64,000 bases of DNA from Octopus sinensis (GCF_006345805.1 NC_043021.1:2046001-2110000); one strand, 5' to 3'. Shown: positions 1 through 64,000, counted from the first letter of the stretch. A program made the numbers and translations. The notes: generated from the letters alone by a model not told the origin.

Positions 1-492
1 GCACTCTGGGCGAAATTCTCCTGTAAGACATGAAGGTTAACAAATTAAATTTTGATTAATCTTACAAGATTTGCGACCAGTTTGATAATGTCCAGTTCTT
101 GTGCTGTTGAGGGAACTAATTATGGACGTCTCCTTTTTGTAGAGGATTTGTTTTCACATGTAACCTGTCTTACCAGCCAAAACCATTTTTACTTGATTGT
201 TGATTGGTTGTGACACCAACTTGCTGATAGAAGTATTTTTGTTGGACATCTTATGAAAATGCCAGTGGTAGTCGTTTTCCTGATCTTCATCAACAAATGG
301 TAGATATATTGATTTGCCCTTTCAGTAGTTTTTCCACGGCTGGTTTGACTGAAAAAAAGGTCACAATATTGCTGCCAGTTTTATCCAAGATCTTCACAGC
401 AAAGTGAGCATCAGTTTCTAAGTCTTCAACTTCAACAGCTGTTAACTGGAAAATCCATTTAAAGTTTCTGCTGTCGGACAATTCTTGATGAT

Positions 493-806
493 ATCATCAT
501 TTAACGTCCGCTTTCCATGCTAGCATGGGTTGGACGATTTGACTGAGGTCTGGCGAACCAGACTCCAATCTGATCTAGCAGAGTTTCTACAGCTGGATGC
601 CCTTCCTAACACTAACCACTCCGAGAGTGTAGTGGGTGCTTTTACGTGCCAGTTTGGTGGTACTGGCAACGGCCACACTCAAATGGTGCTTTTCACGTGC
701 CACCTGCACAGGAGCCAGTCCAGCGGCACTGGCGATGACCTCGCTCGAATATTTCACATACCACCAGCACAAGTGCTAGTAAGGCGATGCGGTAACGATC
801 ACACTT
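493..806 (-). mobile_element. (GAT)n-tailed SINE family copy (core ggaagggcatccagctgtagaaac; 3' end ccaacccatgctagcatggaaagcggacgttaaatgatgat)
   Basis: Same sequence recurs at ~830-1110, 7836-8216, 28112-28260, 29030-29080, 44700-44870, 46110-46400, 49690-49800, 51220-51400 and 57775-57930. Core resembles the MetaSINE domain as recalled. Confidence 0.8.
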
Positions 807-1422
807 GAATTGTGTGCTTAACATTTTTGTTTACTCCTCACAAGAGATGATATAATGAAATAGTTGTTAATAGTTTGTCTTGTAAGTATAGTATTATCAT
901 TATTTAGCATCTGCATTCCATACTGGCTTGGGTTGAACAATTTGATAGGATCCAGGGAGCCAGAGGACTGCATTGGTGTCTTCTTTGGCTTGATATCCTT
1001 CCTAATGCCAACCATTTTACAAAGTGTACTGGGTGCTTTTTTTCATGGCACCGGCACTAGTGAGATTACCAGTAGCTTGCGAGACGAGCCCTTGAAAGTG
1101 GCGTGTATACAGTATGGGAGAGGTAGCTTTGTGCCAGGTGTTGAGAGGACAGGAATATGGATTTTGCTGTAGAGGAGATGCATGGAAATTAAAATACTCT
1201 GTTCTAAAATGGTCTTCAATGAAGTGACTTTTCATTGTGTGACCTTAATAGGACAGCCAAAAATTGCATTATGCCATACTCTTTTGAATTATAATTGATT
1301 AGATAAACAGAAAGCAACATTTAATCATCAGCATTGTCATTAAAAACCAAACAATGTTATTTTAAAGTTATTTTTGTCATGACCATGTTGTTATATATCT
1401 AGGTTAACATTGACTAATGTAG

Positions 1423-1600
1423 TACGAGGGGGTGAGGCTGAAAAGTTCCTGGCTTTGGGTTAAGAAAATACAGGAAGATCAGTCGGTTATGATTTTATAC
1501 AACATATTCTTAGATTCATGCACTCAATACAGCAGTCCTTCAGATTTTCTAAGCCCTGTAAAAGGACTCAAAGGTTGGGCCAGGAACTTTTCAGCACCTG
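1423..1600. mobile_element. Mariner-derived MITE/TIR remnant
   Basis: Starts TACGAGGGG like mariner TIRs. 17-bp inverted pair gctgaaaagttcctggc (1437-1453) / gccaggaacttttcagc (1579-1595). Confidence 0.65.
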
Positions 1601-3269
1601 TCTTTTTTTTTTAAGTTGGTAGGCTGTGATTTGAGAGCATCTTGCTATTTTAGATTAAAAAGAGGGTTCCTTACAGGCTTGTGAATGATAAAAGTGGTTT
1701 CTGCATGATTATTTTAAAACTTTTTATTACAAATAATTCACTCGTGGATGACTTTTTTTTGATGTTGCATATACTTGCAACGTGTTTGCCTGTTTGAAAA
1801 TAGGTTAGAAATTCACTGTTCAATAACCAGTAATCAGTTGATATCCACTTGTAAAATATCTGCTCCTAGGATTAAAAATGCTTGATGTAGCACCAATAAC
1901 TTTATTCTTTATTCATGTAGCTAAAAGTGCTTTGGTGTATTGAATGAAAGATATTATTAGTACCACCAACACAGTACCATCTTGTATTATCTCCTGCTGC
2001 TTCTTTCATCTATCCCCACCCACTATTCCAGGGGTGGGTGGGTTGTGGGGGGTAGTCCTCAGACTCATCCTCTTGTAATATCAAATAAGTAGCTGCCATC
2101 ATTACAGTTTTCTGCTCAATTCCCAAGGATGACCAACTGCGTCTATGGACTAATATCCAACCATTTTGTTCTTGCTCTACCCCTAGGTCCTACCTGTTGG
2201 CTGAGTTTGAAGAATCCATTTAGCAATTCTTTCCTGTAACATTCTAAACCTAATTGTTTTACAAAGTTTGTCAATTGATTTTCAAGTGAAAGACACCTGT
2301 TTATGAAGAAACTTTAAAATCTAATTGATATCTTCACTTTTTTTCTATTATTCTACATAATTATAATTATTTTTGCTATTCTACCTAATGTCCTTCATCA
2401 GTTTGGTTTACTAACATTAAATCTTAAAGCACTTTTTTTCTTTTTTTTTGGTTTTCATTCTCAAATCTTTTCGGAATGTTGTTTCTGCCTCATCCAATCT
2501 TGTACAATCTCTAGTGTAATTTAACATTGATCTGATTTCTTGCTTAAGATTTATTACTCCTAAATTAAAACCACTTGAGGTTAATATTTCATCATATTTC
2601 TTAACTTGACAAATGACAGTTATATTGTTGCACCATCCATCCTCGTAGCTTCTAGAACTTGCATACCCAGTCACCTACAAACTTTAAATGTTCAAACAGC
2701 ATACGACAAAGATACGGGAACTCTTTATTTATATAAATTTCTTTTATTTAATCTTGACAAACACTTAAATAACTGCAAAATACTTTTAGCACACTAGACC
2801 CCAAATCTGTAGTTCATGAACCTCCCACTTCCTGTCTGAGAACTACTTTAACTATCTCCCTTCTACTGTCACCACCAACATAGATTCTGTTAATATACAA
2901 ACAGACTAGACACAAATGCCATGTTTTTGTTCTTTTTTCTGCAACAGTGTGCCGTATGATGAGCTTAGTGGAGTGTACAACATGCTCTCTGATTAAAGGT
3001 GTGAGAGTTAATTAAAGGGTTGCTCCAACGTGCTTCGTTGAGCAGCTTTATACCATAGTATTACTCGTTTTAACATCTGCTTTTTTTTTTTTTTTTTTTA
3101 CCTGGTGGCACAGATTAGTTTTAGTAAGTGACCCTGGTCGTGTGGTGGTACAGGTGTGTAGATGAAATGGAACACCAGCGATTGGTAGTTGGGAGAACAG
3201 CAAAATAACGATACGATATGAAGTTTAGATGAAATCAAGAGAAAGTTAGGCAGAGTTGTTATCATTATT

Positions 3270-3730
3270 AGTAAGGTGGTGAGCTGCCAGAAACGTTAGC
3301 CTGGTAGGCAGAATGCTTAGTGGTATTTTGTCTGTCTTAACATCCTGAGTTCAAATTCCGCTGAGGTCGACTTTGCCATTCATCCTTTCAGGCTTGATAA
3401 ATTAAGTACCAGTTGTGTACTGGCTCCCTCTCCCCAAAATTTCGAGCCTTGTGCCTAGAGTAGAAAAGATAATTATTATTATTTGTAGTAGTAGTAGTAG
3501 TAGTAAAGTGGTGAGCTGACCAAATCATTAGTGTGTAGGACGAAATACTTAGTGTCATTTCTTCCAGCTCTTGATGCCCTGAGTTCAAATTCGACCACAG
3601 TTGACTTTGCCTTTCATTGTTTTTCAAGAATGGAAAAAATAAGTATCTGTCAGATACTGGGGTTGATGTACTCAACTTGTTCCCTCCCCCTCAAATTTGG
3701 TGGTCTTGTGCCAAAATTATAATCATTATC
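3270..3730 (+). mobile_element. Two tandem copies of an (ATT)n-tailed tRNA-headed SINE (core gagttcaaattccgctgaggtcgactttgcctttcatcctttc)
   Basis: B-box-like GAGTTCAAAT and shared core; more than 20 copies in the window. Confidence 0.8.
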
Positions 3731-4282
3731 ATTATTTGTTAGTTTATATGTTGGTGGAGGGGAGATATTTTGGCATCTGCATAGCTATCCCTTGATCCCC
3801 TTTCTACAAATGATAGAGAACCTTCGATTTTGAAAGCAGTTTGAAGGTTTTTATATACAGTGGAATGTAATACAGTTGGCCTGTAAATTTTTTGACCAGT
3901 AAATTCCAGTTTTGCTTTATACAACAACTGTACTGACAACATGACCGTAGAAAAAAAAATCTTCAAAGATATTTCATATTTATGATGCTGATAAAACATT
4001 TGCATAATCATTTAGTCAGCAACACAATTCCTCAGTTGGTCATGAGATAAACTAACAATTCCTATTTTGATTCAATAGAAGTTTCTATAAACAATTCCAT
4101 TACTGTTCGATTTTTGGAATCTGTAGCTAATTCTGTTCTGTATAAATTTGAAATGTTTTCCTTATAATTTTGTTCAAATAGCATTATATTAATTATATTT
4201 AAGGTTACATTTTTGATATTAAACAGTTGTCAAATAAGCATTTAAAAAAAATTTTTTTTATTAATTAATTTTTTTCTTGCAG

Positions 4283-4314
4283 TATTTCACTGGCAGGCTA
4301 CCATTATGGGTCCA
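4283..4314 (+). CDS. UBE2D: Ubiquitin-conjugating enzyme E2 D (UbcH5/effete), internal coding exon (xFHWQATIMGP)
   Basis: ttcttgcAG acceptor and GTAAGT donor. 32 nt, translating to FHWQATIMGP; same size and phase as the corresponding human UBE2D exon as recalled. Confidence 0.96.
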
Positions 4315-6332
4315 GTAAGTACCTTTTACTCTCTTTTCTCTGAACATTTTTGTACTATTGTTGCTTTCTGATGTTGAGTTTTGTGAAAATAGGTTGAGCA
4401 TTCCTTATTTAAAATGCTTGTTTCAGATTCCAGAGTGTTTCAAAGTTTGGAACCCCCTGTAAACTACTGTTTAATAGACTCTAGCTCACCGTGTGGAGAT
4501 GGCTTTTTTGACACCTTAGATACACATAACCCGCTGGTAGAAAGGTAAGCTATTGTTGCTACGTCAACCACTCAAGTGGCTGAACAGTGAGACATACTTG
4601 TGAAAGAGTGCTTAAGTTTAGAGGTCTGCATGGCATGTTGTCTTCTTTTACACTCTAGTCATTATCACAAACTCCACTTAGTAACTCATTACTGTAAATT
4701 GATGAGGATTAGGAGTAATTATCTGTTGGGTCTCACTGTCACACCTCACTTCAGCTGTCTTACCTTTCATTTATCCTCTCACATTGCAGTCTGTTTGATG
4801 GTGTGCAGTGTAACTGCAGCGGTATCAGGCATGTCTTTGCTTGAAAGTACTGTGACCGACATGGGTTTTATGTGAACGGCATAGACTAATAAAAAGGTGC
4901 ACTGGATTACAGGTAAACCTCATTAAGGAGGAAACTGGTTTATGATGAAGCTTTTTGGATTTCAGGAGTTTGATTTTTGTGTAGTTTGAAACTGAACATA
5001 AGAAATATAAGAAATTGAGATATATACATGTATATATATATATATGTTGTTAATTATGGTTTTTAAATTAACTCTTTTAATAGCAATGCACCCGTGACTA
5101 CCCAAACTAAAATGTTAGTTAAATTAAAACCTGGATGATATTGTGATATCAAAGAGATTTCAGTTGTCAACATAACTTAAAACATATCAGTGTATAAAGT
5201 AAGAGAAATTTTAATGAAACCCTCCCGAAACCTACTTTCATTAGAAATAAAGAGAAGGGTTGACAGAATGCTTCAAATTCATGGGTGGTGGTTTATAATA
5301 GATTGGATTGGTCTCTATATTTTAACACTGGGCTAGATGAAAGGGCAAGTTCAAGACATCAGTGGGGCTTGAAACTGAATATAATGATATTCAAGCCAAC
5401 TGTTTAAGATATTTCCTCTGGTACAGCCTCAATTCTGCTTCTCTGATCCATCTAAAGGTACTAATTCATTTATAGAATGGAAGTAACAGCCCTCATCTAA
5501 ATTTGCAATTTTGTCTTTGCAAGTAACACTTGGGTCCATTTTTTAATTTTATTTTTTTTAATGGTTTGGTCAGACAAGGAAGGGTAGTTTCCACAATCCT
5601 ATTCAGAATGGCTGAGACCGATGGAAAGAAGTTATCCTCAGACTGCAGACTTGACCTAAATTCCTGCAACAGAGTGGACTCTGTTAAAGGCATCACAAGG
5701 ATCAAGACAGGGAGACAGGGGAAGTCTACCAACTTAGAAGAACAGGGGCCTCTATGGTGGGTTTCCATGGAATTTCTCTCTACAAATTTTTACTGACATT
5801 AAGGATGTATAGTAGATTTGAACTCAAAGCCATGGAGTTGCAGAGTGAACTTATTGAGCACACAGTCATACTTATTACCATCTTCTCAGTTGTCATCTAA
5901 TAATTTCTGTCCCAACTTGCCTGAGCCCAGACTTTTGTCTTGTTAATCTAGAGGAGGCCATGTTGAGTGGCTCTGATGATCTCTGAGGTAATTGGTGAAA
6001 GGAAGTAATCTTGTTATTCTGACTTTACTAATGTTTAGGAATTGTGAACTTCAGTGTGATATTAGGATATATTAGGGAGTAACAAGTTTGGAAATTTCAC
6101 CATATTATTCAAAATTAACAACTGTTTAGAGGCTTTTGCATTAAAAGTAGGGGTTGTCTCTACCCAGTTACAATCTAACATAATTTGTGGTTAGTAGCAC
6201 TGTAAGTTCCATCTGAAATATAGTTTTAGGAACAGAAGAGTTCAAACATTGTTCTGTGGAAGGTAATGGGGGATCAAAGAACCAAAGATTTCTTAATTTT
6301 GACAACTGAAAAACTATCGCTAATCTTTTTAA

Positions 6333-6584
<252 letters not shown>

Positions 6585-9500
6585 TAAGACTTAATGGAAG
6601 TGCTTTTTGCCTTTGCTGGTTTATGTAGACTCTGACAGAATTAGTTTCAGGCTCTGGTGAACAAATTGATGGAATCACGACTGGAATCTTGTGCTTATTA
6701 GAAATGACTTAGAACGTTTGCATTTTTAATGTAACATCGGTGCAAAAACAATTGATTTAAAGCAATATACATCTTGGTTTAATCAAATTAATAGCTATAG
6801 AATCTACATGCATAAAAGAAGTCTATTCCGTTAGCAGAAAATTCTGGAGTTCCCTGAAGCTGCTGTTGTTGAGGGTTTCCTTTTGTAGGGTATTGAGATG
6901 TGAAATGTTAGGAAAATGGCTGTAGTTTCAGAGAGCAGCAGCAGTAGGAGGAGGAGGAGGAGTAAGCTGGTAAAGTAGTCATGTATCTCCTGTTCCCGTC
7001 CTGTTTTTCATATTTTATCCTCTCAACATCTAACATAAAGAACCCCACTCTTTTGAGAAAGTTCTCCAGTCTTGCCAGTTACATGAAAACTTCACTAGTT
7101 GCTGCATAACACCAGCAGCCCCCACCATCCGTACACTGCATAAAGTGCTTGGTGTGAAGAAGGACATCAAGTTGTAGAAACCATGCCAAGGTAGACGTTG
7201 AAGCACATCAGTTCAATAAGATCCAACTTGTTGGATCTTATCGAACTCTCTGCCTCGTGCTAGCAAGGAAAACTGTCAAATGCAGTTAAATTGTTAGTAT
7301 CAGTTTAAAATTAAGAAAAACAGTAATTTTTGCAACAACCTTTTATTCATCTTCTAAATAATTCATTTAGTTAAGTACTGCGCTTTCAACCAAACAAGAT
7401 TTGCTGGCTCTCACTTGGGGCTCTTGTATTTATGCAACAATTTATTAAAGTGGCACATTTGAGCATTTTGGTTAAAGGGAATTAAGGGTAATTTTAAGTA
7501 TCTGCTATTTAGTGTGTGTGTGTGTGTGTTTAGCAGCTCATACAATCTGTTTTGTATGAATTAACTCAGTGCAGTGGTAATGAAATGTCTGAAAGAAGCA
7601 TTTGATTTTGTAGATGGAAACTGTAAGGAAGTCCATTGTGTGTGTGTTCACATGTTTTTAGGTTCTCCCATAAACGAAATATCTAGCAGTAGTTTGACCT
7701 GCAAAGATGTGGGACAATATTACCTTACTTAAAAACAAAGGTTGGTATCAAGAAGGGCAATTAGCCAAAGAATATTTCAAGAAATCTTGTCCAGCTGATA
7801 TCAGTAGAGAAAAGTAATGGATGGAAAATGATGATTATCATCATCATCATTTAACACCCGTTTCCCTGGCTGGATGGTTTGACAGGGAGGAGTAGGGTGC
7901 TTTTTACATAGCACCAGTACAGTTGCTGAGTGACTTGCAAGACAAGACCCCTCAACTGAATGGAGAATAGTATTGAGGGAGGTGGTTAGAGAGATGAAAA
8001 AAAGCACCATTTGAGCATGGTTGAGGCCAGTGCCAGCGGTGTGTAAAAAGCACCTACTAAACTCTCGGAGTGGTTGGCGTTGGGAAGGGCATCCAGCTGT
8101 AGAAACATTACCAGACTGGAGTCTGGTGCAGCCTCCTGGCTTGCCAGGCCTCTGTCAGTCTGTCCAACCCATGCCAGCATGGAAAGTGGACGTTGAACGA
8201 TGATGATGATGATGAAGACACAAAGCACAAACAGGTATCTTGGTGTAGAGGAGATACCTGAAATATCCCATACTTAGATCTAATTAGCACACTAAAACAG
8301 TAGCTTGGTTTTACATCATCATTTGTCTGATTTCCATACCGACGTGGGTTTGGATGGTTTGGCAGGAGCTACACCCTGTTCCATAGTCTGTTTTTGGTTT
8401 CATTTCTACAGTTGGATGCTCTTCATAATACCAGCCACTGTGCAGTGAATACCAAGTACTTTTTATGTGGCGCCAGGACTTTTTACTACCTACATGACAC
8501 TAGTGACTTAGTGCTGGCTAACAGTTGAATTAAAACCAAAAAGATATTGGAAGAAAGAAAATGAAGTGAAATGTCATATTTCTGTTGCAGCCAGTCGTGT
8601 CTTGGTCGTCGAAGGAACTGTAATTGCACAATTTGGCAGTAAAATAATTTGTTAATTTGCAGAGCTTGTGTTATATAATTAGTGCTTCTCAGATAAGAAA
8701 TACTTCACATGTAAAGGATTTATAAAGAACCAATGAACAAAGAGCAAAATATCTGGTTCAGATGATTGGTGTCTTTAATTAACACAATAAAGTAAATAAC
8801 CAACCTGCTTGGAACTGCCCCTGAAGCAGCGATGCAGACTTCCTGTTTCAAAGTGATCTAAATTAACATCTCCCGTCAAAATTTCATATTTATTTTTCCA
8901 AACTCCATCTTAATAATGGCATTTATTAAAAAATTTTTTCCTTATTTTAAAAACCAGTTGAAATAAAGGTAATCTATCTCCATAGAAATAGAATAACAAA
9001 AAAAGGGTTACTGTAATAGCTTCGTTTTTAACTGTGCGCATGCATGCACGCACACATATACACACAAAAAGATGATGTCTGTGTAGGAGTGCAGACATGG
9101 CTATTTGCTTCCTAACTGTGTAGTTTTTGAGTTCATCCCATTGTGGGGTTCCTTGGGCAAATATCCTCTATAGCTCCTGAGCAGATTTGATTGATGGAAA
9201 CTGAAAAAAGCCTGTTATTTATTTGTGTGTGTGTGCGTTCATGTTTTGACATAGTGTTCTAATTGCAAGCAAATTCCACAGTCCCACGAGGGGTGGTGGT
9301 GGTGTTTGCAACATTCTGTGAAAATGTGTTCAAAGAACTTGGAGTAATTAACTTTGAGAAGCAGGTGAGAGTTGGCAAATCAGCTTAAACCTATTTAGTT
9401 TAACTTACGCAACCATAACAACATGAACATTATAACAAATCGTGATGATACAGGCACTCCTTATAGTATTGGGGGCTTGGTGCTTCAATGTCGTTCTAAA

Positions 9501-11479
9501 TGTGTGTGTGTGTACACATGATATGAAAATTATGCTTCAATTTTGCCTATTCCATTGTTTCGGTGATGATTTGTAGCAGGTTGTATATAATGCAGTCTGG
9601 TTGATATTGCTGCAACTTGTAGCTAATGCAGTGTTGTGACTGAGTACGTTTTTGCATGGTGCAATGCTGTTACAGTTTTTGGCACATGGTTTTGCAAAAT
9701 GTCGTGGTATTGGTCTCTATAATGGTTTGGGTCTTAGAATAGAAATCCTGATTTGTCTTTCAGTGACATTCTACTGGTGTCCTGTACAATTTGTGTTGGC
9801 ATTGAACGACTTATGATTTCTTCAGTTCTAGTTGGCTGATTCCACTTATTGAATGCCTCAGTAGGGTTACAAGAAATAATTAAAGCCATTTAAACAGTGT
9901 ATAGACTGACAGGTGGCAATGAAATGGTGTGTTGCAGATGTGCTGAAAGCATCAAGCTATCTGCTACGAAATATCCTTATTTATTTCACTTAATACTGAG
10001 TTGCCTCTTATTAACCTTCTCTATGCTAGCAAGATTAATCTAAACTGATCAATGTACAATTTTCGCTCACAATTGTAAACCAGCAAATGACTTATCAGTT
10101 GTCATGACAATATGTCCCTCAGAGTCGCCTGCAGTCCACTGAGTTGTTTTTTTTCTCCCCCTAGAATTAAGTAAGTGTGAAATAAGCTCCCAAGCTATTT
10201 CAGGCTGGTTTTTTTTCTTTCATGCATGAGATGTTGAACTCCACTCCCTGCTAATTTTACAGTGGATTCTCTACCCCGTGTGGAATTCCTAGATCTAGGT
10301 TGACTGCTGTTAAGTTTCTTGGATATAAATACCATGTCTGGTAGTTGAGATTTCCCCCTTTTATAATCTATCTTCATTCTGCTCTGTCTGCACTTGGTTC
10401 AGGTTTGAAGGAGAGAAGGGAGCGAACTCTACAGTTACAGAGTTGTACTTGCCAGGCAAAGTGATTTGCTCTCTGTGTTTGTAACTAATAAACAATTACA
10501 GCATCGAAAACACATTAACCATTCAAAAATACAGGCAAAGACTTTTCACTTAAACATTATTTGGCATCAAAATTTTCTTCTCACCAACTGCGACCTAATC
10601 AGTGATGCAGTTCCACTGCATCTTGTCCTTGATCAGGTCACAATTGGCGCAACATAAATTTTGACACCAAATAGTGTTTAAATTAACATCTTTGTGTGTT
10701 TTTGTATGGTTTATGCGAGTCTTCCATGCTGTAATTGCTGTTTACAGTTTTACTTGAATATAAAATTGCAGGTTTGAAAATTGAATTTAGTGTTGGTTTA
10801 ATTCTATTCTCCACATTTTCCAAGTCACATTATCCCTTGCAATATTTTTACATCTATCCAAGGCATAGAGAGATGCCCTCTAGAAGTATGTGGACTGTAA
10901 GTTTATATAATGCACTTTTTATACTAAATTTTAGATGGTTACAAGTTTTGGCAGCAGTGCATGACACTGGAATAGTGGGAGCTGAATAGCTGTCTTTGCA
11001 GCTCTGCTAATGATGGTACTGAATTTTTAGGTAGCAAGGCTAGACTAAGGTTTGTTGGACATGAAGCTGCTAACATCTTAGCATTACAGACCTGGAGATT
11101 AACTCTGTACCTGACAAGACCTTATTGCATATTGGTCCTTTTTTTTAAATCCTGGTTGAGCATTAAGAACTTCAACTGTTGTTGTTTCTGTAACCCCTTT
11201 CATGTCAACAATCTGACTAAGTTTGCCACTGTGATCTAAATTAACTCTCTTTCAAATTTATCCTTACATTGACACTACTTGAGCAATAGTGTGTTTGTAG
11301 AAATGCCCCTTAAACCAGTGGTCCCAACCACTGGCCTGTGGACCAGTACTGTACTGTGGGTCATTTGGACTGGGCTGCTCATAAAAAATAAATTTTTAAA
11401 TTTTGAGTTGGACTATATGTATTACATTGTAATAAAAGTAGAAATACAATGTAATAATCACATTTGCATTATATATGTA

Positions 11480-12530
11480 ATACGCAAGGGTTGGCTTTAA
11501 TTTCATAGGCCGACTTAAGATGCTCTCATGGAATGTGACCAAATGAGATCTATTTTTCAACATAGTCCCCCGCTTGTGGTCCACACACTTCTCCCATCGG
11601 TGTTGCAGTGCTCGGATCCCATTGGTGAAGTAGCTTTCATCCTGTTGGTCAAAAAAAATCATCAACAGCAGATGTCATCATCACTGTGATACTGGGTCCC
11701 AGCTAAGCGTTTCTTTCATGTTGGGGAACAGATGATAGTCAGCTGAGGGGCCAAACCAGGAGGGTATGGATGGTTATCAACCAGTTCAAAGCTGTCATCC
11801 CACACAGCAACCATTGAAAGCAAGGACTTGTGTTGATGAAACGAGACCCCTTTCATCAGTTCTCCCAGGCATTTGATCTTGAACTGCCTCAGTAAGCTGG
11901 TATGACCATACCATCATTGATGGTACGGTCCTTTTGAAGATAGTCAATAAACACTACCCCAAAAAAGCTGAGGTCATCACCTTCCCTGCAGATGAAATGA
12001 CTTTGGCCTTTAGAGCAGGTGAGGAGAGGTGTTCCCATTGCATGGATTGCTTCTTTGTCTCTGGCTCAAAGTAACAAGCCTACCACTCATCTTGGGTTAG
12101 GAAACGTTTAAGGAAGCCAGCTTGATTGGCTTCAAACAATGTCCAATTTTCCTGTGATGTGATCAGGTGTCAGAAGACGTGGCACCCACCGAGCAGGAAC
12201 CGTCATCATATGTTCCTGGTGCAGAATATTTTCAACTCTCTCATGAGATCTGCTAATAGCATTGGCTCTTTGATTTATAGTCAGTTGCCTGTCGTCCATT
12301 ACCATGTGGTGAACATGATCAATGATTTCCTTGGTGGTGGCAGTTGCCTGTCATCCATTACCTTGAAGTATCTTCAAGATCCTCTCTTCCCTTCCTAAAT
12401 TCATTTGCCCGCTTTTGCACTGTTGATAAGGCTGGAGCATAATCCTCTAATGTAGCAACCATGTCAGCATGAATGTCCTTGGGGGCTAAACTGTTTTTCT
12501 GCAGGTGCTTGATAACACCATGAGGCCCAG
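11480..12530 (-). pseudogene. Decayed mariner (DD34D-type) transposase in a UBE2D intron
   Basis: Minus-strand fragments: HTH region (GVIKHLQKNSLAPKDIHADMVATL), ETKKQSMQW, KVMTSAFWG, PYPPGLAPSADYHLFP (YSPDLAPSD motif), C-terminal GIRALQHRWEKCV. Several frameshifts. Confidence 0.88.
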
Positions 12531-15500
12531 CATACAGAAGGTGCTTTTTACGTGCCACCGACACGGGTGCTAGTTATGTGACATCGGCCACATTGCCTCT
12601 GTGAGGCCCAAAGCTTGAAAGGTGCTTTTTATGTGGCGACCACAGCTATGATTTCACTATGCTTCATGGGTCTTCTCAAGCATGGCATATCACCATTATT
12701 TATTTTTTTGCTTGTTTTAGTCATTGGTGTGGTCATGAAGGGTTTAGTAGTTCGAATCAACCCTAGTATTATGTTTGGTACTTATTCCTATCAGTTCTTT
12801 TGTCCAGCCACTAAGTTATAGGGACTTAAACAAGTGCAGGTTGTCAAGTGTTAGATGACAGATGGACCCTTTTTATACATGTGTAAATAACTTTAACAGT
12901 TTCCACCCAACAAATCAACTGACTAATGCATGAATCTACCCAGGGCTGTCCAAGGTGGCATGCAATGGTGCTGAACCCTAAATCCCACAGTTGCTAAGTG
13001 GACTTCTTAAACAGGGTATTCCTTAGTTTATCAGTTGTCTAAATCGTGTATACAGAAGTTTTTAGATAAGCTAAGAAAATGTTTTTCTTTTTTTTTATGT
13101 TACATAGTTTGTAGAATAACATATGATGCAAATGATGCTGAATGTTTGCTTAATTCTTGACTATAGCTGTGTATGTGGTATGTCCTGGAGTTGTAAAAAA
13201 ACAAACTGTTGTGATGTGGCTAAGAGCAAAAGGGAAAATAAAACAGGAAGTGATGTTTAAAAGATATTTACATTTATGACTCGTTGCATAGAAAAATGAG
13301 AATTAGACTTTTTTAAACATTTGAAAAAGTTTTTGTTGGGAAACATAAAATTAGTGAACCAGCAAAGAATATTTCAGCTACTTGGTGGTATTCCTGTACG
13401 AAACAAATTACTGATAAAACTGAAGAACTAAAGGAAACAACAGATGGAGAAGGGCCTAAATGTCTGGGATAAATTAAGATCATTTTAATGCCCACTTTTC
13501 TATGCTTGCACAGGATGAAGTTTCTTCTCAGCATTACATGGCCAAAACAAGAAAACACCTGTGCTTTGGTCCCAGAACTATAGTAGAAGACACTTGCCGA
13601 AGGTGCCATGCAGTGGGGCTGAACCTAAAACCATGTGGTTGGGAAATAAACTTATTACCCATAGCCACACCTTTGCCTATTGTAATTATTTTGTTGACTC
13701 ATTTTAGGTGTGTAAAAAAGGAAAAGAAAAAAATAAGTTATGTACACTTAGAATTAATTGGTTCAGTCTCTGGTGATTGTCAGGTGTTTTCATTCCTGGA
13801 GGTGTCCATACTGACTGAATTTAAACGAGGAGCATTTATTTCCAAAGTAACAATAGTAACATGCTTCGTTTAGAAAATGAAGTGTTTTTGTTTGTTTTGT
13901 TTTTTTAATCCAGTCTATTGTCTCAATGTAGACATTTAGAAAAAAGACTTTAGTGATTTTGATGATTGAAGATTAGACTACTTGAGATGTTGTGAAAGGG
14001 GTGAATATTAAATCTTTCGGCTCTGAAGATGGGGTTTGGTTAACAAACCAAATAATCGTCTTGGCAGAATAAATCTTAAACCCTTTTAGCATTTAAACTG
14101 GCCATGTCTGGCCCAAATAGTTTTCTTGTTTTATATTTAAATCAGCCAGATTTGGCCTCCTCAAAGCCACAAGATGATGCACGAGCATTTCAAGACAATG
14201 TCAATAAAGAAGCATTACATTTGACTAATCTGAATGTCCAAAGGGTTAATGCTGCCAAAGACAGAAAGATGATGCCTTGGGTCATGGTTGAAGTCATTGT
14301 CTTCTTCATTGATCAAAGGATGAACACCTTTCACTTCAACAGAGGATGCATCTATGAAGGGGACAAGAGGATCACAACTGCCCCCACTTGTATGCTTACG
14401 TCTTCCTCCATCTAACTGAAGTGGTACTTATCTATTGTTGTAGTTGTGTGATTTCCTCACTGCTGCATGTAGTGTCAATGAGCTTCAGCCATGTGCTAAC
14501 AAACTGCACATCAGATCCATTCCCATACATTAATATCCTCAATTGCAAGAACAAAACCAGGACAACTGAGAATGCAAAGTGGTTGAAACAGTTTCCAAAT
14601 TTTGCATTCCGTGCTATAAAACTTAGTTCCAGATGATATCTACCCTGCATCATTGCTTCCCCTACTAGCATGACTGTGTCACCATCTGCACTAGTTACCT
14701 CTCTTGGTCTACTGCTGTTAACTTTAGAGTTGTTCAGGTGAAGCTTACTTATTTTCTCCATGCCTCATTTCAACAAAATGTGAACATGCCACTAAACACA
14801 CACACACACACATTTAATGTAAATGTGTACATGTTGGATGACCACCGACTTCCTGGAGTTCATCTGCTTTTTGGACAGGTCTTGTTTTTCATCCTGTAGG
14901 GTGGCTAAAATCACTCTTTTCGCCCAGCAAGTTTGATGAGGTTGCCAGTTTGGTTGCTGGCCATGCAAAAGTTATGTTAACAATAACCCTCCTCTCAAAC
15001 AACCTGACTTTATACATGTGGATGGATTGTAGCTATAATTTAAAGGGTTCTGCCTTACCACACACTGTCCTGTTTATTCTGCCTCAGAATCATGTTAGGG
15101 GTACCCGTGTATGGAATGCTCAGTCATTTGCATATTAATTCAGGGGCAGGTAATTCATTTGATCATTAAACAACAATTCTCATCAGCAAATGTTGGAGAT
15201 TCATGAAAAATTTCAATTACAAGAGACCTAAAAACCACATTACATGCTGTCAGTACCCTAAATGTGTCTGTGAAGCAAAATACCATTACAAGCCTCTGTT
15301 TACTGTTGGGCTAACTTAATTTTTCCACTGAACAAATTTCTGTCCACCAAACCAAGTGAGAGAACCCTAAATCAGATGGTTGTGACTAAGGGCTTAGTGC
15401 AGCCCGAATGAAGTACGTTGCTGATTTCATCTTTTAAAAACTTTTTGATATCAAATCGCCTGGGACTGCCCCTTTGTGGTTCTATAATACAAGCTACTTG

Positions 15501-15656
15501 TTTTAAAGGGATCTAAATTGAATCTTCCCATTAAAATTTAATATTAGTGTTCCAGACATCAGCTTAACGATGACAGTAATTTTACTATAGTCTTCACCAT
15601 TTACATAATTAATTTGGAAGTGGGGACCGTTTCAATAGAAATCTGGTTTCAAAAGG

Positions 15657-15870
15657 TAACCCTTTAGCATTCAGATTATTCTGTCAAAAGCAATGCTTAT
15701 TTATTCACATGGTTTCACATTAATCATGCAATATTGCAAAGCTACAAGATTTTCATTATGTGGTTGTTTATTTTAAGACGACATTGTAAGAACCCAAATC
15801 CAGCCAGTTTGAACATAAAACCAAATATTTTAGCCAGATTTGGCTGGTTTAAATGCTAAGGAGCTAAAGC
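15657..15870. mobile_element. piggyBac-like MITE (TTAA-CCCTTTAGCATT ... AATGCTAAAGGG-TTAA family)
   Basis: CCC/GGG termini with TTAA-like flanks. Other copies at ~14080, 21594-21803, 28540-28655, 40110-40271 and 44900-45327. Confidence 0.7.
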
Positions 15871-16581
15871 ATTTTTTTTTTCCCCCCAACTATTTGTGAA
15901 TTTTAGAAACATTTAGATTTTCTTATTTACGCTTGTAATTACTTGTTTAATTATGATTTGTAGTCTAAACCTGAAAACAATGTCTACTGTTGGTGGGGGG
16001 TTTCTTGATAAGTAATAATTCCAAATGGTGTACCTTGTGTGCACTTGCACAATTGTCAACAGCAAGAACTCCCATGAAAGGGATTCCTTCAAATACTCTG
16101 AAGATTCCGTAAAGGAAATTGATAGCTTCTGCAATTTTGGGGGATTAATTAGCAGTGAAGGTAAGTGCTCCTGGAAGCATAATAATCTGTCAGAATAGTA
16201 AGAAAATGTGGACATTGGATGCAGAAGATGTGCAAAAGCTTGAAAGAAAAGAGACCAGCATCTTGTAATGGATGTGTTAGTGTCAGTGGGCAAAAATGAC
16301 AGAGGGAAAATACTGGGTATATGTCAAGTTGAATATATAGTGGAAGAGAGAGAAGGGTGTGTTATGGACATGTGATGCATTTGGTTAATAGCTGGGTAAA
16401 AAAAAAAAAAAGGACCAAGTGGAAAGAACGTGTTGGAAGAAGACAGCGAGTAGTAAGTCTGAGAACTGATCTTGAGATGCTCGATCTTGCAAAAGTTACA
16501 TGTTTTGTGACCTGGTGAGATGCTGAGCAGGAAGATACCTGTCCGACCCATGCAACCTTGGAAAAGTAGATGTAAAGCTAA

Positions 16582-16866
<285 letters not shown>

Positions 16867-17968
16867 TAACTTGCAATTTAATTCCCCCACCATGATTTTA
16901 ATTGAAGTATAAAAGGTAGTGTTAATGTATGGCAGGTCTGGAGCTAATCCGTGTTCAACCTCAATCCAAAGGCCTGGTCTATGTCGTAGCAGCAGAGAGA
17001 ATTCCACTTGAACTACTGAAGTATCAGGTGGTTGTGTGGAACTGGTCAGACAGTAGAAACCACTAAGAATTAAAAGTTGGTGACTATTAGACTGGCATGG
17101 CACAGTTCAGTAACCGAAACTAGTAAAAGCAGGAGAGTGATTAAGTCTCTCTCGACAAGTTTATGGTCTTTAGACACATTAGTCTTCAGTTGAATTCCAA
17201 TACACCAGTGGGTTTACGACCCCTTCCTCCCCCTATAAATTTGAGGCCTTGAGTTCACTATCTTACTTTTCTTAGTAAAATATTAGCCATCAGAAGTTCA
17301 TCTCTCTCCACAGATCTAGCAGTAGCATGGGGCCCATTATTTCATTTACAAGTTTTTTTTTTTTTTAATGCAGTTTCAGATTCACTGCCACCAAGTTGGG
17401 AAGCAGATTACATGTCTGGTTGATTAGTTTTGACTGTTAGGGGGGCAAAATCCTTTGTTCGTGTCTGTTGTTCCTGTCTATTGATGGGACGGGGACAATA
17501 GCATATTTAATGTGTTGTAAATCAGTGGTGAGAGCTGAGCTGAGGCAGGTAGGGTTCTGTGGGTGCAAGATTTTCATGCCCATTGTTGGTGAGCTCCAGA
17601 TCAGCATCAACTGTGATCCTCTTGTCCAATCTTAAGATGAAGATAAACATTTAGGGTAACATTATCCAGCATTCCCCCTCCCTAAAAGATTGTCTGGGAT
17701 TTGAGGGTGATTTGGCTGCCGCACCGAGCAGATTGAGCAAACCTGTCGGGGAAAGATATTCTGCCATACTAAGAAAGTATCGTGTGATTTGGCTATTATT
17801 TTTAGCAAATCTAGTGACCATATAAAAGTTCCCTTAATTTGTATCTATTGTAGTTTCAGAACGATTGTTTTATAAAATTGCATCTCTCTCTCCCTCCCCT
17901 TTTTTTCTCATCGTCCCCTGGCCCTGCTCTTTTTGTTCTGTTATTCTCCCCTCTGTACTGTTTCCTAA

Positions 17969-18133
<165 letters not shown>

Positions 18134-18697
18134 CATTTATAAACTTCGCTTTTTAGGGATCTAAAACAAAACAAAATACAAAAAAAAAAAATTTAATGAA
18201 AAAAAAAAAATATTTGGAAAATCGTGCAACATTGATAATGAGCCAAAGGAGGCATGACTGCTTTCAGAACTAGCTTGTTTGACAGCGGAGATACGCGCAG
18301 GGTTGGGCTGGGTGGCATTTCAACACAAATCTATATTTCTCAAACATGCCTCACTCGAGTAAAACTATCCAATTTTTGTAAAGTAGAATGAATAGCCATG
18401 TCTAAAGTTTCTTGAAATAATAAAAAGAAAAACTGCGTAGCGTCTTGGTGTCTTTGGCCGTGGTTTCTTGAGATATCGTGTAATTTGGTTGGCCATTTTC
18501 ACCCCCCTTAGTTCTGGCATTGATTCCACTGATGTCTCATGCAACCACGGTTACTTCTGTTAAGAATGTAGTGCACTGTTGATGGCTCTCTTTGACTTTC
18601 AATTCTCATCTTGGTAAGGAAAAACAAAAAAATGTGCATGGTTACAAAAGCCATCTTTTGTCAGTAAAACCTGTTTACCCAACAGTTGTATTGCTGC

Positions 18698-18703
18698 AAT
18701 AAA
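18698..18703 (+). terminator. Probable proximal polyadenylation signal of UBE2D
   Basis: AATAAA ~565 nt after the stop, followed by a U/GU-rich tract (ttctgtcttttgttg). Another AATAAA at 18419-18424. Confidence 0.5.
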
Positions 18704-19829
18704 CACTTAATTCTGTCTTTTGTTGACCTTTATTTGCTTTCATTACATGTCCAGCTGTTGTATTTCTGAAGGATAAAAAAAAAAAAAAACAAAAACAAAA
18801 AAGGATTGGAGGGGTGAACTAACAAAAAAAAAAAAGAAACAAAACCAACAAGTGTTTCAAAGTATCAGGGGGTTAATCTAAAAAAAGAAAAAAGAAAAAC
18901 AACCAAAGAATTCTTTCTTTCCTTAATGTAATTGGCACACCAAACTGGATAGACCTTCTTTCTCTCTCTCTCTCTCCTTCTCTCTGTCATTCTCTTTTTC
19001 TTTCTTTCTCTTGCTTCCTTCCTTTCTAAATTGCCTAGTTCTTCTTCTTCACGTTTTCTTCATCCCACCAGATGCTGTTAAAAGTCCCAGGAATATTCCT
19101 GAAAAATTGTAAACTTCAGTTTGAAAAAAAAAAATGGCAAAAAAAAAAAAAATTTCAAAAAAATATCAGATTCAGTAAGAAAGGCTGTATTGTGAAATAA
19201 ATGACTTCCTCACATTTAATTAGGTTATTTTTAATTATTGAGGCTTTTTTTTTTTCATTTTATTTCATTTGATTTATAATGTTTGCATCCAGCAGAAAAT
19301 GGGTGACCTCTTGGAATATATATTTATTTATTCATCACACACACACACACACACACACACATGCACTCACTACACACTCTGTCTCTCTTTCACTCCTATA
19401 TCTTTACAAATTGCTTTGTGGAGGGTTCACAACTTTCAGAAAGAAATTAAGAGTTAAACAGTGGAGGTGAGCAAATGACATGGGTGAGATGTTAACATGT
19501 TCAGTGTGTGTGTGTGTTAATGGATGTGAATCCTGTATTTACAATTTTTTTTTTTTTTTTTAGCAAAATCTCAGGTCTGCCGTTGTGCACTTGGCATTAG
19601 GCTTGGTGCTACCCCTTCTAGAATTTGTCTGAAACATGTTGAGGCCTTCAACAATTTCCACGGGCTGGGTTGGATTTCAGTCGAAGATTTTAAGTTCTAC
19701 CTCTGACATTAATAATATTATTTTCTTCATACTTCTTTATTCTGTGGTTTTGAATTATATACATTAAAAAAATTTTTTCATTATTTTAATGGGCAGGGGG
19801 CTTCACTCTGAATAAAATTTAACTGTAGT

Positions 19830-21210
19830 GGTATTATAAAGTCGTCCGTCTTTACTTTCTGAGTTCAAATTCTGCTGAGGTCAACTTTACCTTTCATCCT
19901 TTCAGGATCAATAAAATAAAGTACCAGTTGAACACTGGGGTCGATGTAATCAACTAGACTCCTCTTCCTAAATTGCTGGCTTTGTGCCAAAATTTCAAAC
20001 CACCACCACCATTATTATTATTATTAAGGCGACAAGCTGACAGAATCATTAGCACGCTGGGCGAAATGCTTATTGGTATTTCGTCTGTCCTTATGTTCTG
20101 AGTTCAAATTCTGCTGAGGTTGACTTTGCCTTTCATCCTTTTGGGGTTGATCAAATAAGTACCAGTTACACACTGGGGTCGGTGTAATCGACTTAATCCC
20201 TTCCCCCAAATTTGAGGCCTTGTGCTTCCAGTAGAAAGGGTTATTATTATTAAGATAGCTAGCAGAGTTGTTTATGCGTCAGACAAAATGTTTAGTATTT
20301 TGTCTCCTTTATGTTCTGAGTTCAGATGCTGACATAGTTGGCTCTGACTTTTTATTCCTTTGGGGGTCAATAAATAAGTACCGTTTAAGCATGGAGATCA
20401 ATGTAATCAACTTACCTCCTCCCCCTAAAATGGCTAGCCCTAACCCCAAAATTGAAACCATTATTATTGAGGTGGTAAGCTGGCAGAATTATTTACTGAA
20501 CTGGACAAAATGCTTTGTGGCATTTCTTCCAGAAGTGGATGTTCTGAATTCAAATTTTGCTGAGGCTAACTCAAGCCTTTCATCCTTTCAGGGTAAATAA
20601 AATGAAGCCCCAGTCAAACACTGGTGTTGGTGTAATCAACTCGCCTGCTCCTCCACATAAATTGCTGGCCTTGTGCCAAACATTTAAAACCATTATTATT
20701 ATGATGATGGGGAATTGTTGGAGCATTTGGACAAATGCCTTGTGGTAATTCTTGTAATTCTTTGTGCTTTAAGTTCAATCCCCATCAAGTCCACTTTTGC
20801 TGTTCATCTCTTCGGGATCAGTAAAATAAAGTACTGGGAGTCAATTTCCCATTTTCCCAAATTTCTGGTCTTTATTTGCTTTTGTTAGAAACAATTCTGC
20901 CGAGATTGGTGATTTTTGCCTTCATCCTTTTGGAGTGGTCTTTGAAATGGGTATCAGTTTAGCAATGGGATTGTTGTGATCGGTCAATCCCCCACCCCCA
21001 GGGCCTTGTGCTTATAATAGGGTTATTATTAATTCCACCAAGGTCAACTTTGTCCAAGTTCGAATTCTCCTAACGTTGACTTTACTTTTCTTCCTTTCGG
21101 GGTTGATAAAATAAGTACCAGTTGAATACTGGGGTTGATGTAATTGACTTATCCCCCTTCCTTGAAATTGCTGGCCTTGTGCCTAAATTTGAAATCATTA
21201 TTATTATTGC
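19830..21210 (+). repeat. Head-to-tail array of ~6-7 diverged tRNA-SINE copies separated by (ATT)n
   Basis: Core gagttcaaatt...gcctttcatcctt...aaataagtaccag repeats every ~200-220 bp. Confidence 0.8.
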
Positions 21211-21593
21211 TTGTTACTGTATTTAGAATTTCATTAATAAATTTCTCATCTTCCTAATTATCAAGAGGAGCATTGTGTACGTGATGGTCTTTTCTTCTTT
21301 CCAATGAAATTTTTTTAGGGAACTAACTTTAGTTTTGTTGCATTGTGGGTATGACTCCCCCCCTGACCCTTATTTCTTTCTCCCTTCATTTGTCAAGCTT
21401 ATCTCTCGGATTTCCAATAGCTGGTTCACTGGTGCTGTTCCAAGCAGAAAACTTTTTTTTTTTTTTTGTTAATTGACTCTGAGCCAAGTAATTTCGTTAA
21501 TTAAAACTCAATTAAGCCATGTCTAATAGCAGCACCATTTGTCACAATTTGGCAGCTACTTATTATTTCTCATCTTACAACTCTCTTTTTCCC

Positions 21594-21803
21594 CCCTTTT
21601 AGCATTCAGGTTACTCTTGTCACACGTAATGCTTATTTATTCACATTGTTTTCAACTAATTCTGCATTATCTCACAGCTTCAAGATTTCAATATGAGATT
21701 GTTTATTTTTAGAATGGCATTGTAGGGTAGGTGTGAGCCCAGATCTGGCCCCAATTTGAACATATAGAACAAGTAGACTATTATTAAAATGCTAAAGGGT
21801 TAA
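21594..21803. mobile_element. piggyBac-like MITE, near full length
   Basis: cccttttagcatt ... aatgctaaagggTTAA terminal inverted repeats. Confidence 0.7.
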
Positions 21804-23535
21804 ATCACTTTTTTCTTTAAAAAAAACAAAACAAAATACTTCAGTCTGCAAATTTCCAACATTGCTAATTTGACTGATTTAATTTAACTTAGGGAATAAA
21901 AAAAAAAAGTATTGAAGTTTTCATCTAGCATATTCTACACAGATTCCTCAATCTTTTTCTTTCTTTCATGTGGTTTTGTAAGTTATCCAGGTTTTAGCGT
22001 TCTGATATTTTCCAAAGACTATCTTTATTGCTTAAGGTATATTGTATAAATAAAAAGAAAAGAAACAGTTTGGACAGTAATTCTCTCACTTTACAAGGAT
22101 TTAATCACAAATATGAATGCTTCTCTCACTGAAGTTTTTATAATAAAAAGGGTTTTTAAATACCCTCCCCCCCTCAAAATAAGGTTTCTCTAAACTTCTT
22201 TCTATGGTTAATTTAGTAATAACATCCTTCATGGTGCAGGCCCAATAATTTTCAATAAAATCAATACTTTGAAACTATGTATCTTTAAAAGAAATTGATT
22301 TAAATCCAATTCTTTACAGCTCTTGCTATTTAGTGTGAGGGCAAGTTTTTTTTTTTTTTTTCCTTTCCCCTGCTAGTTGTGATTGTATGTGAAAATCTAT
22401 TACAGAAGCATCTTGTCTTAAACTTAACCTTTAAACAATTCTATACAAGAGATTAGTGTTTTTTTTTTCTTTTTTTCTTTTTCCTATTTCTTGCTAACTT
22501 TGGTCAGTAACCGATCTATAAATATTTAAATTCTACCAAAACTTCCCTCTTTTTTCAGCCTGTAATTTCTACTAGATCTATATAATTAAAAGCTTCCAAG
22601 TATTCTGGAGTTACATATTTTTTTTAAAAATTGAAACTATTTAAATCTGTTTTTTTTTTTTTTTTTTATTAATCTCTCTCTCTATTAATGCTTTCAAATC
22701 TGGGAGTGAAGGTTATGCAATTCTATTCTCAACCAAAAGTCTAACTTTAAATGTTGTTTTATCGGATGTCTCGCTTGGATTGATGTCTTTCAGAACTCTG
22801 TGACAGTTTGAGTCGAAGTTCAGCGTAAAGCACCCAGTACCCTCCACCACTGTGTATTCCAGAAGCCCCACCCCTACTCCGTTTCCCCTCCGTGATTATT
22901 CAAACCTTATACAAGATACATTTTCAATAAATGTTTAACTTAACTCTCAAATGTACTCCATTTCTCTCCAATTGTATTTTGACTTCTCTACTTTATTTTT
23001 TTAAAATTAAATTTAATGTAATAAACTTTGAATAAAGCCCAGTTCATTCCAAAGAAAGAAAAAAGAAATTGTAAAAGATGCAGATACTGCCTGTTTTGGT
23101 GATGCTAGATAAATTTAGTTCGTGGGTTACAAAGAGGGGAGGTGCTTTGTTTTTCAGCATAATGTGAATATTTCTTAACTTTGGTTGGCCGTGGAGTCGA
23201 GTACTGAAAGTATTTGAGACTAAAACACTAAAAGAAAATGGGGTGGAAACTGATAGCAAAATACACATCCAAATGGTTAAAAAAAAAAAATGTTATTGTA
23301 TATAACGTATTTATTGTCTGTTCACTTTCAAGAAAAATATTACTTTTAACTAATTCTATGAAAGCAGTTCACAGATCTGTTGTCTGCTGAGGAAAATTTT
23401 TTAATGAAAAATTAAAAATTTATCAAGCTATTTTAAAAAAAAAGTTAAAAGTTTTTTCAGAGTATATATTAATACAAAATTGACATTCTTTTCAGAGTGT
23501 ATCATATATATATATATACATATATACATACATAT

Positions 23536-23582
<47 letters not shown>

Positions 23583-26500
23583 ATTTTACAAATTTGTATG
23601 GTTTTGACGATTATGGATTTCTTAATTGGTTTTTAAAAAATCTTAATTGTTGACATCCTGTTAATGTGTGTGTTTTTTTTTTTTAATCATTAGCGTGTGT
23701 GTTTTGCTTTGCATTAGACTTGATTGCTAAAATACATATCAATCTGTATTTGATATCATCATACTTTGAAATGACGACTTGTCTTTTTACATTAAATTTG
23801 TTTCATGATTTCTATTGAAGACTTACTGTGATTGATTTTCCTTTTTTTTTCTTTTTTTTTTAAATATAAATTATGCATATTTTGTGCAGAGTTACAACAC
23901 AACATGCAAAACAAAAAAAAAAAAAAATTCAAAAATCCTAGAAGTTGCCAATTCATTTTAATGAACCATTTCAAAGACTTCTGTAGTAATTATTATTGTT
24001 ATTTAGCTTTGCATTGGATCTAGCTGTAGTTGTCACCAGATACATTAGTCTTTCTGCCAATCTGAAGAAAAAAACCATTTAGAGTCCTATGTGTGTAGGC
24101 CTCATTTCTCCTGCTTCCAACTAATCTAGTTGTATTCATTTCACTGCAGTTGCTTCTAAAGATTATAAACATTGCTATAAATGACTAACACTTTAGATAT
24201 CTCTGATGGTCAGTGTGTGTAGGAGGGTAGAGAGAAGCATGTCGGTTGGAGACCTGTGTTGTGGCTTTGAAAGCTGCTATTTCTAACTTCTACTTTTCCA
24301 TGCTTGCATGGGCGAGACAAAGTTAATTGCAGGAGAACGTCTTCAGGTGGATGCCTTTCCTGTTTCCATGCAAACTAATATTTCCCCGAATAACCAGACA
24401 TGTCCTTGCAGTATATTGGGAATGAACGACACTGCTTGTATGACAGTGACACTCGTTTACAGCTATCATTCAATGTCAACACAGACATACACATGCATGC
24501 TCACATATATACGACAGGCTTCTTACAGTTTCCCCCTCTATCAGAACCACTCATAAGGTTTTGGTTGGCCTGGGGTTACAATAGGCATTTGCCCAAGGTG
24601 TTCAGTAGAACTAAACTTGAAACAATGTAATTGGGCAACAAACTTCTTACCGATGCAGCCATGTCTGATTCTTGACACCAAAGACTGCGATTGTTCCTTG
24701 ACATGAGAGCCTCTGCTATTTAAGCAGAAGTGGGAAGCTCGTCTCATTTGTAGGAGTTCTCCATTATTGCAGTATGTGCTGGCCTTATACTTTTCTACTC
24801 AAGGCACAAAGCCCGAAATTTTTGGAGAGTGGGGGGACAGTCAATTAGATTGACCCCAGTATGCAACTGGTACTTAATTTATCGACCCCAAAAGGATGAA
24901 AGGCAACGTCAGTCTCGGCAGAATTTGAACCCAGAACGTAAAGACACTAAATACTTCTAAGCATTTCGCCTGGCATGCTAATGTTTTTTGCCAGCTCGCT
25001 GCCTTGTGCTGGCCTCTACTTGGCCAAACTTAGAGTACATCAAAGTTGATTTCTGTAAGTTTTTATGATGTGGTTGTCCCTTGTTACCATGTCACTTTGC
25101 TCAGTTTAATATTGCTTTCAAATTTTGGCACAAGGCCAGCATTTCCAAGGGAGGGTCTTAGTTAATTATATTGACCCCAGTACTCAACTGGTACTTATTT
25201 TATTGATTCCAAAAGAATGAAAGGCAAAGTCAACCTCAGCAGAATTTAGATGAAATACCTCTAAGTATTTTGCCTGGCAGGGGCAAAAATTCTGTCATCT
25301 CACTGCCTTCTGCTCAATTTAATATGGCTGAGTGGTTAAAGAAGTTTGCTTCACAACCCCAATGATGCCATATTCAGTCCTGCTGCATGACCTCTTGAGC
25401 AAGTATTTTTACTATAGCCACCAGTCAATCCAGAGTTTGTAAATGAAACCAGACAAACTACGAAACCTTGTCAAATGGATTGCACCTCTAACTCCAAAGA
25501 TCTTGCTTTGATATTTTCTGTCACATTATTTTAATTCCTGGGAATTTCATAAATGGTACATTGGTCTGCTGTTCTTGGCTCCTTAAATATTAATTCAACA
25601 ATTGGATCGGTCAGTTGAATGCTAATCAGAGGACTCCTCATTACTATTTGTTCCTCTTACAATCTAATTAGGGACCCTCTACAGTTTCAGCAGCCTGACC
25701 CAGCTCAAAGCCCAGTTTCCAGAATGAGGTGGGGCAGGGCTGGGATACATCTTTTACTCCTTTCAGTCACTGGACTGCGGTCATGCTGGAATACTACCTT
25801 GAAAGGTTTAGTTGAAAAAATTCACCCCAATACGTTGTTTTTGTTAAAAAATCTGGTACTTATTCTGTTGGTTTCCTGCTGAACTGCTACATTAAATAAA
25901 TGTTCCTTCTCAAGCCATGCCAGGCTCATAAGGGCCGGTTTCATTGGCGTAGAAATTCCCCATCTGGTTAGGATGCTGGTCTGTCACAGAATTACTCATT
26001 TTTGCCAGCTGAGTGGACTGGAGCAACATGAAATGAAGTGTTTTGCTCAAGAACACAATGCATAGCCTGGTCCAGGAATTGAAACCACAACCTTACAATC
26101 ATGAGTTCAACACCCTAACCACTAAGCCATGCGCCTCCACAAACTACTACGCTAAGGGAACGTAAACAAACTAACACCAGATGTCAGTTGGAGGTGAGGG
26201 CAAACACACACACATATGACATATTTCTTTAAGCTTCTGCCTACTGAGTCCACTCACAAGGCTCTGGTTGCCCTGCAGTGGGACTGAACTCAGAACCATG
26301 TAGTTGGGAAGCAAACTACTTCCCACACAACCACTTCTGAGCCTTTGACATTTCTTGAGAAGAAAAGATCAACCGGATGGTCACTGTTTGAAAGTTTTTA
26401 ATCATAATGTTCACTAGATCAGGTCTAAACATTATTGCATACCAGCCACTTTGACATAAGGTAGTAAAATTGGCACGGGGCTAAAGAATTCATGCCACAC

Positions 26501-26704
26501 TTAACCCTTTCGATACCAAACCGGCTCTGGCTCTGTAGTACAAATGTCTTGTTTTCATAAGTTTTGGATTAAAATCTTCCACCAAACCTTAGTCACAATT
26601 TATGTTCCTAACACTAGCTGAATGATAACTAAGTCATCTTATTAAATTTTTTGTTATAAGAAACACAGAGCATCTCAAGAGATATATGGTAATGAAAGAG
26701 TTAA
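26501..26704. mobile_element. Second piggyBac-like MITE family (TTAACCCTTTCGATACC ... GAAAG(A/G)GTTAA)
   Basis: TTAA at both ends. Homologous copies at 41380-42465 (interrupted) and ~42490-42670. Confidence 0.72.
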
Positions 26705-27399
26705 AAGTAATTCCAAGATTAGAGAATTTGGTAGAATGTTCTCTGAACAAACCAATCACAACAAAACTTCCCCCTCTGACTGAGTCCTCATCATGAATAA
26801 AGAAAAAGAAAATGGTAAAATCCATTAAAATGAGTTCAGATGCTTGTCTTCATGTTCTGATTCCATGGTGGTAACTAGCACCATAACATCTCCCAGGATT
26901 AAACTTTCTTTTCAGGGCCCAGGATGAGAAAATATACGAATCATGTGGTTGGTAAAATGTGAAAAAAAAAACATTACATATGATAAACTAAATGCTAAAA
27001 GGTTAAGGGTATGCATGTCTGTGGAACGCTCAGCCACTTGCACGTGAAATTTCACAAGCAGGCTGTTCTGTTGATTGGGTCAAATGAAACCCTTGTCATT
27101 GTTGTACCTGACAGAGTAACAGTGGTTCTGTGGATCATTGACATTTGTAAAGAGAAAAAGGGCATTAACTGTTTCTGCTCAAGCTGGGGCATTTGATCCT
27201 TTGCACGATTAAAATTTAATGGTCATTCCCATAATGAGATTAATTATCCATCAAAAAATAGTGATATTTTCTACCTCAGCAATGCTACTTTTTTCTGTAT
27301 CCCCTATAGAAGATACGGTTTTCATAAAAATATTTCATTCTTGCTCTACAAAGAGATATTTCATGAAATATGTGGCAAAAAAATTAAGAAAATAGGTGC

Positions 27400-27790
27400 A
27401 GGAGATGCTGTGTGGTAAGTAGCTTGCTTACCAACCACATGGTTCCAGGTTCAGTCCCACTGTGTGGCACCTTGGGCAAGTGTCTTCTACTAAGGCCTTG
27501 GGCCGACCAAAGCCTTGGGAGTGGATTTGCTAGACAGAAACTGAAAGAAGCCCGTCATATATGTATATATATATATATGTGTGTTTGTGTTTGTTCCCTA
27601 CCCCCACCATCACTTGACAACCAATGCTGGTGTGTTTACGTCCCCATAACTTAGCGGTTCTGCAAAACAGACCGATAGAATAAGTACTAGGCTTACAAAG
27701 AATAAGTCCTGGGGTCGATTTGTTTGACTAAAGGCGGTGCTCCAGTATGGTCACAGTCAAATGATTGAAACAAATAAAAGAATAGTATCT
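27400..27790 (+). mobile_element. tRNA-headed SINE of a third family (tgtgtggtaagtagcttgc...ggttcagtcccactg...gaaactgaaagaagcccgtc) with extended 3' part
   Basis: A/B-box-like head. Related copies at 24560-24660, 35650-36000, 45790-45960, 50545-50760, 57420-57670 and 60260-60560. Confidence 0.75.
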
Positions 27791-29557
27791 TTTGTCAAAA
27801 GTGCCACTGGGAGGGGGGGAGGTGTCTCTGCTTCTTGCAGCAAGAGAAGAGATTTTTTTTTTGCAAAGCTGTGAAGTAAAACCACTTTTTTGTGCTTAAT
27901 TTTGACTTTTTCTTTTTGTTACACATTTCATGTTTCAGTCATTGGACTGCAGCCATGCTGAGATACTGTCCTGAATTTTTAGTTGAATGAATTGATCCAC
28001 TGTACTAATTCTATTGGTCTCTTTTGCCAAACTTTTAAGTTATGGAGATGTGAAGATGCCAACACTGGTTGTCAAGTGGTAATGAGGAAACAAACACAGA
28101 CACACAACACACATACATCATCGTTTAACGTCCGTTTTCCATGCTGGCATGGGTTGGATGGTTCAACTGGGATCTGGGAAGCCAGGAGGCTGCACCAGAC
28201 CCCAATCTGATCTGGCAAAGTTTCTACAGCTGGATGTCCTTCTTAACACCAGCCACTCTGAGACAAGTACCAGTTGAGTACTGGGTCCATGTAATCGATT
28301 AGCCCCACCCCTAGCTTCAGGTAACGAGCGGGCAGAATCGTTAGCACGCCAGGTGAAATGCTTAGTTGCATTTTGCCCATCTTTATGTCTTGAGTTCAAA
28401 TTCTGCTGAGGTAGATTTTTGCCTTTCATCCTTTCAGGGTCAATAAAATAAGGACAAGTCGAGCACTAGGGTTGATGTGACTGACTTACCCCTTCTTCTG
28501 AAATTGCTGGCCTTGTGCTAAAATTTGAAAGCAATATTAATCTGGCATTTGGAATATAAATCAACAGGAAATTGTGATGGAAGGTTTTAGCTTAAATCCC
28601 TTTAAACACAAGAAGTTTGTATCATAGATGCAGGGGTTGGTGCTAAAAGGGTTAACGACAACTTCTCCCAATTGTTTAGATGTTTAACAAACTTCTTGTA
28701 TCCATCCCTATTAGGTTATAAGCTGTTCTGAAGGAAAAGATTATTGGTTTCAAATTTTGGCACAAGGCCAGCAATTTTGGGGGATGAAAATAAGATTTTT
28801 AGTGGTGGTGGTGGACAAACACAGAAACAAAGACACACACACACACATAATATATATATTTATATACATGTATACATGATAGGTTTCTTTCAGTTTCCGT
28901 CCACCAAATTCACTCACAAGGCTTTGGTCAACTTGAGGCTATAGTTGAACACATTTGCCCAAGGTGCCATTATGCAGTGGGACTGAACCTGGAACCATGT
29001 GGTTGGGAAGCAATCTTTGTATACATATCATCATCATCATCGTTTAACGTCCGCTTTCCATGCTAGCATGGGTTGGACAGATATATATATATATAAATTC
29101 AGGGTGAATACTTGATAAATGTAAGCACCTGTATATGCCAGCTAGTAGCAGAGGTGAGAGGACATATGTATCAAATGAAATAAAAAACAGAACACAAAGG
29201 ATGTCGCGGTACACGTGTTTCAAGCTTTATAAAACAACTTATTCTTACATCAATGTATAATCGACATAACAGATGGTTTAAAGCTCTCTTCAGCCGCATG
29301 CAATTGCTATACCAGACCTGTATCACATTATGAAAAGCCCGAAAAGGAACATTTGATATTATCTATAATGGTAGGTATATTGAGTTTCACTGGGAAAATA
29401 TGTTTGTAAATCTTCATAATCAAATAGGTGTACAGGGTATTATACTGTATCATCAGTCTATATAGCTATATTATAAATATATTAACTGGCCCCGTGCTGT
29501 CAAAAACGATGTCTAATTGTAATATTTTATAAATAAATAAGGTACAAAACCAAATTT

Positions 29558-30924
29558 TTAGTTTAATAATTCTTTTTTTATCAAATTTTGCGTGAAAGAT
29601 CCATTTGCAACTAACATCTCTTGACTGCTTGTTTCCTTCAAAAGAATTTTAAAGTTTTCCTTCCTTTTTATACGACTTAAGGCCACGTAAAGCTCACCGT
29701 GACTAAATACAGGAGCTGGCAAGTAAATACCAACTTTTTCGAAGCTCTGTCCTTGCCATTTGTTTATGGTCATGGCAAAAGCTGGTATCACAGGGAACTT
29801 CTACCTCCTCATATTGAAGGGTAGATCTATTTCACTTGGACGCAGGTCAACTCATGGTATGAAAGCTTTATTTTCTTTCTTACTGCCAAGAATGATTTTT
29901 AGGAGATAAAACCAAAAATCGAGTTCCATTCAGCAAGCCATTAGCAGGGCCCAAATTTCTCAGCAAAACCACAATGGAATTTTTCTTCAGAGCTAGATTG
30001 TATGGGGAGCATCGGAGAATTCAAAAACTCTTCCGGATAATTCATGATATTCTCATTGCTTTCGTCAACCAACAAACACATCAATACTTTGATAGATCTG
30101 TAAGACTCCATCTGGAAGTGATAATATCTTGGTATTCAATTCGAGTGAATCTTTGATTTTTGTAGAAATTTCATCAATATCGCCCTTACTTACTACAGAA
30201 ATGTCTTTGCCAAATATATCTCTTATCAAATTTCCAGACGAAATCATGGTTTCAGGTATTTCTATTAGATTTTCATCTAAGCCCACATCATAGTAACTGT
30301 TCCATTTCCTGTGCTGAGAAGCCATGCATTGAATTCTTCTTGTCCATTTATTCATATATTCCCTGTTAAAGTAAAAATTGTCACATCTTTCCACAGAGGA
30401 GAATATTTGACAGAAGATTCAATTCTAGCAGCATCCGACCCTCTCGGAACAGCTGGTGCAGTTTGCCTAAAGTCTCCGCCAAGAAGGAGACCTTTACCAC
30501 CAAAAGGCTTATGGCAGCTCATTATTTCCTTTAGCAGTAGATCAATGCACCTCAATGTATTTCCTGAAAGCATTGATGCCTCATCAATTATTATTATCAG
30601 GTCAGCTAATTTTAATTCTTCAGAGCGCTGTGATGGAATCTTCATCAGTGATGTAGAATTTTCCAAGATCGGGACTGGGAGCTTAAAGCCATTGTGTACA
30701 GTTCTTCCTTGAGGCAACAGATCAGCCATAATGCCTGTTGTAGCAAATGAGAGAACTCGCTTTCCCTGATGACTCAAATGCGATATCAAGGTATTGTAGA
30801 GGTACATTTTTCCTGTTCCATCAGGGCCATCTAAGAAGAAAAATCTGCTGGGTCGGTGTTCGTTGTCAATAGCTGTGATAATTTGATCAAACACACGACG
30901 CTGATTGTCTGTGAAAGAAGTAAT
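29558..30924 (-). pseudogene. Disrupted PIF1-family helicase half of the Helitron
   Basis: In-frame stops at 30925-30927, 30352-30354, 29852-29854 and 29801-29803. Frameshifts near 30295, 30070, 30010 and 29900. Confidence 0.92.
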
Positions 30925-33903
30925 TTATGCTTCCACTTCAAGGTTGTCCTGGATTTGCTTCACATTCTGGGAATCCGTCAAAGACATATCGTCAATTGGA
31001 AGATGCAACTCTTGGCATGTCAAACCATGCAAGGACAATGTTGTTTCAATTTCTCGTAAAGCCAGTTGTACTGAGATTGTTCTGCTGTGATTTGTAAGGA
31101 AGTCTTCAATCAAGCTTTCCTCAAAGCTGTTGAAGAGTACATCAGGATTGACTGGATTATTGAAAATACAAATGTGTGCAAACAGCTGCCGGAGCTCCTG
31201 TGGCATATTTGTCAATGAAGCCTCTTCTAGGCATCTTCTCCACTCATCATCATTTTGAACCAACTGCCGGCGCTCTGCCGCTTCTTTATAGCTGCCACAT
31301 ATGACGTCATCCACAGTTTTCAGTTCTTCAAAACTTCGAGATCCTTTAACATGCAGCAACAAAAGTCTCATGTAAAACCTCTCTTGATACTTGGGGTTGA
31401 CAGAATACATTTCACTTATGATTTTGTCAGCTCCACGTTGTCTGGGAGTCCACTGCATCATTTTCTTGTTGTAGACATAATGATAAGGAATGTCCGCATA
31501 CAGATATTGTCTTGCGTTTTCATCATTTTGGTTGAGCAAGAACCATGCTGTTAGAGGAGTGTTGTGTTGGGCAGCTCTTTCTAGCGCTTGTCTTTCTTGT
31601 CCCTCCTCAAAATAGACGGGCTGTTCCTGTGGGAGATGAACAGGAAGATGAATAACGGTATGGGATTTGTCATGCATTTTGAATTCAAGCAATCTCCACA
31701 TTCCTTCAGGAGCACTCACATATTTCGCATCTAGAAAATTCTTGATTTCATTGTGTTCGCTGATGCCTACAGTTACGGAATCGTAGCCTTTGTATAAGTC
31801 TTTGTACACATATTTCACAGACCTGATGAAGGTGCAAATGTCTACATTGAGGTGGCAGTTGTATTTGTGACTTAGATATTTGTTATAAGGTTCAACATAT
31901 CGGTTGTCCACTACTTTCTGACCAACGTTTAATGTTGAACCCGGACGTCTTCTGTAGGATGGATAACTATCTTGGTTTGTAAAGGTTTCCTGTTGAAATT
32001 GTTTGGGAAAACCTTTTGAGCAGTTGTTATTTTCCATGCATGGTACATTAGGGTTTTGCTCACCACAAGGACCGTGAATCATAAATTTCTTAACAATTTC
32101 ATAGAGTATTGATTCTGTCTCTGGGTCAGGAATTTCAGCACACACAATTTTGTCAATTCTTTCTGTTGAGTTTGGTTTCTCTTCTGGATGAAATATTAAT
32201 AATAAACGGGCATGTGGTAGTCCGCTCTTTGGAAATTCTATGGTGTAACAATGTGCGACAACTCGGCCAATCACATATCTTTTTGTTACATCAATTACTA
32301 ATTCCTGCAACTTAATACTGAAAACCCGGGCAACTAAATCTGGTCTACTGGAGACTGTTTGACCTGGAAAAAGGTTGTTTTGTATCTCGGGCCAATTAGG
32401 ATTGCATGTCATAGTAAGAAATATATCAGGTGGGCCAAATTTTCTCACAATTGCTAATGCATCTTGGTATTGTTCTCTCATATTTCTTGCTGATCCTGTC
32501 CATCCGATTCGAGCATCTTCAGTATTTGCTGCATTGGTCAAATGGTCAGCAAATCCTTGATGTTGTTCCACTTTCAGATGGTTTTGTTGTGTTCGTATGA
32601 AATTTAAATTGTAAGCTTCAACTTGCAAGTAAGAATCTACAACCCACTGTTGAAAAAGTTTTCCCCCGTTCAAAAGGGGATTGAATTCATTATCCCTTAC
32701 AGCAGTTAAAGATATTTTATGTTGAAGCATTGAAATGTTTTGACGTTGTTGGTCCTCACGGTTTCCAGCCATGTGCGGCTGCCATCCAGGTTCACCGTGT
32801 GGGAAAAACAATACATATGTCATTGGATCAAGTTCTGGGCTCAAGATGTCAAGATTTAGGGTTGGAACATCGGAGTTCCTTGGATACACTTTAAAATCTC
32901 TATGAAATGGTGGTTCACCTTCTTCGTTTCTGAATACAATAGCAATTTCATTGACTGTTGGCAAATTGTATCTCCTTCTGTCGTTAATATGATCTCTGTT
33001 GAATACTAAGTTGACACTTGGCATTTCAATGTTTTCTTCTTGAGCACGCTGTTCTTCTTGTACTTCAATTTCATGAAGTGTTTGAAAACACTGAGCATAA
33101 ACATTGTCCTTAAGAATAATATTAATCAAGTTTTCGAGCACTTCTTGGAGGCAGCCTGAATTGACATGATCCTGAGCTCTTATTTCTGTTGCTTGGGTGC
33201 TGTCTACAACATAAAGTTGAGCATATTGTCTTCGTTTACCTTCATTTGGATAAATATGTGAAGCTCTGTGGTAAATTTGTCCATGCACACGGAAACAAAA
33301 TGGGCCTTTTTCTGGTGGATTCTGCAGTTGAGCACCCATCGAAGTGAATGACAGTGATGAATTATATGACCGAATGTTTTCTTGGAAATTTCTATAATGA
33401 GGATGATTTTGATCAGATAACAATGAAACTAAATATGGTGGAAATTCTCTTCTGATAGGATGTAAAATTTTGCCTTTGTGACAACAATTATTGAAACGTC
33501 CATCTGATGGTTTCTCAGCAGAAAAATGCTTTCCTGAGCAAAACTGGCAAACGGAATCCATATTTCCACAGTTATGAATGTGGACTCCGTTTTCTGAATA
33601 CGTGTAATTATCAGGTATAAAACCTGCATTATTTACCCGGGCAGCTCTCATTGCATTGGCATTTCTTTGCCGTCTTTGAATAGCCCCTTCTTCTGTTTCA
33701 TTTGCAATCCTTTGCAAAATTTTTTCTCTTTGATATTTTCTCCTTGCAGCAGTTTCAAAAGCAGTTTCATTTTTACGGCGATGTGCTTCTCGAATTCTAT
33801 CTTTCTTTTTAATGGCAGCAGCTTTTTCAGCTGAGAGCCTTGCTCTGCAATTCCTCTGTCTTTCTCTCGCTAAGCGACGCTTCCTTTCAACTGCACTCTC
33901 CAT
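30925..33903 (-). CDS. Uninterrupted Helitron Rep-half ORF (~992 aa from MESAVERKRR): basic 23-aa repeats, Cys-rich Zn-finger-like region, HUH-type Rep domain with altered catalytic residues
   Basis: ORF track 30925..34083; homology-like sequence begins at the ATG at 33903. Expression unknown. Confidence 0.6.
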   Translation of the reverse strand: MESAVERKRRLARERQRNCRARLSAEKAAAIKKKDRIREAHRRKNETAFETAARRKYQREKILQRIANETEEGAIQRRQRNANAMRAARVNNAGFIPDNYTYSENGVHIHNCGNMDSVCQFCSGKHFSAEKPSDGRFNNCCHKGKILHPIRREFPPYLVSLLSDQNHPHYRNFQENIRSYNSSLSFTSMGAQLQNPPEKGPFCFRVHGQIYHRASHIYPNEGKRRQYAQLYVVDSTQATEIRAQDHVNSGCLQEVLENLINIILKDNVYAQCFQTLHEIEVQEEQRAQEENIEMPSVNLVFNRDHINDRRRYNLPTVNEIAIVFRNEEGEPPFHRDFKVYPRNSDVPTLNLDILSPELDPMTYVLFFPHGEPGWQPHMAGNREDQQRQNISMLQHKISLTAVRDNEFNPLLNGGKLFQQWVVDSYLQVEAYNLNFIRTQQNHLKVEQHQGFADHLTNAANTEDARIGWTGSARNMREQYQDALAIVRKFGPPDIFLTMTCNPNWPEIQNNLFPGQTVSSRPDLVARVFSIKLQELVIDVTKRYVIGRVVAHCYTIEFPKSGLPHARLLLIFHPEEKPNSTERIDKIVCAEIPDPETESILYEIVKKFMIHGPCGEQNPNVPCMENNNCSKGFPKQFQQETFTNQDSYPSYRRRPGSTLNVGQKVVDNRYVEPYNKYLSHKYNCHLNVDICTFIRSVKYVYKDLYKGYDSVTVGISEHNEIKNFLDAKYVSAPEGMWRLLEFKMHDKSHTVIHLPVHLPQEQPVYFEEGQERQALERAAQHNTPLTAWFLLNQNDENARQYLYADIPYHYVYNKKMMQWTPRQRGADKIISEMYSVNPKYQERFYMRLLLLHVKGSRSFEELKTVDDVICGSYKEAAERRQLVQNDDEWRRCLEEASLTNMPQELRQLFAHICIFNNPVNPDVLFNSFEESLIEDFLTNHSRTISVQLALREIETTLSLHGLTCQELHLPIDDMSLTDSQNVKQIQDNLEVEA

Positions 33904-35323
33904 TATTGAAACCAACCTAAACTCATACGACTTAAAGCCACAAAAAGCAGTCCATGACTTAAAGTTGATGTAAAAACTCCCTAGGCATAAATTCCTTAAT
34001 GTAAATAAAGGACATGTTTTAACCGTTAAATGTGTATTTATAATAAACCTTTCAACCGCGGTCGTTTTATATTCTTGATACACTCAGGCAATAATTATTT
34101 TCTCTAATGAGTTTGTATATGCTTATGTAGATGTGTGTGACTGTGATAATTATTTATAACACAGCAGATAGAATATGGATGGTCAATCAAATTAATACAC
34201 TTGTCAATGTTATCTAATGGTTGTCTTTTGAGATGCCACATCTATCATCGTGTTACTGGAAGAACTCTGGTTCGCACATACAAACATTCACATACTTCCC
34301 ATGTACACACACAGAATTGAAACGCTATTTGGACATTTTTCACCGTAGAATTTCCATCATCTCACAACCAGTTTGCCATCACCACTTCCTTTTTCGGCGA
34401 TCTTTCGTTACAGGAACCGATCTTATGTAAACAATTGCATGTGGTCCAGTTGACGTAAACGGTACTCAAACCGTAAGATCACCCCTTTCTCATTCATATG
34501 TTGTGACGGAGAAAAACACAAGAGTATTACTATAGAAGATTTTTACACCACAAAATCTGATTATAAGCGAATGTGTCAACAGCTGGAATTGCTGTAAATA
34601 GACCAGAGAAAACTGTGCTGATTGCAAACGGGATGTGACTATAAACAGAGGCTGTATAAATGTGTGTGTTTGTATTCAATGATCTGTAATATTACAGATC
34701 ATAGGACGATATGGGACGGAGGCTAAAACAATTGCTGAAGACATATAAAGGTAAATTATAAGTTTCTATTCACCGAACAACATTGTTGAAGGAAGAATTC
34801 AGCGAAAGAGATTTTAGCAGACGTCGGAACACGACAGTGTTGGCCATGATGGTGAATAAACAACTAAAGCCAGCCTCCCAACTCTAGTTTCGAACAAACA
34901 GCCATTGCGTTTCATATCTGTTCGCGTAAAGAGAAAAAGAAAAGCTTCAAAAATGACCCGTAAATATCCATTGTAATATTTAAAATATAAAACGGAGTAA
35001 TTATTTTCAAAATGTGCAGATATTAAAATAATGTCGAACTTTCTTATCGAACTCGATGTAAACTGACAGCTATAACCAGTTTCTGAGCCTTAGTTTCGAA
35101 ATGAATCATTTTGATATTTTAAATGTCATTTTATAATAATTATTGATCCTTACATACCATTTATTATTAATAATTTGAATAGATTAACGACTAATATCGA
35201 TAAAATTGCTATATTTAATAAATGCAGCTATCTGTAATGATTAAAAGTCTTTCTTTGACGATCTTTTACAAAATCTGTATTTATATTTTAGTTGAAACAT
35301 CGATTTTGTTTAACCTCAAAAGG

Positions 35324-35396
35324 GCCCTGATCAGCCCCAGTCAGTCCTGATCAGCCCCAGCCAGCCCCACTCAGCCCTGATCAGCCCTATGATCAA
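35324..35396. repeat. 10-bp-unit minisatellite (tcagccctga / tcagccccag)
   Basis: About seven imperfect units with recurring TGATCA palindromes. Confidence 0.85.
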
Positions 35397-37079
35397 AGGC
35401 CTCACAGCAATAATCATTTCGTTTCGGTTCTGCTTCAAAGGCATAGTGTACCACGGAGTACACCATTCAAAGAATCATTTTTAAGAGACAATATGGTATA
35501 TAAACCCAAGGAAGATTTTGGTGGCTACTTCCAGCAGATGGAAAGGTTTCACGGTTCCCTGTTAGATCTGACTTTATAATCTTTGGATTATCACAGACGA
35601 TTATCCCACGCATATTATAGACATGTTATGCAATCTGCCTGTCTAACACTATCGCTTACTTGTTTCAGTGATTGAACTGCGGCCATGCTGGAGCGCCACA
35701 TTGAAGGGTTTTAGTCGAACGAATCTACCCTAATGCTTATTCTATCAGTGTGTCTTTTACCCGAACCGCTATGGTATGGGGACGTAAACAAACCAATATC
35801 GGTTATCAAGCTGTGGTTCGGGACTACGATACACATACATATGCGATGGGCTTATTTCCGTTTCCGTCTGCCAAATCTATTCAAAAGCTTTGATTGGCCC
35901 AGGACTATAGTAGACGACACTTGTCCAGGTGCCAAATAGTGGGACCGAACCCAGGACTTCACGGTTGGGTAGCAAACGTCTCGCCACACAGCCATGCCTG
36001 CGCCTAATCGTTAAATATTTGAATTTTATTTCTTTCCAAATAAGAAATTTCTAACCGAAACATTTATTTTCTTTCCCCATCTTTCTTACAATAAAATAAT
36101 TTATTCCATTTTGGTAAGAACTAACATTTTTTTTTCTTTTAAAATATGCGATAAAAAATGAATTCCTTTCCTTAAAAGATACTGGTCTAAGGGACATAAC
36201 TCTTTCCCTCTCCGATTTATGGGGAAATAATTGCGAACCAAAGTGACCTGCTAGAAATAACAACCAAATCTTACACAACAGTGGACCACGTCAAATAAGG
36301 ACGGACATTGTAGTTCTAGATATATTTTATATGCTAAGTAGAAAAATAGTAGAGGCAGATGAGAATATAGTTAAGTTTGGAACGTCTTTGATCCTAGGTC
36401 TTGCTCGGTCAGTGCTGAGGTCAAGAATCTCTCGGTCAAGCCAGAGATTCTGGGATGATTTGCCGTAGATTCATTAAAACATAAATTAAAGCCAATTAAT
36501 GCTCAAACCGAAAAAAAAAATTTTTTTCTCGTAATTTTGTAATACAATCGCTTATTTCTCCACCTCCCGTCACTCTTGGTGCGTGAAAACGTTTCCTCTT
36601 GCTTAAACCTTTTATGTCCCAATCCTTCTTTCCTTAGATCATAATTCTATTGGAATCTACTCCTCGCTTATGCTATCAAAATTCTCCAGTCTTCGAGGGA
36701 CTGCAAAGCTTGTTGGTCCTGCCTCTTCCTGTTAACTCAGCAAGTTCAAACAAAAGAGATTAACAAAAGGAATTAAACAAGTCATGCGATAGTTTACTGT
36801 ATTTATTGGGCAAATTGTGGCCCGTGGGACTTGCAGAATGGCAGACCGTATTTCAAGTTGAAAATAACACATCCATAATTTTTTTTAATAGTGTGTCCCG
36901 CTTCTGACAAAAAAAAAAAAAAAGGGGTGCCGATGTCAGCTTTAAAGCAGACTTAAAAATCTTGTCGTTAAGTTCGCGAGTAATGATCCTTTCCCCTCAT
37001 CCCCAAGGCACTACAAAGTGTTTTTATAGTTTTTTTTTCTATTTCATTTTATTTGAAAGAGTGAGAAAGAACATCACTG

Positions 37080-37559
37080 GGCGAAACGCTAACGGCCAAA
37101 TACGACTTTGAATAGAATCCCGGTTTATTTTTGAACGGGGGATTTCTTCAGCGTGTCACCGTCTGCGTGCGGTGAATCGGGAAAATGTTTTCCTTTCTGC
37201 CGCCTTGATAATTACAATGTTACAGAATCATTAACGGACACCTGGCTTCATTAGCAGAATGTGGCGTGGTTTCTGGTGAATTTCCCGCCCGTTTCCGTAA
37301 TTAAATGTATCTTTATAACGTCCAGCAACAGCAGAAACGGACTAAACACACACACATTACACATCTCTTTATATTATTATATTCAGCTCTGAATTGGAAG
37401 CAAAACCTGTTTTAAACCGGAAAATCTCCCCCACTGGGTCCAGTTATGGTATTACGAACATTTCTTCCACTTTGATGAGTGTCAGTTATATTAGTTGACC
37501 GCTACACACCCTAATATTCGGTTAGGTTTACCGCAAACCACAAAGAAAACCCGAGAATA
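37080..37559 (+). promoter_or_regulatory. CpG-enriched probable promoter/5' UTR of METTL14
   Basis: Local CpG enrichment directly upstream of the ATG; TTTCCCGC E2F-like site at ~37281. Confidence 0.5.
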
Positions 37560-37625
37560 ATGAATGAACGACTGAAAGAACTTCGAGAGAGATCTCAGGA
37601 AAGGAAGAAGCTTCTGGCCTTGGCT
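37560..37625 (+). CDS. METTL14: METTL14 exon 1 (MNERLKELRERSQERKKLLALA)
   Basis: ATG to GTAAGT, 66 nt; resembles human [22 protein letters not shown]. Confidence 0.9.
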
Positions 37626-38149
37626 GTAAGTATTTTTAAATCTCATTAGTTCCAAGCTCTGTCTTACAGGTTTTAGCTTTGTTTTGCAATAAACCTCAAA
37701 AATCCTGTCTATTGGAGATCTGTATTTGAAGGATGAGAAACCTGGAAATTTGCGAACATTTCCTGCATTGCAAGAGAAACGAAGTGGTTTTGATCAAAAA
37801 TTGAAGCCAAGATGCAGACATAAGTCGCTAAGAGGCAACCGCAACTGTTGTAATTGTCTTCTAAAATAGGGCACAATTTACTGTTCATTTTACGGACAGA
37901 ATATTGTATCATCGTTTGCATTAAAGTCCCCAGTTCTTTGTTTTATGGACTTCGGTGAGACTGAATCCGGAGCATAACTGGTGTGACGGAATACTCCGGT
38001 TCCGGCGTCGTTCCTCTATTTTGCTACATACGACCCATATAGTAATAATAATAAGGTGAAAGTAAAGAATACGTGCCCCCGGTGGTGAAGGTTTACGGTT
38101 AGGGGTCTTATTTCGCCGAAAACCGGTGGTGTACGTATTCATTACCGCT

Positions 38150-38675
38150 GCCTAATAATAATCCTTTCTATTCTAAGCACAAGGCCTGAGGTTTTGTGGG
38201 GAGGGGACTAATCGATTTCATCGACCCCAGTGTTTCACCGGTACTTAATTTATCGACCCTGAAAGGATGAAAGGCAAAATCGACCTCGGCGGTATTTGAA
38301 CTCAGAATGTTAAGACGGACGAAATGCCTAATTCTTATAGTAGAATAGATTGATAAAAGTAATAATAATAATAATGGATTTAGAATTTGGCCTCGGCTAG
38401 CAATTTTAGTGGGAGGGCTTCAATCAATTTGACCTGTTTACAAAGTCAGAAAACAGCACAGCTCCTTCCATGACTTTCAGAAACATTTTTTCACGCTAAG
38501 AGTTGCTGAAGTATGGAACAAACTGCCGCCGCCCCATTGCAATACCTTGCTGGTAATTATTTTATTAATCTTGAAATGATTAAAGTCAAAGTTGACCGTA
38601 ACAGAATTTGAACTCAGAACGAAATACTGCTGAGCATTTTGCCCACCGTGCTAATGATTCTGCCAACTCACTGCC

Positions 38676-38721
<46 letters not shown>

Positions 38722-40050
38722 TAATAATAATTTCAAATTTGGCCACCAGAGCAGCAATTTTGGGGGAGGGGATGTGTTGGTTACATCGACCCCAGTATGC
38801 AACTGGTACTTATTTTATCGACCCTTAAAGGATGAAAAGGTAAAGCCGACCTCAGCAGAATTTGAACTCATAATGTAGCATCATGCGAAATGCTGCTAAG
38901 CATTTTGTCCACCGTGCTAACGACTCTGCCAGCTTGCCGTCTTATAATAATGATAATAATAATAATAATAATATAATAATAATAATAACAATAATAATAA
39001 TTTCAAATTTGGCCACCAGAGCAGCAATTTTGGGGGAGGGGATGTGTTGGTTACATCGACCCCAGTATGCAACTGGTACTTATTTTATCGACCCTTAAAG
39101 GATGAAAAGGTAAAGCCGACCTCAGCAGAATTTGAACTCATAATGTAGCATCATGCGAAATGCTGCTAAGCATTTTGTCCACCGTGCTAACGACTCTGCC
39201 AGCTTGCCGTCTTATAATAATGATAATAATAATAATAATACTATTATAAGCACAAGGCTTTAAATTTTGGGTTAGGGACCAGCCGATTACATTGACCCTA
39301 GTGTTCAACTGCTACTTCTTTTATCAACTCCGAAAGGATGAAAGGCAAAGCTGACTTCAGTGTTGTTTGAACCCAGCATATAAAGAGCGAGAGGAACTCT
39401 TGCTAAGCATTTTATCAGACATGCTAACAATTCTGCCAGCCTGTCACCTTAATGATAATTATTTGGGAGGAGGGAGGGAATTAATCATTTACTTTGACCC
39501 CCACACTGCTGAACTGATGCCCATTTCATTGAGCCTGATATCGGTGGAATTTGAGCTCAGAATGTAAAGACAGGTGGAATGCCACTAAGCATGTTGTCCA
39601 GCTTGCTACTTTAGGCCCAAGGGTCTAATATTTTGAGGGAGGGAGCTAGTTGATTACATTGACCCCAGTGCTTGATTAGTACTTATTTCATCAAACCCAG
39701 AAGGATGAAAGGCAGAATTAACCTCAGCAGAATTTGTTCTCAGAACATAAAGACAGACAAAATTCTGCAAAACATTTTGTGCAATGCTTTAACAATTCTT
39801 ATTTCTTTACTACCCACAAGGGGCTAAACACAGAGGGGACAAACAAGGACAGACAGATGGATTAAGTCGATTATATCGACCCCAGTGTGTAACTGGTATT
39901 TATTTAATTGACCCCGAAAGGATGAAAAGCAAAGTTGACCTCAGTGGAATTTGAACTCAGAACGTAATGGCAGATGAAATACGGCTACACATTTCGCCCG
40001 GTGTGCTAACGTTTCTGTCAGTTCGCCGCCTTCGAAGCCTTAACAATTCT
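38150..40050 (-). repeat. Array of ~8 tRNA-SINE copies on the minus strand in METTL14 intron 1, with (AAT)n spacers and one perfect 270-bp tandem duplication
   Basis: Repeated ggatgaaaggcaaag..gacctc..cagaatttgaactcag core. Confidence 0.82.
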
Positions 40051-40589
40051 GCCAGTTCACCTTGCTACCAAATCACATATTTTCAAGGACAGGGTATTTG
40101 AGGCTGGTTTCACCCTTTAGCATTGAAACTGGACATATCTGGTTAGAATATTCTACCTGCCTTGCTTGCATCTTACTGCCACCGGCACAGATGCCAGTAA
40201 GGCGACGTTGGTAATGATCACATTCGAATGGTGAAGTAGTGTAAATTAATAAGCATTACATTTGACAGAGTATTCAGAATGGTAAAGGGTTAATCAGTTT
40301 CTTTAATTTACCTTTTGCTACTTACATGATCACACACACGGTATTTCTGTATTCCACTGTTCAAATACAATATTTATGGACATTTTCCAGAGTTGTTATT
40401 ATAAACATTTATATACATTTTCACCCACCATAATATCTCTTGTGCTGTGACACTTTCCATTATTTCACCATCTAATCCACCCACCATTGCTGGATTAACA
40501 GTTAAGCAAAATAAGCCGTGCTTAGGACATCAAGGAAAAGGGGGAGGGGACACCACAGAAATGGTAAATGGTTTACTGCACAAAAGAAA

Positions 40590-41127
40590 TCACTTTAAAG
40601 TTGCTAAAATAATATTCGGGATGCCTTTATCTCTACTAAGTATAGATGCAGATGTGTTACCTAAGATTAATTTTGAGGATCTGATCAAAGACTTTGCAAT
40701 TCAGAAAAGTAGGAGGAAACTTTTCAAATCTGAATAAAATTGGAAGTAGACAAAAATAAACATTATCATTTTCCATTATTTACATTTGACGGATATTTGT
40801 CCTCATCTTGTTTGTTGTTAACATAACGTTTCGGCTGATATACTCTCCAGCCTGATATACCTTCAGGCTGGAAGGTATATCAGCTGAAACGTGTTAACAA
40901 CAAACAAGATGAGGACAAATAACCGTCAAATTTAAATAATGCACATAATTCCTCATCTCTTAACTGTATTAATATTTTCCATTTTACTGTTATTTTCTTT
41001 TTTCATTTTGAAAAATATAAATTTATTTGATGGTTTATTATTGTTCATATATTTTGTATAACATATATATGAGGGTACCAAAATCTTTTAAGTGCTTATG
41101 GCCTCTACGGGTCTTGATGAGGCCCTG
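40590..41127 (+). mobile_element. hAT transposon 3' remnant (C-terminal dimerisation motif and right end)
   Basis: Translation LSLLSIDADVLPKINFEDLIKDFAIQKSRRKLF resembles the hAT C-terminus; ends ...gaggccctg (CAG-type terminus). Confidence 0.65.
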
Positions 41128-41260
41128 CACTCCCCTTAACACCCCTCATGTTGTGACTCCTTTCACTATTTCACCATCTACACTACTACATTAACGTCTC
41201 TTCCACTGTGACTCCTCCCACCACAGCCACTGTTGACCAAACCATGATATTCTTTTGCAG

Positions 41261-41337
41261 CTGGGAGCTTCCGGTCCAGAAGGATTAAAGACAATTCTAC
41301 ACAGTGATGTTAACGCTGAGAAGAAGCTTCAGGACAG
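41261..41337 (+). CDS. METTL14: METTL14 exon 2 (LGASGPEGLKTILHSDVNAEKKLQD)
   Basis: ttttgcAG / GTAAGA; starts LGA as in vertebrates; ends in phase 2. Confidence 0.88.
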
Positions 41338-41503
41338 GTAAGACCTCTACTAATCACTGCCCGCTTAATCCATTAGCATTTAACCCTTTTGTTACCAATC
41401 CAGCTGAAACTGGTCCTGGCTCTGAGTACAAATGTCTTGTTTCCATAAGTTTTGAATTAAAGTCTTCCACCAAACCTTAGTCACAATTTATGTTCCTAAC
41501 ATT

Positions 41504-42346
41504 GGTTGGCATCCTTTTTGTCTCGGGAGACAATGGAGTTGTGCATAAAATAGTCCAGTCTGGCTTTTACATTTCATGTCCTGATACATTTCCTGCTGTG
41601 GCTGTGTAGTCCTATCCTGGACAAACACTCCCTCTGGCAGGTACCGCAAATGTAGCGAAGACTGTCCCTGGCTGGTTGTAATGCCATAGTTTCTTGTTGA
41701 CGTCTCTTCTTGTCTTTCCATTTCTCCTCCCTCTCTCTGTCACTCCTTTGTATTCCCTCTCTTACGGTACGTTGCCGGCAACTGCTTCCCAACTGCTAAT
41801 ATTGATGTTGCAGGCCTTCATGTCCCTTTTGCAAACATCCTTGTAACGTAAGAATGGTCTTCCCACAGACCTAGTACCCCTAGCAAGCTCTCCGTAGAGT
41901 ATGTCCTTGGGGATTCCGCCATCTTTCATACGGCTAACATGCCCAAGCCATCTCATACGTCTTTGTGTGAGGAGTGCAAACATGCTTGGTATTCCTGCTT
42001 GCTTGAGGACATCTTTGTTGGGGATATGATTCTGCCATTTGATGCGGAGGATTTTCCGGAGGCAGCGCAGGTGAAAGATGTTTAGGCGACGCTCTTGGCG
42101 TGTGTATAGCGTCCAAGTCTCACTTCCATACAGTAGAGTGCTAAGTACACATGCCTGGTAGATCTTCATTTTCGTGGTCTTGGTCCGCTTATTGTTGTCC
42201 CATGCCCGTTTGGAGAGTTGGGCCATCACAGCAGCTGCCTTGCCAATGCGTATATTGAGCTCAGCGTCAAGGGATAGGTTGTAGGTGACGGTAGAGCCAA
42301 GATAGGTAAACTTCTCCACCTCTTGTAATCTGTGGTCTCCAATATG
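41504..42346 (-). mobile_element. 5'-truncated RTE (BovB-like) LINE, RT C-terminus plus terminal Zn-finger-like motif
   Basis: FTYLGS, KIYQACVLSTLLYGSETW, RRMRWLGHVSRM, GRPFLRYKDVCKRDMK, C..C.R.CLSRIGLHSH. 15-bp target duplication tatgttcctaacatt at 41489-41503 and 42347-42361. Confidence 0.93.
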
Positions 42347-43551
42347 TATGTTCCTAACATTAGCTGAATGATAACTAAGTTATTTTACTAAATTCTTTGT
42401 TATATTTAAAATAATTGAAAGAAACACAGAATATCTCAAAATAAATATGGTATCGAAAAGGTTAACAAATAATTAATTTGATTCTTTCGTTACCTACCCG
42501 GCTAAAACTGGTTCTGGCTCTGAGTACAAATGTCTTGTTTCCATAAGTTTTGAATTAAAATCTTCCACCAAACCATAGTCACAATTTATGTTCCTAACGC
42601 CACCTTAATGATAACCAAGTCATTTTACTAAATCCTTTGCGATATCTAAAATAATTGAAACCCAGAGCATCTTCTTTCCCTGTTAGCACAATGGGTTAGA
42701 TGCATATATTATTGAGGGATTGATTTTCTTGCTGGATGCTCTTCCTGTCTCTAACCCTTTGACTGCAGTCATACTAGGGTACTGCCTTGAAGAATTTTAG
42801 TTGAAGGATTTGACCCCAATGGAACTGAACCTGTGGTTGGGAAGCAAACTTTCTACTACACAGCCATGCCTGCACCTATATATGTGTGTATATATATATG
42901 TATATATATATAATAGACCTTTATATAAATAAATAACGTGAAATACACGAAGGGACGAACAAAAAAACAAACGGGTCATTCAAAGCCTTCATTCTTCAGT
43001 CAGAAACTGATCCCTCATCGCAGATTTCGGCTGTTTAATTCTGAGATCTGCTCTGAATCAGCCAGCCACAGAAGGAAAGAATGCAACGCAACAGAGACGA
43101 ACATGAAACGAAAAATCTTTTTTGGGGACAGTAACGGTTAAAAACATGGATGACACAGGCGCCCTACGGCTTTGAGACAAACAGGGAGACACAAAAACAA
43201 TATCAATATATATATAAATAGTGTGTGTGTATATATGTATATACACACAATGTCAATACACAGGTGTATTTAAGGCACAGATTTAACCATCTCGCTACAG
43301 TCAAAAATTGTGAAGCATGACTGTCACCACTACTACATGAACCGGAAGATTGCAGAATTCATTCAATCAGAATGAACATTTAACATTCTATTATTTTATT
43401 TTATTTTATTATCTTATCTTATATCATTATAAGATTGTAAATAAAACATGAAAATCAGACAAGGTTGGAATTCCTTTTATTAATATGTATATATATATAT
43501 AGTGTGTGTGTATATATATATAGTGTGTGTGTATATATATGTATGTATGTG

Positions 43552-43585
<34 letters not shown>

Positions 43586-43693
43586 ATATATATATAGTGC
43601 GTGTGTATATATATATATATATAGTGTGTGTCCATATATTGTTTAGATCTTTGGTGTTTCTTGATTCTTAATGTATTAATTTTGTTCCTGAAG

Positions 43694-43781
43694 CGCCAGC
43701 GGGAGCAGCAGTTTGAACTATCCTTCCCGTCTCACTACATCCAGCGAAACTTCTGTAGCATTGGACAACAACAAGAACAAG
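43694..43781 (+). CDS. METTL14: METTL14 exon 3 (SASGSSSLNYPSRLTTSSETSVALDNNKNK), low-complexity
   Basis: ttttgttcctgaAG / GTGAGA; 88 nt, phase 2 to 0, the only candidate seen that joins exons 2 and 4 in frame. Confidence 0.75.
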
Positions 43782-44225
43782 GTGAGAAGATAATTAACTA
43801 CTTAAATAGATTTATAAACGATGTGGCATAATTAAACATTTAAATAAATTTTATAACGATATGGGATATCAAATATGTAATCTTTCGTCTGTCCAAACCG
43901 TTTTCGTAAGTTCATTCTAAACGTCCCTTTTTTTTTTTCCCCAGACTTTTAGTTTTTGGAGGTTGATATGGTTTAACCAATGGATAATATGCATTTGAAC
44001 TGTGTGTTACATAGATTTATTTGTGTGGCGTTAGACGATTGGCAAATGGTAAATTATTAATAAAATATCTAAATAAGAACTGCTGTCAGCACCACCACCA
44101 CCACCACCAGTACTACTACCATTACCGCCATCCCCACCATCACCACAACTACTACTACCACCACCACCATCATTGTCTGTAAACCCATAAGCTTTGTATA
44201 ACTTTTCTTCTTTTTTTTTCTTTAG

Positions 44226-44291
44226 ACTTTTGATGATATTGATGAATATGAGCCTGAAGAAATCTACACCGATTCCAGTACATTTCTGAAG
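44226..44291 (+). CDS. METTL14: METTL14 exon 4 (TFDDIDEYEPEEIYTDSSTFLK)
   Basis: Poly-T acceptor, GTAAGT donor; conserved EEIY.DSSTFLK. Confidence 0.93.
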
Positions 44292-46617
44292 GTAAGTTCT
44301 ATGTCTGCTGTGGAATTTAGACAAATATTTTTTTACACACGGAAGTCAAATTAATTTTTGTGGTCATCTTAGTTGTAATATAGTTATGTCTGGTATATAT
44401 ATATATATATTTATATCATCATCATCACATATATATATACCGGACATAACTATATTACAACTAAGATGACCACAAAAATTAATTTGACTTATATATATAT
44501 ATATATGTATATATGTGTGTGTGTCTGGGGTTAAGGCGTGGTAGCTAATTGAATGTTTTTTTTTTCCTTATATTTTTAAATTAGTTCAAATATGTTTGTG
44601 ATAGTGATATTCTTCACAAAATAGGATAGAAAAATATACAGAAAAAAAAAGGAATCCTATAAAAAGCATTTGTGCTGGTACCATATAAAAATTTATTCTG
44701 TACACTTTATGGAGTGGTTGGCATTAAGAAGGGCATCCAACCATAGAAACCATGCCAGAAAAGACAATGGAGCCTGGTGTAGCCCCTGTCCTTGCCAGCT
44801 GTGACCAGACCATCTAATCCATGCTAGCATCGAAAACAGGTGTTAAATTATGATGATGATAATGATGATGATGTTTGCTGAGCAGTAATTGTGTTCTAAT
44901 CTTTTAACATCTAAAACTGTCGTATCCAGCCCAAATATTTTATCTGCTTTATGTTTCAAAGCAGCCTGCTCTGACCTCTCACGTATACCCTACAATGTTG
45001 TTCTGAAAAAGCAACAAACGTGTTATTGAACTCTCAAAGCTATGAGATAATGGCATGATTAATTCAAAGCAATCAATATGAATAAATAAGCATTACATTT
45101 GACAGAGTAATCTGAAAGCTACAGGATTAAAGCAGCCATATCTGGCTCGAATACTCTATCTGCTTTGAAACTGGCTGGATCCGGCCTCTTGCACCTTCCC
45201 TCAAATGTCATTCTAAAAACACACAATCACATCATTGAAAGCTAAGAGATAATGCAGGACTAATTAAAATATATGTGAATAAATACACTTTGCATTTGAT
45301 AGAGTAATTTAAATGCTAACGGGTTAAGCAAACTTTTTAATCAGTTCAAATGTTTGTGATAGATTTGAAACTGTAAAAAGGCCATTTTTCACTGTGGTTT
45401 ATCATGGAGAAAACTGTTGCTTTAGGCCAGAGGTTCTTAACGAGGGGCCATATGACCCTTCAGGGTCCATGGGCAAGAAATTGCTTGTTTCTATAATTCA
45501 CGAAACATTTTCATAATTTTTTAAACAATTCCTAATGATGTTTAATTAAAAACGGAAAGAATAGAAGTTTTAAACATCGACTGATTATGGCGGAACCACC
45601 TGAGTAAAATAGGAATGAAAAGGCCCCGAAGGAAAAAAGAATGGTTGAAAACTACTGCTTTGGGCAATAGATGTAAAATCCCTGTCAGTGCATTCTTCAT
45701 GTTAAAAGTTCTTCCAAATGTTTGTAAAATTAATTGCAATTTCTCCCATTACTCTGCAATTCTGTGGACGAAATCGCTTGTGTTGAGGTGTATAGCTGTG
45801 TGGTTAAGTAGTTTCTTTCCAAACCACATAGTTTCAGGTTCAGTCCCACTGTGTGGTAACCCAGGCTAGTGCATTTGACTATGGCTCTGAGCCAACAAAA
45901 GCCTTGTGAGTGGATATCATAGATGGAAATTGTAAGAAGCCCATCGTATTTATGTGTGTGTGTGTGTGTCTTTGTCCTGATATCTGATAGTTGTAAACAA
46001 ATGTCACCGTTCATACAAGTTGTGACATGGGATGAGGTGGGGAAGCATGTTGTTGGGTCTTAGAGAAGCGATGGCTAATGACTGAGACCCTTTGCAGAAC
46101 TTGAGAAGATAGGTGGAGCTAAGTGAAATTGTAGTCCTGGCCAGTGTCAGTGACGTGTAAAAGGCACCCAACTGCACTGTGAAATGAGTGGTGTTAGGAA
46201 GGGCAACCAGCTGTAGAAACCAAGCCAAAATCAGACTGGAACTTAGAGCAGCTCTCTGGTTTACCGGTTCCAGTCAAACCATTCATCTCATGTCAGCATG
46301 GGAAATGGATGCTAAATGATGGTGATATGGGCTTCTTTCAGTTTCCGTCTAACCCATGCCAGCATGGAAAACAGATGTTAAATGATGATGATATGGGCTT
46401 CTTTCAGTTTCCGTATCTTGAATCCACTGATATTAGCCCAAAGTCCAAGGTGTCCACACAGTGGGATTGAACTCAAAATGATAGAGTTAGGAAGCATACT
46501 TTTGCCACACACCCACCTCTGCACCCACATCTACCCTTGTTAACGTTTGTGATTATAAAATACTTCCTGGGTGGTTTGTTTATTATTTTATTTTTATTTT
46601 TTGTTTCCTCTCTGCAG

Positions 46618-46705
46618 GGGACACAAAGTGCTAACCCTCACAATGATTACTGCCAGCATTTTGTCGACACTGGTGAGCGACCCCAGAACTTCATCCGAGA
46701 TGTTG
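46618..46705 (+). CDS. METTL14: METTL14 exon 5 ([29 protein letters not shown])
   Basis: 88 nt, canonical splice sites, hallmark [14 protein letters not shown]. Confidence 0.98.
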
Positions 46706-46918
46706 GTAAGATTTAAGGCTCTAGTTTTTTTTTTAACCTTTATAACATTGATCCCCACAACACTTTGCTATATATTTGTGTGTATATATATATACACTGA
46801 AACTACACTTGATTATACATAGACTTTAGATGAGTTGTAGTGCACCTGAGCACTGTACACAATTATTATTATTATTATTATTATATATAGATAGATAAAT
46901 AGATAGATATATCTGTAG

Positions 46919-46959
<41 letters not shown>

Positions 46960-47036
46960 GATAGATAGATAGATATATGTAGATAGATAGATATATATGT
47001 AGATATTTAAGCTTCTGTGGAATTCCTTTTTTGCAG

Positions 47037-47127
47037 GATTGGCCAACAGATTTGAAGAATATCCGAAATTGCGGGAACTGATCCGACTTAAAGACAGTTT
47101 AATTGGGAAGTCAAACACTCCTCCGAT
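47037..47127 (+). CDS. METTL14: METTL14 exon 6 ([31 protein letters not shown])
   Basis: 91 nt, canonical splice sites, hallmark [12 protein letters not shown]. Confidence 0.98.
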
Positions 47128-47249
47128 GTAAGTGGTGTTTTGTTTCGTATTTGAGGCAGTTTGTGATGTAGTAGGTAACCACTACAACAGGACAGGCCAC
47201 TGCCTGTCCTGTTGTAGTTTTTTACAGGGTGTGACCATTGTACACACAA

Positions 47250-47480
47250 ACACACACTCACGCACACACACTCATGCACACACATTCATGTGCACACCTT
47301 CACGCACACATATGCACTCACATTCATGTATACACCCATGCACACATACATACACTAACACACACACACTCTCATGCACTCACCCTCACACACGTTCACG
47401 CACGCACATACTCACATACACACACTCACGCACACACCCATGCACACACTCACTCAGACACACACTCACACACACACATT
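47250..47480 (+). repeat. Degenerate (CA)-rich microsatellite in METTL14 intron 6
   Basis: ~230 nt of imperfect CACA/CACG/CACT directly before the exon 7 pyrimidine tract. Confidence 0.9.
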
Positions 47481-47528
47481 TGCTCACCCTTCCCCCGTCC
47501 TTTTCATTTCTGTTTCCACCCTGTTTAG

Positions 47529-47667
47529 GTACCTCGCTTGTGATTTGGAGACATTTGACTTCAACGACTTGGACTGCAAATTTGACGTCATATTGATCGA
47601 ACCACCTTTGGAAGAATACCAGAGATCTCATGGAGTCGTCCACGACAAATACTGGAGCTGGGACGAG
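47529..47667 (+). CDS. METTL14: METTL14 exon 7 with the degenerate catalytic EPPL motif
   Basis: YLACDLETFDFNDLDCKFDVILIEPPLEEYQR...WSWDE. EPPL (versus DPPW in METTL3) identifies METTL14. Confidence 0.98.
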
Positions 47668-47720
47668 GTGAACGGTTTTTACTTCTTTTACATTTTCTTT
47701 AAATATTAAAATATTTTTGG

Positions 47721-47817
47721 TTCTGTATTTAAGAGATGAGGAATTATGGCATATGGCGTAGTGGTTAAGAGCATGGCCTACTAATCCCAAGATTCCGAGT
47801 TCAATTTTTGGCAGTGA

Positions 47818-47856
<39 letters not shown>

Positions 47857-48080
47857 TAGTAATAATAATAATGATAATAATAATGATAGTAATAATATCA
47901 ACAACAGCATTGAAAAATACCTTAGGAATGAGAACCCAGGTTCGAAATTTCCCCCTAGACACCTGATGAAGGGTGGAGGGGTATATCAGCTGAAATGTTG
48001 TGGTAACAACAAACAAGATGAGGACAAATATCCATCAAATGTAAATAATGTACATAATTCCTCTTTTCTTAAATATAGAA
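47721..48080 (+). mobile_element. tRNA-headed repeat with (AAT)n spacer and Penelope-like 3' tail containing a hammerhead-ribozyme motif; 28-bp inverted termini
   Basis: A-box TGGCGTAGTGG 47754-47764, B-box-like GAGTTCAATTT 47797-47807, CTGATGA 47963-47969, GAAA 47992-47995. Termini 47721-47748 and 48053-48080 are inverted (3 mismatches). Confidence 0.75.
47958..48004 (+). ncRNA. Degenerate minimal type-I hammerhead ribozyme motif
   Basis: GACAC-CUGAUGA-A-GGGUG(loop)CAGCU-GAAAU-GUU^-GUGGU. Core nucleotides intact; stems I and II partly mismatched in this copy. Confidence 0.6.
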
Positions 48081-48362
48081 CTGTATTATATATACATATA
48101 TATACATATATATAATTACGAATGAAATTGAAGCAAAAAATGAATGGATACGGAATGGGTTTGACCCCACCAACCACATTCATTCAACTAAAAATTCTTC
48201 AAGACAGTACCCCAGTATGGCCACAGTCTAATGACTGAAACCAGTGAAAGATGAACGATATCTATACCCTTTCCACCCCCATCTTACATACACACACGTT
48301 CATGATTATGTACTTAAAGAACATTGCTCTTAATTTTTTTTTTTTTTGTGTGTGTGTATCAG

Positions 48363-48455
48363 ATTGAACGCCTGGACATTCCAGCAGTGGCTGCCCAACG
48401 GTCATTCTTGTGGATATGGTGTGGCAATGCCGAAGGTTTGGAACGAGGAAGAACA
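48363..48455 (+). CDS. METTL14: METTL14 exon 8 (IERLDIPAVAAQRSFLWIWCGNAEGLERGRT)
   Basis: 93 nt, AG/GTAAGT, MT-A70 fold sequence. Confidence 0.97.
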
Positions 48456-48717
48456 GTAAGTATTTTTATAATGATTTAAAAAATGTGTGTCATTGGTGGT
48501 AGGGTGCTAAGAAAAAGGATTGGTTTCTGGTTGCTTCTATACAAAATAAGCTATTGGCGTGATTGTAATGTTCTTGTGGAGGTCCTTCCAGGAGATACAC
48601 AGAATGGTGCCTACTGCTTGTCTGTAGAAAGGATGCTAAGCATTAACCTGGTCTTCATCGATTTTGGAGGTTGCGGCTAAGGTTAGTAGCTCTGCGAATT
48701 AAAACCATTTCATACAA

Positions 48718-49594
48718 CCACATTTTCCAGCTCACAAGTCAATATAGTATATTAAGCCGGGTGTGTAAGCATTCCAAAAACCTCGTCTGCATCTTTCCAA
48801 ATTCTGCTGCATTCCACATGGAATTTTTGGTCCTCCAAACTCATCTCGGTGTGCAAATCAGCCTCCCTTTTTTGGTTGTAAATTTTTATCTGAAAAAATT
48901 TGGCTCATCTACCAGAATATACAATGCATATTCTTTCAGCTGCATATTCTCTCAACCCTTATCTACCATATCTTCCAGTATACAAGTTGATGTGGTGTAT
49001 AATGTAAACATTCAAACAGTTTTTGCTTCCTTTCCAAATCCTTCTGCATTTCACATGGATATTTTGGTCCACCAAAGTTGTCTTGGTGTTTTAATTCAAC
49101 TCCAGCACTTTTGCTTGTGAATCTTAGTTTGAAAAATTTGGCTTCTATGCCAGAATACACACCATATCTTCCAGCATACAAACTGATGTGATGTATAGTG
49201 TAAATATTGAAACATCATCTCCATCTTTCCAAATCCTGTTGTATTTTGCACAGGATTTTTGGTTCTCCAAAATTGTCTTGGTTTATAAGTCAAACTACCT
49301 TTTTTTTGGTTGTAAATTTTGGTCTGAAAAATTTTGGCTCATATACCAGAATATACAATGCATATTCTTTCATATGCATATTCTCTCAACCCTTATCTTC
49401 CATATCTTCCAGTATACAAGTTCGAGTGGTGTATAATGTAAACATTCAAACAGTTTTTGCTTTCTTTCCAAATCCTTCTGCATTTCACGTTGAAGTGTTG
49501 GTTCTTCAAAGTTGTCTTGGAGTATAAGTCGACTTTGCTTTCTTGGCTGTAAATTTTGGTCTGAAAAATTTGACTTGTAGACTGGAAAATCTGG
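48718..49594. mobile_element. Non-autonomous TIR element (Tc1/pogo-like ends) filled with ~200-240-bp tandem units
   Basis: TIR ccacattttccagctcacaagtcaa versus reverse complement of ttgacttgtagactggaaaatctgg (21/25). Internal anchor ttccaaatccttctgcatt recurs about four times. Confidence 0.7.
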
Positions 49595-50233
49595 CAAGCA
49601 AGCATCAACAGGAAGCAAGACACAAGACATCTGTCATGGACAAAGGTGGCCATTCCTTGCTTTGGAGCTTGTCAGCATTCATTGGTCATTGTCCAAACAC
49701 AGAAGTCTGGTGTAGTCTTCTGCCTGGCCAGCTCCTGTCAAACCGTCCAACCCATGCCAGCATGGAAGGCAAACTTTAAATGATGGTGATAGTGGTGATG
49801 ATTATATATATGTATATAAGGCGGTGAGCTGGCAGAAACGTTAGCACGCCGGGCGAAATGCGTAGCCGTATTTCGTCTGCTGTTACGTTCTGAGTTCAAA
49901 TTCCGTCGAGGTCGACGTTGCCTTTCATCCTTTCGGGATCGATAAATTAAGTACCAATTATGCACTGGGGTCGATATAATTGACTTAATCCGTTTGTCTG
50001 TCCTTGTTTGTCCTCTCTGTGTTTAGCCCCTTGTGGGTAGTAAAGAAATAGATATATATATCTGTATTTGAGAAAGCGATCTGCTTGTTATTCTTAGCAT
50101 ATCAAGTGACCTCTGTAGAAGCCTTTCATTTTGGCACTCCTGTATCAACGTAAAATTAAAGAACTGACAAATTGCCACAGCTGTGCTTGTGTGACTTTGA
50201 TGCCATCAACAATGTGTTTCTTGTCTGTTGCAG

Positions 50234-50350
50234 TGCCTGAAACGGTGGGGGTTTCGAAGATGTGAAGACATTTGTTGGGTTAAAACGAATATAAAAAACC
50301 CAGGACACAACAAGAACTTACAACCCAACGCTACTTTCCAGAGGACCAAG
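50234..50350 (+). CDS. METTL14: METTL14 exon 9 ([19 protein letters not shown]...FQRTK)
   Basis: 117 nt, CAG/GTAAAC, hallmark [14 protein letters not shown]. Confidence 0.98.
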
Positions 50351-50859
50351 GTAAACTTGGGTTTGCTCTTTGGGGTTTTTTGGAGTTTTTTTTTCGTTTT
50401 GGATATTTTATTATTTGTACACAATATCTGTGTTTGTGTGGGCCAATATGGGTCATGACTAAGGGGTTGCTAAGCACTGGGGGCTCCTTTAACTCAGAGA
50501 AGGCTAAAGCCTGGAGTTAAAAATTAAAGAAATATATTTAGGTGCAGGGTGTGGTTGTGTGGTAAGAAGTTTGCTTGCCAACCACATGGTTCTGGGTTCA
50601 GTCCCACTGCATGGTGCCTTTGGCAAGTGTCTTCTATAGCCCCTAGCCGTGTAAAGCCATGTGAGGGGATTTGGTAGATGGAAACTGAAAGAAGCCTGTC
50701 GTATATTTGTGAGTGTGTGTTTCTTTGTGTTTGTCACCCCCCCCCCCATTTTACCACCAAAGTTGGTTTGTTTACTTCCCTGTAATTAAAGTGCTTTGGC
50801 AAAAGAGACTGATGGAAAAGTTCCAGGCTTGAAAAGATATGTGCTGGGGCCGATTTGTT

Positions 50860-51540
50860 TGAACCATTTTGCACCTGTCCATTCAAAGTAGACCTCACCC
50901 ATGGTTCCAGCAAGATGGGCTAAAACTGCTCGTACTGCAAGAGAAACAGTGCAGTTGCTATGACAATGTCAACTGGCCTTCATGTTCCCCAGATTTTTTC
51001 TTTTGGGAATACCTGAAAGAGAGGGATCACGTCAACAAACCGGAGACCCTGGTGCAACTGAAGGAGGACATCAATAGATAAATTAGAGATGTGGGGTCTG
51101 AATCTCTTGCGGGTGTTATGGTGCACGTTTTGGGAAGAGCACAGGCATGGGAAGCTGAAAATGGGATCTCATGATTCCCAGAAAAGTGATGTCATTTTTC
51201 AAATTTTGCAACACCACTACATCATCATCATCATCATCGTTTAACATCCGTTTTCCATGCTAGAATGGGTTGGATGGTTTGACTGGGGTCTGGGAGAGCC
51301 AGGAGGCTGCACCAGGTTCCAACACTGCCCAGACCCCGATCGAACCGTCCAACACATGAATGTATGGAAAACAGACGTTAAACGATGATGATGATGATGT
51401 AGTGGTGTTGCAAAATTTGACTTGTGCATATTAATTTCCATTCTGTCCTTTATATTGTATCAAAATTTCATGTATTTGTTTGTAAAGTTAAGGAAGTTAT
51501 TAAAAACTGAAACCCATCAGTGACTTTTGGGACACCCTGT
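50860..51540 (+). pseudogene. Tc1/mariner transposase C-terminal remnant plus right TIR
   Basis: WFQQDG, NWPSCSPDFFFWEYLKER, VNKPETLVQLKEDI; ends cttttgggacaccctgt. Confidence 0.8.
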
Positions 51541-51644
51541 GTGTGTGTGTGTGTGTGTGAAGTGTCTTATATATGTGTCCCTGTATTTGTGGATGATAGT
51601 GGTTGAGATGATGATGTTGTTGATATCCTTCCTCTCTTTTTCAG

Positions 51645-52265
51645 GAGCACTGTCTGATGGGTATAAAAGGTACGGTGAAGCGTAGCACAGATGGTGACTT
51701 CATTCACGCCAACGTGGACATCGACCTGATCATCGAAGAGGAGTCTGAGTACTCGAGCAAGGACAAACCCGTTGAGATCTTTCATATTATAGAACATTTC
51801 TGTCTGGGCAAGAGGCGGTTGCACATATTTGGCAGGGACAGCACGATCCGTCCAGGCTGGGTGACCATAGGGCCAGAGTTGACCAGCAGCAACTTCAATG
51901 CCAACATGTACAAACAAATTGTGAACAAAGACGTGTTTGGTCACCTGACTGGCTGCACGGATGAAATCGAACGGCTCCGGCCGAAGTCCCCGCCTCCCAA
52001 GAACAAGCCCGGAAACAACAGCTCGGAGAGGGGCAACAAAGACGGCCGTGGTGGTGTGTCTGGACGAGGGGGCGTCTCCGGACGAGGTGGCAATCCCAGT
52101 CGAGGCTCGTCGCAGCCGAGAGGTGGTGGCAACAAGGGCATGTTGGTCAGTAGCCGAGGGCACCTTGGTCGGAGCCGTGGTGGTGTGATGGGTAATAGAA
52201 TGCGAGGAGGTGGGCGTGGTGGTTTCCGTGGACGTGGGCACAGGGGCAACCAAATGCAACGATAA
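51645..52265 (+). CDS. METTL14: METTL14 terminal exon ([30 protein letters not shown]... RGG-rich tail)
   Basis: tttttcAG acceptor, TAA at 52263-52265. Summed CDS 1446 nt = 481 aa; C-terminal RGG repeats typical of METTL14. Confidence 0.98.
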
Positions 52266-53177
52266 GTCTGTTCACCTTAGGGACCACTTCTTCCCTAACC
52301 CCTGCTCCATTTTGGCAGTGACATTGATCCCTTCTTCATGGAATACTTTACAGAAACCAACATTCTCCATCTTCATTGCTTTGACTTTAGTTACCCACCA
52401 TTACGTTCTTCAGAGTGTCTGTCTGTCTGTGTGTATGTATGTACCTGGGAGGCATGGTTAAATTGCTAAGAGGTTTAACTAAACAACCATGGGGTCACAA
52501 ATTCAATCCATCTCCATGGTATAGCTTTTAGTGTTACTAGAGTGGCCTTGTTGGGGAGTTGGCCCGAACCTTGTATGGACAAAAACTGACCGGCTGATCA
52601 ATAGAACTGTGCCCGTATCTGAAATTTGAAAGGTAGAATTAACTTCCAGCAGTTGTTCTCAACCATTTTCTACCTATGGAACCCCTTGATTCAATGTTTA
52701 AAGAAATCCTCTTATATTTTTATAATTTGATATTATTGGGTATTGTATAAAAAAAAGAAATGTTAAAATATTGTGTATTGTAAAAATATAACCAATTTAT
52801 TGCATGTAAATGTTAACAATAGAATCTGATATGGATCCCTGTTGAGAACCATTGCTGTCCTGTTAATTCTGCCCAGGTCTTACATTAAGAATATGAGTGT
52901 GGAATATTCAACCACTTACAGCATTAATTAATGAGACAAAATCTCTGTGTTGGATGAAGTGTTGCTGTAATGTGAAGGGCCAGTGTTGTCACATACTGTG
53001 TCACACCAAGCCTGACTGAGTATTTATACATTGAGTACATGTGTCTGAGATACTCAGCCACCTTTGTTATGATGCAGCGAATAGGTAGTTCTGTTGGTAA
53101 GACAGCTGGAATATTTCGATTTTGGATTTGGTTTGCAAGATTCTTTATATGAGTTTGTGTGTTGAAGCATATTCTGT

Positions 53178-53519
53178 TGTGTCTGGGGAGAGTCATTTTC
53201 TTTTTGTGCCTTATTATTTAACACACTCACCGGTAAAATTTCCCCTTTTTTCTTATTTTTTATTTAAAAATATTTTATTATTTTTATTTTAAAAATAAGA
53301 TAAAAGGGGAAATTTCCACTTTTTTCTTTTTCTTTTTATTTTAAAATATTTTATTTTTATTTTAAAAATAAGATAAAAGGGGAAATTTCCACTTTTTTCT
53401 TTTTCTTTTTATTTTAAAATATTTTATTTATATTTTAAAAATAAGAAAAAAGTGGAAATTTTACCTGTGAGTGTGTTACATAATAAGGCACAAAAAGAAA
53501 ATGACTCTCCCCGGACACA
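53178..53519. repeat. Long inverted repeat (83-bp arms, 4 mismatches) with nested internal palindromic duplications
   Basis: 53178-53260 is the reverse complement of 53437-53519. Confidence 0.92.
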
Positions 53520-54578
53520 GTAAAACAGCTGGAATAGTTGTCACTGAAGCTGACATGAGGTCCACTTGTATGTATGTATATTTGGTGTATATGTGTGTGT
53601 GTGTGCATGTAGTTCTGTGTGTATCATTTGAGTTTTCAAACTTGTCGTGTGATCTGAGTCATTATCAGACTTGTCTTGTGCATTCTTAGCCATCATGGAA
53701 TTCATGGAATTGGTAATACCAGGAGGTTTCCTGATCTATGATTTTAAACCAACATTAAAACATTTTTTGTCTCTCATCATTTTCCTCAAAAGTTTATAAA
53801 CAAACAAAACAAAAATAAAAAAAAATCAGTATAAATAGACTGCAAAAAAAGACAAAAAAAGACACAGAAATCGCTGTGGATTTCTCTCTCTCTACATAAA
53901 TACATATATTTTTTATGAATGTCTTTCTGACTAAACTTGTGAAACGTGAAAGGACAAACCTATCACCTCACTCTGCCAGCAATCTGGCTCTGACAGTTGA
54001 TTCCAGACATCATTTGTGGTTAAAGTGTTTACCTCGGTGCCAGGCTTGTCTCTTTGACATTCTTGGCTCCAGGGACGCCAGTTCCCACTTCTTCATACCC
54101 TGCCCCCCCCACCCCACCTCCCACTCATTACGATACCTAGTGTCATTTTTGATATTTTTTCCTTTTCCAAATCAAGTCGTTTGATGGTCAGTCGTCTTTT
54201 TCAATTCCTTCCACCCAATTCTTGATTAAAATGACTGAGCATCGTTTTCAGTAAATTTACTTTTATCAAAAAACTTTGTTTTTTTTTTTTTGTGTAACTG
54301 TTTTATTTTTCTCTTTTTGAATTTTTCAATTTGTTTTATTTTTTTGTCTTTTTAAATTTTTATGAAAGCACAACAGAATCATCGCAGAACAAAGATTAAA
54401 ACCAGCAACCTTCTAAAATGGCTTTCAGATGGTTGGACACCTTTGGAGTAGGGGGGAAAAACAAAAGAAAAAGATGAAGACTAAAAACTACATGGTGAAG
54501 GCACATGACTTAGTGGTTAGGATATTTAGCCTGTGATTACAAGAACATGAGTTCAATTCCTGGTGGTACATTGACTCC

Positions 54579-54811
54579 CTAAAGGCAGCCTGCTGGCAGA
54601 AACGTAAGCATGCCACGCGAAATGCGTAGCCGTATTTCGTCTGCTGTTACGTTCTGAGTTCAAATTCCGCCGAGGTCGACTTTGCCTTTCATCCTTTCGG
54701 GGGTTGATAAATAAAGTACCAGTTACGCACTGGGGTCGATGTAATCGACTTAATCCGTGTGTCTGTCTTTGTCCTCTCTCTGTTTAGCCCCATGTGGGTA
54801 GTAAAGAAATA
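54579..54811 (+). mobile_element. tRNA-SINE inserted into another SINE, with 14-bp target duplication
   Basis: ggtacattgactcc at 54565-54578 and 54812-54825; the host SINE resumes (ttgagcaagacactttatttc) after the insert. Confidence 0.85.
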
Positions 54812-55553
54812 GGTACATTGACTCCTTGAGCAAGACACTTTATTTCATATTGCTCCAGCTGGCAAAAAATGAGTTGTACATGTAATTCACAGGGCCCAGC
54901 CTTGTCCTGCTCATCCTCCTCAAGAACTAAGTTAAGGGTATGTGTGTCTGTGGAGTACTCAGCCACCTGCACATGAATTTCACGAGCAGGTTCTTCTGTT
55001 TTAGGAACTAAGCATAACTGAAGATCTGTACAACTTGATCATTGTTGGTTACAGGTCTCCAATGGTCTGACCACTGTAAGGGAGTGTATGTTAACACAGT
55101 GCAGAACAAATACTAAAGGGGAACAATTTCTTCTTTTTTCAACATTGGCACGAGAAGGCAAGGAAAGGCGGCAAAGGGAAGGGGGGTCTGTTGAGGTGAA
55201 GAATTGGTAAGGTTTGCAATATGGCGGGTCAATGTTCTCTTATTGTTGACTTGTTTCAGTCACTGGAGTGTGGCCATGCTGGGGCACTGCTGCCTCGAAA
55301 GGTTTGGTCAAACAAAATCGATCCTAGTACTTTTTCTATTCGGCCCTTTCCCTGAACCACCAAGTTACAGGGACACAAACAAACCAACACTGGTTGTCAA
55401 GTGGTGGTGGTGGGTGGCAAAAAGACACACATGATGGGCTTCTTTCAGTTTCCATCCACCAAATTCACTCAAGGACTTTGTTGGCACAGGATACCATGCA
55501 GCCATACCTTCAAAATAAATATAAAAATGAAAAAAAAAAAGGGTCAAGAAATG

Positions 55554-55559
55554 TTTATT
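55554..55559 (-). terminator. Probable SSR3 polyadenylation signal
   Basis: AATAAA on the minus strand ~48 nt after the stop codon. Confidence 0.5.
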
Positions 55560-55606
55560 AATTTTTTTTATTTCATTAATTTTTTTTTAAAAAAAAAGAA
55601 ATATAA

Positions 55607-55673
55607 TTATTTGGTACTGGTGGATGAGAGAGCCAAAAGTCCTGCTGAAGCAATCACTGAAAAGAGATAATTG
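55607..55673 (-). CDS. SSR3: SSR3 exon 5 (FNYLFSVIASAGLLALSSTSTK*)
   Basis: 67 nt, preceded by U12 branch point TTCCTTAAC and CAG; TAA at 55609-55607. Confidence 0.95.
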
Positions 55674-56719
55674 CTGAGAAATGGTTAAGGAAGACAGCAT
55701 TGGAAACGGATTTCTTTTTAAATTCTTGGCTTGATTTCAGCCATTGGGCAGTGGCCATGCTGGGGCATCATCACATTCAACTCATAGGGGGATAACGATT
55801 ATATTAAACACTTTTGTATATGCAAAAAGACCTTCACTGTGGAAATTTTACTGGTTTGTCGTTTTGACTGCAGCCATGCTGGAGCACTGCCTTCAAGGGT
55901 TTTAGTCAACTCCAGGATTTATTCTTTGTAAGCCTAGTACTTATTTTATTGGTTCCTTTTGCTGAATAGCTAAGTTACGGGGATGCAAACACGCTAACAC
56001 TGGTTCTCAAGCAGTGATTCAGGAACAAATACAGATATAGAGATATACACACACACATGTGTGTATATATATGACAGGCTTGCTTCTTTCAGTTTCTGTG
56101 GCACAATGAGCCTTGGTGGAATTTGAACTCAGAAAAACAAAATGCTTTGGTCAGCCCGGTACCACACAGTGGGACTGAACCCAGAACCATGAAGATGCAC
56201 ATCTCATTGGTTCTTGAATGCTGTCGTTCATGTATCCACCTGATGAAAACAGGTTTTTCTAATGACATAATATCTCCAGTAATCGATTAATCAGAAATTC
56301 ATTGGAAACAGCTGTAGTGAATCGATACATAATCCATCTCTTAATTATTCATTTATTATTCACTTCTCTCAGAAGCTGCTCCTTGTGTAGATCCAAAGTA
56401 TATTAGGAATCGTATGTTTAGTACAATGTGTGTTTCTTAATCGCAATGGCCCAGTGGCTAGGGCAGCGGACTCTTGGTTTCAATTCCCAGACCAGGCGTT
56501 GTGAGTGTTTATTGAGTGAAAACATTTAAAGCTCCACGAGGCTCCGGCAGGGGGTGGTGGCGATCCCTGATGTACTCTTTCGCCACAACTCCCTCTGACT
56601 CTTTCATCTGTTGGCCTGCTCGCTTAGCCAGCAGGGTGGCGTTATTTGAAGGCTAAAACAATGCGAAGCGCATTGTGACCAGTGATGTGTAGCAACATCT
56701 GATAGCCTGGTCGGTCACG

Positions 56720-56761
<42 letters not shown>

Positions 56762-57052
56762 TGGCATTAGGAAGGTCACCCAACCATAGAAACCATGCCA
56801 TATCAGACTGGAACCTGGCGCAGCTCTCCAGCTTGACACCCCTGGTCAAACAGCCCCACCCATGGACAACAGACGTTATGATGACGATGATGATGGTTAA
56901 GTGTCACAAGGTGAACAAAGGTCAACAACTTTTGGAGGGTGATGGTTGCAGGAAAATTACAAGAAGAAATTCCAAGGGGAAGATTTTTTGGGGAGGGATG
57001 ACTGGAAGGCTAAACAACAACTGAAATAAAATAGATTTGGGTAAAAGGATAC
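55674..57052 (-). other. U12-type (minor spliceosome) GT-AG intron, SSR3 intron 4
   Basis: 5' site GTATCCTTTT at 57052-57043; branch point TTCCTTAAC at 55692-55684, ~10 nt from the AG; no separate pyrimidine tract. Confidence 0.95.
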
Positions 57053-57184
57053 AAAGTGGAGTTGAGACTTTTCATTATAAGGAATGAGATAACGATGAGG
57101 AGAGCCAGGTAGAGGGCGTTGTTGTAGAAGATGGAGAAAGTGGTCGCTTCATAGTCGGCTACTTCGTTCTTTTTCCATAATATT
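57053..57184 (-). CDS. SSR3: SSR3 exon 4 ([44 protein letters not shown])
   Basis: 132 nt; hallmark [22 protein letters not shown] of TRAP-gamma. Confidence 0.98.
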
Positions 57185-58117
57185 CTGAAAGGATAATAAT
57201 AATAAGAAGAAGAAAGTAACCATACTCTGGGATATGTCAATATACACAGATAGAGAAATTAAGGCCAACAGGCCAGATATAGTTGTCAGACATCATCAAG
57301 AAAAAACAAATGCTTTCTAATTGATGTATCAATACCAACAGATGATAACGTTTCTCTAAAAGAAATGGAGAAACTTTCAAAATACAAAGACCTGGAAATA
57401 AAGCTAACTTGATTGTGGAGAATTTGGTAGACGGAAACTGACAGAAGCCCGTCGTGTATATATTTATGTGTGAGTACATGTTTGTGTGTCTGTTCGTCCC
57501 TGCAACCGATGCTGGTGTGTTTACATCCCTGTAACTTAGCGGTTCAGCAAAAGAGACCGATAGAATAAGTACTAGGCTTACAAAGAATAAGTCCTGGGGT
57601 TGATTTGCTCAAGTAAAAGGCGATGCTCCAGCATGGCCACAGTAACATGACTGAAACAGGTAAAAGAATAAAAGAGATATAACATACAGAAAATAGCACT
57701 CCTAGGTACTGCACACATCCTGCATAAAACCCTTTCAATATAGTAACAATAAGGAGCATCACAACATACCCAAGGCACACGTCTGCTTTCCATGCTGGCA
57801 TGGGTTGGACGGTTTGACCGAGGACCAGCAATCCAGGAGGCTGCACCCAGCTCCTCTCTGATCTGGCAAGGTTTCTTCAGCAGGATGACCTCTGAGAGTG
57901 TAGAGAGTACTTTTTACGTGCCACTGGCTCGGGAGCCAGATTGAATGTTTTGGTTGGATATGACTTGGTTTGAATACTAAAAGGTTAAAGATTTATTGTT
58001 CTTTTTTCCCAGTACAAATACTACCCGTACCATGAATTCTGGGTATGCTTGTAATTCAACCCTGGTACTTAAAAACACCCCACTTCCACTGGAATAAATA
58101 AATAAATAAAAACTTAC

Positions 58118-58210
58118 CTCTCATCTTTTTCCTTCTTGCTCATCTTCTTGTCTTCACCCAACTTCTTCATCATTTCATTATTGACGGCAGACTCCCTCTT
58201 CTGGGCAACT
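58118..58210 (-). CDS. SSR3: SSR3 exon 3 (KVAQKRESAVNNEMMKKLGEDKKMSKKEKDER)
   Basis: tttAG / GTAAGT, 93 nt, phases match both neighbours. Confidence 0.97.
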
Positions 58211-58299
58211 CTAAAGGGCAAAGACAGGACAACGTTGTATAAATAACAAAACAAGGACTACTGAAGGGTAAACAAACAAGACAGCACAGAGTTCTGTAA

Positions 58300-58975
58300 G
58301 AACAAGATTACATAATATCTTATATGCACAAGATTATGAGGAGACCCCCTTCAGTCATGAATGACCATGGGATTGCACCTACAAATTACCCTCCCAGGAA
58401 CAAGTCTGGTTGTTTTATGAAAGACCAGCAGTCACCCATGCATACCAGCCTCCTCCACTCCACACCTCTGATGTTATCCAAGGGAAAGGCAAAGGGGTCG
58501 ATACAGCTTGGCACCTGTGATGTCGCAACTCATTTCTAAAGCTGAGTGAACTGGAGCAACGTGAAATAAAGTGTCTTGCTCAAGAACACAACATGCAGCC
58601 CAGTCCAGGAATCGAACTCACAACCTCACGATCGTAAGCTCGACGCTCTAACCACTGGGCCATACGCCTTCACACACTCATAAAATAAGGTTTTGGTAGA
58701 CCCGCAGCTTATATATAAAGACCCCCTTCAGTCATGAAAGACCATGGGATTGCACCTAGAAAGTTCCTCTCTGAGGCACAAGTCCGGGCAGGATTGTTTA
58801 TGGAAGACCAGTGGTCACCCATGCATACCAGCCCCTCCTCTCCACACCACTGATGATATCCAAAGGAAAAGCAAAGGGGCCGATACAGCTTGGCACCAGT
58901 GACATCGCAACTCATTTCTACAACTGAGTGAAGTGGAGCAACGTGAAATAAAGTGTCTTGCTCAAGAACACAACA
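58300..58975 (-). mobile_element. Two adjacent copies of a fourth tRNA-headed SINE family (gtgttcttgagcaagacactttatttcacgttgctccag)
   Basis: Near-duplicate ~330-bp units. Other copies at 25900-26140, 54490-55000, 56440-56720 and 61956-62048. Confidence 0.75.
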
Positions 58976-59059
58976 CAGTAATGGTGATATTGCATGTATA
59001 TTGTGTTTAGCCCCAGGCCAGCTTTGATCAAGCAAGTCTTTCAGCCATGACCACCCTGG

Positions 59060-59474
59060 CCAAGTACTGGCTGTCAAAGTTATCAAGTTATCAAAGAAGC
59101 TTGAGAGGCGGTTGGATGGAACCTACACTTGCCTCCTTATGAGAGCTCAAAATCTCTCGTGGAAGCGCCATCCAACCAAAATGCAAATATATGGGAAACT
59201 ACCACCTGTGTCATCTCTTGTGAAAGGTAAGAGAGTCCAGTTTGCTGGACATTGTTGTAGAGCTGAAAAAGAGGTAATTTCTACTCTTCTCCTCTGGAAG
59301 CCATCTACTCGCAATACCAGAGAGTGCACACTCTCCTACCCTGATGTAATCTCCAGGGATACAGGCATCCAGCAACAGGACCTCCGTAATGCCATGATGG
59401 ACCGTGAAGTCTGGCGTAACATAGTAAATTCCATTGTCTCGACCACGGTCGAACAATGATGATGATGATGGTGC
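59060..59474 (+). mobile_element. RTE-clade LINE 3' end with (GAT)n tail in SSR3 intron 2
   Basis: VQFAGHCCRAEKEVISTLLLWKP...SYPDVISRDTG...AMMDREVWR; tail tgatgatgatgatg; probable 9-bp duplication ccaccctgg at 59051-59059 and 59475-59483. Confidence 0.85.
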
Positions 59475-59586
59475 CCACCCTGGTTAAATTCTTTAGCAGT
59501 GTTTAGAAACCAGTAATGTTATTACTTTCTGGATGAAGAATAGAAAAAAGAAGGAAAAAACGTTCCATTTAAAGCCGAATACTTAC

Positions 59587-59713
59587 TTGTGCTTAAGTAC
59601 AAATTTGACGTTTTTGTAGGCATATGCCATTAGGTAGGTACTCAGCAAAGTTCCGACGATGAAGAGGAGAGCAGATTCCAAGACATCCATTTGGTGAATC
59701 CTCCAGAACAACC
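59587..59713 (-). CDS. SSR3: SSR3 exon 2 ([43 protein letters not shown])
   Basis: 127 nt, AG/GTAAGT, hallmark [12 protein letters not shown]. Confidence 0.98.
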
Positions 59714-61656
59714 CTATGAGACACAGAAACAAAAGGTCAAGTTGCGAAAAGGGAAAAATAAAAGCTGATGGAGTTCTTTTCTTTTTTTTTAATTCGAATC
59801 ACAAGAATCTAAAAAAAAAAAATCAATCAGCCGTGTCTCAAAGCATTTAGTAAAAAGAGGTATTCTTGGTTACAGCGATGGGGGTTCCGATTGATCTGAT
59901 CAATGGAACAACCTGCTGGGGAAATTAACGTGCAAGTGGATGAGCACTCCACAGACACGTGTACCTATTTCTTTACTACCCACAAGGGGCTAAACACAGA
60001 GGGAACAAACAAGGATAGACAAAGGGATTAAGTCGACTATATCGACCCCAGTGCATAACTGGAACTTAATTTATCAACCCCGAAAGGATGAAAGGCAAAA
60101 CATAGAACCAGGGGTGGGCATGGGTGGGTCGGTATCAAAAGGGTTAAAAGCATAGTAAAGAACAAAATGGGGGACAGTTCAGGGAGTTATTACCCTTTCT
60201 GGCAACAAAACAGATTTCATAGTCAAGAGCAGGTTGTATAATGTTTTAATCCTTTATTTGTCTCGGACATTAAATTGTGGCCATGCTGGGGCACTGCTCT
60301 GAAAGGTTTTGTAGAGCAAATCAGCCACTGCATTTATTTTTAAGCTTCGTAATCGTTTAATCTAGATGGAGATGAGGGATAAATACATATACACACGCAT
60401 ATATATAACATACGACGGGCTTCTTTCAGTTTCTGTCTACTAAATCCACCCATAAATAAAGTTTTGGTAGACCCGCAGCTATAGTAGAAGACACTTGTCC
60501 AAAGTTCCACGTAGTGGGACAGAACCCAAGATCACATGGTTGGTTGACAAGCTTTACAAGCCACGTCTGCACCTGGAGCAAAACATGGGCATTGAAATAA
60601 GGAGGATGTGTAAAAACTGGAGGAAAAATATGAGGTGAGCCTGCTCCATTGGATTTTGTGATGTTAACGTATAACAACGGAAGTGAGATGAGCTGGAATA
60701 AAAAAAAACTGGATATCAGACGAATCAGGTGTAGGGTGTAAGAGAGATAGGGAGGAAAAGACCAGATGGAAACATCTGTAAACATGTTTGATTAAAGGTA
60801 TGCTGGATCGGAACAGCTGGGTTTAGAGAAAATCATGACGATTCTTGTTCGTTCAATGTTTGTGTGTAATCGGAAGAAGCTGGTAACTAATTCATTTCCA
60901 GCTCTTTTATCTCTGGAGTTTGTCTCTAAATGTGATTATTCAGACGAAAAAAGATAAAAAGTGTATCCTTTTGGTCGTTTGAACGACCAGACGAAGAGAG
61001 AGAATGTAGCGACGGAAGCGAATCTACCAAGAACAATTATACTTTCTTATGTTTATATATATATATACCTATATATTGTGTATGTATCTACGTGTGTATA
61101 CATGTAGAGACACGTCTGTGAGTGTATATACACTTTCTCATATTTACATAGTTTGGATGTGTATATATATACTTCATGGTTATATACTGTATGTATATAA
61201 ATCTCTCTCTCTCTCTATATATATATATACACACACACTTTCTCATTTATATAGTGTGGGTGTGTATATATTTATACTTTCTTATGTTTATATACTCGTG
61301 TGTGTATACGTCTCTTTCTCTATATATATTATGTATATATTTTATATACGTGTGTGTCTATATAGATCCGGCAATTCTTCAATTCCCGTCTCATGTAAAG
61401 CAACAATAATAACAAATGCAACCTCGACATTCACAACTCTTGGCCCAGCTGTTGTGTAAAATAAATAACTTTGGCGATAATAATAAATGTGAAAATTAGC
61501 TGAAGATGCTTTAATTAAGAACCGAACCCCCCTCCGCGGCCCAGGACCTATGAAACGGGGAGATATTTTAGCGAGGCTTTTCCAAACAGCTTCGCCAAAT
61601 GGCAAAGGCTGACGTGGCACACTTCGAAGTTGTTGTGGCAAAATGTGGAGACTTAC

Positions 61657-61804
61657 AGATTGGGATGGTCGAGATAATCATGGCATTTCCGTAGAACAGA
61701 GCGGAGGATTTCGTGGAGACATCTCGGCTGAAATCTTGCAGGAGGAGTTCCTCCTCCCGTGTCAGTTTGTTCTGTTTGTGTCCGGAGCCGCGACTGCTGA
61801 CCAT
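61657..61804 (-). CDS. SSR3: SSR3 (translocon-associated protein gamma) exon 1 ([49 protein letters not shown])
   Basis: ATG at 61804, GTAAGT donor; [20 protein letters not shown]. Total CDS 567 nt = 188 aa. Confidence 0.98.
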
Positions 61805-62842
61805 GATTGATGATGGAACCCGATTGACGCAAGAGATCGGAGAGAGAGAGACAGAGCAGAAAAGAGGGTGTGTGAGTAGAGTGGCAGCACAGCAGTGACA
61901 CCACTTGGCGATGGCGGTTTCTAAGGGCAGATAACTTGTTATTCAGAGGGCGGTGAAGGTGCGTGGCTTAGTGGTTAGGGGTATTCGGCTCATAATCGTA
62001 AGGTCGTGAGTTCAATTCCCGGCGGCGCGTTGTGTCCTTGAGCAAGACCATTTTAGTGGGCCCGGTGCGCGCACACGCGTACTCGCGCGTCCGCGCTAAC
62101 TGGTGACTAGTCGATCCTTTCTTTGTTTTTGTGTTTTATTTACTTTGTTTAACAAAAATTATTTACTTTGTGTAAAAAAATGATTTATTTTGTGTTTTAT
62201 TTACTTTGCTAGGTAGTCGTTGTAGGATCGACTAGTCACGACTAGCTAGCGCAGATGCACGAGTGCGCGCACCGGGACCACTCTTTTTAAGCAGTACCGA
62301 CACTTGGTCATTCGATTCCATCGGCTCTAGGTTCAAACTGGGACTTATTTTGTCAACCTCGAAGGGTAAAAGGCAAAAATCAACCTCGGTGGAATTTGAG
62401 CTCAGAAAATAAAGCCGGAACAAATGCAACTAAGCATTTTGTCCGGCTTCAGCCAGCTCGCCGCCTTTCGGCCTCATTTAATTTGTCATTCTTTGTGACG
62501 GTAAGTTGTAATTTGAGAAAGAGGTGGGATTTGACTGCTATTTCTAGTAGGTCATGCAACCGCGTTGTTTCGTAATTAAATGAATTGTTCTTTAGTTACA
62601 AATCAGTCTTAATCGAAGAGACTTTTGACCAAAGGCCTTCTTGAGTCGAGATCGTCTCGCCTCCCTTTTTCTTTTTTTTTAAATTATATCCAGATTGTAT
62701 TCTGTTCTGCTTCAGCTAATGTCTGTGGAATTAGCGTATGATCTGAGGGAATTTAACTGCTATTTCTAGTATTTCGAACAACTACGTTGAAGTTATACGA
62801 ATTGCGGCTGTTGTTGAAGCAGAGCTAACAACGACAACGAAC
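61805..62842. promoter_or_regulatory. CpG-rich divergent promoter region between SSR3 and PSMD9
   Basis: Start codons face away from each other 1.04 kb apart; high CpG density. Confidence 0.65.
62055..62282. mobile_element. GC-rich-TIR MITE with AT-rich core, truncating a SINE head
   Basis: agtgggcccggtgcgcgcac / gtgcgcgcaccgggaccact outer match (19/20) and gtgactagtcgatcct / aggatcgactagtcac inner match. No clear target duplication. Confidence 0.75.
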
Positions 62843-62914
62843 ATGGAGGAACTTATGAAGAAAAAGAAAGAAATCGAAGACGAAATCAGCGAATATGGCG
62901 AAATACTGGAACAG
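62843..62914 (+). CDS. PSMD9: Probable 26S proteasome assembly chaperone p27 (PSMD9) exon 1 (MEELMKKKKEIEDEISEYGEILEQ)
   Basis: Resembles the human PSMD9 N-terminal helix VQELMRRKEEIEAQIKANYDVLES; ends CAG/GTTTGT; in-frame TGA upstream at 62744-62746. Only 24 codons visible. Confidence 0.65.
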
Positions 62915-63422
62915 GTTTGTAGAGGGACCACGTTTTATTATTTAATATGAACACTGGAAACATAAGACACCAGTTTATTGATCTAATTCTATGAAATATT
63001 GCGATAATATTGGGTAAATGGTGGAAGTTGTGTGTTTAATTTTAAACGATCATCGAAGAAAACAAACGAATACATTTCAGTGACAAATTCCAGATTTCGC
63101 CCCTTTTTTTCATGGCTAGGGTTTAAACTCATTGGCATGACTACACAAGTGACCCCTTCTGACTTCGTTTCGTCATAACTTTCAGAAAATGGATATTTTG
63201 TAGTGAAGTTTTCTATATATACACTTCAGATGGTGTAGGTTCCGGTTATATTGGAATATAATGGTAAATAAAATAAAATTGGTGAGCATGTACACGCACA
63301 AACTGATACGCACCCTCCACACACACATTGGAAAAATGAAACTTGAAATTTTGAAAAAAAATATGTAACGTGAGACAGTATGTCAGCACGTTTACCAATT
63401 TTGTTTTCACATTAAATTCTGA

Positions 63423-63697
63423 GGCATTCTTTCGATATAACTCGACAAAATCAAACCACTTCACTTCGGGTATTTCCGTGGAAGCAAATGACAGTTTGAT
63501 TCTGTTTTCTGCTTGGAAATTTGCAGATTTTACATACACACACGAAACTGGTAAGAACAAATATGCAAGACTTTTTTTTGCTTCAAGTTTCAAATTAGAC
63601 ATTGCTGGCATAATTTCGTTATATCTATATTCCACAACCCACGGAAATACCCGAAGTGGAATGTTTTGATTTTGTCGAGTTATATCGAAGGAATGCC
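63423..63697. mobile_element. 275-bp MITE, 59-bp TIRs starting GGCATTC, 8-bp target duplication AATTCTGA
   Basis: 63423-63481 is the reverse complement of 63639-63697 (4 mismatches); AATTCTGA at 63415-63422 and 63698-63705. Confidence 0.88.
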
Positions 63698-64000
63698 AAT
63701 TCTGATATAATTGTAATTTATACCATCTGAAAGGTATTTTAGAAAATTTAATTAAAGAATACTAATTTTTTCTGTAAGGTATGAGGAAACAAAGTCGAAT
63801 GGCACATTTGCGTAGGTATGCTAACATATTTTCGCATACGCCAAAATAACCTGAATGGTGACATTGCAGAGTTTATGCCAATAAAATATAGTTTGATCAA
63901 ATAATCTTTGTTGAAGGATACTCTTTTACTTGTTTCAGTCATTTGACTGTGGCCATGCTGGAGCAACGCCTATAGTCGAGCAAATCGACCTTGGGACTTA

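Follow-up and report, generated by a model that had tools for sequence, protein, structure and literature searches.

A Helitron Rep remnant in Octopus: a candidate transposase turned host gene

A stretch of 64,000 nucleotides of Octopus sinensis DNA (GCF_006345805.1 NC_043021.1:2046001-2110000; hereafter the window) contains the remnant of a Helitron, in which the Rep half is still an open reading frame of 992 codons and the helicase half is a ruin. As this front half is open and under purifying selection in two species, the Rep remnant is a candidate for a transposase that has become a host gene. The locus is probably a lone, old and immobile Helitron insertion, in which a protein-coding gene has been retained in the front 2.98 kb and the rest has decayed. 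Among cut-and-paste DNA transposons the domestication of transposases is a well-documented process, and transposable elements abound in octopus genomes. For Helitrons, the searchable literature yielded no established Rep domestication, only a proposal concerning the bracovirus Hel_c35 and Paramecium Helitrons with intact ORFs. If the present reading is true, the Helitron superfamily would here have its first documented case of protein-coding domestication, as far as the literature searched shows, and HUH/RepHel proteins would be recruitable in the same manner as other transposases.

The Rep-derived ORF occupies 30925..33903 on the minus strand, as do all features below unless stated otherwise, and runs from ATG to TAA without interruption in both O. 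sinensis and Octopus vulgaris; the preliminary description of this DNA had noted no stop or frameshift in about 2.98 kb of the Rep half, and this holds. It is far longer than any other ORF in the window, the runner-up having 230 amino acids. Counted from an upstream GTG it would have 1052 codons; this extension (33904-34083) was rejected as coding sequence and is treated as a non-coding leader, since its 7 differences in 180 bp are mostly amino-acid-changing. Pfam places Helitron_like_N (PF14214) on aa 400-569 of the ORF (E=3.5e-46) and PIF1 (PF05970) on the first helicase fragment (E=3.2e-44). With the alignment to Helraiser and 52 relatives, this Helitron_like_N-type Rep followed by a same-frame PIF1-like SF1 helicase represents the RepHel Helitron layout, and Helraiser (PDB 7LCC) is collinear with the ORF over aa 9-979 (E=1.6e-270). 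The N-terminal domain (aa 1-460; 32524..33903) corresponds to Helraiser residues 1-489, the ssDNA-binding domain, and includes a basic Lys/Arg-rich stretch (aa 8-46; 33766..33882), which is NLS-like judging from its sequence and by analogy with the Helraiser N-terminus, and a zinc-finger-like Cys/His motif, HNCGNMDSVCQFCSGKHF...NNCCHKGKI (aa 110-146; 33466..33576), which is conserved with Helraiser. It is followed by the remnant of the HUH nuclease domain (aa 461-716; 31756..32523), with an open frame and changed catalytic motifs, and by a post-nuclease region (aa 717-992; 30928..31755), which aligns with the pre-Walker A part of the Helraiser helicase domain and has the lowest substitution density within the ORF. 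The closing TAA (30925..30927), common to O. vulgaris, is in frame with the helicase remnant. A CagS Pfam match in the tail of the ORF (E=0.008) was below the cut-off and was discarded as noise.

The catalytic motifs were compared by alignment with 52 full-length relatives and Helraiser (PDB 7LCC), and the changes pointed out in the preliminary description were all seen. The HUH motif, EFQKRGLPHAHIL in the relatives, has become EFPKSGLPHARLL (32200..32238), with loss of the second histidine: Arg R566 (codon CGT, 32206-32208) stands at the position of Helraiser H595. The two-tyrosine motif has changed from KYLYKYIYKG to KYVYKDLYKG (31786..31815), in which Y698 is kept and the second catalytic tyrosine, Helraiser Y731, is replaced by Asp D702 (codon GAC, 31798-31800). 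Upstream of GSARNM there is an 8-residue in-frame deletion (ARIG^WTGSARNM, 32479..32514), by which the family motif (I)ILPSSF is missing. HxH is found in 104/106 relatives and Y..Y in 102/106; HAR and Y..D occur in the octopus protein alone. Among residues conserved in the family, 54/57 are retained in the N-domain, 77/88 in the nuclease and 82/103 in the helicase. In Helraiser, transposition is abolished when H593 and H595 are mutated together and by a single mutation of Y727 or Y731, Y731F abolishes ssDNA cleavage, and the N-terminal 489 aa are required for ssDNA binding (PMC4778049). By analogy with this mutagenesis, a "nuclease-dead but DNA-binding" protein would fit the octopus sequence.

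The helicase half is a PIF1-like pseudogene (29561..30924; Pfam and alignment with relatives), whose stops and frame changes were placed by mapping against intact relatives. About eight lesions had been described beforehand, and exactly four stops and four frameshifts were recovered. The stops are the TAA at 30925-27, a TGA at 30352-54 (family NMR to NI-stop), a TGA at 29852-54 (IPR to IP-stop) and a TAG at 29801-03 (RRRQ to RR-stop; O. vulgaris keeps CAG), and the frame changes 0>2>0>1>2 at ~30284-30300, 30071/72, 30006-30012 and 29892/93. Walker A is degenerate, GPDGTGKM for the family consensus GPGGTGKT (30805..30828). The helicase lesions are common to two independent assemblies and are therefore not assembly errors, an explanation that had been raised earlier. 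They cluster in the helicase part beyond chance, as had been argued: under a uniform fall, all 8 lesions would lie within the last 31.5% of the coding length with P=1e-4, and P is 3e-5 to 3e-6 when 9-11 stop/indel events over both species are counted (3e-6 for 11 events). The Rep and helicase halves look equally old, because CpG depletion is the same in both (about 0.5) and because the reading frame and the alignment with relatives run straight through the TAA at 30925-30927. The lesion density of the helicase half suggests that the insertion is some 20 My old.

O. sinensis and O. vulgaris split about 2.5 Mya (PMC10700109). A check set beforehand was whether an orthologous locus exists, and a syntenic one is present in O. 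vulgaris with Rep open: this locus (L002) can be aligned collinearly to window 38527-25273 for 13.3 kb, and next to it is the same 481-aa gene. The 992-codon ORF, its TAA, the dead motifs and the helicase lesions all recur there, and each lineage has fresh helicase lesions of its own besides. Mobility has been lost, as the catalytic residues and the helicase are gone and the orthologous position is fixed in two species. In a protein search with the full ORF, only the O. vulgaris model exceeded 54% identity, the next match being 51% identical, and a search with aa 744-992 returned no cephalopod match, with at most 58% over most of the query and at most 66% on short stretches. Each exact-protein look-up pointed to a single contig. 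Neither a paralogue or other close copy nor a transcript-derived protein for the Rep ORF turned up in the protein databases, and no orthologue was seen in the other cephalopod proteomes of the database, for which absence, decay or missing annotation would all fit. A scan for a hairpin and CTRR in ~650 bp downstream of the helicase end found AT-only mini-palindromes and no GC-containing hairpin.

Is the frame held open by selection? The locus is a clean teaching case, as a single insertion comprises a constrained half and a built-in neutral control half. The comparison of dN/dS covers two sibling species, ~2.5 My deep, without an outgroup. Between them the Rep ORF shows 61 substitutions, 26 synonymous and 35 nonsynonymous, with 0 indels and 0 stops. 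In a permutation null that keeps the spectrum of CpG changes, transitions and transversions fixed, 16.3 synonymous changes are expected (P=0.004; omega ~0.49), the absence of a stop has P=0.04, and at least 26 synonymous changes jointly with no stop have P=3e-4. A GY94 likelihood-ratio test gave omega 0.435 (P=0.0027). Computed per half, as the preliminary description had proposed, dN/dS is thus ~0.44-0.49 in Rep, significantly below 1 by two tests, and indistinguishable from neutral in the helicase half, the internal control (omega ~0.7-1.0; GY94 0.72, not significant). In domain-wise tests, which were several and in part post hoc, the N-domain (aa 1-460) showed the strongest constraint of the ORF (omega 0.31, P=0.0016, GY94), the nuclease domain (aa 461-716; omega 0.64) was not significantly below 1, and the post-nuclease region alone was indistinguishable from neutral. 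By codon position, differences are distributed 11/18/32 in Rep (P=0.0036) and 7/11/9, that is, flat, in the helicase. There are 0 indels in 2979 bp of Rep versus 3 in 1346 bp of the helicase, and the flanks have 4.8-6.7 per kb; at the helicase rate 6.6 indels would be expected in Rep (P=1.3e-3). Total substitution density is 2.05% in Rep versus 2.01% in the helicase pseudogene (flanks, 3.6-4.3%), so the signal looks in part like an excess of synonymous changes and not a deficit of nonsynonymous ones, unless the local neutral rate is closer to that of the flanks. Absolute divergence was rejected as a test of constraint; it is uninformative, with a local rate of 0.6% to 6% per kb and equal totals in Rep and helicase. 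Taken together, synteny, the open Rep, omega below 1 and a neutral-like helicase decaying in both lineages support selection for a nuclease-dead, helicase-less protein, as had been suspected.

Could the locus instead be an ordinary dead Helitron, with Rep open by luck, or younger through in-frame recombination or gene conversion from a recent copy before the split, and with the low dN/dS as sampling noise? The substitutions number only 61, the total divergence of the halves is equal, omega is not significantly below 1 in either the nuclease or the post-nuclease segment, and octopus Helitron families with recent insertions would be possible donors (PMC13282606), all of which a neutral relic accommodates. 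Such a relic is nevertheless unlikely, as it has to coexist with the joint P of 3e-4, the lack of the 6.6 expected indels, the distribution of lesions and the equal CpG depletion of both halves. A young active donor should have intact HUH and tyrosine motifs, which are uniquely destroyed here, the nuclease domain loses family-conserved residues nearly as fast as the helicase, and the databases hold no donor-like copy.

If the front 2.98 kb is indeed kept as a gene, its 992-aa product would consist of an NLS-like and zinc-finger-like N-terminal domain, whose Helraiser counterpart is needed for ssDNA binding, an HUH nuclease fold that is kept with its catalysis dead (HUH to HUR, Tyr to Asp, ILPSSF deleted), and the segment preceding the helicase core, ending just before Walker A. 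It would be a non-catalytic DNA binder. Its likeliest role may be to bind Helitron ends or similar ssDNA/hairpin structures and thereby outcompete active transposase, like truncated-transposase repressors; alternatively, it might have been recruited to a host function. Repressor or host-gene role, and the choice between them, are what we purely infer. The P-element KP is a truncated-transposase repressor whose genes are mobile copies with internal deletions, belonging to an active family. Like the octopus protein it is truncated, retains a DNA-binding N-terminus and is without catalysis, and its proposed action is competition for transposon ends; the octopus gene differs in being a fixed single-copy locus, and the likeness is read from sequence only, from a constrained N-domain and lost catalytic residues. 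Recent Helitron insertions have been reported in O. vulgaris (PMC13282606). A host-encoded Helitron-end binder, if true, would be a concrete candidate for cephalopod transposon control, and the protein would be a natural "separation-of-function" variant with which to study end recognition by the Helitron transposase.

Between the Rep ATG and a divergently oriented MT-A70-family gene lies a CpG-island-like block (34001..39000, without strand), with a CpG observed/expected ratio of 0.8-1.1 versus 0.2-0.65 around it. It is a candidate promoter region common to the Rep ORF and the MT-A70-family gene, and transcription of the Rep ORF might start from it, head-to-head with that gene. Together with the automatic gene models, this block is a circumstantial pointer to possible transcription. 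The reading in full remains tentative and, taken as a whole, somewhat doubtful: a host gene from a Helitron RepHel, encoding a nuclease-dead, helicase-less ssDNA/hairpin binder, selected in the Octopus vulgaris species complex, possibly as an anti-Helitron repressor, and expressed from a CpG-island promoter that acts in both directions and also serves an MT-A70-family methyltransferase gene.

The selected product might also be a spliced isoform and not the full 992 aa. A putative in-frame intron of 822 nt (31627..32448; GTGAGA ... TTCATCTTCCTGTTCATCTCCCACAG), taken from an O. vulgaris gene model, would remove aa 486-759 with the dead nuclease core and fuse the N-terminal DNA-binding domain to the C-terminal region. 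In O. vulgaris, the annotated P0002 is exactly ORF aa 115-485 plus aa 760-992, the skipped segment is the one with the weakest constraint, and the donor GTGAGA and the acceptor, a polypyrimidine tract of 20-plus nt followed by CAG, are identical in the two species. However, P0002 came from EVidenceModeler, ab initio, in an automatic pipeline run after repeat masking of the assembly, and the "intron" may therefore just bridge the masked Helitron core; and the acceptor-like sequence codes for the family-conserved peptide LPVHLPQ, so coding constraint alone can produce it. An always-intronic segment should, by estimate, hold ~6 stops or frameshifts over the age of the element, and 0 were seen. 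This isoform is accordingly rated as quite improbable.

Selection among transposing copies gives no dN/dS below 1 between fixed orthologues. For this reason, and because other residues stand in place of Helraiser H595 and Y731 and the helicase is destroyed, both functions being needed by Helraiser (PMC4778049), it is barely credible that the ORF still serves transposition, as a working transposase subunit or as a transposon factor selected among transposing copies and not by the host, despite its very strong homology to active-type RepHel (Helraiser E=1.6e-270) and recent Helitron activity in Octopus (PMC13282606): the copy occupies a fixed orthologous position in both species, the databases show no paralogous copy, and the ~650 bp scanned downstream of the helicase end showed no canonical 3' hairpin with a CTRR terminus.

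How does the proposed host gene compare with known systems? It shares with Helraiser/Helibat RepHel (PDB 7LCC; Grabundzija et al., 2016, PMC4778049) the basic and zinc-finger-like N-terminus, the HUH fold and the pre-helicase segment, and in the original octopus element, too, the frame continued into a PIF1-like helicase. Unlike Helraiser, the octopus copy has His to Arg, Tyr to Asp and the 8-residue deletion, is truncated before Walker A, and has a shattered helicase, no termini recognised in the stretch scanned and one fixed locus; it is in no working sense a transposase. Domesticated DNA-transposase genes (SETMAR, THAP9, PGBD genes, FHY3/FAR1 and DAYSLEEPER; in part, PMC8616336) resemble it in having a single orthologous locus, immobility, dN/dS below 1, an ORF kept as the element decays and stronger constraint on the DNA-binding part than on the catalytic one. 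They are of DDE/RNase-H-type or other origin, conserved for tens to hundreds of My and of known expression, whereas the octopus case derives from a Helitron HUH Rep, is documented only across ~2.5 My and is known from its sequence. Hel_c35, an autonomous Helitron that turned into a bracovirus segment in Cotesia vestalis, likewise has a low-copy intact Rep/Hel ORF for which co-option has been proposed (PMC5714489); in that case the element is intact throughout and the proposed benefit lies in its Rep and helicase activities themselves, in contrast to the dead nuclease and destroyed helicase of the octopus copy. Rep (HUH) genes of endogenous viral origin, left in eukaryote genomes by circular ssDNA viruses or parvoviruses (in part, PMC3198968), are also HUH Rep ORFs fixed in hosts, some of them open; they differ in belonging to the viral Rep lineage, without the N-terminal Helitron domain. 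Rep-only truncation as a recurrent Helitron strategy was considered and rejected: the Rep-only proteins in the databases end at scattered positions (665-1088 in octopus coordinates) with HxH and YY retained, and are thus fragments or ordinary copies.

The longest ORF of the 64-kb window, four times the length of the next, runs from ATG to TAA through 992 codons (30925-33903, minus strand), as free of stops and frameshifts as the preliminary description had claimed. The window itself is part of the Octopus sinensis chromosome record CM016883.1 (GCA_006345805.1). Pfam detects Helitron_like_N at aa 400-569 of this Rep ORF, and the ORF fragment next downstream is a PIF1-like helicase. The ORF aligns collinearly over aa 9-979 (E=1.6e-270) with Helraiser (PDB 7LCC), the reconstructed bat Helitron transposase. 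Alignment with 52 full-length relatives also bears out the altered motifs and the in-frame deletion described earlier: the HUH motif, EFQKRGLPHAHIL in relatives, reads EFPKSGLPHARLL in the octopus, the tyrosine motif KYLYKYIYKG reads KYVYKDLYKG, and eight residues including (I)ILPSSF are absent ahead of GSARNM. Aligned with Helraiser, R566 corresponds to H595 and D702 to Y731. HxH is present in 104 and Y..Y in 102 of 106 relatives with recognizable motifs, among which the octopus protein is the sole case of HAR and Y..D.

When the DNA 3′ of the TAA was aligned to intact relatives, all of the roughly eight lesions previously reported were recovered, namely in-frame stops on the minus strand at 30925-27 (TAA), 30352-54 (TGA), 29852-54 (TGA) and 29801-03 (TAG), and frame changes on the same strand near 30284-30300 (0>2), 30071/72 (2>0), 30006-30012 (0>1) and 29892/93 (1>2). 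Both TGAs stand at arginine positions of the family (NMR and IPR, respectively), in line with the proposed CGA->TGA origin, and the TAG, attributed to CAG->TAG, stands at a family glutamine that is still CAG in O. vulgaris. The Walker A motif of the remnant reads GPDGTGKM. A 133-aa antisense ORF over the remnant (30311-30712, plus strand) has no family match; it recurs in O. vulgaris only through 98% DNA identity and was treated as chance.

The top non-self match of the Rep ORF in a protein search is an O. vulgaris gene model; neither a homologue in other cephalopods nor a paralogue was found in the protein databases searched. The O. vulgaris locus (L002, GCA_951406725.2) has the same upstream neighbor gene and aligns collinearly to window 38527-25273 along 13.3 kb, with additional aligned blocks farther out. 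Thus, the locus is present and syntenic in a related octopod with the Rep ORF intact: the 992 codons, the TAA, EFPKSGLPHARLL and KYVYKDLYKG are all as in O. sinensis. The helicase stops and frameshifts are shared as well, apart from the TAG at 29801-03. Since they are common to both species, seven of the helicase lesions, like the insertion itself and the altered motifs, are older than the species split at about 2.5 Mya (PMC10700109), and since two independent assemblies carry the lesions, they are genuine rather than assembly errors. Helicase decay went on after the split: O. sinensis gained the TAG and has an 18-bp indel difference, and O. vulgaris has a 21-bp indel difference and a 1-bp insertion shifting the C-terminal frame. 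In neither lineage has the Rep ORF acquired a stop or an indel. Directly past the helicase remnant (window ~29445, L002 ~14140), an additional 22 bp (ATGGACGGATTTTCGAAGTCCA) are present in O. vulgaris; constraint is clearly lacking on this 3′ side of the element.

All selection statistics come from this one sibling-species pair and are based on 61 substitutions. The 61 sites differing between the Rep ORFs are distributed 11/18/32 over the codon positions (chi-square P=0.0036), and the counts for the helicase in reconstructed frames are flat (7/11/9). A permutation that preserves the counts of transitions (CpG and non-CpG separately) and of transversions but places them anew at random predicts 16.3 synonymous changes, 41.7 nonsynonymous changes and 3.0 that create a stop in Rep, against 26, 35 and 0 observed (P(syn>=26)=0.004; P(no stop)=0.04; joint 3e-4), corresponding to an omega of about 0.49; in the helicase pieces, the same permutation expects 8.1 synonymous changes and 8 are observed (omega 0.96). 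In likelihood-ratio tests of omega=1 (GY94/F3x4), omega is 0.435 for the whole Rep ORF (P=0.0027, 2dlnL=8.98) and 0.31 for the N-terminal domain, aa 1-460 (P=0.0016), with non-significant values for the nuclease domain (0.64), the post-nuclease part (0.52) and the helicase pieces (0.72). Estimated separately, dN/dS is therefore below 1 for Rep (0.435-0.49) and indistinguishable from 1 for the helicase (0.72-0.96). Indels between the species number 0 in 2979 bp of Rep and 3 in 1346 bp of helicase, with 4.8-6.7 per kb in the flanks; the helicase rate would give 6.6 in Rep (P(0)=1.3e-3). With lesions of both species summed, the probability that none falls within the first 68.5% of the coding length comes to 3e-5 for 9 frame-breaking lesions and 3e-6 for 11 stop and indel events. 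Total divergence is alike in Rep (2.05%) and helicase (2.01%), with 3.6-4.3% in the flanks, and local rates vary tenfold; thus, constraint is visible in which changes occur and where they lie rather than in how many there are. Per kb of the locus (21000-38500 vs L002), divergence is 0.6-0.7% at 21000-22999 but 4.5-5.4% at 24000-26999 and 5.5% at 36000-36999; that of the helicase pseudogene, 2.0%, is below its immediate flanks' 3.6-4.3%.

On a longer time scale, of the columns at least 80% conserved among the 52 relatives, the N-domain keeps 54/57, the nuclease 77/88, the post-nuclease part 39/45 and the helicase 82/103 (N-domain vs helicase, P=0.01). By these counts, the loss of conserved residues has been almost as rapid in the nuclease as in the helicase, though the nuclease contains neither a stop nor a frameshift. 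The helicase has four stops in 448 codons; with about 3.4% of substitutions creating a stop, this corresponds to roughly 9% neutral divergence, which at the pairwise 2% per 2.5 My observed at this locus would place the insertion at about 20 My, although the interval is wide. Such an age agrees with the date of about 25 My reported for an octopus Helitron burst (PMC13282606). Over ~20 My of neutral evolution, about a dozen stops should have arisen in an ORF of 2976 bp. It might be supposed that the Rep half is simply younger than the helicase half, but both are depleted of CpG to an equal degree (about 0.5), and homology and reading frame are continuous across the TAA, which argues against this explanation.

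What might such a protein do? Helraiser transposition is lost when both HUH histidines are mutated together, when the Walker A lysine is mutated, or when one or the other of the catalytic tyrosines is; Y731F abolishes ssDNA cleavage, and a protein without the N-terminal 489 residues no longer binds ssDNA (PMC4778049). Unlike Helraiser, the octopus protein has no counterpart of H595 or of Y731 and is missing the entire helicase. Conservation and constraint are both highest in its N-terminal domain. From sequence comparison, the reading with the most support is that the protein would be a non-catalytic DNA-binding derivative of Rep. It could compete for Helitron ends and thereby repress Helitrons, or it could do something else for the host. 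The data support the Rep ORF as a probable case of transposase domestication, a known kind of event; if true, domestication from a Helitron Rep would be without established precedent in the literature searched, where no protein-coding case was found. The nearest claims concern a complete Helitron for which co-option as a bracovirus segment has been proposed (PMC5714489) and Paramecium Helitrons whose ORFs are intact; a broad review of exaptation treats Helitrons solely as suppliers of regulatory DNA. A hairpin and CTRR scan over about 650 bp 3′ of the helicase defined no Helitron termini at the locus.

The Rep ATG (33903, minus strand) adjoins a 5-kb block without CpG depletion (34001-39000; observed/expected 0.8-1.1 vs 0.2-0.65 elsewhere), which reaches the start (37560, plus strand) of a divergent multi-exon gene. 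In appearance this block is an unmethylated promoter region, possibly bidirectional and plausibly shared by the two. The neighbor gene, with a 481-aa product in both species' records, extends past 43903 and probably to beyond 52265. An ORF on the same strand (51657-52265) matches MT-A70 in Pfam (E=2.2e-20) and is probably its last exon, in which case the Rep ORF would have a gene of the m6A-methyltransferase family as its head-to-head neighbor. In the gene model of O. vulgaris, aa 115-485 of the Rep ORF are spliced to aa 760-992 through a putative in-frame GT...AG intron (32448-31627, minus strand) with a GTGAGA donor and an acceptor of a long polypyrimidine tract and CAG; splicing at these sites would delete aa 486-759, the core of the dead nuclease. 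As the annotation pipeline ran on a repeat-masked genome, this model is a lead, not evidence, and the intron may be a prediction artefact of the masking.

In O. vulgaris, L002 1-3000 carries very long TA/CA microsatellite tracts within an intron of the MT-A70-family gene, and its alignment to window ~40800-43700 is only fragmentary. Interspersed repeat copies of 150-450 bp occur on both strands at ~19850-20300, 38720-39200, 49818-50050, 54582-54811 and 59966-60099, with 70-85% identity to stretches of the O. vulgaris locus; they probably belong to a SINE or MITE-like family with no relation to the Helitron.
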